Assembly (NCBI GenBank): GCA_905178155.1
Contig: CAJINV010000013.1
Location: 3,096,158 to 3,160,157, forward strand
Reading direction: 5' to 3'
Length of the DNA stretch: 64,000 nt
Origin: Amoebophrya sp. A120
Taxonomy: Eukaryota; Protista; Dinoflagellata
The notes under the pieces: generated by a model
Told to the model about the DNA's origin: nothing
What the model saw: the letters and a program-made list of their open reading frames with translations, nothing else
Databases searched by the model: none
Translations under genes and position numbers: made by a program
Shown: positions 1 to 64,000 of the stretch, in pieces
Layout: each line of letters begins with the position of its first letter
Numbering within the stretch: position 1 is the first letter of the stretch

Positions 1-259
1 GGTCACAAATCACATCTGTCTTGCAAGAAGACAAGGGCAAAAGCTTCGCCCCCATTATGGAGGCGGTTTGTCATGCTGTTGGGCCTAAAGGGGAGCCGTC
101 TGCCATTCTGAACAACTAGACCGATACGCCCCTGCATAGCCGGGGGATCTGGCCGCGATGCCTTCCTGCAATACAAAGCCGATTTGTGTACACAAATCCC
201 GCATCACAGATTTCCATTTCGATACGGGGTGGGGGGATTTTTTCTTTTGATACGAACAG

Positions 260-2281
260 ATCGTGAAGCATTTAAGGGAGATGAGTGACACGGCTAGTAC
301 CGGTGACACAGCACTACAAGCTGGCGCGGGAACATCATCTTCAAAAAGTGGAAATAAAGATAGAAGCAAGAAAACTAACACTACAAAAGAGCACAAGAAG
401 CTGAAAGTCCTGACGAAAGTTTTCGCCGACGACCACGACGAAATGTCCGACGATTCCGACACGGAGGAGGACGAAGCGGACAACTTTTCCTACCTGGACA
501 AAATTTACAACAACGAGAAACAAATGAAGCAACTGTTCCCGACCTGGTTTCAGCGAATGATGGAAGCACGGAAGCAGTTGTTGCCAAGCAGTATCCCGGA
601 AGTGCTGCCCTGCCGGGAGAAGGAGAAGGAGGAAATCTACGCGTTTTTGCGGATGGCGCTGGAATCCGGGGACTACGACCACAACAAGGTGATGTTCATC
701 GCCGGACTGCCCGGAACGGGCAAGACCGCGATCGTATCCGAGATTTTAAACGAGATGGCATCTTCTTCGACTTCATCATCGTCAGCTTCAAGTTCATCTT
801 CGAATGCTGGGATAAAAAATACTTCATCTTCGGCGGGCATTCTGTGTGCTTCAAGCCCAGCACGAGAACAACCTCTTGGTGGTAATAATTCGTCGTTGTT
901 AAAGAACACCTTCCGAGCTGCAGGCGGTGGACCCAGCAACTCAGTATTTTCCATGCCGGGGAACCGGATTATGCGGTGCAACTGCTTGAAACTGTTTGGC
1001 ACCTACAGCCTTTACCTGGAAATGCTGATGCACCTGCAACAGTTGAAGAAGCGCCCCCTGCCGAAGAAGGCACTGTCGTTGCTCGAAAAGGCGTTCCTGA
1101 AATACAGCACGAGGAAAGAGAAACTGATTTTATTTCTCGACGAGCTGGATGCGTTGAAGCAGAATTTACTGTACCGAGTTCTCGAATGGACCCTGAAATT
1201 CCCGAATTTGATTCTGATCACCATCAGCAACACACTGAATCTCCCCGAAAAGCTCGCACCGAGGGTGTACAGCCGCCTGCGACCGAAAAGATTGCAGATC
1301 CAACCGTACAGCTACGCGCAGCTGCGGGAGATCATCCAGAAGAGGTTAGACACGCTGAAGTGTTTCCAGCCAAACACGATCGAGCTCTGCGCGGTCCGAA
1401 TCGCGGCGGAAACCGGAGACGTAAGGAAGGCGTTGCAGGTGTGTCGCGCGAGCGTGGACTACAAAATGTTGGAAAACAAGAAGAGAATGCGCGAGCAGCT
1501 GGAGATATTGGAAAATAAGGAACACGAAGATGATGAAGGTGAAAGTGAAATAAACAACAACAAATCAAAACAAGTGGAAAAGTCTTCGGTCGAGATTTTG
1601 AAGCTGGACAAGGAAAAAAACCTACTGCAGAAGTACTTGAAAGCGGAGAACAAGAGACCCAACGACGTGTTTCAAATCACGCTCACCGACATGAACCACG
1701 TGGAGTCCGGGATTCTTCGTTCGAACTACAAGCTTCAACTGATCGAACAGCTACCCGTCAACGTCCGCTGGTTTCTCGTCGCGTTTGTGCACGAGCTGGA
1801 GCAGAGCTTCAACACTTCCAACGCCAACAGGACGAACGGAAACGCTCTCGACATGGAGGACGCGAGCTCCTTAGCGACCACCATTCTCGCGATTCGCAGC
1901 CAGATGACGGGGAGTCTGAACGACCTGAGCCTGGACAAATCGATTCAGACGTTTAACCACCCGTTGCTGAATTTTTCTGAGAGCGGGAACAAGTTCCACT
2001 CGGCTTGCGAAAGCTACTTTCCCTACGAGGCGTGCGTCCACTACTTGAAGTACTTGGAAAAGATCGGTGTTTTGGAGCATTTGGACGGGTCCAAATCTTC
2101 CAGCGCATTGAAGCAGGCAGCGAAAATTACCAGTTCCACGCCGGCGCGGAGCATTTACGACCAGGGGGCACTGGACGTGGTCCGGTTGGCTTCGGACTTG
2201 CAAATAGAAGACATTCGCTACGCGTTGACCCGCGCAAAGTGTCCGATAGGCAAGATTTTACTCAAGTTGATAATTGAGTGA
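260..2281 (+). CDS. ORC1/CDC6-family AAA+ replication-initiation ATPase (probably 5'-partial; earlier exons lie upstream of the window)
   Basis: LPCREKE motif, Walker A GLPGTGKT, Walker B LFLDELD, sensor regions ISNTLNLPEKL, PYSYAQLREII and GDVRKALQVCR. A likely acceptor (AACAG) ends at 259, in frame with the ORF. Confidence 0.9.
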   Translation: MVKHLREMSDTASTGDTALQAGAGTSSSKSGNKDRSKKTNTTKEHKKLKVLTKVFADDHDEMSDDSDTEEDEADNFSYLDKIYNNEKQMKQLFPTWFQRMMEARKQLLPSSIPEVLPCREKEKEEIYAFLRMALESGDYDHNKVMFIAGLPGTGKTAIVSEILNEMASSSTSSSSASSSSSNAGIKNTSSSAGILCASSPAREQPLGGNNSSLLKNTFRAAGGGPSNSVFSMPGNRIMRCNCLKLFGTYSLYLEMLMHLQQLKKRPLPKKALSLLEKAFLKYSTRKEKLILFLDELDALKQNLLYRVLEWTLKFPNLILITISNTLNLPEKLAPRVYSRLRPKRLQIQPYSYAQLREIIQKRLDTLKCFQPNTIELCAVRIAAETGDVRKALQVCRASVDYKMLENKKRMREQLEILENKEHEDDEGESEINNNKSKQVEKSSVEILKLDKEKNLLQKYLKAENKRPNDVFQITLTDMNHVESGILRSNYKLQLIEQLPVNVRWFLVAFVHELEQSFNTSNANRTNGNALDMEDASSLATTILAIRSQMTGSLNDLSLDKSIQTFNHPLLNFSESGNKFHSACESYFPYEACVHYLKYLEKIGVLEHLDGSKSSSALKQAAKITSSTPARSIYDQGALDVVRLASDLQIEDIRYALTRAKCPIGKILLKLIIE

Positions 2282-3163
2282 ACCGTAAAAGCGGAGGACA
2301 AGTGCTGGTAGATTAAAAATAGTTGCACCAATCAACGATTTTTTTTCTCGAACAAGATAGAGGCAGAGAAAAATTGAACCGCACAGAGCAAAAAATGAAG
2401 GTTGTAGTCGCCATCGACGCTACTGCTCTTGTACGTCGGGGTGTTCTTGTTGAAGCGGCCGCGCTAGAAGTTGTAAAGGAAAAAGCGGTCTTCGTACAAA
2501 TTCAGCTTGAAACTCAGTTTCGGTCCGTGAAGATACGCTGCATTTGCATTTCTGTGCCGTCGGTAGGGAAGAACTCTAAGTAGAAAGTTGAAAGTATTTC
2601 GGTTTTGTCGTGCGCAAAAAAACTCCATTTTCCTGCTCTCCGCTAATGCTAAAAAAATCGGTCCATGAGAATGTGAATTTGACGTGCTGCAATAAATCGG
2701 TCATCGTTCACCTCCACTGAGCAATTAATACTCGTTCCATATGTCAAGAAGACAAGCATCGTTCCTTTTTCGTTTACCGATTCGTACGCATGATTTGACG
2801 TGATGATCTACTGCTTTTCAAGTCTCCCTCCGAGGAGTAGAGTTTCGGAACAATCTTTTGCCCTGGTGGTTGTCTTCTCTCAGCAGTTCTGTCTGTACCT
2901 TAATTCAAGAAACCCGGTACTAAAATTTCAATTTACAACTACGTAAAGGTAAAACTTAATTCACATCTAGTACATCTGCTTCTCAACTTGTATAACATTG
3001 GCCATACAACCGACACCGACTTCATTTCACTGCCACGCTTCGTTTTCAACATTTTCAGCGAAGGCTCATACAACAAGCATCGAATAAACATCATCGGACA
3101 ATCAACACTCTTGGAAGCCACGCAGCCATTCTAAACTTCTCCCGCGAAAGAAAATAAATCAAA

Positions 3164-4303
3164 ATGTCTTCCCTGCAGAGCAGCGGGCACATGAAGCTCG
3201 TCGGCGCGGTGGCTCATTCCTGGCTTTTGACCAGTGGAGGGGGCGTCCTTGTCAGTGGCGCCAAGTTTGCCACCGGCAACAAATTTCTGGAGCAGGAAAA
3301 GGCTTCGTCCTACGTGGTCACGACGGAATTTCTGGGGCAGCAAGAATCCACCGCAGCGTATGGCGAAGAAGAAGAAGGCCAGCAAGGAGCCTCGAACCCG
3401 CAGGATGGTGAGCAAGCTACACCGGCTGAGGAAGACGGGGCGGTTGTACCAGCTTCGACTCAGTGCCCGCAAGACCAGCTCGGCGCGGATATGGGCCGGT
3501 TTCACTACGCGCGCCTGGACCTGAGCACCTCGATCCACCTGCCGCCCCATGACGAGAAGCAGGACGGCGACGTGGTCCGGGACGCCATCAAGGCCAACGG
3601 CGGTTTCCCGGACAAAATGACCTGGCAGGCGTCCTTTTCGTTCCCGAATTTGCCCAAGTCGAATTTGGAAGCGCTGGACGAAACGAACGTCGACGTGCTG
3701 TGGCTCAAGGCGGCCAACGACAAACCGTCGGACTACGTCACGGTTCTGTTCGACGACGCGGCCGACGAACAGACCCTGCTGGGCCCGATGTCCACCTACA
3801 CGAAAATGATTCACGACATGCTGCGCAACAAGGAAACCACCTGGGACATTCTCTTGCCGAAAATTTTTCTGTCCACTTTCGTGGCCAAAGCGAACCTGAA
3901 AACCAAGGACACCGAAATCGGCGACTTCACGACCGAGGACCCCGAAGAAGTCGGGAGGAAGTTCGCGCAGATGGTGGACGCGATGGTGACATCCCTCGCG
4001 TTGGACAACCTGGGCGAGAAGTTTTCCTTCATCATTGCGGAGAAGTACTCCTACATTTTCTCCCTGGCTTTCCCCTACGTCACGAAGATGCCGGCCCAGG
4101 TCATCCTTCTGAACGGGAAGGTGCACGAGGCTCGGTTTGCGCCCAACACGGACCTGCAGAAATCGCTGGTGAACACCCGCGTCATCCTGATGCAGGCGGC
4201 GTACGACGCTGCCGCCATGATGGACGGGGCCGGCACCTACCTGAAGCACCCGCTGGCCATGTTCGGAAACGCCTCCGCCGCGGGGTTGAAAAGTATTGAC
4301 TGA
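3164..4303 (+). CDS. Hypothetical protein, 379 aa, single exon
   Basis: Long ORF with CAAAATG start context and strong GC3 codon bias. No family recognised. Confidence 0.7.
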   Translation: MSSLQSSGHMKLVGAVAHSWLLTSGGGVLVSGAKFATGNKFLEQEKASSYVVTTEFLGQQESTAAYGEEEEGQQGASNPQDGEQATPAEEDGAVVPASTQCPQDQLGADMGRFHYARLDLSTSIHLPPHDEKQDGDVVRDAIKANGGFPDKMTWQASFSFPNLPKSNLEALDETNVDVLWLKAANDKPSDYVTVLFDDAADEQTLLGPMSTYTKMIHDMLRNKETTWDILLPKIFLSTFVAKANLKTKDTEIGDFTTEDPEEVGRKFAQMVDAMVTSLALDNLGEKFSFIIAEKYSYIFSLAFPYVTKMPAQVILLNGKVHEARFAPNTDLQKSLVNTRVILMQAAYDAAAMMDGAGTYLKHPLAMFGNASAAGLKSID

Positions 4304-4687
4304 ATCAATAAGTTTTGTATAGATATGGAGTTTATTTTTCGTCATACGAAGATACGATAGCACGCAAGTGAGGGCGTTCCACACTTGAATGACGAAAAAA
4401 CCTGGCCTCAGTCAACGACGTTACCACTGGGGTATCAGGGCAGGCTATTCCTGCCGCGCGTCGGAGGAGGGAGTTGTGCCGAGCCCCGCTCGATCTAATC
4501 ATCATCGTCATACGATAGGTTCAGGTTGTGCGCTCAGATTATGTCGTGGTCTTAGTGTCCATTTATTCGAATCATGTTCGTTCAGCTTTGTTCATGTGTG
4601 AAGCAGAAGGTTCAGTCAAAAAGACACATGCCGCTTAAATGTTAATGACAAAAATTACACACTCCCCCCGTCACGTCCTCACCACAG

Positions 4688-5717
4688 ACGCGCGTGATGC
4701 GATGCTGAAGGAGGCGACGGAGGAGGAAGGCGAGACCAGCAAGCGGTCCGCGATGAAGCTGCACAAGTCCAATGCGGACGGGACCAAGCTGACGCACGCC
4801 AACGACGTGAAGGAGCACTTCCACATCTTCTACTGGATCGTGCCCGCCATGGACAATTTCCATCGCCAGCAGGAGGGCAAGGCCATCGTCGGCCAGAAGT
4901 TTCTCAAGGGCGGGAAGCGCATCCGCCACGAAGGCAACCTGGCCCTCACGCTGACCGTCGACGCAACGATGGCGCAGTACGCACGGAACTACGCGGCCAC
5001 CGACATCATCAACTTCCTGCAGAAGATATCGAGTGAAAACAGTGTCTGGGTCTGGAAAGTTGTATGTGGTACTATAATATTTGAGAACCCAGCATGCATG
5101 GACAATAGCAATACAAAAATAGGCAGCTGCCAAGCATGACGAGGAGGTGTTGGGGACGAGTTTTGATGTGCTTGTGTTGCGTAAGTACAATTGTTCCACA
5201 TGAGAACATGCACTATTGCAATGTCGAATCAATCGAGCACACTAAAATGAACTTTCGCAGCATGATGCGTGACAAACTCTACAGACGTGGTGTTAATAGA
5301 CAAGCTTGTTGACAAGTCTACTTGCGATCTATCTTCCAGACCGCCCAGACTCAGACATGTTTGCCACGTCGATGAAAGAAGATGAATGGCATTGACAACC
5401 CTCAAACGCAGAAGCCGACCCACGACCCGGTGAAAGTCGTGGTGGATGACAATGAGCCGGGCTGCTGCGGTGGCGCGAACGACGAGGAGGAGGAAGGCGA
5501 AACGGGAGCGGAAGCTGCTGCGGGTGCTGGCGCCGCGAAACAGGATGAAAAAGCCAAGGATGCTGCGGACGCCGCGAAAACTGGTGGCGAAGCCGCCGGG
5601 GAAGAAGAGGAGGAGGACACCGACGCGGGCATGTGCGCCACGTGCGGGGGCAAGAAGGAAGGCGAGGAGGAGGAGGAGGGTGCTGCTGCTGCTGATGACA
5701 AGAAGGTGGAAAAGTAA
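4688..5717 (+). CDS. Hypothetical protein with acidic, Cys-containing C-terminus; exons ~4688-5025 and 5382-5717, 5' end uncertain
   Basis: Two GC3-rich ORFs join in frame (FLQK|MNGIDNP) when the 356-nt repeat-flanked intron is removed. A possible acceptor (CACAG) ends at 4687. Confidence 0.6.
5026..5381. mobile_element. Introner-like non-canonical intron (356 nt)
   Basis: Direct repeat AGAAGAT at 5021-5027 and 5377-5383. Imperfect inverted ends ATCGAGTGAAAACAGTGTCTGGGTCTGGAA ... TTCCAGACC..CAGACATGTTTGCCACGTCGAT. No GT-AG register within the repeat restores the frame. Confidence 0.7.
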
Positions 5718-7237
5718 GTGCGCTTCTCTTGGCGAAATTTGTTCAAGTAAGTACTTCGATTACTCTACTTGTTCTTCGAGCAGCACCACCAGATTGTCGA
5801 AACGCTGTCTAAGGGTTTACTAGGGCTCAAAGGGTTCAGTTTAGGGCTCCTATTTAGGGTTTCCATTTTTGGGTGTTCTTTCAAAAAAATTAATGCAGGG
5901 TTTTTACACGACGACACCGACAGGATTTTTGCTTGGGTGCAGCAGGACCTCCTTATTCAAAATTTCTCATAATTTATTTTGGAGTTGCACTCACGAGTAA
6001 CTTCGCGCGCAGAAACACATTAGAGTTGTATAGAGGGCGAAATCTTTATCTTCGACATCAAATTGAAATTCGGACTTTGTCGTTGCGTTGGCCGGTGGAG
6101 GTGCTACAGGATGTTGGTCTGAAAAAGGTCAAGGAAACAATACACTTTATCGGATTTCAAGAACCGAGGTTTAGGGCAGTATACTACCGATGTACGTAAA
6201 GTTGCACAACTCATGTCTCTATACATACGTAGTGAGTGGCGCATTTGCTAGTTTTCTTTATACAAAACTTACATAAACACTACAATCACGTCTATGTAAA
6301 CGACTCAAAAATCTCTATCCATCCATCTTCCATCAAGCAGACTCGGGACGGACTTCGGTCGCAGCCTCGAATTCTGGATGGAGATACAAATGTACTAAAT
6401 CTGGCCTTTAACAAGAAAACAAAATAAAAGAATCCATGAATAATTTCTACAAAACCGACAGTTATTTTGTAAATGGTTAGTTATGTGGTGCTGGCGCTCC
6501 AGCTACCGCTTCGACATAGAGAGCTTACAGCGGCCACTACGCGCGTGCATCAAGAGAACTATTACGAGGCCAAATTTTGCGCACACGCGACTAAAAGGAA
6601 GAAACTGTACTAGTGTAAGCAAGAACTACTAGCCATGAAAAAATCTTCAAACATACAGAGCGCTCCTGCGAACGGTGCGGAAGCACAGATGATCTTTGAC
6701 CCACACAAATATCAAGCGTTCACAGATGGATTTTGAGAGTCCCCCATCGGAAATTCGACATTCAGATCACCAAAGGAGAAGATCCGCTGCTGCTGGACCA
6801 TTTCTGTCGTCCCAAGCACGAATAGAGTTTGTCGATCTCGATCCCAACGAAACATGAAAAAAATGCAGAAGCATAGTGCCTTGGTTCGTGATCACCACAA
6901 CAAACCTGCTCATCTATGATCCACAGAACGATGATCAAATGATCGCGAAAAAACTGGCTACGGCTATTCGCAGTGTATTCTTCTTCTTTCGCGCTCTGCT
7001 GACCCTCCACAAGGGCAAATAGAAAACTTACTCACAACAACGTGCGGCAGCAAAGAGGAAGACGCTACGGTGTGGAAGTTGTAGTACCTGTTGTAGACAA
7101 GCAATGACTTCTAGAAATCGCGCGACGTAGTAGAGTAGAACTGCTTAAGGAACAAAAGTCAGTATTTTTTTCTAGGTTTAATTGCTACTTTTTCTTTTTT
7201 TTCGTACAGTTGTAGAAGAGAAAACAGCGTACAGAAA

Positions 7238-9315
7238 ATGAGGCTCGACACGTCCATTCTCCGTTACCTCACGAAGGAGGACTTTCGGGTGCTTACGTCG
7301 ATTGAAATGGGTCAGAAAAACCACGAATTTGTGCCCACGACACTGATCGAGGCAATTTCCAATCTCAGGAGAGGAGGTATAAATATTAGCAATGGAATGG
7401 ATCCGCTCTCTTGTCCGTACTTTTGATTGGTATGCATGACCAGCACTGTGTGAAGAGAGCTTCTCGCACGAACGCGCTTGATTTCTTCGATCCACTGCTG
7501 TAGTTGCAAGCGACCATCGGTCGTTGATGAAAATCAATGCAACAAAGCATAAACCAAAACCCCATAACGAACTACAGGTTGCCGCAAGGTCCTGTCCCTT
7601 CTTCTAAAGCACAAGCTGGTGGTTCACGACGGCAAGAAGTATGACGGTTATAAGCTCACGTACAACGGCTACGATTTCCTCGCTTTGAAGACCTTTCTCT
7701 CGCGGAACCTGATCGACGACGTGCAGATGACGCGCATCGGGGTCGGGAAGGAGGCCGACGTCCACGTGTGTTACGATCAGAACGGCAAGAAACTCGCTTT
7801 GAAACTCCATAGATTGGGGAGGATCTCCTTCCGATCCATCAAAAACAACCGAGATTATTTGCAGCATCGCAAGCACGCCAGCTGGATGTACTTATCCAGA
7901 CTCGCGGCGACAAAGGAATACGCGTACAGTAAAGCGCTGTTTGACGCGGGATTTAATGTGCCGAAAGCGATTGACCACAACCGACACGCCATTTTGATGG
8001 AGTTTGTCGACGCTTTTCCGCTCTACCAGATGCGGATGCTGAACCGACCGGAGAAGGTAAAAATATTCGTTCATCGGTGGATGTGGATGTGCATGGCAAA
8101 TCATATTAAACATAAGCGAATGGATTCTATTGTGAGTTCCACATGCGGCCAACCTACATCTTGACGAATATTCATTTGTGATGCAAAAATGACTTTTACG
8201 AAAAACAAAAACAGGTGATGTCCTCCCTCTTCCGCCTGCTCCTCAGACTGGCGAAAGCGGGGATCATCCACGGTGATTTCAACGAGTTTAACCTGATGAT
8301 CGACACAAACGAAAAAATCACGCTGATCGACTTCCCCCAAATCGTCACCATGGAACACACCAACGCCGACTTCTACTTCGAGCGGGACGTGAATTGCGTT
8401 CTGCGGTTTTTTCGAAAACGGTTCAATCTGGAATGCGAAGAATTCCCCACGTTTGAAGACGCGAAACAAATGTACGAGGAGTTGCAGCTAGAGAACAGTG
8501 GTGGTTGTGGTAGCACAAAAGATCATGCTGATGATGAGTCATTTTCTAGCAGCATGATGTCGGGCAATATCAATAGACCCGGATCATCTTCGACAAAAAT
8601 CCAATTATCTGCTGGCGGACTGCTGGAATCGGAAAACATGCTTCTGCTGGAGACGATTCAGGAGAACAACGAGGAAGATTTTTGCGAGGATGAAGAGGAC
8701 GATGATGAAGCAGAGGTTCAGGCTGAGAGTGAAGATGCTGAAGATCTAGTAGAAGCCGAAGATAATTCCGCTGACGAAGCTGCAGGTTCAGATGAGGAGG
8801 AGGAAGGTGTTGAAACGGCTGAAGGGAAACAAAACCAGGACAATTTGAACGACGACGATATTGAGGCCATGTATGAAAGAATGGCAAGGCTGGAGTTGGC
8901 GGAAGAAAATGTGAATGCCGCGGAACTGAACGGAATAATAAATGTGAAAGCAACTACTTCGAGTAGACAAAAATGCTCGCGGCCACAGGACCTGAACGCT
9001 TCGACCTGCGCGTCTTCTGTGTCCGAAGACCGAGAAGAAGCCTCAGAATCATCCGAATCAGAATCCGAGTCGGAGAATGAGGATAGAGCTGCAAATGGAG
9101 AAATGAATACGAAGAACCCCGGCATCGTCCAGGACCAGATCCACGTACTGCAGCGGAAAAAAGTGCAGCGGAAGGTGTTAACCGCGGACGAAGTGAAGAA
9201 CAAACTCAAACAGAAGGAAAAACAGCAAAAATTCAAAAACTGCAACAAGAATAAAATGCAAAGGAAAATGAAAAACGACGCCACCCAGGCCTGCAAAGAG
9301 ATGGGCGGATTTTAA
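7238..9315 (+). CDS. RIO2: RIO2 atypical protein kinase; join(7238..7376,7578..8056,8215..9315)
   Basis: LRYLTKEDFRVLTSIEMGQKNHE winged-helix N-terminus, GYKLTYNGYDFLAL, IGVGKEADV, KLHRLGRISFR, IIHGDFNEFN, IDFPQ. GT-AG introns 7377-7577 and 8057-8214 give 573 codons. Confidence 0.95.
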
Positions 9316-9842
9316 AAACATAGATTTAGGAGCACAGGACAAATGAAAAGAATTGTCTTATTCTTGCACAGCGACACTATTGAGCTGAAGACTTTTGATC
9401 TTCGAGCGAAACAACACCGATTACAATGAGCTGCCGCTACGGAGTTTAGCGTGAAGCTACTTTAGTACATACATCAGATAAACCCGCCTCCGTTATCTAC
9501 TTGGTGTTCGCTAGATTCTCTCGACGCCGTGCATACAACCGACAGAGCGGGAAGAGGACGATGAGACAGTTTCTTTCAGGAGTGGTTCTCTTTTCGGAGT
9601 GATTTGTGTTTCTGCGTATCATACGTGTGCATTGTCAACATCTGTGAGTGTGGGAGGTGCAGTGGCGCGCACGGGCCGCACTGCATTCTCCAAGTGCACA
9701 ACTAACTCATATGTTGCACCGTGTGCGCCGTTTGCTTCCTGTTTGCTAGTTGTTTGCCCCGACAAGCGCGGCTTTGAGAGTTGAAAAATCGAACCTTCTC
9801 TACACTGAGCTTCGCCGAGTGCGAGGAGGAATTCCCGGAATC

Positions 9843-10902
9843 ATGCCCCCTCCGCCCGGGGGATCGTTCTTCAGAGCCGGGACCATGTTTTCCTCTTTCA
9901 GGCAGGCGACAACGGGTTCGGGCTCTAAATTCAATTCCTCGTTCTTCTCCACCCGCCCCACGCTCAACACGGCGACCATCTTTGAGGCAGTGCAGTCCCG
10001 TGCATTCGCGACCCGAAACTTCGCGGAAAGGCTACGGCAACGGGCCGGGAATAGGTTCGCCCTCAGCAGGACAGCGGGGTACTTATGTTGTATCTTGATG
10101 TATAAACAAAAACAAGCAATTACGCAGATACCCTGGGTTGCCTCCGTCGGCGTTGCCCAAATCGATTCCGCGTGAAAGAACAAGCATGGTGCGTATCCAT
10201 ACACAAAAATACGTTCTACTGTTTACTTGCTCACCGTGATTCTAGTACCGCACTCTTGTTTAGGTCCGCTACCACTGGCCGCGCAGTGACTGGAAAATTT
10301 TCATCCTCATCCGCGGGCAACGCGGGTGCTTCGTCCGCCCGTGCCTTCAAAAATTTCAAGCTGAACGAGGGCGGTTTCCAGTGGTTTTGGAGAGGAGGGG
10401 GTACTACTGCTGGAGCGGGGAGAGGAACATCGAACGGGTCACAAAACTGGTTTCCGACCGTCGGGCTGGGTGTGGCCGTGATCGAGGAATTCGTGCTGGG
10501 TTTAGTGGTTCTCGGCTTGGCGTGCGGTGTACCTGGCAACACAAGTATGGCCATGATCGGACTCGTCAGTGTGGTATAGTGAATTTATGTTGACAACTTC
10601 TCGATGGTGTTTCATAATTTCTGGCGGCAACAAAGGCATAAGCATAGTAGATGTTGTATGCTTCTGCATGACAAGGTCCTCTCTTCCCGGTGTGTTTCTC
10701 ATATATACGCATGCAAAAGAACGACCAAAGATGAAAAAAGCAATCACAGATCGGCTTCTCGTGGGATTTGATCGGTGACTTGTCTCTCTCCGGCATGAAT
10801 TTGGGCAGTATCGAGCAACAGGGCGTGGAATTTTGTACCTGCATTCACTCCAGCCATTGCCTCATTGCCGCAGCGATGCTGACGGCCTCGGCGGGAAACT
10901 AG
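9843..10902 (+). CDS. Hypothetical membrane protein, possibly mitochondrion-targeted; join(9843..10078,10264..10573,10750..10902)
   Basis: Two GT-AG introns (10079-10263, 10574-10749) link three ORFs in frame. R/S/F-rich, acid-poor N-terminus and a hydrophobic segment (FVLGLVVLGLACGV). Confidence 0.55.
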
Positions 10903-11473
10903 ACGGGCTGTTGTAAATCAATGCTGCTGGCAGAGGACGCACGAGTAGGCGGAACAAAAAAAAACGATGCAGCGGGTTGATAAAATAAGTACAAGGGACA
11001 TGAGGTGGAATTTAGATTTGCGGAACAGGAAATGCTTCATCTCAGTCAAACGTAAAAGCAGATTGAAACATAGATGAAACAGTCCCGAGGAGATCCGAAA
11101 GGTGCGAAACGCGGCTAGAGCTACTCCTGCTCCGTCCCCTTGCTCCTTGGGTGATGATTTCCATTAGAGAGTTGATACTGCGAGGACAGAAAAAACAAGA
11201 CAAAGTTTCACTTTGTGGAAAACGGTCAGAGTGCGTGTGAGGGAAGTATGAATGTGTGGTCGAGACAGGAGGAGCTACCTAAAAACCTAAAGCAGCTGGA
11301 TTGTGCCTCTCATAGGATGCAATCAGTTTGTTCTCGTCGCAAAAAATTTTAGATTGTTTGACCAAGAAAAGACGACCAAACTTCTGAGAAGTTGTGTGTG
11401 ATATTGAATATTTCCACATTACGTCACAAGAAACTACTGCTAAACCTGAATAAACCCAGACCAGAAGATAGAA

Positions 11474-13474
11474 ATGTTGTCCGTGATGCAAGGAAACACG
11501 GCGAGCCAGCTCGCGCGGGCCGTCAACCAGCAGTCAGCCACCACGTCAAGACCCATGATGCAGAGCCTTCGTTTTTTTTCCGCGAAGATAAAGCCAATGC
11601 GCGACCCGGCCCGCCCGTCGCCGCCGATGACTCCCTACTTTATGTATTTGGCGCAGTGGAGAAAGTCAGCTCCGGCAGACGTCAAGGGCAAGGATGCTGC
11701 GAAGGTCGCGGCCCAGCAGTGGAAGGCTCTCCCCGAAGCAGAGAAGGCGCCGTTTCTGCAGACCTACGAGCAAAAGAAGGCCACGTACTAGAGTTGTTCC
11801 AACATCATGCTTGGTCTTCGTTTTCCTTCGATTTAGTGCGGTAAATCCACAACTCTGTCATGCATGATGACAGTAATATACCGCACTTGTAATTTCGATC
11901 TTGAATCTGTGATGCAAAAAACGCAAAAGATACGACGCTGCCTTTCGTGAGTACAAGGAGTCCGGAAAGTTGGATGCGTGGAAAAGGGACCCAGAGAAGC
12001 CGAAGAAGCCTTTGACTGGTATTATGTCGGTTTCTCAAGATCGTCTTCACTTTCATAGAATTATGCGCAACACTCAAATCCACACGACAATAAAGAACTC
12101 CCTGTAGAAGTAGCTACGCTGTTGTTCTTTCTTCGAATTATATATATATGTCGTGGAGTTTCACAACAACAGGTTTTATGCGGTACTCCATGGAGTGGCG
12201 AAAGAGCAATGGCGCCGGGCTGAAAGCCACAGAAGTAACGAAGAAAGCGGCAGCTGCGTGGAAAGAACTCCCCGCGGACAAGAGAGCAGCCTACGATGGT
12301 GCCTACAAAACGGAGAAGGAATCGTATTTTATTTCTGATTTTGTTGATGCATGAGATTGAGATATTTGAAGGAGGTGGGTATTTTTCTCTTTTTAGGCAG
12401 AACAAATATGAAGTTGCACATTCAGAAACTTTTTCCTAATCCCAACAGGTATGACGTCGCCATGAAAAACTACAAATCTAGCGGCTTATGGAAGTGACTT
12501 TGTTATTGATGAAAGGGTTCTTGTGATGCAAACGCTGTAGTATGAGCACGGCACGGAATCCAAACAACGCTTGCACATACATGCCTATCGCGTCTGGCTG
12601 TCTGTATCTCATCAGAAGGCAAGACCTTTCTCATTGCATATCGCAAGGAGGCAGCGTTTAAGGAAAAGACGGGTATTGCTGCCAAGGAAAAGCAGGCGGC
12701 GGAGAAGAAAATGAAGGTATATTTGCCTGTGTGGATGTTTAGAGCAAAATGCGAGAAATTATGCACGAGATCAGATCACAACATCCGTGTTGCGTAGAAA
12801 CGCATGACAAAATACCCTTCATATTACAGATGAAGATGCGCACCATGGCCATGAAGACGAAGACCCGCATGCAGAAGAAGAAGATGCAGATGAAAATGCG
12901 GGCGCAGATATGAAAAAAAAACAGACGACTGTTGCCGTTTTTCCTCCGAAGCAGAAGTAAGTAGACAGACGGCAGAAATTGTGATGAAACATGAAACCCT
13001 CTGTGAGTTTCAATCTCTGTTCGCTCCACGGCGTGGTAACGGGTGTTTAACAGTAGAAATCTCAAGACTTTGCACGGGCTTCGAAGAGGAACTAGCAGCA
13101 GCTTTATCTGTGTATAAGAAAAAATGAAGATGAAGATGCAGGCCATGAAGAAAAAGAAGATGATGCGTGCCATGAAAATGAAGGAAAAGTCCAAGATGCG
13201 CATGAAAAAAATGAAGGTCGCCAAGGCGCAGCGGGAGGTAGTTAGGATGATCTTTACGGTTGTTTGACTTTATTTCCGGTCTGATCATTCTCTGACTCTG
13301 ATGGTGCTGCAGGATGTTTCAACTTGGTTTCAATTTTTGCTCGAGGTGGAAAAAAAAAGGCAATGAAAATAAAAACAGCTGAAGGCCCTGAATAGTCAGG
13401 CCAAGAAGCTGACCATGCTGGTCCGGCGTGCGGACAAGATGTCTATGAAGATGAAGAAGATGCAGAAGAAGTAG
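11474..13474 (+). CDS. Tandem HMG-box protein (TFAM/Abf2-like architecture) with predicted mitochondrial presequence and Met/Lys-rich C-terminal tail; 8 exons
   Basis: HMG boxes RDPARPSPPMTPYFMY...WKALPEAEKAPF and RDPEKPKKPLTGFMRY...WKELPADKRAAY. GT-AG introns 11785-11929, 12019-12172, 12324-12448, 12717-12829, 13238-13378. Non-GT introns at ~12484-12618/12644 and ~12908-13117. Stop TAG at 13472-13474. Confidence 0.8.
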
Positions 13475-14378
13475 GTCTAAGTCTGGACGTGCGCCGAACT
13501 GAAAGACAAAACTGCGCTTCGCATCGGATTTCCTGGGAGCATTTGCTCGTGGAGGGCAGTAAGAAGGGTAAAGCTACTTAATTTGAAATTTGTCGGAAAC
13601 TAAATACAAAGACTCCAGTTTTATCGAGATTTGTTCCTCAAGAATATTGATTGTGAAGGAATTTTTCATCAAAAGCTTACAGTAATTTAGGTTTCTCCAA
13701 GGTAAATATTCATGGCAATTTTTTGTTTGTGGTGCCACTTCTAAACCGTATTTTACTAACCCCCTCATCATGTTTTTCAATTTGTTATAGCTACACAACC
13801 TGATTTGTTACAAACTGACTTCACCCAGAACCACCCTATTGGTTATTGTCACAAAACAAAACTAATGATGTTTCGCTCGTTTATCGTCATCCTTGCAGCA
13901 ATAGCATCATTTCCACAGGTTCACGAAATTGTTTGAAAATTAAGGTTTGGCGCTGAATAAAATTATATCAAGTTGTCTGTTTTACAGAGAAACACCCAGG
14001 AATATTAGACTGCTGGCTCACATAGTGTGGTTTTATGCCCGCACCACGGCGGCATGGAAAAATGAAAATGAAAAATGTATATCTACGATTGAGCCTCAAG
14101 TTTCGGAACATCAGGAGGATATTATAGCAAGATTTTGGAAAACAAAAATTGACTTCGTCGTAGGCATAAGTGCGGTATCGCTTTAGGTGCGGTAGCACTC
14201 CACCGGGCTGCAGCACTCCCCCGTCTGGTTTTTCTCGTGGCCTATTCAGACCTCCACACTTCCTCCATGTGCACACAGCACGCATCAAATGATCTCGAAC
14301 TCAATCACGACCAAATCTTCTTTGCGATCACATTACGCGTCATGCTTTACAGATGTGATCACTGTGCTCGGATACAAA

Positions 14379-17300
14379 ATGCAGCAGCAGCTGCGGCTGT
14401 TGCTTGCGTTTTGTACTACTGACACCGTACTGCGGCCAGTATGGGCGATACCTCCGCTGGTAGGGAGTACCACTGGTGGCGCAGGTTCCACCCTCTCGCC
14501 TGTTCTCGAGGGTTCGCAATGCGGCGGAACGGGGGTAGACGTTGCGCAATTCTTGGTGGAGCAGCTGCACCAGAAAGGATCATTTGGGTCGACGTCCGGT
14601 AGCTTTTCCATTGGGACGAAGAGCGCTGGAGATGTTTCGTTTTTCTCAACGAAGCTGCATGAAGAAGACCCTGATCGTATCCAGCATGTCCGCATTTTTT
14701 TTGGCGCAGCGGAGTGCGCGCGGTACGAGGAACCTAGAAGTACAACTACCTCACCGACAGAAATAGACGGCAATGTTGCACGGGCGCTACAATCGATAGG
14801 CCGACATATCCTGAGGAAATGTGTCGAAACACCCCCCCTGCGACAGGCGAAGCCACAACTTCGCTCTTTGCAGTCTTTGCCTAGGAAGGTGAAAGTACCG
14901 ATCACGCTAGTAAGTGAGGAAGGATCATCATCTGAGGACACTCCTGCGGCTTCCACAATAAACACCAGTACCCGACTCATTGGCTACTTCATCTACAGCC
15001 GGGACAAGACACCGCTAATCGAAAAAGTGTGGCCGAACACGATTGTGGGCGACGATTTGATCCAGATTCACGGGCAGCGGCTGGAAAAAGCGGTGGCGTT
15101 TTTGCGAACAACTACACCTGGCAGAAGTGGGTCGTCCTCGTCGATAAAGACTCCCTGCATCGAGGTTCACAAACTGGAGCAAATCGAGAACCAGCAAGCA
15201 GGCTCCTGGGGTGGTGCGGGTAGTAGTGTAACTACAGCGATTCCTGGAGGTGATGAAGGAGATGTTGAGAGGACCTTTAGTAATACGGAATGGGGCGGCG
15301 CTTCCTTCCTCCCCCGTCGCTCAAGCTTAGCTCTGGAATGCCGCTTGCTGAGCACAAGCACAACGCTGCTTGGCGGTGTCGATCCCTCGTTAGAAACAAC
15401 CACCACGACAACATTTTCCGCGCCGAATAAGAACAACCTTCCAGCTGCAAGGACGCAGGGAGATGAATATCAACATGCAACCCCGACCGCCAGCGAGTTA
15501 GAAGTCTTCGACCCGGACTTCGGCCGGGCGTGTTTGATCGAGGGGGAACGTGATGAAATCACATTACTGCATGATTTGCGGCTGCAGTTTGTGCACAAAA
15601 TGCAGGAAGTAGTGCAGGAGCCGATCGGAATCAAAACGAAACGGTTGGCGGCACGGATTGCGAGCAGGGGCAGCGGCGCGGCCTCGCCGATGTCCGCTGG
15701 TGACCCGCGTCAACTTGGCGTGTCTCAACCTACGAAGATTTTTCCGCACCTTGTTCGACCCCACAACGACCTTCATGAAGTTAAGAGTCCCCCGTTATCA
15801 AACTTGAACCTGCTTTCCGATTTCCAAGACGAAGCGACGCAAGGTAGAAGTACGGCTGGTACAACCGCCACAAATCTCCCCTCCGGCTCTTTCGCGGGCG
15901 GAAATTTCCTGAGACTCGTCGGCCAGGGCTTTCAATCGGATGACGTGGTGGAAATTTGCGGCCGCGTGTGTGAAACGAAGAAGACAGGAATGAATAGTGC
16001 GCTGACGAGTGAGTTTCTCAACGTGAACTTCCTGAGCAATAACATCGTTCAAGAAGACTCGGAATTGCACAATGGTATCACCTCGTTTCAGTCGCGGGTG
16101 TGCGAAACGCCGGAAATGGATCTCGGATTGACTAGTTCATCTTCCGGGGGCGGTGGTGTTGTTGGCAGCGGAATCTTGGGATTCAGTGGAAGTACAACTA
16201 CCGCAGGATTTGGATCAATTCCAAGTTCAACATTCAGCACAGCCGCCGTTTCCACGCATTTTTCAGGAAGTGTTGCAGCTGCAGCTGCTACACTACCTGG
16301 ATCATCAACTTCTATGGATTTGACGCATTCTCCTGGTCCAACAGCACAATCGACGCAGCAGATAAAAACTCTCGCAAAAACTACTTCTATTTCCGACATG
16401 CCATTCCCTGATGCAAAAACCTGCGACATCGTGGTGAAACGCGCTGCGACGACGTCGACAGCTGCTCCGCTGCTCCCCGTCGCAGTTCTGAAAAACCAAT
16501 TCGAGTACAAGAGCTCTCTTACGCCGATGCTGACGGAAATGCAGAGGATTTCCAACTCGACACTACGAATCAAAGGGGACGCGAAGAAGCTCACCGGGGA
16601 TTTTACTCGCGTTTTCTGGAATGGTGTGGAGTGCGACAATGTCGCGAAAGAGGAGGATGGGTTGGAAGAAGAAGTAGAAGATGACACGACCGCGAATCAT
16701 GTCGACGCTGCGGTTTCTTTTCTGCAGAGGACTTCGCTGAAAAAAGGCGCTACTGCGAAGAGCAAGAAGCACAAAACGGAGAAGCGCAATCAAGAAGAAA
16801 GCCAGGCGAAAAAGAATAGAAGAATCAAGCACCACCATAGCCACAAAAAGTCTTCGCACAAAATGAATCACCGTGGAGGGCCGCAGAATCATTCATCAAA
16901 AATGAAGCATAAACATTCCATCGGCCGCATTCTAGCGCGGAAATTCGCTGCTCGACTCTTCCGGAAAAAGCTCCAGACCCGGTTTCTCAGCGCATTTGAA
17001 GCTCTCGTGTCGGACGTGCAGCGAGAGAAGAACCATGCTGGTGCGGAGTTGGAAGAGGCAAATGAAGATCTCCAAGATGATCATCGTCGTGACAGAAGAC
17101 TGCAGGAAAGGTTGAAGCGACTTTTGAAAAAGCGAACGCGGCGAGGACGAGCGCATCATCACCACGGTCATGCACAGAAGAAGAAGCATAGTACTACACA
17201 CGGCACTGACGAAGACGAAATCCCAGCCGGCTCAGCGGATGAAACAAGTTCTGGGTCTACCAGGATAAACGCCCGATACGTGGTTGTTAAGAAAAGCAAA

Positions 17301-17759
17301 AGTAGAACACCGATAGAAGCAGGATCCTCTTCATCTTCCCGCCCATCGCATGGAAGAACCAGGAGAAGAAAGCATAGAAAAAGGAAAAATAAGGACCAAG
17401 TGGAAATTTTCGTCACCTGCCAGGACATGTTCGCACCGGCGGGTAAGGTGCGGGTGTACGAACCCACAATCGGCTACGCGTTCGACGGAGTACCAAACAT
17501 GAGCGTCTTTCCAGAGGCGTTTCATGAGAAAGAGCAGCCGAAAAAAAGGCCGGCGTTTCTCCCGTCCTCGACTTCTGCGAGTGGCAACGAGGCAGGAAGA
17601 ACAACGTACGATCCGTTAAAATCCTATGCGGGGGAAAGGTGCGAAGTGGCGGAGTCGGATTGCCCGCCCGGCTGGGCCTGTTGCGAGTTGGAAGAGGGGG
17701 AGAGCCTGTTGCGGGCAGGTAGGAGTGTCACGAAGCACTGTGCACCGAGTTGTGTTTGA
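14379..17759 (+). CDS. Large secreted/surface protein with IPT/TIG-like repeats and a basic His/Lys/Arg-rich region
   Basis: CAAAATG start and signal-peptide-like N-terminus. Repeated IPT-like segments FIYSRDKTPLIEKVWP..G..IQIHG, GSFAGGNFLRLVGQGF..VEICGRVC and FEYKSSLTPMLTE..LRIKG..VFWNGVEC. Cys-rich C-terminus. Confidence 0.6.
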   Translation: MQQQLRLLLAFCTTDTVLRPVWAIPPLVGSTTGGAGSTLSPVLEGSQCGGTGVDVAQFLVEQLHQKGSFGSTSGSFSIGTKSAGDVSFFSTKLHEEDPDRIQHVRIFFGAAECARYEEPRSTTTSPTEIDGNVARALQSIGRHILRKCVETPPLRQAKPQLRSLQSLPRKVKVPITLVSEEGSSSEDTPAASTINTSTRLIGYFIYSRDKTPLIEKVWPNTIVGDDLIQIHGQRLEKAVAFLRTTTPGRSGSSSSIKTPCIEVHKLEQIENQQAGSWGGAGSSVTTAIPGGDEGDVERTFSNTEWGGASFLPRRSSLALECRLLSTSTTLLGGVDPSLETTTTTTFSAPNKNNLPAARTQGDEYQHATPTASELEVFDPDFGRACLIEGERDEITLLHDLRLQFVHKMQEVVQEPIGIKTKRLAARIASRGSGAASPMSAGDPRQLGVSQPTKIFPHLVRPHNDLHEVKSPPLSNLNLLSDFQDEATQGRSTAGTTATNLPSGSFAGGNFLRLVGQGFQSDDVVEICGRVCETKKTGMNSALTSEFLNVNFLSNNIVQEDSELHNGITSFQSRVCETPEMDLGLTSSSSGGGGVVGSGILGFSGSTTTAGFGSIPSSTFSTAAVSTHFSGSVAAAAATLPGSSTSMDLTHSPGPTAQSTQQIKTLAKTTSISDMPFPDAKTCDIVVKRAATTSTAAPLLPVAVLKNQFEYKSSLTPMLTEMQRISNSTLRIKGDAKKLTGDFTRVFWNGVECDNVAKEEDGLEEEVEDDTTANHVDAAVSFLQRTSLKKGATAKSKKHKTEKRNQEESQAKKNRRIKHHHSHKKSSHKMNHRGGPQNHSSKMKHKHSIGRILARKFAARLFRKKLQTRFLSAFEALVSDVQREKNHAGAELEEANEDLQDDHRRDRRLQERLKRLLKKRTRRGRAHHHHGHAQKKKHSTTHGTDEDEIPAGSADETSSGSTRINARYVVVKKSKSRTPIEAGSSSSSRPSHGRTRRRKHRKRKNKDQVEIFVTCQDMFAPAGKVRVYEPTIGYAFDGVPNMSVFPEAFHEKEQPKKRPAFLPSSTSASGNEAGRTTYDPLKSYAGERCEVAESDCPPGWACCELEEGESLLRAGRSVTKHCAPSCV

Positions 17760-19154
17760 TAGTATGAATTCTTTTGCGGGTCGATGCAGAGTGACGAGTC
17801 GAGCTCATGTTTTTTCCCAGCGCGCACTGCAATCTGCAGCGCGTTGATAGGTGTTTCTCGTACTGGCTCTCGAAAATTGTTGCTGCGAGTTGTAGTGACG
17901 CGGAACAATCGTAGTTCTCGCAGTGTCCATCAATGCTTTCAACGTTGTTGTACAGTCGCCGGTCCTAAAGCCACAGGTAGTGCAAGCTATGTCTACAACT
18001 GCTGTTGGTGAGTGTCCCTCCGTCAAACTCAAATCATGCTTCGAGAGGTTGGAGAGGCTGCGAGTGTGGTCGCTCGTGCTGGATACCGGGAGGTCTTTTC
18101 CAAGGAGCGAGCGTAGTTGAGGAAGAATGCGGAGGCAAGAAAGCAGACTAAAGCACTCACGCTTTATTGGTAGTTAAATTCGTGTCTGTCCTCGCAGTCG
18201 TGACTCTTTGTTGAAACAGTGCAATGGATTTTCGCAAAAAAAACTTTAGGAACTCCTTTTTTCCCTTTGGCGGTAGTGTCTTGTGGCACGACGAGCCTCC
18301 AAGTTTGTCGTGCCGGTTAGAAAATACGAATACCAAAATAGATAGTTTGTGGCGTTTCTGAATAGTTCTTCGTTCTTGTTAATATACGTGCAAGATTTAT
18401 GTCATTCGGCAATTTGAATTTTGAAAATTTTACGTCGTCCTTTAGCTTCGGCCTTATTCATTGACTGTTTCTTTCTACCGATAAAACGTTTACCCTACCT
18501 TGTTTCTTTCTGCCGATAGTGATCGTGTACAAAATAGAAAGCTTTCGCCACCTCCGAGAAAACAATTTTTTTTGCCACTTAGGACTGGACTCTTTCTCTT
18601 CTCACGTACGTAATGGAAATTTTGATGGTATGTAGTGTAGCGTAAAAATTGAACTATGCCTTGCATGTATGTAGAATTAGAAACCACTGTGATTACAGTC
18701 AAGGTTCTTGTGGTCGGTACTGGCAAAGAAAATTTATGATTTATGTGCCTTGAAGCCTTAACCTGTTATTTCTGAAGTTTACCTCTCTCCTCACTTGTTT
18801 GTTTCGAATTTTTAAAGCCGCTGTCTCTAACGTCTACGTCCTCAAGTTTCGGTTTTGATCTCTTCTCTTGGGTGTGTCTCTTCTAAGTGTAAACGAACTT
18901 TACCGTACTACGTTCAACTTCAATGTCATCCAGACAGACACAAAAAATCAAAACTTGTCAAAATTTTCTACAGCGCAATTATCACTATCACTGCGATTTT
19001 CTTTACTTCCACTTCCATTTCCTTACTTTTCAAGCACACTCGGTATTAGTTTCTCCGGTACATGAGCTGCCGGAGTGCTAGCCTCCCAGGCGCAGAACCG
19101 CTGTGAGTTTTCAGTCCCCTGCATCCGCACACGCCCACGACTGCTACTGCCAAA

Positions 19155-21081
19155 ATGTTGTGGAATAATTGGTGGCGATCCTGTTTTCCGTTTTTCCGGC
19201 GGTCGAGCTCGTCGGACGGGGCAACCGCTCTCGAAGAGTCTTCGAGTGCGGCAGCGGGTCGTGACGTCGGACCAGTTTCGGATCCGCTCGTGGTCCCTAT
19301 GGCGATTGATCACAATTACGACCAGGATGTTGATCTTCACTCTGGGAGGGAACAAAGATGTACAGCTCAAAAACATGCTGGTGAAAAGCAACACTCTTGT
19401 ACTAAGAGCAGCCGGGAGCGGGATAAAGACAACAAGCTTCTCGCACAGCCGCTCCTCGACCAGATGGAGCTTGAAAATAGCAACACGGCTGCTCCTCCTC
19501 CACTAATTTGTTCTAAGCCTCCACTTCCCCTCCCTCGCAACAGCGAGAGCGCGCAGTCTTTGCCAAGCTCGGAGGCAGAAACGGTAGCTTCGTCGGATGA
19601 GGTGACAGCAAATAGTGCAGGACCTCCGCTGGCTCTGCTGCAACGGGGGCAGCACAACAAAGTAGACGTCGGCAGTGGTAAAAATGGGTCCTCCTCCTCC
19701 GCAGGCGGTTCCTCCTCCTCCACGACCCCCTCTTCCGCCGGCTCCGCGAGTTCAGCCTCCTCTAGTGGCTCGTCCGGACGGAAGGAAGGCAGATCAACAG
19801 GAAACTACAATAGTTCCCAGCAGGAGACGTTGTTCCCTTCTGCAGAACATGTCAACACAGCCACGACCTCGTCTCCAACAGCCAAAGAACAAGAGGAGAG
19901 AAATATGGTACTACTGGAAGAGCAGACGCCCGAAGATCCGCAACAAATTCTTCACCGGTCGTCCAGCGGTCAAAATTTTCGGAGTAAGATGCTGCACCGG
20001 TTAAACAATGAGGGAATTCTGTTGAAGAAGGAGCAGCGAGCGCCGAAGTCGCAGTGCGTTCTGATCCTCGACTGGGACGACACGCTGCTGTGTACGAGCT
20101 ACTTTGCAGCACTGCAGATCCGGGAGAAGAGGATGACAATGAAGGACGAAGAAGCAATGGTGGTGCTGCAAGACCTCGTGCGGAGGCTCATCCTGTTTGC
20201 GAGGGAGATGGGTACAGACTCAAGTAATTTAAATTGCATCTCCAACTACCCTCTACGGTTGTGTTTGTGATCTGATTGGGTCGAGCTGTTGGTTTCTCAG
20301 CATGAAAAATGCAATGAGGATTTGGAAATCGAAATTAAAATTTGCATGACAAAAAAACTCAGGTTCCGTGTACATTATCACGAACGCGATGGAAGGGTGG
20401 GTCGAATACAGCTGCGAAAAGTGGCTCCCGAACTGTCTCAACTTAATCCAGCAGTTGCCCATCATCTCGGCCCGCGCGTACGAAAACCAATACGATGTGT
20501 CCATCTGGAAAACCATGGCGTTTCGGGAGATCTCGAAGAAGATGGACCAGCGACCCGTCACAAATCTGATCGCGATTGGGGATTCGGTATAGATTTTATT
20601 CGCAAAAAACAGACTGCCGCTATCTAATTGTGACGCGAGTTTTTTGGGGTTGGGAGCGTATTAAAATAAGACAAAATAGTTGTACTTTCTGGTGCATGGA
20701 ATTTTGCGATGCAATTTTCGCAACGACCCCGCTATAGCCGAACTTTCTTACCCATCGCAGATCTTCGAAATCCAAGCGGCCCACGACATGGCCGCGCACT
20801 TTCCGCAAAGTCTGGTGAAAACGGTGAAACTCGACCAGCGGCCTACACCCTCGAATTTGGTGAACCAGCTGCAGCTCGTACTGAAGAACGTGCCGAGTAT
20901 TGTTTTGTCGGGAAAAAACATGGAGGTGAGTTTCATGCGGACGAATAAACAAGTACAAGGAGGAACTTCTAGTGCTTGTAGCACCAATGCTGCACCACGG
21001 GAACAAAGCACTAATGGCACAGCACCTCCACCGGCGTCGGCGGTGTGCAGTGCAGCTAGTGAGAACAAGAGTGGAAGGTAG
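19155..21081 (+). CDS. HAD-superfamily hydrolase-like protein (DWDDTL type); join(19155..20211,20363..20586,20761..21081)
   Basis: Motif I LILDWDDTL, motif II YIITNA, WKTMAF, motif IV AIGDSIFE. GT-AG introns 20212-20362 and 20587-20760. Confidence 0.8.
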
Positions 21082-21911
21082 ATGAAGGATGTGACGCGGA
21101 GCTGCGTCATCTGCTACAACACCCTGCAGAAGTTTCGCGTTTTGGGCGGCGGGTGCAGGTCGCACAGACTATGCTGGTTCGCATGCGTTGAAATCGATCT
21201 TGATGTTTCAGCTTTTGACCTTTTGAACTGAACCCCATTTGAAAGACCGGAAGCAAGGAAAGTCAAGAAACCCGATGAAAATCTGTGCAGCAATGAATTC
21301 ATTTTTTCATTTACGAAACAATTTCCATTTCCCGCCCCCGGTGCCGTCTCATATCGGGAGGTCTTTCTGAAGATACTGCAACTAAAAACTATGTTTCACT
21401 GCGCGGTCGGCCTTTCTAAGTGTGTCCTGAAGTTCGTTGACATGTCTGTGGCAATGCGAAAAAAGATCACCCGGCAAGGGCACCTCCACTGCAAGTAGTT
21501 GATCAGTTTTTTTTGCTACGGCGTTCAACTACAACTGCGGCGCAAGAACGCGATCTATCTGACGCGTCACTAGCATCTTTCTCCAACGTAAGTAGTTATG
21601 CGATAGGTCCTCGTGCGGATAGGACATAAATATGGAAGGCCGCTCTGATGTTGATCCATTTGAGAAGGTCTTACTTAGACGAACCAGCGGCCTCCTGGAT
21701 GGGAGCAGGAGAACTATTTTTTTTCCGCTAATCAGTGATTGTGATCAGTTGATCAGTTCCCAACTTCTTCAATGTTTCCTTAACTCGGACTGACTACAAT
21801 TTTCGTATTACTGATTTCAACTACCATCTTCAACAAACTTTTTCGACCTGGTGGTTTTGCTTTTTCGAATCCTTTATCGAACAGTCTACGAACAAGTGTC
21901 TTTTTTAAAAC

Positions 21912-22398
21912 ATGAACTTCGGCGGCGGAGACAGTAGCGGCGCCGGGGCCGGCGCGAGTGCCGCACAACAGCAGCAAGCGCTGATGCAGATGCAGATACT
22001 ACAGGTGCAGAAGCTGCAGTGCAAAATACTGGGGAACTGCTTCTCAAAGTGCGTCTCGGATATGAGGGCGGAGCTGTCAAACGGGGAGCAAAACTGCATC
22101 TACCAGTGCACACACAGGCTCTTTGACTCACAGCTGTATATTCTTTTATGTTGCAGCATGTAGCCTGATGCTCGACATGTTGATAGATGATTTTGAAACT
22201 TCACCTCCATGGTGGATGATGTCAAAATTTTGTATAAGTACTCTTGCAACAAAAACAATGTAATGCCAGCAACGATGGTGCGATGCCGATGCTTGCCCGT
22301 ATGCATCCCATCTCTGAAGTGGACAAGAAATTCACTCTCTCAGGTTCTTGGAGAAGCGACTAGTAAGCCTAGGACAGAAAGTACAAGCGAGCGGCTGA
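21912..22398 (+). CDS. Mitochondrial small Tim chaperone (Tim8/Tim13-like); join(21912..22135,22344..22398)
   Basis: Twin CX3C (CFSKC...CIYQC). Removing GT-AG intron 22136-22343 gives the ending RLFDSQLFLEKRLVSLGQKVQASG*. Confidence 0.85.
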
Positions 22399-23068
22399 CG
22401 AGCGCCATAACACCTATCCATGCATCAACCGCTCGCGACATCAGCGACATCACGAAAAGAAGTAGATGCTTAAACGAGGAGCCCGATCTTGAGACTTGCC
22501 AAAAGAAGCGACACCAAAATAAAAAGGAGAAAAAACCACTACAACACGACGCTGCCAGGCGAGATAATTCCGAAAGCGCGACAAACTCTTGTTCTACCTA
22601 CAGCAGCACGAAGATCATGTAGCTCTAAATGCATGACTTTCGCTCTCGCTGCAAAATCGCGAAAAATCGATTGCGAACAATAGCTAGATCGTGATCCTCC
22701 ACATTAAGTTACGGTTGGAGATCCAACTTGTAGTTCTGTCGATACACAACAAGATGGGAGGTCCTCGCTCTGAAATTTGTATACCGGTGCATCTCGCATT
22801 TGCAAGTTTTATTGACGCTGACCTGTTCTTCACATTTTCATATTCTGCAGCACCCGGAACCAGACACGCAGCTCTTTCGTTGGAAGAAAGGTTCATCTTG
22901 CGAGAATCTTTTCCAAACAGAAGAGCTTCACCTTCCCTAGTACAGTTCCCCTTTCTTACCGCTCGAATACAGTACTTGATGTCTGTTGACCCCCACTTCA
23001 GTCGATTTCAATTTCATACTAGACCTCTTTAACCCTCTTCCCCCCAAGCCACCCCGATCATTTATACC

Positions 23069-25373
23069 ATGTCCGCCGGCGAGGTGATTTTCCGTCGGTG
23101 TCCCATCACCAAAACGGACATGCGACTTCTGGAAGACGGGAACGATTTGAACGACGCGTTGCTCGATTTTTTCCTCAAACTCGGGCAGTATTTGATCCCG
23201 AAGCAGCACAACCAAGCCCTTCCGAACCTCCACCCGTTGTCCAGCCTGTTCTACGGGAAACTCACCGGGGGGCAGGCAAAAACCGGGGAGGAGGCGTGGG
23301 AGCAGATAAAGCGCTGGACGTTGCGAATTCCGAACGGGATCTTCACGCCACCGATCATCGCTCTGCCGATCAACGAAACCTTCCTGAACGAGAAGGAAAA
23401 GCCCTGCGGCAGCCACTGGTGGTTGGCACTCCTAGTTGGCGCAAAAAACGCGGCGGAGAAGCAGGAAGAAGTCGTCTTAGAGCAGTACAAGAAGATCGGC
23501 GCCGCGGCGCCCCCAAAACCGCTGCACAAAAAAGCGGGCGACAAGGCGGAATTGCAGGTGCAGGACGGGGAGAAGGTATCGATAAAATTCGGGTCTTTGG
23601 TGAACGGGAAGAAGGTGGACAAGTCTGAGCAACAGGAAAAGGATGCGCGTTCGTCAAAAGAGGATAGGCGAGACGGGCACAGCAGCGACGAGGAGGAGCG
23701 ACATAGCCGGAGACGCAATAAAGACCGCAGTAGGGATAGATCGCGGCCGGAGAGAAGGTCGAGGTCGCGGGATCGAAGTAGAAGATCCAGGTCGCCGCGG
23801 GAAGATCGGGATAGACGAAGAAAAAACCGGAGGTCTTCTCGGGATAGAAGGAGTCGCAGCCGCTCACGAGAGGACCGCAGGAAGAAGGAGAAGAAAAGAA
23901 GATCATCCGCATCCTCGGACGAGGATGTTGACAGAATAGACAAGCACAAAGAAGAACTATCATCCAAAACAGTAGCGAATAAAGCACCAAACAAGTCAAC
24001 AGAGCAACTAATAAGTAAGCCTATCCCCAAAGACATCAAGCGCAGTTTCTTGTTGTGCGTCGACAGTATGACACGGCGAGTGGTCGAACTGAACACCGAT
24101 AATTTGAAAGAACAGAACAAGGACGCGCTGAACGCGGTGAACAAGCTGAAGAAGCAAATAAAAAAAGTCTACAAAAAGGGCTCACTTTGCCGCTACAGCG
24201 TGGAGATCACCCGCGTGGAGCAGGCGGGGCACCGCGTGTGGCTGGATTTTGACGCGCGGGGCGACGGATCTGTCGGACTGCTAGAGCACCCAAAGGAGAC
24301 GGCGGAACTCTTTCTCTTCGACAAGCAGGGAAACAAAATCAAAGGGATCAAACCAAACGACATGGGGCTGCGGATTAACAACAACAATCGAGGCTCCGGG
24401 GTGTTGCAGTACCGGGGGATGCTGGAGTTTCTGGTCGACAGTCGCGATGATTTCACCGGGCAGTTCCAATTCCGGTACGGCCCCAGTTGGGAACCGATCG
24501 GACTGGAATTCGACGGCTACGCCTTGTCAAAATTCCAGAAGGAGGTCGCACGGTACCTGCAGGGAATGATGAAGAAGGAGTGGGAAAGAGCCAAAGAGAA
24601 AGAGAAGAAGGCGCTGAAATTGTATTGTGAATTTTTGTTTATTGGTCGTTTTAGCGTGTTCAACAGGCGCTCCACTGGCAATCTTGAGATAGATTGCGTG
24701 CGCGTTTACGGTTTTTTGCAGATTGCGTCTCAGGATTGTGGTTTTTGTATGGTGAGCAATGGATTTTTTGGGTAGTATTCACGATTGTGGTTTTTGTATG
24801 TTGCGCAATGTTGGCGTTGACCTTTTTGGGTTGTACTTACGACCGCGCATGATAACTAAAACGGAAACAGGTTCGACAAAACGTTGATCAAAGCGGTTGC
24901 AGTGGACGCTCCACAGCAGGAGAACTTGAACGATTGCGGGGTGTTCGTGCTGGAAAATTGCTTGAACCTGCTTTGTCAGGGCAACGACTATCCGAACCAG
25001 ATTCTCCACAATCCGCTGAATCCGGAATTGAAGTGGGTTGGCCAGATTGAAGTGCGGCACAGGCGGCGACAGTACTTATGATAAAATTTTCTCACCCACT
25101 TTGGTCGTGATCCACCATTTTGTCAGTGACCACTGCTGGCAACATGCAAATTAAGTTTCTCTGGCGTGGCAAGATTACGTTACCGAACGAAATCCTTTTT
25201 TTCTCAAATAACTACAAAACAGGCTTCTCACCTGTGTGCAGCATTTGTTTCAGATGAAGGAGATGCTCGGAACCGCGGATATTGAAGAGATGCTGAAGAA
25301 GGAAGGCAATCTTGCGCAACAGCTCTACGACTTTCTCACCTCGGATCCACCAACGGAAATGGTGCTGGATTGA
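23069..25373 (+). CDS. Ulp1/SENP (peptidase C48) protease, possibly SENP8/NEDP1-like; join(23069..24621,24871..25071,25223..25373)
   Basis: LNDALLDFF, LPIN..GSHWWL (catalytic His), CVDSM (Asp), PQQENLNDCGVFVL (Gln/Cys). GT-AG introns 24622-24870 and 25072-25222. Confidence 0.85.
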
Positions 25374-26398
25374 GCGCGTAGCATGTGGTAAAGCACGGTG
25401 TCCGTGTATGGACGCGCCTTCAGGGGCTAAGTTGTACTCTCGACTCGAAACTACAGCTCAGATGGACAGAAGAAATGAACCGAAAGCGAAACTTTCATTC
25501 ACATTCCTCGAACGCCACGCATCGTGCCAGTATCAATTTCTATAGTCGACGACTTCAACGCGAAAAACTACGGAGGATGTCATTCCTCTTTGAATGGAAA
25601 TGGAATAGCACAAGCAGTGCCATGATGAGGGTGTTCGTCTTCCGTGTCCCTGTTGCTACAGGGACCAAGCGAGAAGTAAAGATGGTAGTACAGGAGCGTA
25701 GAAAACTAAAGCCGTGTGGATGCATAAGAAACATCAATCTAGGCACTAAACAGGCGTTTTCCAAGAGTAACGAACTTGTACCAGTGTGTATGATCCCCCG
25801 CGATGGTGAGTTTGTGTGTAGTCTAAAGCGCGTAGCGACATGATGCTATACGTCCTACAAAAAAAAAGCGTGCAAAGGCAAACCATTGAGCTTAGCACAT
25901 GGAAGGACTTCTACTCTGATCGGTGCCGTGTGTGCGAATACTCGGGCTGAAACACAAGAAAAAATCGGTTCGTGATGAAGATTTAAGCTGGCAAATCGTA
26001 CGAAGCAGCAGCATAACGTACAGGAAAAGCAACTGCCACTGCTCGGAGCCAGCCCCTGAAAAAGATTGGCTTCTACATAATTAACGTTCGATTACAGAGC
26101 AAGTACGCGAAAAGTACACATTTATTTCGTCGCCGTGCTAGGACAAGTATCCTGTCAGTGGCCGTCCTCTGGCACCACTTGAATATATGAGGAGGCACAA
26201 GTGAAAACCAAAACAAAGACTGTCACCCAAAATAAACCCATTTCCCTCTTCTCATTTCCCATTCCAGTCACAGAAGCTCAAACCACATCCCTCCCGAAGG
26301 AAAACAAAACCTCTCTCACCGCTCGCTCAACTTTTCAACCGTAGCTCGCTCTTTGCGAAGGAAAGACTTAACAAGTTTTTAGGTCTAGTAGCTCCTAA

Positions 26399-27893
<1,495 letters not shown>

Positions 27894-29473
27894 GCCGACC
27901 GCATGGAGTCCCCGTCCGATGTTGCGATTGGGATACGTGTCAAGACAAACATGGCCAATACATTAAATCCGAGCTACTTACTCGTGAGATGAGTTTATTT
28001 CCTCCTAGAGGTTGTGGAGTTTCGTAGAACTATCAGAAGACAAACACACAGTTATCGGTATGTCACCACTCGTTGGTGTACTACAGACTTTTTAATCACT
28101 ACAGTAAATTACAAACAATTTCCAACTAATTTTTGTAATCCGCCTGTCCATGAATATCCTTCACAGCTGTTGCGCTAGTACTTGCGGTCTCTGTCCGGGC
28201 GGGTTCAATTGACTTGATTCGTGCAGAGGCTTCGCAGGGAAAAAATAGATGTACGGATTATTCGTGCTTGACTTTTCATGTATCAATCAGCTCTACTAAT
28301 ATCAAGGCGTCGACTATTCAATCTGTGTATGGTTCGATATCTTCTCCTTCTTACGCCAAAACTACACTAGCGATGAAGTCGTCCGGTATGCTGCAGCTTT
28401 TTCAGCGCACTGGGACGTCTTTTTTGCCAAACGAAAAATCTTTTTGAGGAAGGTAGGTACCCGCGTCTCAAAATCAAGTCCAGCGGCGCCGAAAATATAT
28501 TTCGGCGTCGTTGGGAGTGATACAGCGATGTGGGGAATCGACTAGGTTTTTCACTGTAGTTTTTGGCTAAAGCACTGACAACGGAAGCGGTCCTGCGAAA
28601 GTTGCGATTATTTGTGGAGGTTCTGCTAGAAGTAGCGACAGCTTTTCTCGTACACTCATGGCGAAAAAGAAGGATATTGTCCGTGTGACAACGAGATGTT
28701 GTTGGAACCTCTTTTGGTCTAGACTTGGACTTCGTTGTACGTTGATACAATCTGTACATTTGTAGCGTCGCGCGCGACAGCATGGATTACACCCATTGAG
28801 GAGATTTCTTTTGTTCAACAGATGAGGCTCGGTCAATATCTCCTCCAATATTGACAGCTGAACTTAGGCCAGCTGCGTAGCTCGGGAAATAACGGAAGCT
28901 CGTGAGAACTGGACGCAATAGATCCCGAGTAGTCGGTCTTTGGTCTCGAAAAGAAGATCTTTAGGAATGAAGGGTCATGAAGTCACAGCCGTGTTTATAC
29001 TGCCTCTGCCACAAGATCTAGATTTTGTACGATCCAGTGACCATGGCCTTCATGATACGATGACAAATTACCAAAGATCAAGTGCCCGCCCGACAGAAGG
29101 CGACACTGAATCATGATCAATGAGGTTCTCGCGTTTGGGAAAAAAATAAGGTGAAAATCAAGGTCGTTTCGTATTTCGGTTAGAACGAGTTTCTCTGATT
29201 GAAGACCGGACTGTATTAAGTAGCGACTCACTCTCATGTCTCTCTTGTGTTGCTCGCACTTTATTAAGCGACTCCCTGACACTCTTTCACGCAATCTCAT
29301 TTCGCGCAGTTTGGCTTGCCGGTAGAGAAAGTATCTGAGCATTCGATTAAGTGTGATTTTGGTACGTAGCAAGAGCTTTCTCGAAAGATTTCTGATAGTT
29401 ACTTTTTTTTTTACGCGACTGGGATTTGGCAAGTCAGAACTTGACTGAGTCAGCACGTTTTAGCGCTGTCAAA

Positions 29474-31699
29474 ATGAGGTTACGTTCTCCCAAAGTTGCA
29501 TTGTTCATCCTCGCTGGAATTGCTGGCCTCTCGGTCCACCAACCTGCAGCTGTGCGCGGCGCCACTTCAGCCAGTGCTTCGCAACCAGAGAATGAGCATC
29601 CGCGTTATCATACACAAGACCGCCGATTAGACGACGTTGATGCTGCTCACACCATCCAAATTCAATCCCCGATCACGCCAAAAAACTCAGAAGCAATACC
29701 AGAACACTCGGAAACAAAAGAGCTGCCTCCCTCGTCGTCCAGCGAACCACTTTCCCCAGTCGACCCCTCCGAGCTCCATCCACCCCCAGAATTCGGTTCA
29801 TTTTCCTACTTTTCCCGTTGGTTCTGGTGGCTCCTCGTTGCCTACTTGTTTTTCGCCCAGGCGACCGCGATCGCCGAGTGGTTTGTCCCCGCGATCGAGG
29901 TGGTGTGTGAGAAGTACGGGATTCCGGAGGATGTGTCGGGGGCGACGTTGATGGCTTTGGACGTAGTTGCGGCGACTCTGTTCACAAATTTGATGGCACT
30001 CTTCGTGACGCAGTCGGATTTTGGGGTGCAAACGATTATCGGCTCGAACATCTTCAACCTCCTGTTGATCCTCGGAATCAGCATCCTCGCTTCGCCGATA
30101 CAACCGCTAGTTGTCGACAAGTGGCCGTTTTTCCGGGACTGTTTCTTCTACCTGCTGTCGGTCGGCCTGCTCTACTGGGTCTTGCGCGACGGGGTGGTTA
30201 CGCTACGCGAGGCCTTGGTTCTGCTAACCTTCACGGGATTTTTCTTTTGCGCCGTCGGATACACGGACCGGGTTCTGGTTTATTTCGGGGTGCGAGAAAT
30301 AAATGGCGGTTTTTCTGCTTTAAGCTCGAGGGAAGAAGAGGAGGTCAAAGACGCAGCCAGCGAGGATCTCGAATGGTCTTCTGACTGTCCCTTTGTCCCA
30401 ATGGATGAGCAAGCGACCATCAGCGTCTCGCAGACGTCGCGAATGGAATGCAGAACCACTGCCACAAGTCACAAGCTGGAGATACACGATAGTCATTTTG
30501 TCGCCGAAGGACTGTGGGAAAGGAATTTTGCGACATCCTCGGGCGGGGGCGGACTATGTAACAAGCAATCTCGTTCCAGCAATGTGATCGGGACAAGTGG
30601 TTTGTCTTGCGCAGTGGAGATGACAAGCGCGAAAGGCAATTCACTTTGCAGTGCGTCGGGCAGGGGGCAGAAAGGAGCAGCTCCCGCCTCTACGCTTCAT
30701 GCGTTGTCCCCCATGGGGCTAGCGTCCCCTTTGCTAACCAGTGGCGAAGATGACATGTCGGATGGGTCAACCACAGCGCATGATAGTTGCAACGACGAAG
30801 CCGTTATTGGGGTGACATCGGAGTCTAAAGCATTCTCATCGACAACAACACCCAGGAGCGCAAAACAGCAGCAACAGCAGAGTAAAAAACTTTACTTCCG
30901 CGATATCCTGGGCACGACGCAGCTCGAAGGCCCGACGCAGATCAGCTTTCGGGACAAAAGTGACGATACTATCCGCTATTTCATCACGTTCTCCTCTGAA
31001 GCCGTATTAGGCCAGGTGTTGGATCTGATGGACAAACAGGCCCGAGACAAGAAATCTCAGCAACGCATGTCCTCCCCGAAATTTTCGGTGACTGGCAATA
31101 TATCGCAAATCTGCAGCCCCGGAGTGCGGAATTGTCAGAAGGCGTATTTGGTGGCAGCCCTCCCCATCAACTTCCTTTTCGAATCCACCATGCGGTGGTG
31201 TGACCCGAAGAACCCGAAGACTGAGTCCCTTTGGCTGGTCGCGTTTACCATCTCCATGTGCTGGCTCGCGGTTTTTTCTTACATCCTGGTCACGGTGGCG
31301 GACATCATCAACATCCAATTCCACATCACGCAGGCCATTCTCGGGGTGACACTATGCGCCGCCGGGACGTCGTTTCCGAACCTCTGGGCGAGTTACATCA
31401 CGGCGAAGGAGGGAAAAACTTCTATGGCAGTGGCGAATGCGCTGGGCTCGAATGTGCAGAATGTGTTCATCGCACTGGCGTTGCCCTGGGTCGGGAAGAC
31501 GTTGGTTTCAGAGAACCATGAAATTCCCATGGTCACTCCGGGGATTATGGACGGAGTCGCGTGGATGGGAGGCACTTGGCTGCTACTGGTGCTGCTCGCA
31601 GTTGGAAACGACTATGCCCTGCAGCCGTGGATGGGATATTTGTTTCTCAAGCTCTACCTCGTGTATTTGGTGGATGCGTGCTTCATTCATACGAGTTGA
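29474..31699 (+). CDS. CaCA-superfamily Na+/Ca2+(-K+) exchanger, NCKX/SLC24-like, with atypical alpha repeats
   Basis: FVPAIEVVCEKYGIPEDVSGATLMA, TIIGSNIFNLL, WPFFRDCFFY, GVTLCAAGTSFPN, MAVANALGSNVQN. Two transmembrane clusters separated by a large loop. Confidence 0.88.
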   Translation: MRLRSPKVALFILAGIAGLSVHQPAAVRGATSASASQPENEHPRYHTQDRRLDDVDAAHTIQIQSPITPKNSEAIPEHSETKELPPSSSSEPLSPVDPSELHPPPEFGSFSYFSRWFWWLLVAYLFFAQATAIAEWFVPAIEVVCEKYGIPEDVSGATLMALDVVAATLFTNLMALFVTQSDFGVQTIIGSNIFNLLLILGISILASPIQPLVVDKWPFFRDCFFYLLSVGLLYWVLRDGVVTLREALVLLTFTGFFFCAVGYTDRVLVYFGVREINGGFSALSSREEEEVKDAASEDLEWSSDCPFVPMDEQATISVSQTSRMECRTTATSHKLEIHDSHFVAEGLWERNFATSSGGGGLCNKQSRSSNVIGTSGLSCAVEMTSAKGNSLCSASGRGQKGAAPASTLHALSPMGLASPLLTSGEDDMSDGSTTAHDSCNDEAVIGVTSESKAFSSTTTPRSAKQQQQQSKKLYFRDILGTTQLEGPTQISFRDKSDDTIRYFITFSSEAVLGQVLDLMDKQARDKKSQQRMSSPKFSVTGNISQICSPGVRNCQKAYLVAALPINFLFESTMRWCDPKNPKTESLWLVAFTISMCWLAVFSYILVTVADIINIQFHITQAILGVTLCAAGTSFPNLWASYITAKEGKTSMAVANALGSNVQNVFIALALPWVGKTLVSENHEIPMVTPGIMDGVAWMGGTWLLLVLLAVGNDYALQPWMGYLFLKLYLVYLVDACFIHTS

Positions 31700-31904
31700 G
31701 TCTGTGAAAGCCCTACCACGGAAATCAAGCGACGATATGAATGGGAGCAAGACGAAAGCGGTAAGGATGTCCACATCAGTCACAGACCGCGTTTTGAAGT
31801 TCCGCAAGTAAGAAGTAGACCATGAAGCGACAAGTAAGTACACGTAAGTAGTGATCATTATTTCAGCTGCTGACGAGAGTGAGACGCCGCCACGCGCCGG
31901 CGAT

Positions 31905-31948
31905 GATTGGAAAATGTGTTCCTGAAGTACAACGGGGAGAATATTTTT
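31905..31948 (+). repeat. 44-bp direct repeat, copy 1 (copy 2 at 34248-34291)
   Basis: GATTGGAAAATGTGTTCCTGAAGTACAACGG(G/C)GAGAATATTTTT, 43/44 identical. Both copies read DWKMCS*. Confidence 0.9.
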
Positions 31949-31958
31949 GGTAAAACAA

Positions 31959-32100
31959 GGAATCAAGTTGAGGTCATGGAATCAAGTTAACTGGAATCAA
32001 GTTAAACCCGGAATCAAGTTACATGGAATCAAGTTAAACCTGGAATCAAGTTATATAGAATCAAGTCACTACCTGGAATCAAGTTGAATGGAATCAAGTA
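31959..32100. repeat. Minisatellite: 9 copies of GGAATCAAGT(T), period 15-19 bp
   Basis: Units start at 31959, 31978, 31993, 32010, 32025, 32042, 32057 (AGAATCAAGT), 32075 and 32090. Confidence 0.95.
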
Positions 32101-32384
32101 AACCACCACAACTTCACTTCCATCAACCCTTCGCCTCGCAATGCCTCCTTGGAAGAATCTATCTGTTGCTCTTTTTGTGTTTTGTGATTGCCATACCCTC
32201 GTGCCTAAAGTTCTCCGCTATTTTTTTTCAAACGCGGCCACTTTTATCAAACGCGTCTGGCTTTTCTTCCTCTGGTCGATAGAGACGTCGCGGATAATGT
32301 TAGAGCTAGGCTTCGCGCGCTTGTCTTGTTTCGCGACCCTCTTTCGAAAGTTGTCGGGGCTTTCGCCTGACGAAGTTCCCGGGG

Positions 32385-32765
32385 TTTCATTTGTGCTTCC
32401 TTCCTTCGAAGGGAGGGTGTGTGTCTCTGGGGATTCGCGCTTATTTCGCCTTTCCTCGGAAGAAGAAGATCCATCCGTCCCTCTCGGAGTTCCATGCCCG
32501 CTTCACCTCCTCTCGGGAGACCCATTGCTCGCGGGATTCCGTTTTCATTTCGCCTTCCTGGGGCTGGTGTGTGTCAGTCTCGGAGGATTCCGCTTCGCCT
32601 TCCTGGGGAAGGTGCTGTCTCAGGGGACTCCATTTCGCCCTCCTGTGGAAGGTGTCTCGGGGCCTCCATTTCGCCTTCCTTGTACTTAGGCAGGTCTCTC
32701 CGGGGATTCTGTTTCGCGTCTTTCGGAAAGTATCTTGGGCGCCTCTTTCGGAAAGTATCTCTACG
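32385..32765. repeat. Degenerate GC-rich minisatellite (~37-45 bp units, core TTTCGCCTTCCT...GTGTCTC..GGGATTC)
   Basis: Repeated (C)ATTTCGCC(T)TCCT and GTCTC(T)GGGGATTC/ACTC blocks. TTTCGGAAAGTATCT occurs twice. Confidence 0.65.
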
Positions 32766-34247
32766 GGCCTGGGCGCCCTGTAGCCCTTCGCAAAATGGCC
32801 CGGACACGTGAGGACTGCGCAGAAAAACGGCAAGCAGGACGCGCGACAAAGATCAAGATGACTTATGTCCTAGGGAGCGCGTCAGATTGGCGCACTTTTC
32901 TCCCAGTGCTCTGCTATATATTGGATGGCGCGCGATATTATATATTCGGTTTCGGACGTAGTGGCTTGCAAAAGAATCCGATGGAACGCACAGCGCCAAA
33001 CGCGAAGGAAAAAGAAAAATTGCCACTGGTCTCGCAGTTCGTAGCTACTTTTCGCGAGAACTTCTGGATAAGCATCCCGGCTAGCGGGCGTGACGGTGAT
33101 GATGTGTAGCGGTGGTTGGTCCCTCGTAACTAGATAGTGCGTGAGAAGTGTCGCCCTACTGCCCCGATGTTCTGTTCTGAAGCTCAAGCTCCGGCGCCAC
33201 TGTCCAAGTGGGTGCTGCGGAGTTTTCTAGGATTTGCGAGGAAAATCTTGGAAAATCTCGACTCCACCGATGAAGAAAGGCTGTTGTAAGCTATGGCCTC
33301 AAAAAATTGCCGCACACCTGCAGAGCTGTTTTTGTCTTTCACAAGGATTGGTAGCTGGTGTAAGGTCTTTGGCACTATGAAAACATCCAAAGCCTCTATC
33401 AACCGCGTTGCGGCAGTATATTCCTCGAGGGAAAGTAGAGCTGCGACCCCCTTTCAGCGCGACAGCGTTGCAAAAGAAATCTCGTCTCTTCACCAATAAA
33501 GAAGCAAAAGCCAAGGCACACAGGGCCAGCTAAGCTCTATCTCCAACGCACTACACAGCAGTAAAAAAGAAAGATAGTGCTAGGAAGTTCCAAAAGGAGC
33601 TCGACGGGCCTTTAAATATCAACTTGGACCTCGAGGATGATGCCGCAGGAGATGAAAACATCAAGCAAATTATCCTGAGGAAAAACATCCCCGCACCAGA
33701 GTCAAGACGGGGACTTTGCAACACAAACGAGCCTGGGGCTTTTGGGGGTCACGCATCACAAGTTGCAGTCCGTAGTGTAGTGCAGGTTCGCAAGGTCAGC
33801 TGCATCAGAATCCTTCTGCTCATCCTGTTTACAGCATTACAAATTCCACAACACGAGTAACAATGCCTCTCCTGGCGATGCGCATTACAAATGTTCCTGT
33901 CATTGCAAATCTGCATGACAGCTCTGGTGTTTGCGCAGACTCTCAAGTATGTCCATGTGTGTTTCTGTGAGCTGATTTGCTTTGGCAATCCACAATGCAC
34001 AACACGAGCCAAAAAGTGGCACAATGGGGGAGGGGGGTAAAGTGTGTCGCGTTTTGTTTAGCATGACAACTCTGGCGTGGGGACGTTTTTACTCAGGATA
34101 AAAATGGCCAGCGCATGGAGGAGCAGTGCTGGCGACGAGCAGGAAGAGGGCATCCATAGCCTTGGGGCGGTGAGTCATAGTGGAGACGAAGCGCGTAAGC
34201 GGGTGAAGGTCTTTTCGTCCGATGAGGACGAAGACGAAGACGCGCTG

Positions 34248-34291
34248 GATTGGAAAATGTGTTCCTGAAGTACAACGGCGAGAATATTTTT
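34248..34291 (+). repeat. 44-bp direct repeat, copy 2; ends a short acidic ORF (…DEDEDEDALDWKMCS*)
   Basis: 43/44 identity to 31905-31948. Confidence 0.9.
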
Positions 34292-34881
34292 CGAGCGCAG
34301 CATAGAGGTTGAGGTACTACACAAGTAAAGTGGGGCACCACGTGAGAGAAGAGCTGGCACAGTGACGCTGGCATAACATTCATTTAGGAAAGTCAACTCC
34401 GCAAAATAGGATGGACGTGAGGATTCGAGTGTATCTATAGAAGCTGCTACGTTTTAGTATTATTTTTTGCGGTGATTATCCATCGTGGTCGAGTGACAGA
34501 CAGGCTGCTTGCAGAAGCAGGTCAGGCGTCATCGCCAGTAGCGTTGTCCCGCCCCGAGAGTTTCTTCTGCTCCTGTTAACACGACCAGGGACTGCCATTT
34601 CGAATTATATCCCCGTGCTACTCATCTGACTGATTCCGAAGAACCCTTTTCAAAAAGAACAATCTTCGGAGTCGTTTTCTGTCATGGTAATTCTATCTAA
34701 GCTGATGTCGAAATGAGAATGATGTAAAACTCCAAGATGAGCACCAGGACGATCAATTATTCAAATTGAAATAAATGGAAGCTTCAGTTATCTTTCTGTA
34801 TCCCTACCAATAGGGTTCTTGCTGTCCACCAGTCAGTGACGAGCGTTTGGTACCAAAGAAAACCAGGCACTAGAGGAACGC

Positions 34882-37800
34882 ATGAAGGACCACACGACAA
34901 CTGTTTCGCCCAGGATGCTCAAGGAGGACTTCAGCGCTACGAAGAACGACGGAGACGTCGGACAGGAGCTGTTGCACGACGACCCAATCATGCAACAAGA
35001 TGAACTTCTACAACAAGAGGAGCAAGAAGACGTGTCGGACATTGGAATCCGCGATTTGCTACATTGGGTTACCCCCAAGGAGAAGCGGGCCTACTACTTC
35101 GGGAGCGTGAATGCGGTGTTTTTCGGGTTTCTGCAACCCGCGATGGTGTACTACCTGGGCGAGGTGTTCGACGTGGCCGCGCAGCGGTATGGCGTTCTCA
35201 AACGTTCTGAACTGTTGCATGAATTTGTAATGCAAGAAGAGGAATAGCTATAGCACAGGACAGGTGAGAGCGAGAACCTTGCGCGTCTTGCATTACAGAT
35301 TTGGTGCGGATTCTAGTGCTATTTAGCCCTCCGACAATTTGCCATGCGAAGCAGCTTGATCGTGTGGTGGCTCATGGTCATTTTGCATGACAAACCATGT
35401 AACAGCTGAGAATGTAACATTTGAGAACGCCATAAGCGGGACCCGAACGACACTAAGGCGTTTGCGGATAAGATTCAGGAGATTTTATGGATTTGGGGGG
35501 TGATCTCGGTGCTGAACTGGGTCACCGCGCAGTTCTACATGTGGAGCTTCGAGTATGCAAGAAACAAACCGTGTAAGTGTAAATTTGTGTTGCAGAGGAA
35601 GCAAGACACCTAGACTTGTCATGCTGAAGATGCGTCAGAGTTTCTTCTCGTTAAGTGTTTTCACGCACTAGCTACGCATGAGAGGTTTTCTCTGTCACGC
35701 AGAGGAAATTTGTGATGCTGCTCCTCCAAGAAAGTTACACTTACACACTTTTTTTCCTGGATATCGAGTGGGCGGTGGCCAACCAGCTGTACACGATTCG
35801 GAAGGAGTACTTCGAGAAGGTTCTCTACCACGATTGCGAGTGGTTCGACGCGAAGGACCCGCTGACCGTCCCCTCCCGGCTGATGGTCGACATCCGGAAG
35901 ATCAAGGAGGCGCTGGGCTCGAAGATGGCCATGGCGATCATGAACGTCGCCCAGTTTTTCGCGGGCGTGTTCTTCGGGTTCATCGTGAACGCGGAGTTAA
36001 CCGCCGTGTGCTGCATTCTGTTACCTCTAATGGTGTACGCGACCTATTTATTCGCCACAGCCTTAACCGGCTACTCGCAGTGGATGGCCAAGTACTACAT
36101 CAAGTCCGGCGCCGTGGCGGACGAGATCTTCGCGAACGTGAAGACCGTCGTGGCGAACAATGCGGAAGCGCGAGAATTACAGCGGTACGAGGACCTGTTA
36201 AAGCCCGCGCGGGTCGGGAAGGCGCGGGTGGCGGTGCGGGTCGGCTTCCAGCTTGGCTGCATGGACGCGTGCTGCTTTCTCGTGTACGCTTTGTGCTTCT
36301 GGTACGGCTCGCGGGTGATCGCGGACGACGGGAAAAATGAGTTTGACAACTCCACGTTAGATGGCTCCGACGTGATGAAGGTGGTGTTCAACCTGGTCAT
36401 CGGCGCCTTTGGTTTGGGGCAGGTCGCGCCGGCGATCCAGGCCTACGCCGAGGCGAAGCCGGCCTTGAAGAACATGAAAAAGCTAAGGGAGGAATGGGAA
36501 TGGAAGATGAGGCACAAGAGAAACGCGACGCCCAGTTGTATTGGTATTGCGGGGAATGGAAGAAAAGGTGCAACCGCATCAAGCAGTTATACCATGACAA
36601 CGGGCGGTGACATCGTCGCAAAAGCTGTCAGCTTCCAGTACCCCACACGGCTGGACGCCCCGAAGGTTTTGAGCAATGTGAATTTCGAGATCAAAGCCGG
36701 ATCGAAGGTGGCCTTCGTCGGCGAGTCCGGGAGTGGGAAATCCACGATTATCCAGCTTTTGGAACGGTTCTACGACATCGGAGAGGTTGTTGATGCCGTG
36801 GTTGATCCTGCTCTTGCCGCTGGCGGTCAACAAGGTACCAGTCTTGCATCCTCCTCTCTGTCCATCGGGGGCATCGAGTTGAAGGATATGAGCATGAAAG
36901 AATTGCGGAAGCAGATTGGCTATGTGCAGCAAGAGCCGGTGCTGTTCGAATGCAGTTTGCGGGAAAACCTGCTGTCCGGTTTGGAAAACGAGGACGAGTT
37001 TGGAAATACCCAGACCACTACGAACGTGACCGAAGCGGACCTGATTTTCGCGTGCAAGCAGGCCCAAATCTGGGACCTGATTCAAACCTTCCCCGACAAA
37101 CTCGACACTTTGCCCGGCCAGGGCGGCAGCCAGCTGTCCGGTGGCCAGAAGCAGCGCATCGCGATTGCCCGGGCGCTGGTGCGGAAGCCGAAGATTCTGC
37201 TGCTGGACGAAGCGACCTCGGCACTGGACTACGCGAGCGAGAAAGAAGTGCAGCGGGTCATTGACCAAATCGGGACTACAAGAACTTCTTCCACAACAAA
37301 TTCCGCCGAAAGCCATAAGATGACGGTCGTCATTGTCGCGCACAGATTGTCCACGGTGCGGAACTGCGACAAGATTTTTTTCCTGAATCGGGGCGAAATT
37401 CTGGAAACCGGCACGCATGAGGAGTTGCTTGCTTTGAAGGGAGGCTACTTCAAACTGGTCGAAACGCAAGCCATGTACGATGCCTTGCAGGAGAGGAGCG
37501 GCTCGAAGATGCTGATGAACAACACGATAACTATCGGTGGTCAACAAGAAAACGAACTCGACGTAGAAGTTCCTAGGGTCGAAGAAACCACTGCAACTAC
37601 GAATTATGTCAACACCGATGGCGCAGGCGCAACGACCAACCCGCTTAGTACGAGCTCCCACGACCAGGCCGCCCTCGAGAACCGTTCGAACTCGAAGGAT
37701 TCGAAGCGATCGACCTCTTCGAAGGACAAAACGACGTCGAAAGATGAAAAAGATGGCGAGCTTGCGGCGATCGTGCCCTCGGTTTTGAAATCGGCGGAGG

Positions 37801-39779
37801 AAAAGGAGGCGGAACGGATCGAAGAAATCGCGAAGAGTTACCAGCTCCCACTGAAAAGGCTGCTACAGCTGAACACCGCGTCCGAGCTGATGTTCTACCC
37901 GCTGGGGTTCATGTTTTCGCTGATTAACGGGTCAATGCAGCCGACCATGATGTGGATCATGATGGACGCGGTGGAGTACTTGTACTACGAGGACAAGGCG
38001 AAGATGCAGGACGGCGTCAACGAGTTTTGTCTCAAAGCCGTCGGGTTGGCCGTGTGTTTGCAGTTGGGCTTCACCTGCAGCAACGCGTGCTACGGGTACG
38101 TGGGCAGCTGGATGACCTACCGGGCCCGGATTCTGATCTTCAAGACCTATTTACAGCAGGACATGTCCTTTTTCGACATGCCGGAGAACTCCTCCGGCCG
38201 GTTGACCGCTTTGTTGGAGAAACAATCTGCGGATCTCGGCTTTCTGTCGGGCGAGGCGTTCGGGTCCCGCTGCGAGATGCTTTCGTCCATCACCCTCGGC
38301 TTGACCTTCGCCTTTTTCGCGAGCTGGAAGCTCGCGCTGGTGGTGCTCGCGGTGCTGCCGCTGTTGATGGCGAGCATGATGCTGATGATGGTGGCTTTTC
38401 TAGGTTCCATGGAAACCGTCACGACGGACTCCCCCGAGGTGGTGGCGTCCGGGAACGTGATCGCCGAAGCGGTGCTGAACATCAAAACGGTGAAGGCCTT
38501 GACCGCCGAGGGGACCTTTTTGTCGAAGTTTGACAAGATGGTGTTCGCGATCTCCGAGAAGGAGCGGAAGAAGGCCTTTTGGACGGGTTTGGCGTTCGGG
38601 TTCTCCAACGGCATCATGGGGCTGGTGTTTATCCTCAGCTTCTGGTACGGGGCCGAGCTCGTGAAGGACGAGGGATTGAGTCCAACCGACATGTTCAAAG
38701 CGGTGATGTGCATCTTCTTCGCCGGCATGGCCGCCGGGCAGGCCGCCGCCACCGTGCCCAACACGGCGCGCGCGCTCGCCGCGGCCCACGACATCTTCGC
38801 GCTGGTGGACCGGGTGCCCCTCATTGACAACACGGAGGAGGGCAACAGTCGGAAGTACGAGTTGGTTCCGACAAGCAGCGAATCTTCCAAGCCGTTTGAC
38901 GCTGTGCGGTTCGAAAAGAATGTTCAGTTTGCGTACCCGCAAAGGCCGGAGCTGACGATCCTGGATTTAGCGCAGAACAGCACGGAGATGGTGTTCGCGT
39001 ACGGAAAGTCGATCGCCTTGGCGGGGCCGAGCGGGAGCGGGAAGTCGACCGTGATGGCTTTGCTCCAGCGGTTTTACGACCCGGTCGCGGGCGAGGTGAA
39101 TGTGGTGGAAAATAGGGAGAAAAAGTCGATCGATTTGAAGGACTTGAACCTGAAGTCCTGGCGCGAGAAAATCGGCTATGTGGGCCAGGAGCCGGTGCTG
39201 TTTAACATGAGCGCGCGGGAAAACATTTTGTATGGGATTGAGAAAGAGAAGCGAAAAGCGGTGGACCTGGAACTGCTGGCGAAGCAGTGCCATCTAGACT
39301 TCCTTGCGGGGGCTGGTACTAGCGGTACAACGAAAGCAAGTGGGACGATTGTCACGACGAGGGGAATTAGTACGTCATCACCTGCGACTCCCTCGTCCCG
39401 GCTGTCCTGGGACGAGAAGCTGGGGCCGAAGGGGTCGAAGATCTCCGGCGGACAGAAGCAACGTATCGCGATCGCTCGCGCGCTCGCCCGAAACCCGTCG
39501 GTGCTGCTGTTGGACGAAGCAACGTCGGCACTGGACGCGGTGAGCGAGAAAGAGGTGCAGGCAGCCTTGGAGGAGATCCAGAATGGCGCAGCAGGGGGGG
39601 CGAACACGAAGTTTCTGACGGTCACCATTGCGCACCGGTTGAGCACCATTGCGAACTCGGACAATATTCTGGTAATGTGCGACGGCGCGGTGTTGGAACA
39701 GGGTAGCCATGCGGAGCTATCAGCGAAGCAAGACGGCCTGTACTACAAACTCGTGCAGACCAGCTCGGCTGCGATGTAG
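34882..39779 (+). CDS. ABCB1: ABCB1/MDR (P-glycoprotein) full-length ABC transporter; join(34882..35187,35440..35553,35769..39779), boundaries slide within the direct repeats
   Basis: Two TMD-NBD halves: GESGSGKST, LSGGQKQRIAIARAL, LLLDEATSALD, AHRLST; then GPSGSGKST, ISGGQKQRIAIARAL. The N-terminal exons join only after removing two TIR/direct-repeat introns. Confidence 0.93.
35188..35434. mobile_element. Introner-like TIR element forming a non-canonical intron (247 bp plus one 5-bp repeat)
   Basis: Perfect 15-bp TIR TATGGCGTTCTCAAA / TTTGAGAACGCCATA. Direct repeat AGCGG at 35183-35187 and 35435-35439. Removing 252 nt gives VAAQR|DPNDTKAF. Confidence 0.9.
35554..35763. mobile_element. Introner-like TIR element forming a non-canonical intron (210 bp plus one 5-bp repeat)
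   Basis: Imperfect ~32-bp TIR (core GTGTAAGTGTAA / TTACACTTACAC) with TAT...ATA ends. Direct repeat TCGAG at 35549-35553 and 35764-35768. Removing 215 nt gives MWSFE|WAVANQL. Confidence 0.85.
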
Positions 39780-40868
39780 CAGCAGCCGTGTCGTGAGGTC
39801 AATTGAAGTTCTGCAAAGAGTAGAATTTTTGAATGCGAAGCACAACAGAGCAATCTGTTTATAGTTGTAGTTCTTTTTTAGAGGCTGGTGTTAGTAGTTG
39901 TGATTCGGCACTGCTAGTTTGCATTATTGTTCCAACCGGCGTGGTCGTAGTTGCCCTTCCACCCCACATTTTCTTCCTGGGCCGTTATCAAGTACTGTCA
40001 CTTCTATACTCAGCTCCTACCCACCCTCGTTGTCGTTTCATCATATTCTTTACGAAGTACTTGTATGATATCGCCCTGAAATATCTGGTGCGAGCGCGTC
40101 TGAGTCACTACCCGAGTTTCGTCGTGGGATTTCTCAGGTGAAGAATGAATTGAATGAACGAAAATAAAAGAGGACGAGGCTCTGGCTCGTCTTCGTATTG
40201 TTTCAGGAACACGAGCTAAGTTACATCATCCCAACGACAAACAGAGTCAGTTGTACACGAAGACGAATACCAGAAAAGTGCGCCGTTCTTTCCCAGCGAT
40301 TACGCTGAGGTACTTAGGTAAATACTTAAAATTCCCAGTAAGTAGCGCCTGTCTATGAGCAGCAGTTTCTACTTCACCTAGTCCAAGAACAGGGACGAGA
40401 ATAGGAGTATCAGATCGCGCTCTGTTCCTCTAAGTGAGTGCGGTCGCACATCGTTCCGAAAAATATTCATATTGGCAAAGAAGTAGCACCTCATACTCCT
40501 GCAGGTGTCTTCTCAGAGAGTCCAGTCATGATCCGCTGGATCTCCCATGAAGGTGATCGCTCGAGCTCTTTTTTCGTGAAATTTTGCTTCAAAAATTGCG
40601 ATCTTTTGATCCTCCACTTGTAAAATGTGGAAAAACGAATTTTTGAGAAGTCCAACGTGACGCCGGCACCAGAAGGTTAGTCACTATCAGAAATCGCAAA
40701 GAACCTTCTCGCTCAGCAGGACAGTGGGGCGGTTTCTGAAAACGTTTTCAGTTTTCAGTTGTGGATTCATTTATAAAGATGCTTTTCTTGTTTTCGCCAA
40801 AGTAAAATTAAAATTGAGTACTTGAGTTGTATCTTGCATCTGATCCTGATGTAAAAAAAAAATGCACA

Positions 40869-43800
40869 ATGATGTTGTGGGACAATGATAAGTCAAGGTC
40901 TTCACGACCAGTTGAAATTAAAGCACGTAAATTGAACGGACGAAGAGTTGTGTGTCTCCGTTCAACAGTTAAGACGAGATTGCATTACCTTCTATGTGTA
41001 TTTTTAGCTTTAAATGGTGTTATCGTTTCTATCATTGGCGATGTTTCTTTTGCTCAACATGCTCTCGCGACGTCCAGAGTTGTTGAGTCTGGGATATGGG
41101 TAATCGATTTGGTAGCGGAACAGCGCGAGCAGCGAAGGGCAGCAGCAGCAGCACAGCCTTCGCCATGCCGAAAAAGGACTTCTTTTTCCGCTCCCCGCCT
41201 CGACGACGGAGTCGACGAGGTGCTCGCGGCGGTGAGCCAGGCAGCCAACCGGCTTCTAGATGGAGGAGGAGGAGGTGGTGATGCTGATTCAATGGGTGCT
41301 CCTGCTTCATTCTTTCCTGCTGGTGAGCAAATAGCTGAGGTTCGATCTCCTGAGCACAGTTCTGATTTACGACCGCCCCGCCGCACAAGACCTCCACGAG
41401 GGCCTTGGCGTGCCTTCACCTCTGCTTCTCGGCTGAATGCAATCAAACGGACAGAGGTCGTGGTCGATAGAAAAGGAATTTCTAATTCGCTCCCTTCTGG
41501 GGCTGCTCCACCTCGAGCAAATTCTGCTGGCGAGACAGCTACAACAGGCCAAGCGGTCCAGCCCGGAGAGGACGACGAGAGGCCTTTGAGCGCCATGCAT
41601 GTGGATGCGCTTTCTCCGGCTGTGATGCTGGTACAGTACCACGGACTGCTAGTGGACAACTTCCTGCAGCTTGGCGCCTACCACCAGGACCCGGTGCAGG
41701 TCACGCAGTATCCGTTACGCAAAGATGGGGAGACGGTGGTCGAGTTTTCCCAAGAATTTCTCCTTGCTTCAGCCGCAAGAGGAAGAATCATTTCCAGTCG
41801 AAGATCGGAGGAGGACGACCTGGAGCAGGCACACAGGGGCGGAGAAGGAGGACACAAGAAATGCATGGAACAAGAATCGAACCTAAATCGAATTTCCGAC
41901 GCCGCTTTCCCCGTCGCGTACTTACTAGAGAAGCTCGTCAGGAAGAAACATGCCGCGAAAGATGATGTAAAAATGCACAGGAGCGACGACGAGGACGAGC
42001 TTTTCAGCTTGCTGAATGAAGAGCTTTTTACCGGGCTGAACGGTCTTGGAAGGAATCAGGATCATAGCAAGCTTTTGACGAAGCAACTCAACGTCTGGGG
42101 TAGTGGGGCGTCAACTGCTGCTCCAAAGAGCGATGACGCTAGTTGTACTGAAGATTATGCGGAAAGAACTGGTCATCTTTCTAGACACCAGCGCACCGCT
42201 GCAACACCAGTAGTACCACCTCGTCATTCCAGCCGCAGCCTCATCGTTGTTAGCGAGATAGCCACTGAGTTGATCCGCCAAAAAAGTATGGAAACGGCAC
42301 GAACACAGCACACGACGGACGTCCGCGCACTGCAAGAGGCGCGCCGGTGGTCCGCGAAGACTTTGGCTGCGGGGTTCGGATCGATGTTTGTAGAAAATTA
42401 TCATCGTAAAGTCGCTTCAGTGACGGAAAAAGTCAGGCTCGACGGCAGCTCGTTTGACAAAGATGTTGAAAAGATGGAAAGTACTGTCGTGGAGGCACGA
42501 GGAGCCGACCAGACAGGAGTAGAGGCACCAGGTGATGGTATACGACGCTCAACATCTGCTGGCGCTGCTCCGATAAGGAGCAAAGCTCTCATGTCCTTTC
42601 TGAGTCGGGCGTATGCAAAGAAGTTTTTCTATGAGCTTCTGAAAAATCGCGGGCCCAGTAGCCGACAGAACTATGCGGAAGAGAGCCTACGGGACGCAGA
42701 GGAGCAGCAGCAGGGAACAAATGTGCCCGAAAATCCTGATCTTGAGCATCACGGGTTTGCTTTCGGCCCGACGCTGAAAGTTCATGATATTTCTTCAGCA
42801 ATACAGGGACGAGCGGAAAGCGAAGAGCTGTCAAACCCGTACCTAGGTTTTGTGGACTGGTTGATCCGACAAGCAGAAGATGGCCAGCAAATTGACCGGG
42901 CCGAGGAGCACCAAAGTGCGGAAGTTGACGAGGCTGTTGTTTCGACTACAACTTCTGGGCCTTTCGCTTTCGGCATAGATTCAACATTCGCAGAAAAAAA
43001 TAAGCCTGCTTCTCTCGTCGGCCGCGAGACGAAAAGTTTATTCTTGCGTCTACGCCCAAGGTGGCACGCGGTGGACGAGGAGCGGCAGCTTTTTGTGCTA
43101 AAAGTTCCCGTGAGAAACAGGGCTGATGTTGGAAGATTAGTGAAAGCATACCTACCCGAAAACCCCGCGTTCTTCATCTTCGACAAAGCATTCATGTTCG
43201 CAAATGCGGCTATTCGGACCGAACAGCACGAAAGGACAGCTAAGCTGCTGGAACAGTTTGCAACCGAGCTGCTCTTGGCTACGCCGCAAAAGGACCATAC
43301 GACAGGTGGACTCGCTGCAACAGTCACAGACGTTGGGGAGGGGGAAGACGCGACAAGAAGCTCGGAGATGAAGCACGTCGCATACAAGTTCATTGGGAAG
43401 GACAACGGGAAAGTGTTAGCCTTTTCACCGGTGTTATTCCACAAGGCGGGAAAGGTCACGCACTATGAAGAGCAGCAGGAGAAGCCCGCGAAAGCTGGTG
43501 CAGGAGAGTCTGTTTCCCGAGCAGAAAGTCCTTTGAAGTCGCGTCCTCGCCCGGCTGCAACCGAAACGGAAACATCAACATCTTCTTTTGGCGAAACGTC
43601 TACCGGTAATTTTCCTAGCCCTTTTGACTTTGGAATAAAACCAAACCCCCCAGGACAGCGCAGCTCTGTAGTATTGCCTGTGGACGAGAAGCAAGTTTCA
43701 CCCCCTTGTTCAGAAGTCGTTTCCTCGAAAACGGCAGTGAGTTTCGAGCGGAGACTGGTTTTACTGAATATGCAGAGACTTGAGGAACTGGAGCGGGAGG

Positions 43801-44039
43801 AAGCCGTACCAGATTTGTATGAGGGGCAAGAGAAACCGGAGCCACCATGCACGGCCGCACCCGCGGTCGCGGATTTTGCATCGGTCACGGAACTCGTACC
43901 TGCAAAGCGGAGTAGAAGTAGCAGCCGCAGATCAGCGCCAGTGGCTAAAAGGAAGCGGTCTTCATTTTCTCCGGCGAAAATAAGGAAGCGGTCCGCGAAA
44001 CCGAAGCGTTCTACAAATCGGGCGGGGCTACGGCGCTGA
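40869..44039 (+). CDS. Hypothetical protein, ~1056 aa, one N-terminal hydrophobic segment
   Basis: Uninterrupted 3.2 kb ORF. No family recognised. Confidence 0.65.
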   Translation: MMLWDNDKSRSSRPVEIKARKLNGRRVVCLRSTVKTRLHYLLCVFLALNGVIVSIIGDVSFAQHALATSRVVESGIWVIDLVAEQREQRRAAAAAQPSPCRKRTSFSAPRLDDGVDEVLAAVSQAANRLLDGGGGGGDADSMGAPASFFPAGEQIAEVRSPEHSSDLRPPRRTRPPRGPWRAFTSASRLNAIKRTEVVVDRKGISNSLPSGAAPPRANSAGETATTGQAVQPGEDDERPLSAMHVDALSPAVMLVQYHGLLVDNFLQLGAYHQDPVQVTQYPLRKDGETVVEFSQEFLLASAARGRIISSRRSEEDDLEQAHRGGEGGHKKCMEQESNLNRISDAAFPVAYLLEKLVRKKHAAKDDVKMHRSDDEDELFSLLNEELFTGLNGLGRNQDHSKLLTKQLNVWGSGASTAAPKSDDASCTEDYAERTGHLSRHQRTAATPVVPPRHSSRSLIVVSEIATELIRQKSMETARTQHTTDVRALQEARRWSAKTLAAGFGSMFVENYHRKVASVTEKVRLDGSSFDKDVEKMESTVVEARGADQTGVEAPGDGIRRSTSAGAAPIRSKALMSFLSRAYAKKFFYELLKNRGPSSRQNYAEESLRDAEEQQQGTNVPENPDLEHHGFAFGPTLKVHDISSAIQGRAESEELSNPYLGFVDWLIRQAEDGQQIDRAEEHQSAEVDEAVVSTTTSGPFAFGIDSTFAEKNKPASLVGRETKSLFLRLRPRWHAVDEERQLFVLKVPVRNRADVGRLVKAYLPENPAFFIFDKAFMFANAAIRTEQHERTAKLLEQFATELLLATPQKDHTTGGLAATVTDVGEGEDATRSSEMKHVAYKFIGKDNGKVLAFSPVLFHKAGKVTHYEEQQEKPAKAGAGESVSRAESPLKSRPRPAATETETSTSSFGETSTGNFPSPFDFGIKPNPPGQRSSVVLPVDEKQVSPPCSEVVSSKTAVSFERRLVLLNMQRLEELEREEAVPDLYEGQEKPEPPCTAAPAVADFASVTELVPAKRSRSSSRRSAPVAKRKRSSFSPAKIRKRSAKPKRSTNRAGLRR

Positions 44040-44963
44040 AAGCTTGTTGCATTATCGATGTGCGATGAATATACAACAAGTTGTGGAGCTGATACTGATT
44101 GGAAAAATACTTGCGGCAAGGATTTACGAATTTTGCGAGGGGTATTGATCATATCAAGTTTGTAGCATTATTCAAGCGCATGCGCACTCCGATATAATCG
44201 CAAAAAAAAGCAGCTTCCACACACGTAGTCAGGTGACCTTATGATGATTCACAGTCAGGTGACCTTATGTATGATTCAGACAATGCCGCACACAAATGTT
44301 TTTTTTCTCGTGTTTTTCCCCTGGAAAGCGCGCATGGCAGACTTCCTGAATCGTGTGTTCGTTGAAATGGACAAATCCGCCCTGGGTGTGGGTATTTAGT
44401 ACTTATGAGGCTGATGTACTTCTTACGTTTGTTCCCGACGCAGAAGTATTGTGAGAGAGGTGGGAGTTGCAGTTGCACAGTCTCTGATATGTTGATAGAT
44501 ACGTCTGTATACTTCTCTTCTTGGGTGGTTCGCCTTCTTCCTGCAGGTCGCATAAAGTTGATTTACGCGTATTAATTTTTCAACAAAGTAAGAACATTTC
44601 GTCCTTGAGAAAGTGAAAAGTACAGGAACGGTTATGGCAACAGTCTACAAGTCGCAAACTTTCATCATCTTCTTGCGCACCAAGATAAATGGGCCGAAAA
44701 ACGCCGGCTGATTTGTTTTTATTTGCTTGTCTGACTTCCCATCTCTTTGTATTTTCGTTCATCTACTTCTACACCAAAAAGAAAAATTTCTTTACAGTAA
44801 GCACCCAGTTACTCTAGACGAAGATTATGTACGACGATTTCGATCGTGTCGCCGGTTTTGCGTTGCCCTCTCATTCTGGTGAACACAATCTGCCGGACCA
44901 CTATCGTCAGCAACGGGAAATGGCAGCGTCTAGTTATAATTTATGGATGGCAAAGCAAAGAAA

Positions 44964-45200
44964 TATGTAGTCCGGGTCTGGAATTTGCATTGCGTTTGTT
45001 GCATGCCTGCGCAATCTGTGTTGCATGACCTGCAACAGCGCAGCCTTGTCTGTCATCCAAAAACGCATTTTTGCATGCGGATGCGTGCGACGTTTCAGAG
45101 GGCGTTGCAAAACCTTGCCATGCTCGACGGCTGCAAGTAAGTAGACGCGTTTCGATCACCTGTAAGTCTGCATCTTCGCAGGTTCCCAGACCCAGACATA
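44964..45200. mobile_element. Probable introner/MITE-like element near the 5' end of the next gene
   Basis: Inverted ends TATGTAGTCCGGGTCTGGAA ... TTCCCAGACCCAGACATA. Shares TGTCTGGGTCTGG with the 5026-5381 element and TCTGGAATTTG with the 57108 MITE. Nearby direct repeat ATATG at 44963-44967 and 45211-45215. Confidence 0.55.
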
Positions 45201-45265
45201 TTTGCAAGTGATATGGTTCTGCTTACACGAGCCACGAGCAGCACGACGAGGCAGATCTGGTCAAC

Positions 45266-47179
45266 ATGGGCGAAGAGCATCGACACTCATCTTCGCGGGG
45301 AGTTGTACTAGAGCACCAACGCCGCGGGGTGTCAGGGTCCTATCGGCATCACGACCGCGGCGGCCCGGCACCAGCTGGCCAACAGCACGTGCGGTCTTAC
45401 CGGAGTACTAGCAGCAGTTCTTCCTCTTCTACGAGTAGTTCGCATGTTGACCACGCTCATTCGCAGTATGCTTATCGTGGCGCACCACAACGGGGGCAGC
45501 ATCATGAGTTGTACAGCAAACGGGCCGCGGCAGCAGTGGAGCCACATCAAGCCTCCCAACCGCCGCGACAGCCGGCACTGTCCGCCCGCCAGTGCAAGAA
45601 CTTGTTGCAGCGACTGCAGATGCTTTCGAAGCTGGCCAAGATGCACATGGTCGGGTTGCCGGACGATAATTATTTGCAAGACAGCAAGGACCCGTACGCC
45701 AAAATTCGTGCGCAGGCGGCAAGGATTGAGCTGGCAAAACACCGGCTGGCGAACCTAAAAGATGCGGCGACACAGACAGAGGGCGATTATGGTACTGGAA
45801 GTACTTCTGGTGCCCAGGTGAAAACAATAACTTCGTTGGCGAACGAGTCTACTGGCGCTGCTACGAATGTAAACAGTAAGCAAGAGGCTGGTATTGAAAA
45901 GTGTGAGATCAAGAACTACATGGCTCTAGTGCCGACATCCCCCTCATCTCCAGGAAGTACACCTTTGTCATCTTCTGCTTCCGATGCAGCCGCAGCCCCG
46001 AGGAGCAAACAAGACAAAAAAGCCTCCCCCAGTCGTCCGAGCGCTTGTGGCGAAAAAGTGCCAGCAGAGGAAGTAGCACCTAAAACAACGACGACGGCGA
46101 CCCTTGGGCAGGACGTCGTACAGATGCCGACAAGTGATGTTTCTGGCGTGGCGGGCGATGAACCTCGTCCTGGAGGTCGTGAACGAGAGAAGTCGTCTGA
46201 TGAAGGAGATCACAGGGGTGAGGATTCCTGCGACCAACCGAGGAAAAGGAAAGTGGTGCTCTGCAGCCCCCCGTCGAGTAAGAATGCCTCCTCCAGCTGC
46301 ACTTCAGACGCGGAAGTCACGCACGATTTGGTGGAACATCTGCATGTTTCATCTTCGCGCATGGATGTCCGGGAAAAAATGAGTGACAAGCACATGCAGG
46401 ATGTGATTATCGCCTCTTCCACCTTTATTGGTTCATCAACCGCCAACAATAATTACACCGCAGCCGGACCACCAGGAGCTGACCAGGGTTCTCCCCTGCC
46501 CTTTTTCCGCGACGAGGGGACAACTGTTGTGACGACTGATGTGGACGACGAAGATGGTGAGCAAACATTCGACGTTCCGGGCGTTGTACATGAAGATGAA
46601 TCCGTCGGAGGTGCAATTGTAGAGATGGAGATGAACATTATAAATCATGCTAGTGCTCGTAGTACTGTGACCCTAGTAGGTGGAACCGTTGTTGCAGATG
46701 AAAACGACGACGCTGTTGACTCGGCAGCCGCTCGCGAGCGAGAAGGCGAGATGCAAAAAGTGAAAGCCACCTTGTCCTCCCCTGATAAAGCGCAAGAAGC
46801 GGAAGAGGAGATGAACATGAATCCGGAGCTGAGCGAGTTCTGGCGACAGTGTGAATCGACGTTGCAAAAGCTTGACGTGCCTACTATTGCGAAGAATCCG
46901 GAGCTGCGCCAGTTGCTGTGTCGGCACTTGTTCGAGAAGCACGGTAGGGAGATGAGCTTGAGTTACTCCTCGTCGTCCTCGGCAGAAATAAACGCGGGAG
47001 CGGCCAGCAGCAAACCTGCCTCAAAAAGCTCAACACCGGTAGGTGCACTGTCCTCTTCTGGAAGTAGTGGCGGCGTATCTGCAGGTTTTGTCTCGGGCGC
47101 CGGCCGTTTTATGCTGGACAATTTTGCCGCCGCGCCCGCCACCGAATTTGACAGATTTTTCGAAGAATCAAGTACTTGA
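45266..47179 (+). CDS. Hypothetical low-complexity protein (frame open from 45212; probable upstream exon at ~44943-44967)
   Basis: 637-aa ORF, mostly disordered. No family recognised. Confidence 0.6.
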   Translation: MGEEHRHSSSRGVVLEHQRRGVSGSYRHHDRGGPAPAGQQHVRSYRSTSSSSSSSTSSSHVDHAHSQYAYRGAPQRGQHHELYSKRAAAAVEPHQASQPPRQPALSARQCKNLLQRLQMLSKLAKMHMVGLPDDNYLQDSKDPYAKIRAQAARIELAKHRLANLKDAATQTEGDYGTGSTSGAQVKTITSLANESTGAATNVNSKQEAGIEKCEIKNYMALVPTSPSSPGSTPLSSSASDAAAAPRSKQDKKASPSRPSACGEKVPAEEVAPKTTTTATLGQDVVQMPTSDVSGVAGDEPRPGGREREKSSDEGDHRGEDSCDQPRKRKVVLCSPPSSKNASSSCTSDAEVTHDLVEHLHVSSSRMDVREKMSDKHMQDVIIASSTFIGSSTANNNYTAAGPPGADQGSPLPFFRDEGTTVVTTDVDDEDGEQTFDVPGVVHEDESVGGAIVEMEMNIINHASARSTVTLVGGTVVADENDDAVDSAAAREREGEMQKVKATLSSPDKAQEAEEEMNMNPELSEFWRQCESTLQKLDVPTIAKNPELRQLLCRHLFEKHGREMSLSYSSSSSAEINAGAASSKPASKSSTPVGALSSSGSSGGVSAGFVSGAGRFMLDNFAAAPATEFDRFFEESST

Positions 47180-47481
47180 ATTGTCGTACTAGACACGCTT
47201 GGTTTATGCGCTTTTTGCAGCACAAATCTTTTCGGCTGCCTTGTATCTATTCGCACGATGATGCTTTTTTTTGCCGCACCTAAAACCAAGGATTTTGCAA
47301 GTGCTGCATTAGAGGGGCCCACACGATGGACGTTGTCGATTTCAAACTCTGGTAGCGCGGGGGATGATTGTAGTGCATACGCTTGTCTTCGAAAGAGTGC
47401 GAGTTGAGCTCCTCCAGCACGTTGATACTGTCGGCGCCGCCCGCATATCCAAGGAAAAAACCGTTTCTCTGTCGTGAACTT

Positions 47482-50400
47482 ATGATGCAGAGGAGGCAAG
47501 GCGAAATCAGGCAAGAAAAGGGATTCGCATTCATCTTTTCTCTGTTAGAAAGAAAGTTAGTGCCACGACACATGCTTGATTTTCTGTGTCATGTGAAACA
47601 AACTTGCCATGTCTTGCCAGTCCTGCAAAATCAAGATCACACTGGAACGCTTTTTCTTTCGTTCGATACCGCAGCTAGTGTGGGTAATATTTCGCTTGCA
47701 GGAAAAAGTAGAGATGAAGTAGATCCAACCGCCAGTGGGTTTGACCTAGAACTTCTTCAAGCGAAGAGCAACAGGAAAAGGGAGAATAAATTCGTCGTGG
47801 GCCGTTTCGATCAGGAAAATAAGCTAAATCCGAGCGTCGACGAAGATTTCACACTCTCGGAAGACGAAGATGATGAAATTAGGGACAAGCAAGCAGACGA
47901 GCCGCGCTCAACGGACCACCACGACGAAAAGGTAAAAGTAAAAGTATATGATGAATAATACCGATACCCGCATGGATCATGTAAGAACGTTGACACGGCT
48001 GCAGAGCGAGCGCGATGCATATTTCTACGTTCTGTTTCTGTCTTGTTGTATACGTTTTCTTTTTTTTGTGAAACAAAACAGGAACCACTAGAGCGCCCGC
48101 GCGAGGCGGAGGCAGCGCCGGAAACCGAGCTACCGAAGGCTGTTGTCACTTTCCCAATAGCAACGACGACAAGATCGCAGCGCCAGCGTGAAGGGGGACT
48201 AGAGGACGGGCAAGAATTCCGGTTCGCGCCGGACCTGCTGCAGATGCACCTGAGTAAGACCAGTAAGAGCAGCACCAGCAGCAGCAGCAGCAGCTCCGCT
48301 AGCAGTTCTGCTTTCTCACCGGATAGCGAAATGGTTGTACCAGCAGACGTCGTTGCAAGGCAGGGAGAAAGCGGCGAGGAGCGGCGAGGTGGAACACCAA
48401 GTAACGCGCCGGACCGCCCGGTAGATGATTTTCCTTTTGCCGCCCCTGGTACCTCTTCTTTGTCGAAAAGCACGAACCGCACACTGAGCCCACAAGCACC
48501 CGGAGATTTGATTACCTCGGGTTGTGAGCGACCTGATGGCGAAGATGGACAGGAGGAAGACCACAGCGTCGCGCGCCCAGGTCAACCTCCGCCGAAAAAG
48601 AAAATCCTGTCCGTCAGCAGACGCGTTGCGGGAGTCTCGTATTGCGTGCAAAAGCATCGAGTTTTCAATCTGCATGGTACCACTTGTTGTAGAGAGTGGA
48701 CAAGATAAAAGGATGAAAGTTGACGAAAAGGTTTGCGTGAACTTCTACAGCAGCAGTGGCTTTTCTCTTGCGTAAGCGTAGGCACTTCATCTTCTACAGT
48801 ATACGTTTTTGTTTTACATTTCGAGGTTGCTTGTTGTATATCTAATATGCACCTTGTATTCATCGCGGTTGCGGTAGTACGAATATCGGATGCGGTACTT
48901 TTGCAGGGGATAGAGTGATCGCGCCATCAACAACGGCAGGGGGCAGTGGGACCACGACGGACCGCGATCATTCGAATAATTACGCAACAAGTCAATATGG
49001 GCATGGTCATGGTCGGAGCTCCGGATTGCCGGCTACTTCCAGCAGTAGACGACGCACCTTGAGCAGAAACAAGTACAACGGACAACCTTCCCACGTCGAA
49101 GTGGGTCGAGATCCTGTTTTGTTCATAGAAGCAGCTAGTACAACATCTACATCAAAACACCCCGCCAGCACAACTGGTGCAACACCAAGCGCGATCTCCG
49201 CGAGCGCTCGGGGCTCGGGGTCGGACCGTCGCAGGAGTGCGCGGGGGGACCGGACTGGTCGGGGTCGACTAAAACAAGCAGTGGCGACGGTGAGCAACCA
49301 GCACCTTCTCGCAGAGGCGTCGCCGCAGAGTGGTACTACTAATGTCGGATCGTCGTGGTCGCAGCAGCTGTCTTCAAGTCAGTCCCGTGGATCGTCCAAT
49401 CACCACAATTTTCAACCGAGCGGTCGGCGAAGGACGCAGTCCATGGGGCGCGACGATGCGAAAGACGTCCAGAAGCCGGGCGAAGTTCAAATACAGCGAA
49501 GCAGCTACGAGGTCGAGGTTGATCCTGCCAACGGCGCGACTGCGAATCCAGGGAATAAGAGTAGCAAGTCATCTTCTTCTGTTCTGTCCAACAACAAGAC
49601 CACCGCCACGCGTGCATCCACTGCGTCAAGCAAGCAACCTAGCGCGTCGAATCTCGCTTCCGCTCGAGGTTCGGGTAGACGGAGCACTGTGGGCGCAGGC
49701 GGTGCTGCAGCTGCGGGGGCTACAGATCAAAATTATGGTCAGCACGGAAGTTCAAGTTCATCGTCTGCGGAACTTTTTCATCACGGGGAAACTACAAAAC
49801 AACACCCTCTGCATCACGGCGCCACAAAGATTCCTCCACCGCCGACGAGCGCCACGAATCCCCGAGCGTCGAATAACAAGCAGTATAGCTCCGTCCCCTA
49901 CCCGACGGCGGCCCACAACAATCCACTTGCCGGCGGTGCTGCTCGGGGGGAGCGTGATCGTGAACGTAATTATTCGAATCGCGGTGATGCGACCCTGTAT
50001 GCCCATGACGCAGGAGAGGGTCCTAGTGGGAGTCCTGATAACAGGACCAATCATGCGAAAGAACGCGTCAGCGTCCTGGTCAATCCGCCCCCGGGCGACA
50101 GAGAGCAGTGCGGTTCATTCTTGCAAGGAAGCAGTACTCCGGTTTCCGAAGCTGCGCCGAACAGGAACTTGCACTCTTCCAAGTCCGCACGGCAGTTGAG
50201 TCGAGGGACGAGTCCGCGAGAAGGAACTTCGGGAACATGTTCTGCTTCGAGCAGCAGCACCACGAACTTGCTTTCATCAAGTAGCATAAACAACTACATG
50301 AAAGCGGGTTCCTCTGTTTCGTCGACCGCTGTCCCCGGAGGTCGCAGAACGTCGCTCGGGGGCCATGATAGAGTCGGATCTTCAGGCTATCACGCTGCCC

Positions 50401-51761
50401 CGGGTACTACAGCACCGGCATCCGAACGGCAGCACAGCGACGCGTTCTTACCTCGGGGCAGGCGTCGCCCCTCGGCATCCCGTAGCCCACGGGAGAAGTT
50501 GGAGCACCGCAAGCCGCGCGACAAAAATAAGATGTCGGCTTCATCATCATCTGGTAAACCCGGAACAAGTACTAGTAGCTCCGCTCCATCTGGGACAACA
50601 ACTACGATGCGAGGACAAACTGACGGCCTGAATAAAGTAGATTTTCGCGGAAAAACTAACACGCGCCGCGACGAGGACGAATTCCAGTCGGAGCACGGTA
50701 TGAATACGGTCACAACTACTAGTCCGCGACGAAACATCAGCAATTTCAGTGACCACAAGATTGTGATGCCCATCAAGATGGTCGAGGTTCAGGAGCGTGA
50801 GCGGGTTCCTGACGTCTTCGAGTTGGTCCAGAACAGCGCCAGGCAGACACCCACGCCCGCGGGTGGAGGTTCTGGTGCGGGCAACTCTGCAGCGCTCTTA
50901 CGGGCGGACGTGGATCTTCACAAGGAGGTTGACGTCGAAGTCGTGCCCGCGGAGGCGAATGAAAATTCGTCGCCGCGACGAGAACCTGCTCCCGGTTTGG
51001 ACGTGGAGCATCAAGCAGAGGCTTTGTCTCCTGTTGAGGCTGACTCAGTAGCTTCAGGCTATCCAATCGCACCGGACGACCGCGAGAACAGAACACAATA
51101 TCGCCGTGGTGGTCAACAACATCAACAAGAAGTCTTAACCACGCCGCCGCAACCTGCCGGAAATTATAACTCTATCGAGTTGAAGGAGAGCATTATCCTT
51201 GCCACACCAGAGCGGCCGGGGCCGAGCTCGTCTGCAGCGGGTGTAGTTGGGCGGGGTAAGAGGAGATGTTGTTGTTCATACGTTTCTTGTATAATCATGA
51301 AACTTGTGCTCGAGCTTGTAATGGTAAGGTAAGGTATTTGGATGATGTGCATCTCTGGAACTACTGCGTCAGCAAGTTCATTTTACAAGAAATTTGTCAA
51401 AATCAACATGGCAGGCCAGCCAAACGGCGCTTCTGCCACGGGCAGCAACACCATCGCGGCTCCGCCACCGTCAAGCTCTTCTGCTGTCGCGCCGTCGAGG
51501 AAAGCAAAAACCGCCGCGGCGACTCCGGAACCACCACGACACGGGAATCATTTTCAGTACAGGTTTGCTGTGCAGTGCTTAATACTTTGTGACGAACATG
51601 ATCAACCACAGAGCGAAAGTCATACTGTCGGAGCTTTTGCTTTTCATCTTTCAACTTGGTTCGAGGTGGAAGTGCATGCTTCGAAACCACCTTCTACTCT
51701 CCAAATAAACCAGGATTTCCACTGGAGCATTCAGCGGAACACCCAGCGGGCAACTGAATAG
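47482..51761 (+). CDS. Hypothetical Ser/Thr/Arg-rich protein, 4 or more exons, start uncertain
   Basis: ORFs link in frame through GT-AG introns 47932(or 47944)-48081, 48677-48906 and 51256-51414. Confidence 0.55.
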
Positions 51762-52127
51762 TCCCGGCAGTGCGCTTATGCAGTGAAAAAAGTATCGTGC
51801 CAGAACTAGTAGGAATCGCTCATTCAAGAAATTTGTGCATGCTCAACGCTGCTTTTGTATACTAGAAGTGGTACGATGCTTTTGCACAGGATAGCGGTGA
51901 TGGAATTTTACCAAGGCGGGACAGGAACGAGACCGACGACCAATGCCTCGTCTCTGTTACGAATCCAGCAGCCGAAGGTTTTGCCGACAACAAGGGTATA
52001 AATGGCGTGGCTTGAGCGTTTTGTCGAGCGTATGATACTTAGTACTATCGAACAGGAGTCGTCTTTATTGTGCTGGTCCTTAGTACTGGAGTCGTCTTTA
52101 TTGTGCTGGTCCTAAAAATAAAGAGAC

Positions 52128-54129
52128 CGGTACGCGCTGAGGCCTAGATTTGTAATCACGATGCTACGACGAGGGTTAGTATTTTTGTGTCGAGCATACC
52201 ATCGGGGAAAGCAGGGGGCCCCCGCCTCCCGCCCTCTCGCCCGCTGGGTATCCCGCCTCCGCAGGGGGCCCCCGCCCTTCCGCCTCCGCAGGGGGCCCCC
52301 GCCCTTCTTCCGGCCGGGCCGCCCGCGGGAGGCCGGAGGGGGCCCCCGTCCTTCTCCGCGGTAAGTCCCTCCCGCGCGCAGGGGGCCCCCGGCCTCTACC
52401 AGCGGTGCCCAAGGGGGCCCCCCGCCTTTCTCTCCCGCGCGCAGGGGGCCCCCGGCCTCTACCAGCGGTGCCCAAGGGGCCCCCCACCTTTTTCACCTAC
52501 CCGCGGGGGGCCTCCGTGTTGGTCGGGGTCCGCCGCCTTCTTTTCTCACTCGCATGCAAGGCCTCCTGTCGCGTACATCGCTCCGCGCCCACAACAGGGG
52601 AAACGCAGCGGGGGCCCGCCGCGCAGTCGGCCCCGCTGCCGCAGGCAGCGAGCTCGCCCTGGTGTCCGGCCGTCCCAAGCGGCAGCACATTCATGGGGCC
52701 CGTGCGGCTGAAGTGAACCAGTAGCGCCGCCTAGGCCTCTTCGCGGGGTCAACCGCAAATACGCGGCCGGAGTGAGCCAGTAGTCCCGCCTAGGAGGCCT
52801 CTGCGCGGGGTCAGCCACAAGTACGCGGCTGGAGCAGGGCAGACGTACGCAAAGGCCCGCGAATAACGCCTGAACACAGGGCGACGGCTACGTGGGACGG
52901 CGGGCACAGAGTTGGGCATGTTGACGCGCTGTGTGCGGCCGCCGACGTGGAAGTGCTGCCCGCGCGTGCCGAGGTGATCGGCCTGCGCGAGCGGGGGGCC
53001 TCTGCAAGAATTAGGGGCAACAGCCGTAATGGGCTGTGACTAGTGTGCGCGTTGGTTAGGAAGACCGCTTGACTTTTGTTTTCGTGGAATACGCCTGTTC
53101 GTTGTGTGGTTGTCAATACGCCAGAGCGACAACTTTCGGGGCCGCGAGTTGTCGCTCTGGCGTATCGTTGTCGTTTTGGCGTATTGACAACCACACAACG
53201 AACAGTATGTATATGGCGTACTACAGTGACAACCACAAGAACCCGAGAGACATTCCGCGCGACAGGCAAAGACCAGCAGTGCGGTGGGGAATACTGCCCG
53301 CATGCGCCGCCGCACGCACTACGCGCGCGGGAGAATATTGACCCCAAGCGCTGGCGCAACCATTTGTCAGGGCACGCAGTGCGCTGAGCAGTCGGCGCCG
53401 TGCTGGTAGGACGTGCGGACCCTGACCCGCGTCGGCGAGGGCCGCCACGGTAAAAGTAGACACGCGCGCGGGCGATAAGCGGAAACACTGCCCACATGCG
53501 CCGCGGTGCGGGTCGCGATTCCCCAGCGTGGCGGTCGCGACCGACAAACCACGGAAACCGACTCCGGTCGAAAGCCGGCGCGTACCATCGCGATTCGAGA
53601 TAAAATCGCAGCGCTTGTTCCGATTTGTGTCACGGCGAGACACATCGTAAAAAAAAGGCCGTGCCGTCGTGATTCGGCTGCGCGACTTGTGCGAAATATC
53701 GCGGAAAACCAGGACAAAGCAACTCCGCAAACAGGGCCCGTAGCAGCGCGATTCGCGACACAAGTGCTAGGCTTTTGCGCGATTTTTTGCACGGTGCAAA
53801 AACTCGCGCAAAAGAGGCCCTACCATCGCGATTAGCATAGCAAACAAAGCAACTTTTGCACGATTTTCACTAGTTTCGCGACAAATCCCGGGATTCGGGA
53901 AATCCCGGGATTCCGGAAAGACGTTAGTAAAAGACAAAAGCAAAAACCAGAAGACCTTGAACGGCCAACCCGCATGGTATGGTGCGCGTAGGCTACTGAA
54001 ATCCTTATAGTTTCGCAGTGTAACAAAAGCCGTTCGCGTTCCACGAGGGCACCGCGCCCGGGTATATGCGCAAGGTTTGACCCCAATCACAATGGTAGTG
54101 CAAATAATTCTAGGCCTCAGCGCGTACCG
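52128..54129. mobile_element. ~2.0 kb GC-rich non-autonomous TIR element
   Basis: Perfect 21-bp TIR CGGTACGCGCTGAGGCCTAGA (52128-52148) / TCTAGGCCTCAGCGCGTACCG (54109-54129). ACCG repeated at 52126-52129 and 54126-54129. Internal GGGGGCCCCC palindrome array, ~60-bp tandem duplications and a 29-bp perfect hairpin. No recognisable transposase. Confidence 0.85.
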
Positions 54130-54142
54130 TTCTGGAATCAAA

Positions 54143-57100
54143 ATGCGTTCTCGTGTTCAAGAAGCCATCACACCTCAGATCCCTCGGATGCAGTTGGACT
54201 ACAATTTTAGTGGAGCTTCTGCAGCCGCAAGCGGCAACCTGCCGTTCCGCTCCATGGTCGGCGTCCAGCATCTTCCTGGGTCGCCGGTGACCGCCGGCGG
54301 GCCGCTTATGGGGTCGTCCACCGGTGGTCAACAACACCAGTTTGCGGTAAACAAGCCCTCGTATCAAGCGCGAAGTCTCTCGCCTCCGGCGCCCATGGTC
54401 GGTGGCACAACCCTCGTGTTTCCCCCAGCAGCAGCCGGCGGGCAGAACGGGAAGTCTGGGGGAAATGGCGTTGGAGCAGCAGCAGTTCCCTCTCCTGGTA
54501 CGGCAACGAATGTTCAATTCGAGGAACCCGCAGCAGGGGGAAGTCAGCAAATAGGTACAGAAACTACGGGCATCAAATAAGTTTCAAAGAAATTCAAATT
54601 CTTAGAAGCAAAAAAATAATTTAGTCTTTGCTCCTCTTTTCGAAGACGCACTGACTTCGTCGTGAGTAGCAGAGAATGATGGTGACATATCAGGTAGCGC
54701 CGCCAACAATCTTCCCTCGGCAGCAGCTGCATCGGCAAACGCCAGCTTTTTTCCGGCAACGACCACGACTGGTGTGATGAAATTTCATCCCCTGAGCAGC
54801 CAAGTGTCGCCGCGGCTCTTTGATTTGCAAACCCGAGCTGCTGGAGGTGTTCCTCTGGCTACAAACAGCCGCAACCGGAGCGGCGGGAAACCGGCGCTGC
54901 AAAATTTCGATTTTCAATCCCACGGGAAATCTCAAGTTCCGTCGCCGGGAGGTGTGTAAGTGGCAGCAAAGTAAAAGGTGCGGGGCAGCATCTTTGGGGA
55001 CAAGTTTTGACTCTCTCAAGAAAACATGCTAGATTTTTGGCGTAGATTTTATCCATTGTCGAGATTCACCGAAAAGATGAAGAAGCGGTTTGGGTCTCTT
55101 CAAATCAGAAGGCTCTACTGCTGCATGTGCAGCATCGTGAACAAATCCAGGTTAGTCTTGCAAAAAATTTTTCAATAAGATAATTTAGCCTGCCCCTGCC
55201 GAGCTGATGCGGCCCTGTTACAATCCCTGCTAGAGCTGTTTTTCAGTTCTAGGCCTTCTTCCCCAACGGTTAGAAATTCTCTGTATGCTTCGACTCAACA
55301 TGGAGATAAGTGTCGTGGTTCACAGCATTGCCATCTGCGTCAAATCGTACCGGTTTTCGTGGTTTTTCACGAAAGAACATACAATTTTCATGCTTTTTCT
55401 CCATACCTCACCGTCGTCCTCTTTGCCTCGTTCGTGCAACACCAATTTGCGTCTTTTCGTCATCGTTCTCCACGTTGCAAAACTACTCGTTGCGAGATAG
55501 GTCGTTCGTCGCGTTGTTCTTGCGTTTCCTCATTGATTTTCACGTCAATCGAGAAGCTGTTTTACCAGTAGTTTTGATGCAATCGTTCTTGTCGTGGCTG
55601 TAATGTGTTTTTCGTCCTACAATCCGGCCAGCTTTACCCTACCCCAAAAGGACATGACTTTATAGAAACTCTTAGCCGCCGAGTCTCCACATACCTATCT
55701 GCGATAGATTTCATGTTTTTTCTTCCCACTATATTTGTAGTAGAACGACCGCGACATCATGATCCCGACCCCGAAAGTGATTTACTAGCAGCGGCGCACT
55801 AATGAAACAAATCCATTGTTCATCAGATTACGATTATCAGTCATTTTACCAGTAGACCTACTACAGTAGAACGAACTACATGTGCTGTTTAGTTTTCACA
55901 GTTCCGTGGTCGATCGTCCGCAATGGGTCCTTTGGGTCGCCGGCCACCGCGACACAAGGACCCATATACGAGCGGTTTCTGGCCCAGGCGAAGCGCGCGC
56001 GCTTCGGGTCGCAGCAGTCCGCGGAAAAGGTCGCGGGGTTTCTGTCCTGGCGGTTTTCCCAGCTGTGCCTGCTGCCGTTTTTTTACTTGATCCGTGGAAT
56101 CATCGACATGACGGACGTGCGACTGTACGATAATTTCAGGGACCACGTGGAGGAGACCGTGCCTAACAACAGTACTACCATGGCCCAGGAGGTGGTTGCC
56201 GAGCTGGCTCCCTTTTTCCGCACGTTGGGCCTCGAGGACCGGTTGCTGGATGCGGTGAATGTGTGCAACATCCTGTTGCTACTCCTGTGCATCGTGTTCA
56301 ATTTCGGGCCGGAATACTTTTTGAAGGGAGGAACAGCAGCTGTATCAGAAGTAGGGGAGAAAAATCATGATAGCTTGCGGCCTTCACGTCGAAGTGACAG
56401 CGCCGGGAACTACAGGAAGACGTCTCGCACCCCAGCTGAAGATGTCCTCGAGGGTAGTGCGACTTCTGCGACCGAGGAGAGAGTAGAACTTCTATCCGAG
56501 GATATGGATGGTCACAGAGCGGCGGAAAGCATTTTGATGCGGCTCAGGGCGGGAAAAGAGACACGGCAGCGTCCGGAGGTAGAATTTGAAGGAAGTGGTA
56601 GTAGATCTGCGTTGGCTGTTGCTGAGGATAATGCTCTAGTACGAGGGGAGACACAACATTCCGAAGGTAGCGCGCCAGAAGGCATAGACGTCACAGCAAT
56701 TGTAGAGGGGATCATAGAAGATCAAGATCATGGCGACGATGATAGACCACTGACGGAACAGGATATTATGACTATACTGGAGCAGCGGCTGTCTGCGGCA
56801 ACACAAGAACCAGGTGGCCCAGAGGACGCGAGGACCAGCGACGGTCAGAGCAAGAAAACTGCAGGCGAGAAGCAGGAAGAACAAGATCCGACTACTGCGG
56901 CGGGCGCAGTGGATTCCTACCTGAGCATGCTGATTTGGCTGCAGCGCGTGGGCGGGTGCATCCTGATCCTGAGCTTTGCGCTGAGCATGTCGGTGCCCTT
57001 TGTGTTGTATCTCCTGATCCCCTTCCGCGCCTGGATCGACGGGACGGGCCTGCAGAAGGTCTTCTGCGTTCGTATAACCCGCTCAGGTGTTACAATCTCA

Positions 57101-60100
57101 AACGTTACAATAGAATCTGGAATTTGTGTTGCAAGAAGTGCATTATCTAGCCAACTCTCATAGAATTGCGCATGACAAGTTTCGGAGCTCCGAACCGCAC
57201 TAGAATCTGGCGAAATTTGTATTGCAGAAAGCGTAACGCTCTGCGAGTCTGTCATGCTCATCATGCAACACAAATCCCAGATTCTATTGTATGTAGTGAG
57301 GTCACCGAACGGCTCTAACCAGGGAGTTTTTTTGACAGTCAGACAGCAAAACGGCCGTCAGTTTTCAAGCCGCCGGAGGCGTTTTTTGACATAAAAAATT
57401 TATAATTATCAAGCGGACGGGGCTTTGCCATCAAACAAGCCCGGTCGAAAACTATCGATTCGCACTGGATAAAACGACGCAGGGGAGCCGGCAAAAGGGG
57501 CGCCCTTCTGAGGCGCCCGCCGCCTTAGTTTCTGGCGATTTGGGGCGCCCAAAAAGGGGCGCGCAAAAAACGCGCCCAAAATCAGAACAGCGAAACAGCA
57601 TGGCACGGCCGCGATTTCGGAGCATTTTGGGCGGCCGCGAAAGCGGCCGCCTTTTCGCCGGTTTCAGAGCCTGGGAAGCTTTGCAAAAAGCGCCGGCGTG
57701 AAAAATAAAAACGCGAAAAAGAAAAAGCGGCCCGCACGCGCAAAGCCAATCCGCATGCTATGGGCCCGATTTTTCTTCGCTTTTTGGGCGCCCCCCGTGG
57801 CACCCGGATCGGCCCCATAGCATGGGGGCTGGCTTTCGGAAAGGAATTTCGGAAATTTTCCAAAATTTGCGACGTTTCCCAAGTGGCCGCCATACCGTGC
57901 GGCATAACGTTACTCACGGCGGTATGGCGAGCCCATAGAACGCAAAGCCGCGGCCAAGGCTGCGGTCGGCAAAAAAACGCCCACGACCTCACTACCTCCG
58001 CCTCGGCGGCTATTATTGGTAACGTTTGAGATTGTAACGGTTGAGCAGGTCATAGTTCGGGGCGTCGCCTACGTTTTGACAAACGTGTATCCGGTCGACC
58101 GGCAGGTCAACGAAACGCTCGTGCTCACGGCCAACGCCTTTGCCTACACAAGAAGAACCAACAGCAGTATTAGAGACGTTCAGGCCGCTTGTCGTGCCTG
58201 GTGCAACACTATGTCTTCCGCCCCGGAGAACTCAGGAGACTCTGTTGTCACTAACTACAGAGCAAATGACCGTTGCTTCGGGGAGTGCCTTTTTGCAAAA
58301 AGTGTTATACCGGAGAAGAACCAGGTGCAGCAGGAAATTTTAGCAAAAACCTCTCCAGGCCGCGGGATAAAGAACGATAGCAATTGGACGACCATGCCTT
58401 CTGTTGATGTTTCCAGGAAGGTTCCGGACTTACTTTTTGTCACAAAAGATGGAGGTGAAGTAGACCCTTTAGCTCACGTCTGGTTTAAGGACGACCAGGC
58501 TCACGCGGCGCAGCAATCTGGCGAATATTGGTGGCGTGCACAAATGAAACACGGTAACCCGAAACCGGAACCCAAAACACCAAATACAAGTTCTACGGCC
58601 CCCTTCGACCTCCACTATGAAGAACAAGACGAAACAGAACCCAGCAACAGCATGATAAGCAAAAACCGGGAGTTTATTGCGGGCCAGTTGCGGTCTGCGC
58701 GTTACGACCTGCTGGGTAGCCAGGACCTGGACGTGGAGGCTTTACTCCAGAAAGAGTTAGAAGCTACAAATAATGGCGGGGATCACCCTGAGTCAGAACG
58801 CGGAAAACTAGACCAGAATCTGACTTCATCTCCCCCGACATCTTCTGCCACATCACTTTACACCTACAACGATGTTGATCCGACTGTGTCCCTGAAGGCC
58901 GATCCGGCGCGATTCTTTGCTGTGGACCAATTCTGTTCGCACCACGGCAGCGCCTGGAAGGACCAGTTCGATTCCTTCGCCCTCCCCTGCGCAGTCGGCA
59001 CGGCGGACGCGTGCGATGAGGTTCTCGGGCGGAAAAGGCCGTTCGTTAGCGACGAGGAGACGACTTCCGGGGGTCCTTCTTTTATTTCCGCCGAAGTAGA
59101 GGAAGATGAAGAAGATGCATTCGATTTCCCCCAAAGCCAGAGTCCCTTTGTTGGGGCGACTCCTAGTACAGGCTCGTTGGAACAAGACGGAAAAAACTAT
59201 GACTACACAAGAGGTTCACGTTCATCTGGCAAGATCAAAAGCAAGTCTTCTTGGCGTACCGGCATGAGTGTTTTTTTGGAGCACCAGACGGCACGACAGA
59301 CGAGAGAAGACAAACTGCATTGGGACACCGACCACATTTTGAATGCTCCTCCTTTCGCCCCCGCTGCTGCAAATGTTGAAAATGAAATTACAAGCTCGTC
59401 GTTGTCAAAACCGGTTTGCCTGGACTACGAGCGAAAGGAAAACGATTACGGAAAAAAGGTGCAAAGGGCGGCGCTGGCCTACATGAGTACGTGTCTGGAA
59501 GAGATGTATTTTTACCACACGGGCCGGTATTGCGAGATCGAGCCGTTGAGATGCGATGCGGAGGTGCGCGCGGAGCTGAAGAAGAAGGTGTTGGAGACGA
59601 AAGCGGAAAAACGCGCGACCGCTCTAACGCCCCCTGCTTCGGTGACAAAAGATTTAGAAGCTGTGCCGCCGGCTCCGGAAGAGATTTTTTCCTCTTCGAG
59701 GATTCTTCCTCGTCGAGGACTTTTATCAGGAATAAATGGGAACGACTTCATTGCAGATGATCATGCCGAACCGCAACTTGATCATGTAATAGCTGACGGA
59801 AATAAAAATAATTCCACCAATCGGTCCGAGGGTAAAAACAACTACTCCATGCAGCTGCACCAGAATCTCAGTTCAATAGCACCACAAGGACGACCAGTAC
59901 GACGAGACGTCATGAATGCAGTAAACGATCTTCGTCTAGGTCCGCCCGTTTCCCACCACGACGTACATTATTACGATTTGAATCGTGAGCCGATAGGACA
60001 AGACGGGCAAGTCGGAGTAGTTCAAACAAGCTTGGAAGGGTCAAAGGTAGAGGAGGAAAATGACATTAATGTGCTCAGCGCTTGGGATTCCGATTTATGG

Positions 60101-62032
60101 GAAGAACAGCGAGAAGAACGACATACCCTCGTGCCCACGGAGGAAGACGTTATTTGGCGCGTGGCAATGCAAAGTCACATTTTTCCGGACTGGTGGCAGC
60201 GACCCCGGTGGGTGCAGCAGCAACTGTACGGGGAGAAGACCTCCTTCGTCGGCGTGCGGTTCCACCAACGAGCGAAAAGAGCGTTCCGCGCGGCCTTTCG
60301 CGGCTACGAGAGAAATCAGGATGTTTCGGACGAAGCGTCAACTTCTGCTTCGCCATCGCGACGACCAAGAAGTGGTGTGGCAGAATCAGGACGTGAGAGG
60401 GAAAGCGGATTTGTCGCAGCTTTTTTGCAGAAACGAAGAAAGGGGACCCGGCGAGCATTATCATCTCAGAGGAGCGGAAATAAAGCTGGTTTTCTCGCAT
60501 TTAAAACGAGAGGTACAACTAGTAGGAGCCATAGTTTCGGGAATATCCACAGTGGGAGAGCATCAGTGGTACAGACGGAAAAAGATGACGAGCAGGTGGA
60601 TGAGGCAGGAAGAGGCACTGATAATAAGAACCATACCACGAGGGGTTCTCTATCAGCTCCCGGAGGCCGACAGGGGCAGGGGCGATTAGACCGGCGTGGA
60701 ATGTCCTCGCGGAACGCCACAGGAAGTGGTGAACAGCGCTCGTGGTCCTCCCGTTGGCATGACGCCCGCAACCGGGAAAGACACCAAGGTGTGCTGCTGA
60801 CCCCGGCCGAAGCGACCGAGGCCATGGAGCACGCGAGCGATTTTATCTTGCGGAACCAACTGAAGTCGGCCGCATTGGAATCCCTGGCGGAGATCGAGCG
60901 GCAGATTTTGATCGCCCTGTCCCTGACCATGGGCACCATGGCCTTCATCGCGCTGTTTCCAATCGTGATGGCCCTGGGGACGGGGTTGAGCCAGGCGCTC
61001 TCCAACCAGCGGGCAATTTTCGGGGAAAAATCGGGCCAGAGCGCCGTCTGGATCCTGCTGTTGGTGCAGATGTTCTCCTTGCCGTTGTTCGTCACGGCCA
61101 TGGCCCTGATTCAGCAGCTCTTCGGAGGGGAAAAGTACTTCACGCTTCTCCTCATCTGCGTGGTGATTTTCGTCGCCCTGCCGCTGTTCAAGGTGGTCCG
61201 TTTGTCCAACGAAGACACCATGGTGAATTCCAACGCCGCCAAGGCGATTCGCGTCGTCGAAGTGTTGGTAAAGATCTCCTTACCGATCGCGGCGGTGTTC
61301 TGCCTCGGGATGCTGGTGTACAACAAGTTTCTTGAGGTGTTCTACTGGGTGGAGCTCGACTACTGGACGCTCGCGACTTCGCTGATCTCCCTGTTTTGTA
61401 ACTTTATGGCGCGGAAAATGGTGACGGCGCTGGTGTGCACAGATTTGCTGGTCGCGGCCTACTGCTCCATCGAGCTCTGGGAGAGCAACCACTTTCAGGA
61501 CCCCATGAACGCAAAAATCGTCCAGGACATGGCCGTTTTCATGAACGTGACCCAACCGCAAATGGAAAACAAAACCGACGCGGCGCAGATGATGGCCCTC
61601 GGGAAGCAGCGCATGAAGGGGTACGGCGAGCGTTTGAAAATCTTCCTGCAGAAAGCCAAGAGCGGGGACACAAATGATGGCAGTACCGACAGAAGTAAAT
61701 TAGAATTAGTATTAAAAACTGGATCGACTGATGTATCTTCCAGTAGTGAAATGACGCGCCTGTTGCAACCGTTGAGTTACAAGGAACTCTTAAACCGCGG
61801 ACGTGAAGGGACCGAGGAGAACCTCTACAACAGGCAGCGAGCCTCTTCGACCTTCATTCGCCCGATCGGCGCGAGTTTTTCGCGAGAGCGCCAGGAGATG
61901 CTTGGGGGAGAAGAGATAGTACAAACGAACGCAGCGGAGCATGTAGATGGTCGTCCTACCGTGGTTCCAGAAGAGGACGACGAAAATGTGAGTAACCCGT
62001 TGGGCGGCCCCCGACGGTCGATATCGATGTAA
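54143..62032 (+). CDS. Very large multi-pass membrane protein of unknown family. Well-supported part join(55856..57072,58060..62032); 5' exons (54143-54554, 54694-~54951, ~55189-55568) tentative
   Basis: The 427-aa and 1338-aa ORFs are in the same frame and join as QKVFCVR|GVAYVLT. Multiple hydrophobic helices at 56040-56320, 56930-57020 and 60900-61470. CAAAATG at 54143. GT-AG intron 54555-54693. Confidence 0.65.
57073..58054. mobile_element. 982-bp TIR element forming a non-canonical coding intron, with a nested MITE
   Basis: ~36-bp TIR with perfect 20-bp core GTTACAATCTCAAACGTTAC / GTAACGTTTGAGATTGTAAC and TAT...ATA ends. Direct repeat GTTCG at 57068-57072 and 58055-58059. Removing 987 nt (329 codons) restores the frame. 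Confidence 0.9.
57108..57289. mobile_element. Nested MITE (~182 bp) with TA flanks
   Basis: TIR CAATAGAATCTGG(A/G)ATTTGTGTTGCA / TGCAACACAAATCCCAGATTCTATTG (25/26 match). TA at 57106-57107 and 57290-57291. Confidence 0.8.
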
Positions 62033-62912
62033 GTGAAAGAAGTGATGAATCATCAGCATTATCTTCAAAAAAATATTAATATTTTTTATATTTGTATAAT
62101 CAGAAGGCTCACTTTTATACGCGGTTAAAAGTACTTGTGGGTAAGAAGGATGTTCTGCTTCTGGCACGAATGCAATTGCATGTATGATACACTAGTAGGT
62201 ACAGCTCATTTTTGAAGTTCGAAAAAAAAAGACAACCCGCCAGTCAGTGTTGTCCCCGTGTGGGAACTGCAAACGTAATTGAAGCGTTGATCTACGCACG
62301 TCGTGCATGTTCTAGTTCAGAGTCAGCTGTCGATTTTGGTCGTGGTTCACCTGGATCTTCTCGGTCAAATTGTCTCAGCATGGTAGAAAGAAAGTTTCAA
62401 CTGCCTGGAACATTCGTCCGTACAACTCTTGAGGACACCTACCTGTCGTTTCGTTTTCGTCTATATCGTTCTTTCGCGCGCATTTTGCGTATTTTTCATA
62501 TTGGATGTCGGCTTTTTCGTGTTGTTGAAGTCGGTTACGTTGTGTTGTGATGTTCTTTGTTGAGACAGAAAGCTCATATCCATCGTGTACCGTACTTGCT
62601 TTGGTTGGTGCGATCAATGTCAATGTTTCTGCTTCGTCCAAGTTTTTGTCGTGTGTTTTCGTCGGCTTCACACTTTTGAATCATGAATCAATCTAGGCCG
62701 TCGTTCTCCTCTGAGTCAAATTGACAACCCGTTATCCTTAGCTCTATGACAATAGAGTTTCAATTTGAAAGTCCAGTTTAGAATGTCGATGTAGTTCCAC
62801 AAGCGGTAGGAGTTTATACATGCCCCCTTTCTTTTCTTGATTTGTTTCCCCCACGATGAAAAAAGCTTAAAGCTATATATAGTTTCACAGAAGAAAAAAA
62901 TCTCTAAACACG

Positions 62913-64000
62913 ATGATGAGTATGAGGGCAAAGATACATGACCCGGGCACCACGACCAGAGCAAGGGGCTTCCGCTTCCACGCCTGCATAATTTCTAGTC
63001 TGGTCCCTTCCTTAGTGGGCGCGTTTTTGATCTCGGAAAATAAGCAAGAAAGTGGAAATAAAGCGAAAACCACCGAGGAAATAAGCGATCATGGCGTCGA
63101 CGAGTGGGTACAGCAAAAGGAGGCAGAGGGGGAAGGGTGGCGGAAGAACAACTGGGTGACCTTTAAGGACGAGGTTTGCAAGGGGCACGACGTGCTGACG
63201 ATCGAAGCAGCGGAATGCAAGTGCCCCTTCGGGACGGGTTACATCGGCGAGATTTCGTGGCCGGACTACTCCTTCACGCCGAACACACCTTGCGCTTTGG
63301 CGTCCACTCGCAAGGAGTGCGAAGAATTCGCGGCCGAGAAAGGAAGTAGTAGTACAAGTTTTGGGGCAGCAGCAGGAGCAGCACACCAGCACACAGCGAC
63401 CGGTGGCTCCTCTGTGGACTGGGAATGCGAGTGGGTTCCCTTTGCCTACAGCCAAGACGACGCACCGCTGAAGTACGGCGCCTGCGTGTCGCACGGACCC
63501 AACCACCCGAAAGACGAGATCGCCCCCGGCGTGATTCTACTGGGTTGGTGCTTTGTCTCCGGGTACGTCCTCCACGCCTCCGGGCCCTACTTGTGGCTGC
63601 GCTTGCTGTTTCGGCGGACCACACGGCATTTGTTGAATGCCGTTGGAGTTATCGGTGTGCTCGTGCCTCTATTGCTTTACCTGGTCAAGCCCAACGCCCA
63701 GGAGGAGCGCCCTGCGGCGGCCTGTGCGTCCTCGTATGGGATGCCGAGCGTGCATTCGTCGGTGGCGACGGCATTGATGACCCTGTACCTGCTGCAGCTC
63801 GCCTACGCCACGGACCGGGCGTCGGTCCGGATTCCCGGCGCCTTTGAGAACGGGGAAAGAAGGAACAAGCGTGCAGGAGGGGGTGACCTTGAGCGCGGTG
63901 GGGGCGATGAAGTTGACAATACGATGATCCTTCCGGAGCGACGCAGACACCTGGGCAACGAAACGTGTTTACTACAGTGCGCCCAGAACATCTATTTCCA
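62913..64000 (+). CDS. PAP2-superfamily phosphatase (dolichyl-pyrophosphate phosphatase-like), 3'-partial
   Basis: Open frame from ATG 62913 to the window end; it is missing from the ORF track because no stop is reached. Motifs C1 KPNAQEERP (Kx6RP) and C2 YGMPSVHS, flanked by hydrophobic helices. Confidence 0.8.
   Translation, partial: MMSMRAKIHDPGTTTRARGFRFHACIISSLVPSLVGAFLISENKQESGNKAKTTEEISDHGVDEWVQQKEAEGEGWRKNNWVTFKDEVCKGHDVLTIEAAECKCPFGTGYIGEISWPDYSFTPNTPCALASTRKECEEFAAEKGSSSTSFGAAAGAAHQHTATGGSSVDWECEWVPFAYSQDDAPLKYGACVSHGPNHPKDEIAPGVILLGWCFVSGYVLHASGPYLWLRLLFRRTTRHLLNAVGVIGVLVPLLLYLVKPNAQEERPAAACASSYGMPSVHSSVATALMTLYLLQLAYATDRASVRIPGAFENGERRNKRAGGGDLERGGGDEVDNTMILPERRRHLGNETCLLQCAQNIYF

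What the first reader, a model, noticed from the sequence alone, without database searches (positions are those of the whole stretch)
35183..35768. Two adjacent TIR plus 5-bp direct-repeat introns in ABCB1 where GT-AG splicing would frameshift
Seen: both elements start TAT, end ATA and have different 5-bp duplications (AGCGG; TCGAG). A GT and an AG exist at each pair of ends. Using them (35187-35436; 35553-35768) shifts the frame, whereas removing the element plus exactly one repeat yields a plausible transmembrane exon (IQEILWIWGVISVLNWVTAQFYMWSFE). The first element shares TCTCAAACGTT with the TIR at 57073, suggesting a related family. Inference: a conserved gene depends on repeat-guided, non-canonical splicing.
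Basis: partly seen in the sequence, partly recalled or inferred. Interest (0 to 1): 0.75.

Follow-up and report, generated by a model that had tools for sequence, protein, structure and literature searches.

The report
Known Amoebophrya introners in ABCB transporter
Two small hairpin-ended mobile elements interrupt a drug-pump gene of the marine parasite Amoebophrya A120 and are missing, to the base and without normal splice signals, from what are likely its messenger-RNA assemblies; this intron class was published in 2021, and a neighbouring copy suggests the cut is likely set by distance from the hairpin rather than by the flanking repeat.

Summary
Real, but already known. Both elements exist as described: 35188-35434 and 35554-35763, TAT...ATA ends, terminal inverted repeats, 5-bp direct repeats AGCGG and TCGAG. 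Contigs of two likely-RNA runs (one study) skip exactly 252 and 215 nt, element plus one repeat. A DNA-like run does not. No register of either joint is GT-AG, and the GT-AG cuts truncate the protein at 123 or 171 aa. The spliced 1476-aa product is identical to the public Amoebophrya sp. A120 protein P0001, a full-length ABCB/P-glycoprotein-like transporter. Farhat et al. 2021 (PMC7789003) describe these A120 introner elements: TAT-starting inverted repeats, 3-5 nt direct repeats, 65% of introns non-canonical. One correction: 'repeat-guided' is probably wrong. A TAT...ATA element at 48640-48912 has no direct repeat, yet element+5 nt is removed, which pins the cut to -1/+4 or 0/+5 from the element ends. 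All five such introns examined fit this, but only two have decayed repeats and only one has both ends shown. This scan has noted the same class and fixed offset on other DNA of this genome (unreviewed notes). The removal machinery remains unknown.

The parts
34882..35182 (+). Exon 1, coding part (ATG at 34882; boundary can slide to 35187)
   Evidence: aligns with the N-terminal membrane segment of homologues
35183..35187 (+). Direct repeat AGCGG, left copy
35188..35434 (.). Introner element 1, 247 nt, TAT...ATA, inverted arms 35188-35206 / 35416-35434; many look-alike ends elsewhere in the DNA-like run
35435..35439 (+). Direct repeat AGCGG, right copy
35435..35548 (+). Exon 2, 114 nt in the left-most register, hydrophobic membrane segment
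   Evidence: piece of X1 record 1 and X4 record 8
35549..35553 (+). Direct repeat TCGAG, left copy
35554..35763 (.). Introner element 2, 210 nt, TAT...ATA, inverted arms 35554-35586 / 35731-35763
35764..35768 (+). Direct repeat TCGAG, right copy
35764..39779 (+). Exon 3, rest of the ABCB transporter to the stop (Pfam ABC_membrane, 2 stretches, and ABC_tran)
48640..48912 (.). Comparison case: TAT...ATA element (15/20 end match) with no direct repeat; 278 nt = element+5 removed, only registers -1 or 0 possible
57073..58054 (.). Related 982-nt element with direct repeat GTTCG; ends colinear with element 1; removal would join two ORFs in frame; joint not shown in the lay

Best explanation
These are two introner elements of Amoebophrya sp. 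A120: non-coding inverted-repeat elements, likely transposon-derived, flanked by 5-bp repeats, that sit in the coding sequence of an ABCB transporter gene and are removed with exactly 5 extra bases, without GT-AG, from likely mRNA. Shown: anatomy, the removed lengths, the frame, and identity of the product with the public protein. Inferred: insertion made a 5-bp target duplication. The ends pair into a long RNA stem, and the cut falls at a fixed distance from the stem (1 base before TAT and 4 after ATA, or 0 and 5). Because the offsets sum to 5, the length of the duplication, each insertion is removed without a scar. Least certain (about 0.55): the enzyme is a relaxed spliceosome rather than a separate nuclease-ligase.
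For: Joints 35182>35435 and 35548>35764 in X1 and X4, absent from X9, whose pieces tile through both elements. None of 6 and 7 equivalent registers is GT-AG. Product identical to P0001, A120, 1476 aa, and colinear across both joints with the A25 homologue and others. Stems fold far better than shuffles. X4 also skips a GT-AG-compatible intron (54555-54693) and the repeat-less element 48640-48912. 5 of 5 TAT...ATA introns examined remove element+5 and allow offsets -1 and 0. PMC7789003 sections 10-11: A120 inverted repeats start TAT, direct repeats 3-5 nt, most spliceosome parts present, U1 snRNA not detected. 9 of 9 'predominant A120' motifs in its Table S4 have T in second place, as a -1 cut would give.
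Against: X1 and X4 are only guessed to be RNA, come from one study, and are contigs that drop rare variants, so minor GT-AG use cannot be excluded. The two elements of the finding have perfect repeats and cannot locate the cut themselves. The offset rests on one intron with both ends shown and one whose right end was inferred from a hidden 58-letter piece; the frame test for that piece was not discriminating (229 of 450 placements open). PMC7789003 Fig. [quoted passage not shown] Table S4 motifs may reflect aligner bias. Nothing here tests the enzyme.
Confidence: 0.9

Rival explanations
1. Repeat-guided removal: the machinery (or a reverse-transcriptase template switch in the library) uses the two direct-repeat copies to rejoin the flanks.
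For: Both joints of the finding fall inside perfect 5-6 letter repeats and the flanks are brought together by a stable stem, the setting in which template-switch artefacts are known (own knowledge).
Against: 48639-48916 is removed with only 1 of 5 flank letters matching. The joined form restores a conserved 1476-aa frame, while retention stops it at 121 or 159 aa, so it is needed in vivo if the gene works.
Confidence: 0.07
2. X1 and X4 are DNA of cells in which the elements are absent or precisely excised, so the removal is at DNA level, not splicing.
For: The runs' kind is a guess; element+1 repeat is also what an empty insertion site looks like.
Against: The same runs show no other letter difference from the window over the gene (table 3), and X4 also lacks a GT-AG-compatible intron and a repeat-less element. 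X9 and X10 carry the elements in continuous pieces.
Confidence: 0.02
3. Canonical GT-AG splicing at other nearby sites, or a CDS that starts downstream of 35769.
For: In-frame GT-AG pairs exist near the ends: 7 of 11 listed for intron 1 and 10 of 10 for intron 2 keep a long frame. There is an in-frame ATG at 35715.
Against: None matches the observed joints. The upstream exons align with homologues and are in the public protein.
Confidence: 0.01

Closest known systems
Introner elements / non-canonical introns of Amoebophrya sp. A120 (Farhat et al. 2021, PMC7789003; read: abstract, sections 10, 11, 12, 16, 32, supplement passages and part 3 with Table S4; figures not seen)
   Same: Same organism label (P0001), TAT-starting inverted repeats, 5-bp direct repeats at the borders, hairpin, about 240 nt typical length, non-GT-AG borders, repeated in the genome.
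   Different: Nothing in anatomy; arms here extend to 19 and 33 nt with mismatches against 8-20 nt reported. The paper leaves the border undefined or variable; data here favour one fixed offset.
Introners in general, including diverse TIR DNA transposon-derived ones in A120 (Gozashti et al. 2025, PMC12130899; read: 4 passages naming Amoebophrya)
   Same: Transposon-like elements that create introns on insertion.
   Different: The Micromonas and Aureococcus examples; the latter keep canonical splice motifs according to PMC7789003 section 16. These two do not.
Euglenid nonconventional introns (Nomura et al. 2025, PMC12501133; read: abstract and introduction)
   Same: Non-GT-AG introns with paired ends; borders set at a fixed spacing from a paired motif.
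   Different: Signature is N3CDG / CHGN5-6 and a purine starting the exon, not TAT...ATA; unrelated lineage; tested by knock-in there, untested here.
Full-length ABCB (MDR/TAP, P-glycoprotein-like) transporters
   Same: ABC_membrane and ABC_tran domains; best solved relatives are ABCB1 (E 3.7e-195), then ABCB4 and bile salt export pump.
   Different: Only 30-38% identity outside Amoebophrya among the long alignments listed; orthology to ABCB1 not tested.

Membership tests
A120 introner elements (Farhat 2021) | Intron supported by transcript data with non-GT-AG borders | tested here: met
   Joints in X1 and X4; no GT-AG register. Runs are likely RNA, one study.
A120 introner elements (Farhat 2021) | Inverted repeat at the two ends, able to form a hairpin | tested here: met
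A120 introner elements (Farhat 2021) | 3-5 nt direct repeat overlapping the borders | tested here: met
A120 introner elements (Farhat 2021) | Inverted repeat starts TAT, then about seven loose bases, then at least three A | tested here: met
   TAT in both; AAA begins at position 13 in element 1 and within positions 9-15 in element 2, slightly off the stated spacing
A120 introner elements (Farhat 2021) | Repeated in the genome | tested here: met
A120 introner elements (Farhat 2021) | Organism is Amoebophrya A120 | tested here: met
   Spliced product identical to P0001, labelled Amoebophrya sp. A120
A120 introner elements (Farhat 2021) | Strain-specific position (absent in the A25 orthologue) | not testable with these tools
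   Only the A25 protein P0003 was available, no DNA
A120 introner elements (Farhat 2021) | Assignment to one of the 1954 numbered families | not testable with these tools
   Family models not held
Canonical U2 GT-AG introns | GT...AG in one register that gives the observed joint | tested here: not met
   0 of 6 and 0 of 7 registers
MITE / non-autonomous TIR transposon | TIR, target duplication, no coding capacity, many copies | tested here: met
   210-247 nt
MITE / non-autonomous TIR transposon | Cognate transposase | not tested
   None among 17 window ORFs and exon pieces scanned in Pfam; PMC7789003 section 16 reports putative transposases only in A25
Euglenid nonconventional introns | N3CDG / CHGN5-6 signature and euglenid host | tested here: not met
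   Ends are TAT...ATA; host is a dinoflagellate

The most novel reading that the evidence does not exclude
A120 introners are cut by a hairpin ruler: one fixed offset from the TAT...ATA stem (most likely -1/+4), independent of the border dinucleotides and of the direct repeat. The offsets sum to the 5-bp target duplication, which is why any insertion is silent. This would replace the published 'variable border' picture with a simple, testable splice code, convergent with that of Euglena.
Probability: 0.6. Interest if true: 0.55.

Novelty: already known. Interest (0 to 1): 0.22.

Why it matters
As a locus it adds little: it is one of tens of thousands of such introns in a published genome, and the public gene model already has it. 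It is a clean example, since the nearby GT-AG pairs are demonstrably not the ones used in a conserved gene. The open question is how these introns are removed in a cell where U1 snRNA was not found. The fixed-offset reading would narrow that question to a testable rule, but the evidence for it comes from neighbouring elements, not from these two.

Tried and rejected
No whole genome was held, so no copy number or genome-wide tally. X13 (raw RNA reads) laid 0 reads on the gene and X5 laid 0 contigs on 44100-64000: no test, so no read counts or strand. 6 of the 15 listed runs were laid. X1 has no cover over 45428-55387 where X4 has; a lack of cover is not taken as evidence. No joint for the 57073 element was among the 15 joints shown of 50. 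Candidate 62874-63060 (weak inverted repeat, 4-bp repeat) is not removed: an X1 contig runs through it; 5 further weak candidates and one mispairing were not followed. Exons 1 and 2 alone hit no Pfam family. The shared 11-mer by itself was judged weak; blastn of element 1 against the 57073 element gave only E 0.04-0.15, and the colinear end comparison was used instead. A TTGTGATGCA-like internal motif is about 5-fold denser in elements (20 hits in 2635 bases against 91 elsewhere), but it was picked from the elements, so the number is inflated. PMC11282704 names Amoebophrya only in its reference list. Three paper searches listed no paper whose title or abstract start states a fixed offset for these introns; most were not read, and subscription papers and the supplement's figures S19-S25 could not be seen and may bear on this.

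Full report
Observation. The sequence is as described. AGCGG stands at 35183 and 35435, TCGAG at 35549 and 35764. Between them lie element 1 (35188-35434, 247 nt; arms 19 nt, 95% complementary) and element 2 (35554-35763, 210 nt; arms 33 nt, 82%). In the whole window 4 TAT...ATA pairs have at least 11/16 end complementarity and a 5-bp repeat, against a mean of 0.03 in 30 approximate shuffles. Both fold into long stems, z -4.8 and -4.2, with 0 of 200 shuffles as good.

The gene. Downstream lies an open frame to 39779 with ABC_membrane and ABC_tran domains, closest to ABCB1 among solved structures. From the ATG at 34882, removing 252 and 215 nt gives 1476 aa. The GT-AG cuts give 123 aa (first, or both) or 171 aa (second). 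Retention gives 121 or 159 aa. The 1476-aa product is letter for letter the public protein P0001, labelled Amoebophrya sp. A120. It aligns across both joints with an A120 paralogue, the A25 homologue (45% identity overall) and the other relatives among 15 aligned. The first joint falls in a loop of variable length, the second in a gap-free stretch.

Transcript evidence. Of 4 runs laid on 34300-40300, X1 and X4 (RNA by guess, two samples, one study) each hold a contig that skips 35183-35434 and 35549-35763. X9 (kind not on record) has no such joint, and its pieces tile through both elements. X13 laid nothing. In X9, 750 contigs lay on the stretch, piled on the element ends and running on into other flanks, so both elements are repeats. 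The joints can slide over 6 and 7 registers, none GT-AG. In the second lay (44100-64000), X4 contigs skip further stretches that X10 carries in continuous pieces, among them one that reads GT...AG (54555-54693). This makes RNA the likely nature of X4. Contigs hide rare forms, so minor canonical use is not excluded.

What guides the cut. The two elements cannot say, since perfect repeats hide the register. A neighbour can. X4 record 20 joins 48638 to 48917; inside is a TAT...ATA element (48640-48912, 15/20 end match) whose flanks TCTCG and GAGTG are no repeat, yet element+5 is removed and only offsets -1/+4 or 0/+5 are possible. A second (47110-47379, flanks CGTTT/CGCTT) allows -2 to 0, but its right end is inferred from a 58-letter piece that the table did not show, as is the left end of 47446-47668. 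All 5 of 5 allow -1 and 0. At -1/+4 the two introns read GT..CG and GT..GA, and others AT..GC, TT..CT and GT..GT, so even the GT is not required. Table S4 of PMC7789003 lists 9 predominant A120 motifs, all with T second, which fits -1 but may reflect aligner bias. I reached this reading, before seeing that unreviewed notes on other pieces of this genome report the same offset; they are not independent support.

Kinship. The ends of element 1 and of the 57073-58054 element match colinearly at 24 and 22 of 33 positions after TAT, the best of 84 pairs; random TAT-anchored pairs reach 22 or more at about 3e-5. Element 2 and 47446-47668 match at 19 and 18 of 33.

Mechanism. Shown: anatomy, removed lengths, restored frame. 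Inferred: transposon-like insertion with a 5-bp target duplication; an RNA stem that brings the ends together; a cut at fixed distance whose offsets sum to 5, so that one repeat's worth goes with the element. Guess: a relaxed spliceosome, since nearly all its proteins and U2, U4, U5 and U6 were found in A120 while U1 snRNA was not. A separate nuclease-ligase is not excluded.

Comparison and verdict. PMC7789003 reports 66,565 RNA-supported introns in A120, 65% non-canonical, introner elements with 8-20 nt inverted repeats starting TAT and 3-5 nt direct repeats, 29,850 repeated introns in 1954 families. PMC12130899 attributes A120 introners partly to TIR DNA transposons. Euglena offers a tested analogue of spacing-defined borders (abstract). 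The finding is a correct rediscovery of two ordinary members of a published, still unexplained class. Interest 0.22; the fixed-offset reading would merit about 0.55 if shown genome-wide.

Noticed in passing
window 48639-48916: TAT...ATA element without a direct repeat, still removed as element+5 in X4; pins the cut to -1/+4 or 0/+5.
   Followed up: yes
window 47110-47379 and 47446-47668: Two more TAT...ATA elements around a likely 58-nt exon; the first has a one-mismatch repeat.
   Followed up: partly
window 57073-58054: 982-nt element with internal inverted repeats, very high copy signal in X10 and presence in X1/X4 contigs; removing it with one repeat joins ORFs 55856 and 57908 into a frame of 1730 codons with one stop and no Pfam hit for either part.
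   Followed up: partly
window 33671-34100: 430-nt TAT...ATA element with 18/20 end match and flanks CAAAT/AAAAT upstream of the gene; not covered by the lays.
   Followed up: no
window 51255-54177: X4 record 20 skips most of this stretch (302 letters hidden); it begins with a GTAAG donor-like site and holds a GC-rich repeated region at about 52100-54000.
   Followed up: no
window 54553-54691: Intron with a 5-letter repeat AGGTA at its borders that can be read GT-AG.
   Followed up: partly
inside elements, 30-50 nt from an end: Recurrent TTGTGATGCA-like motif in 6 of 7 elements; chosen after the fact.
   Followed up: partly
window 35549-35553 / 35764-35768: The repeat contains the palindrome TCGA, so the predicted stem of element 2 runs on through both repeat copies.
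   Followed up: no
window 251-2281, 8182-9315, 29399-31699: Pfam hits: Cdc6/ORC-like ATPase, RIO kinase domain, sodium/calcium exchanger.
   Followed up: no
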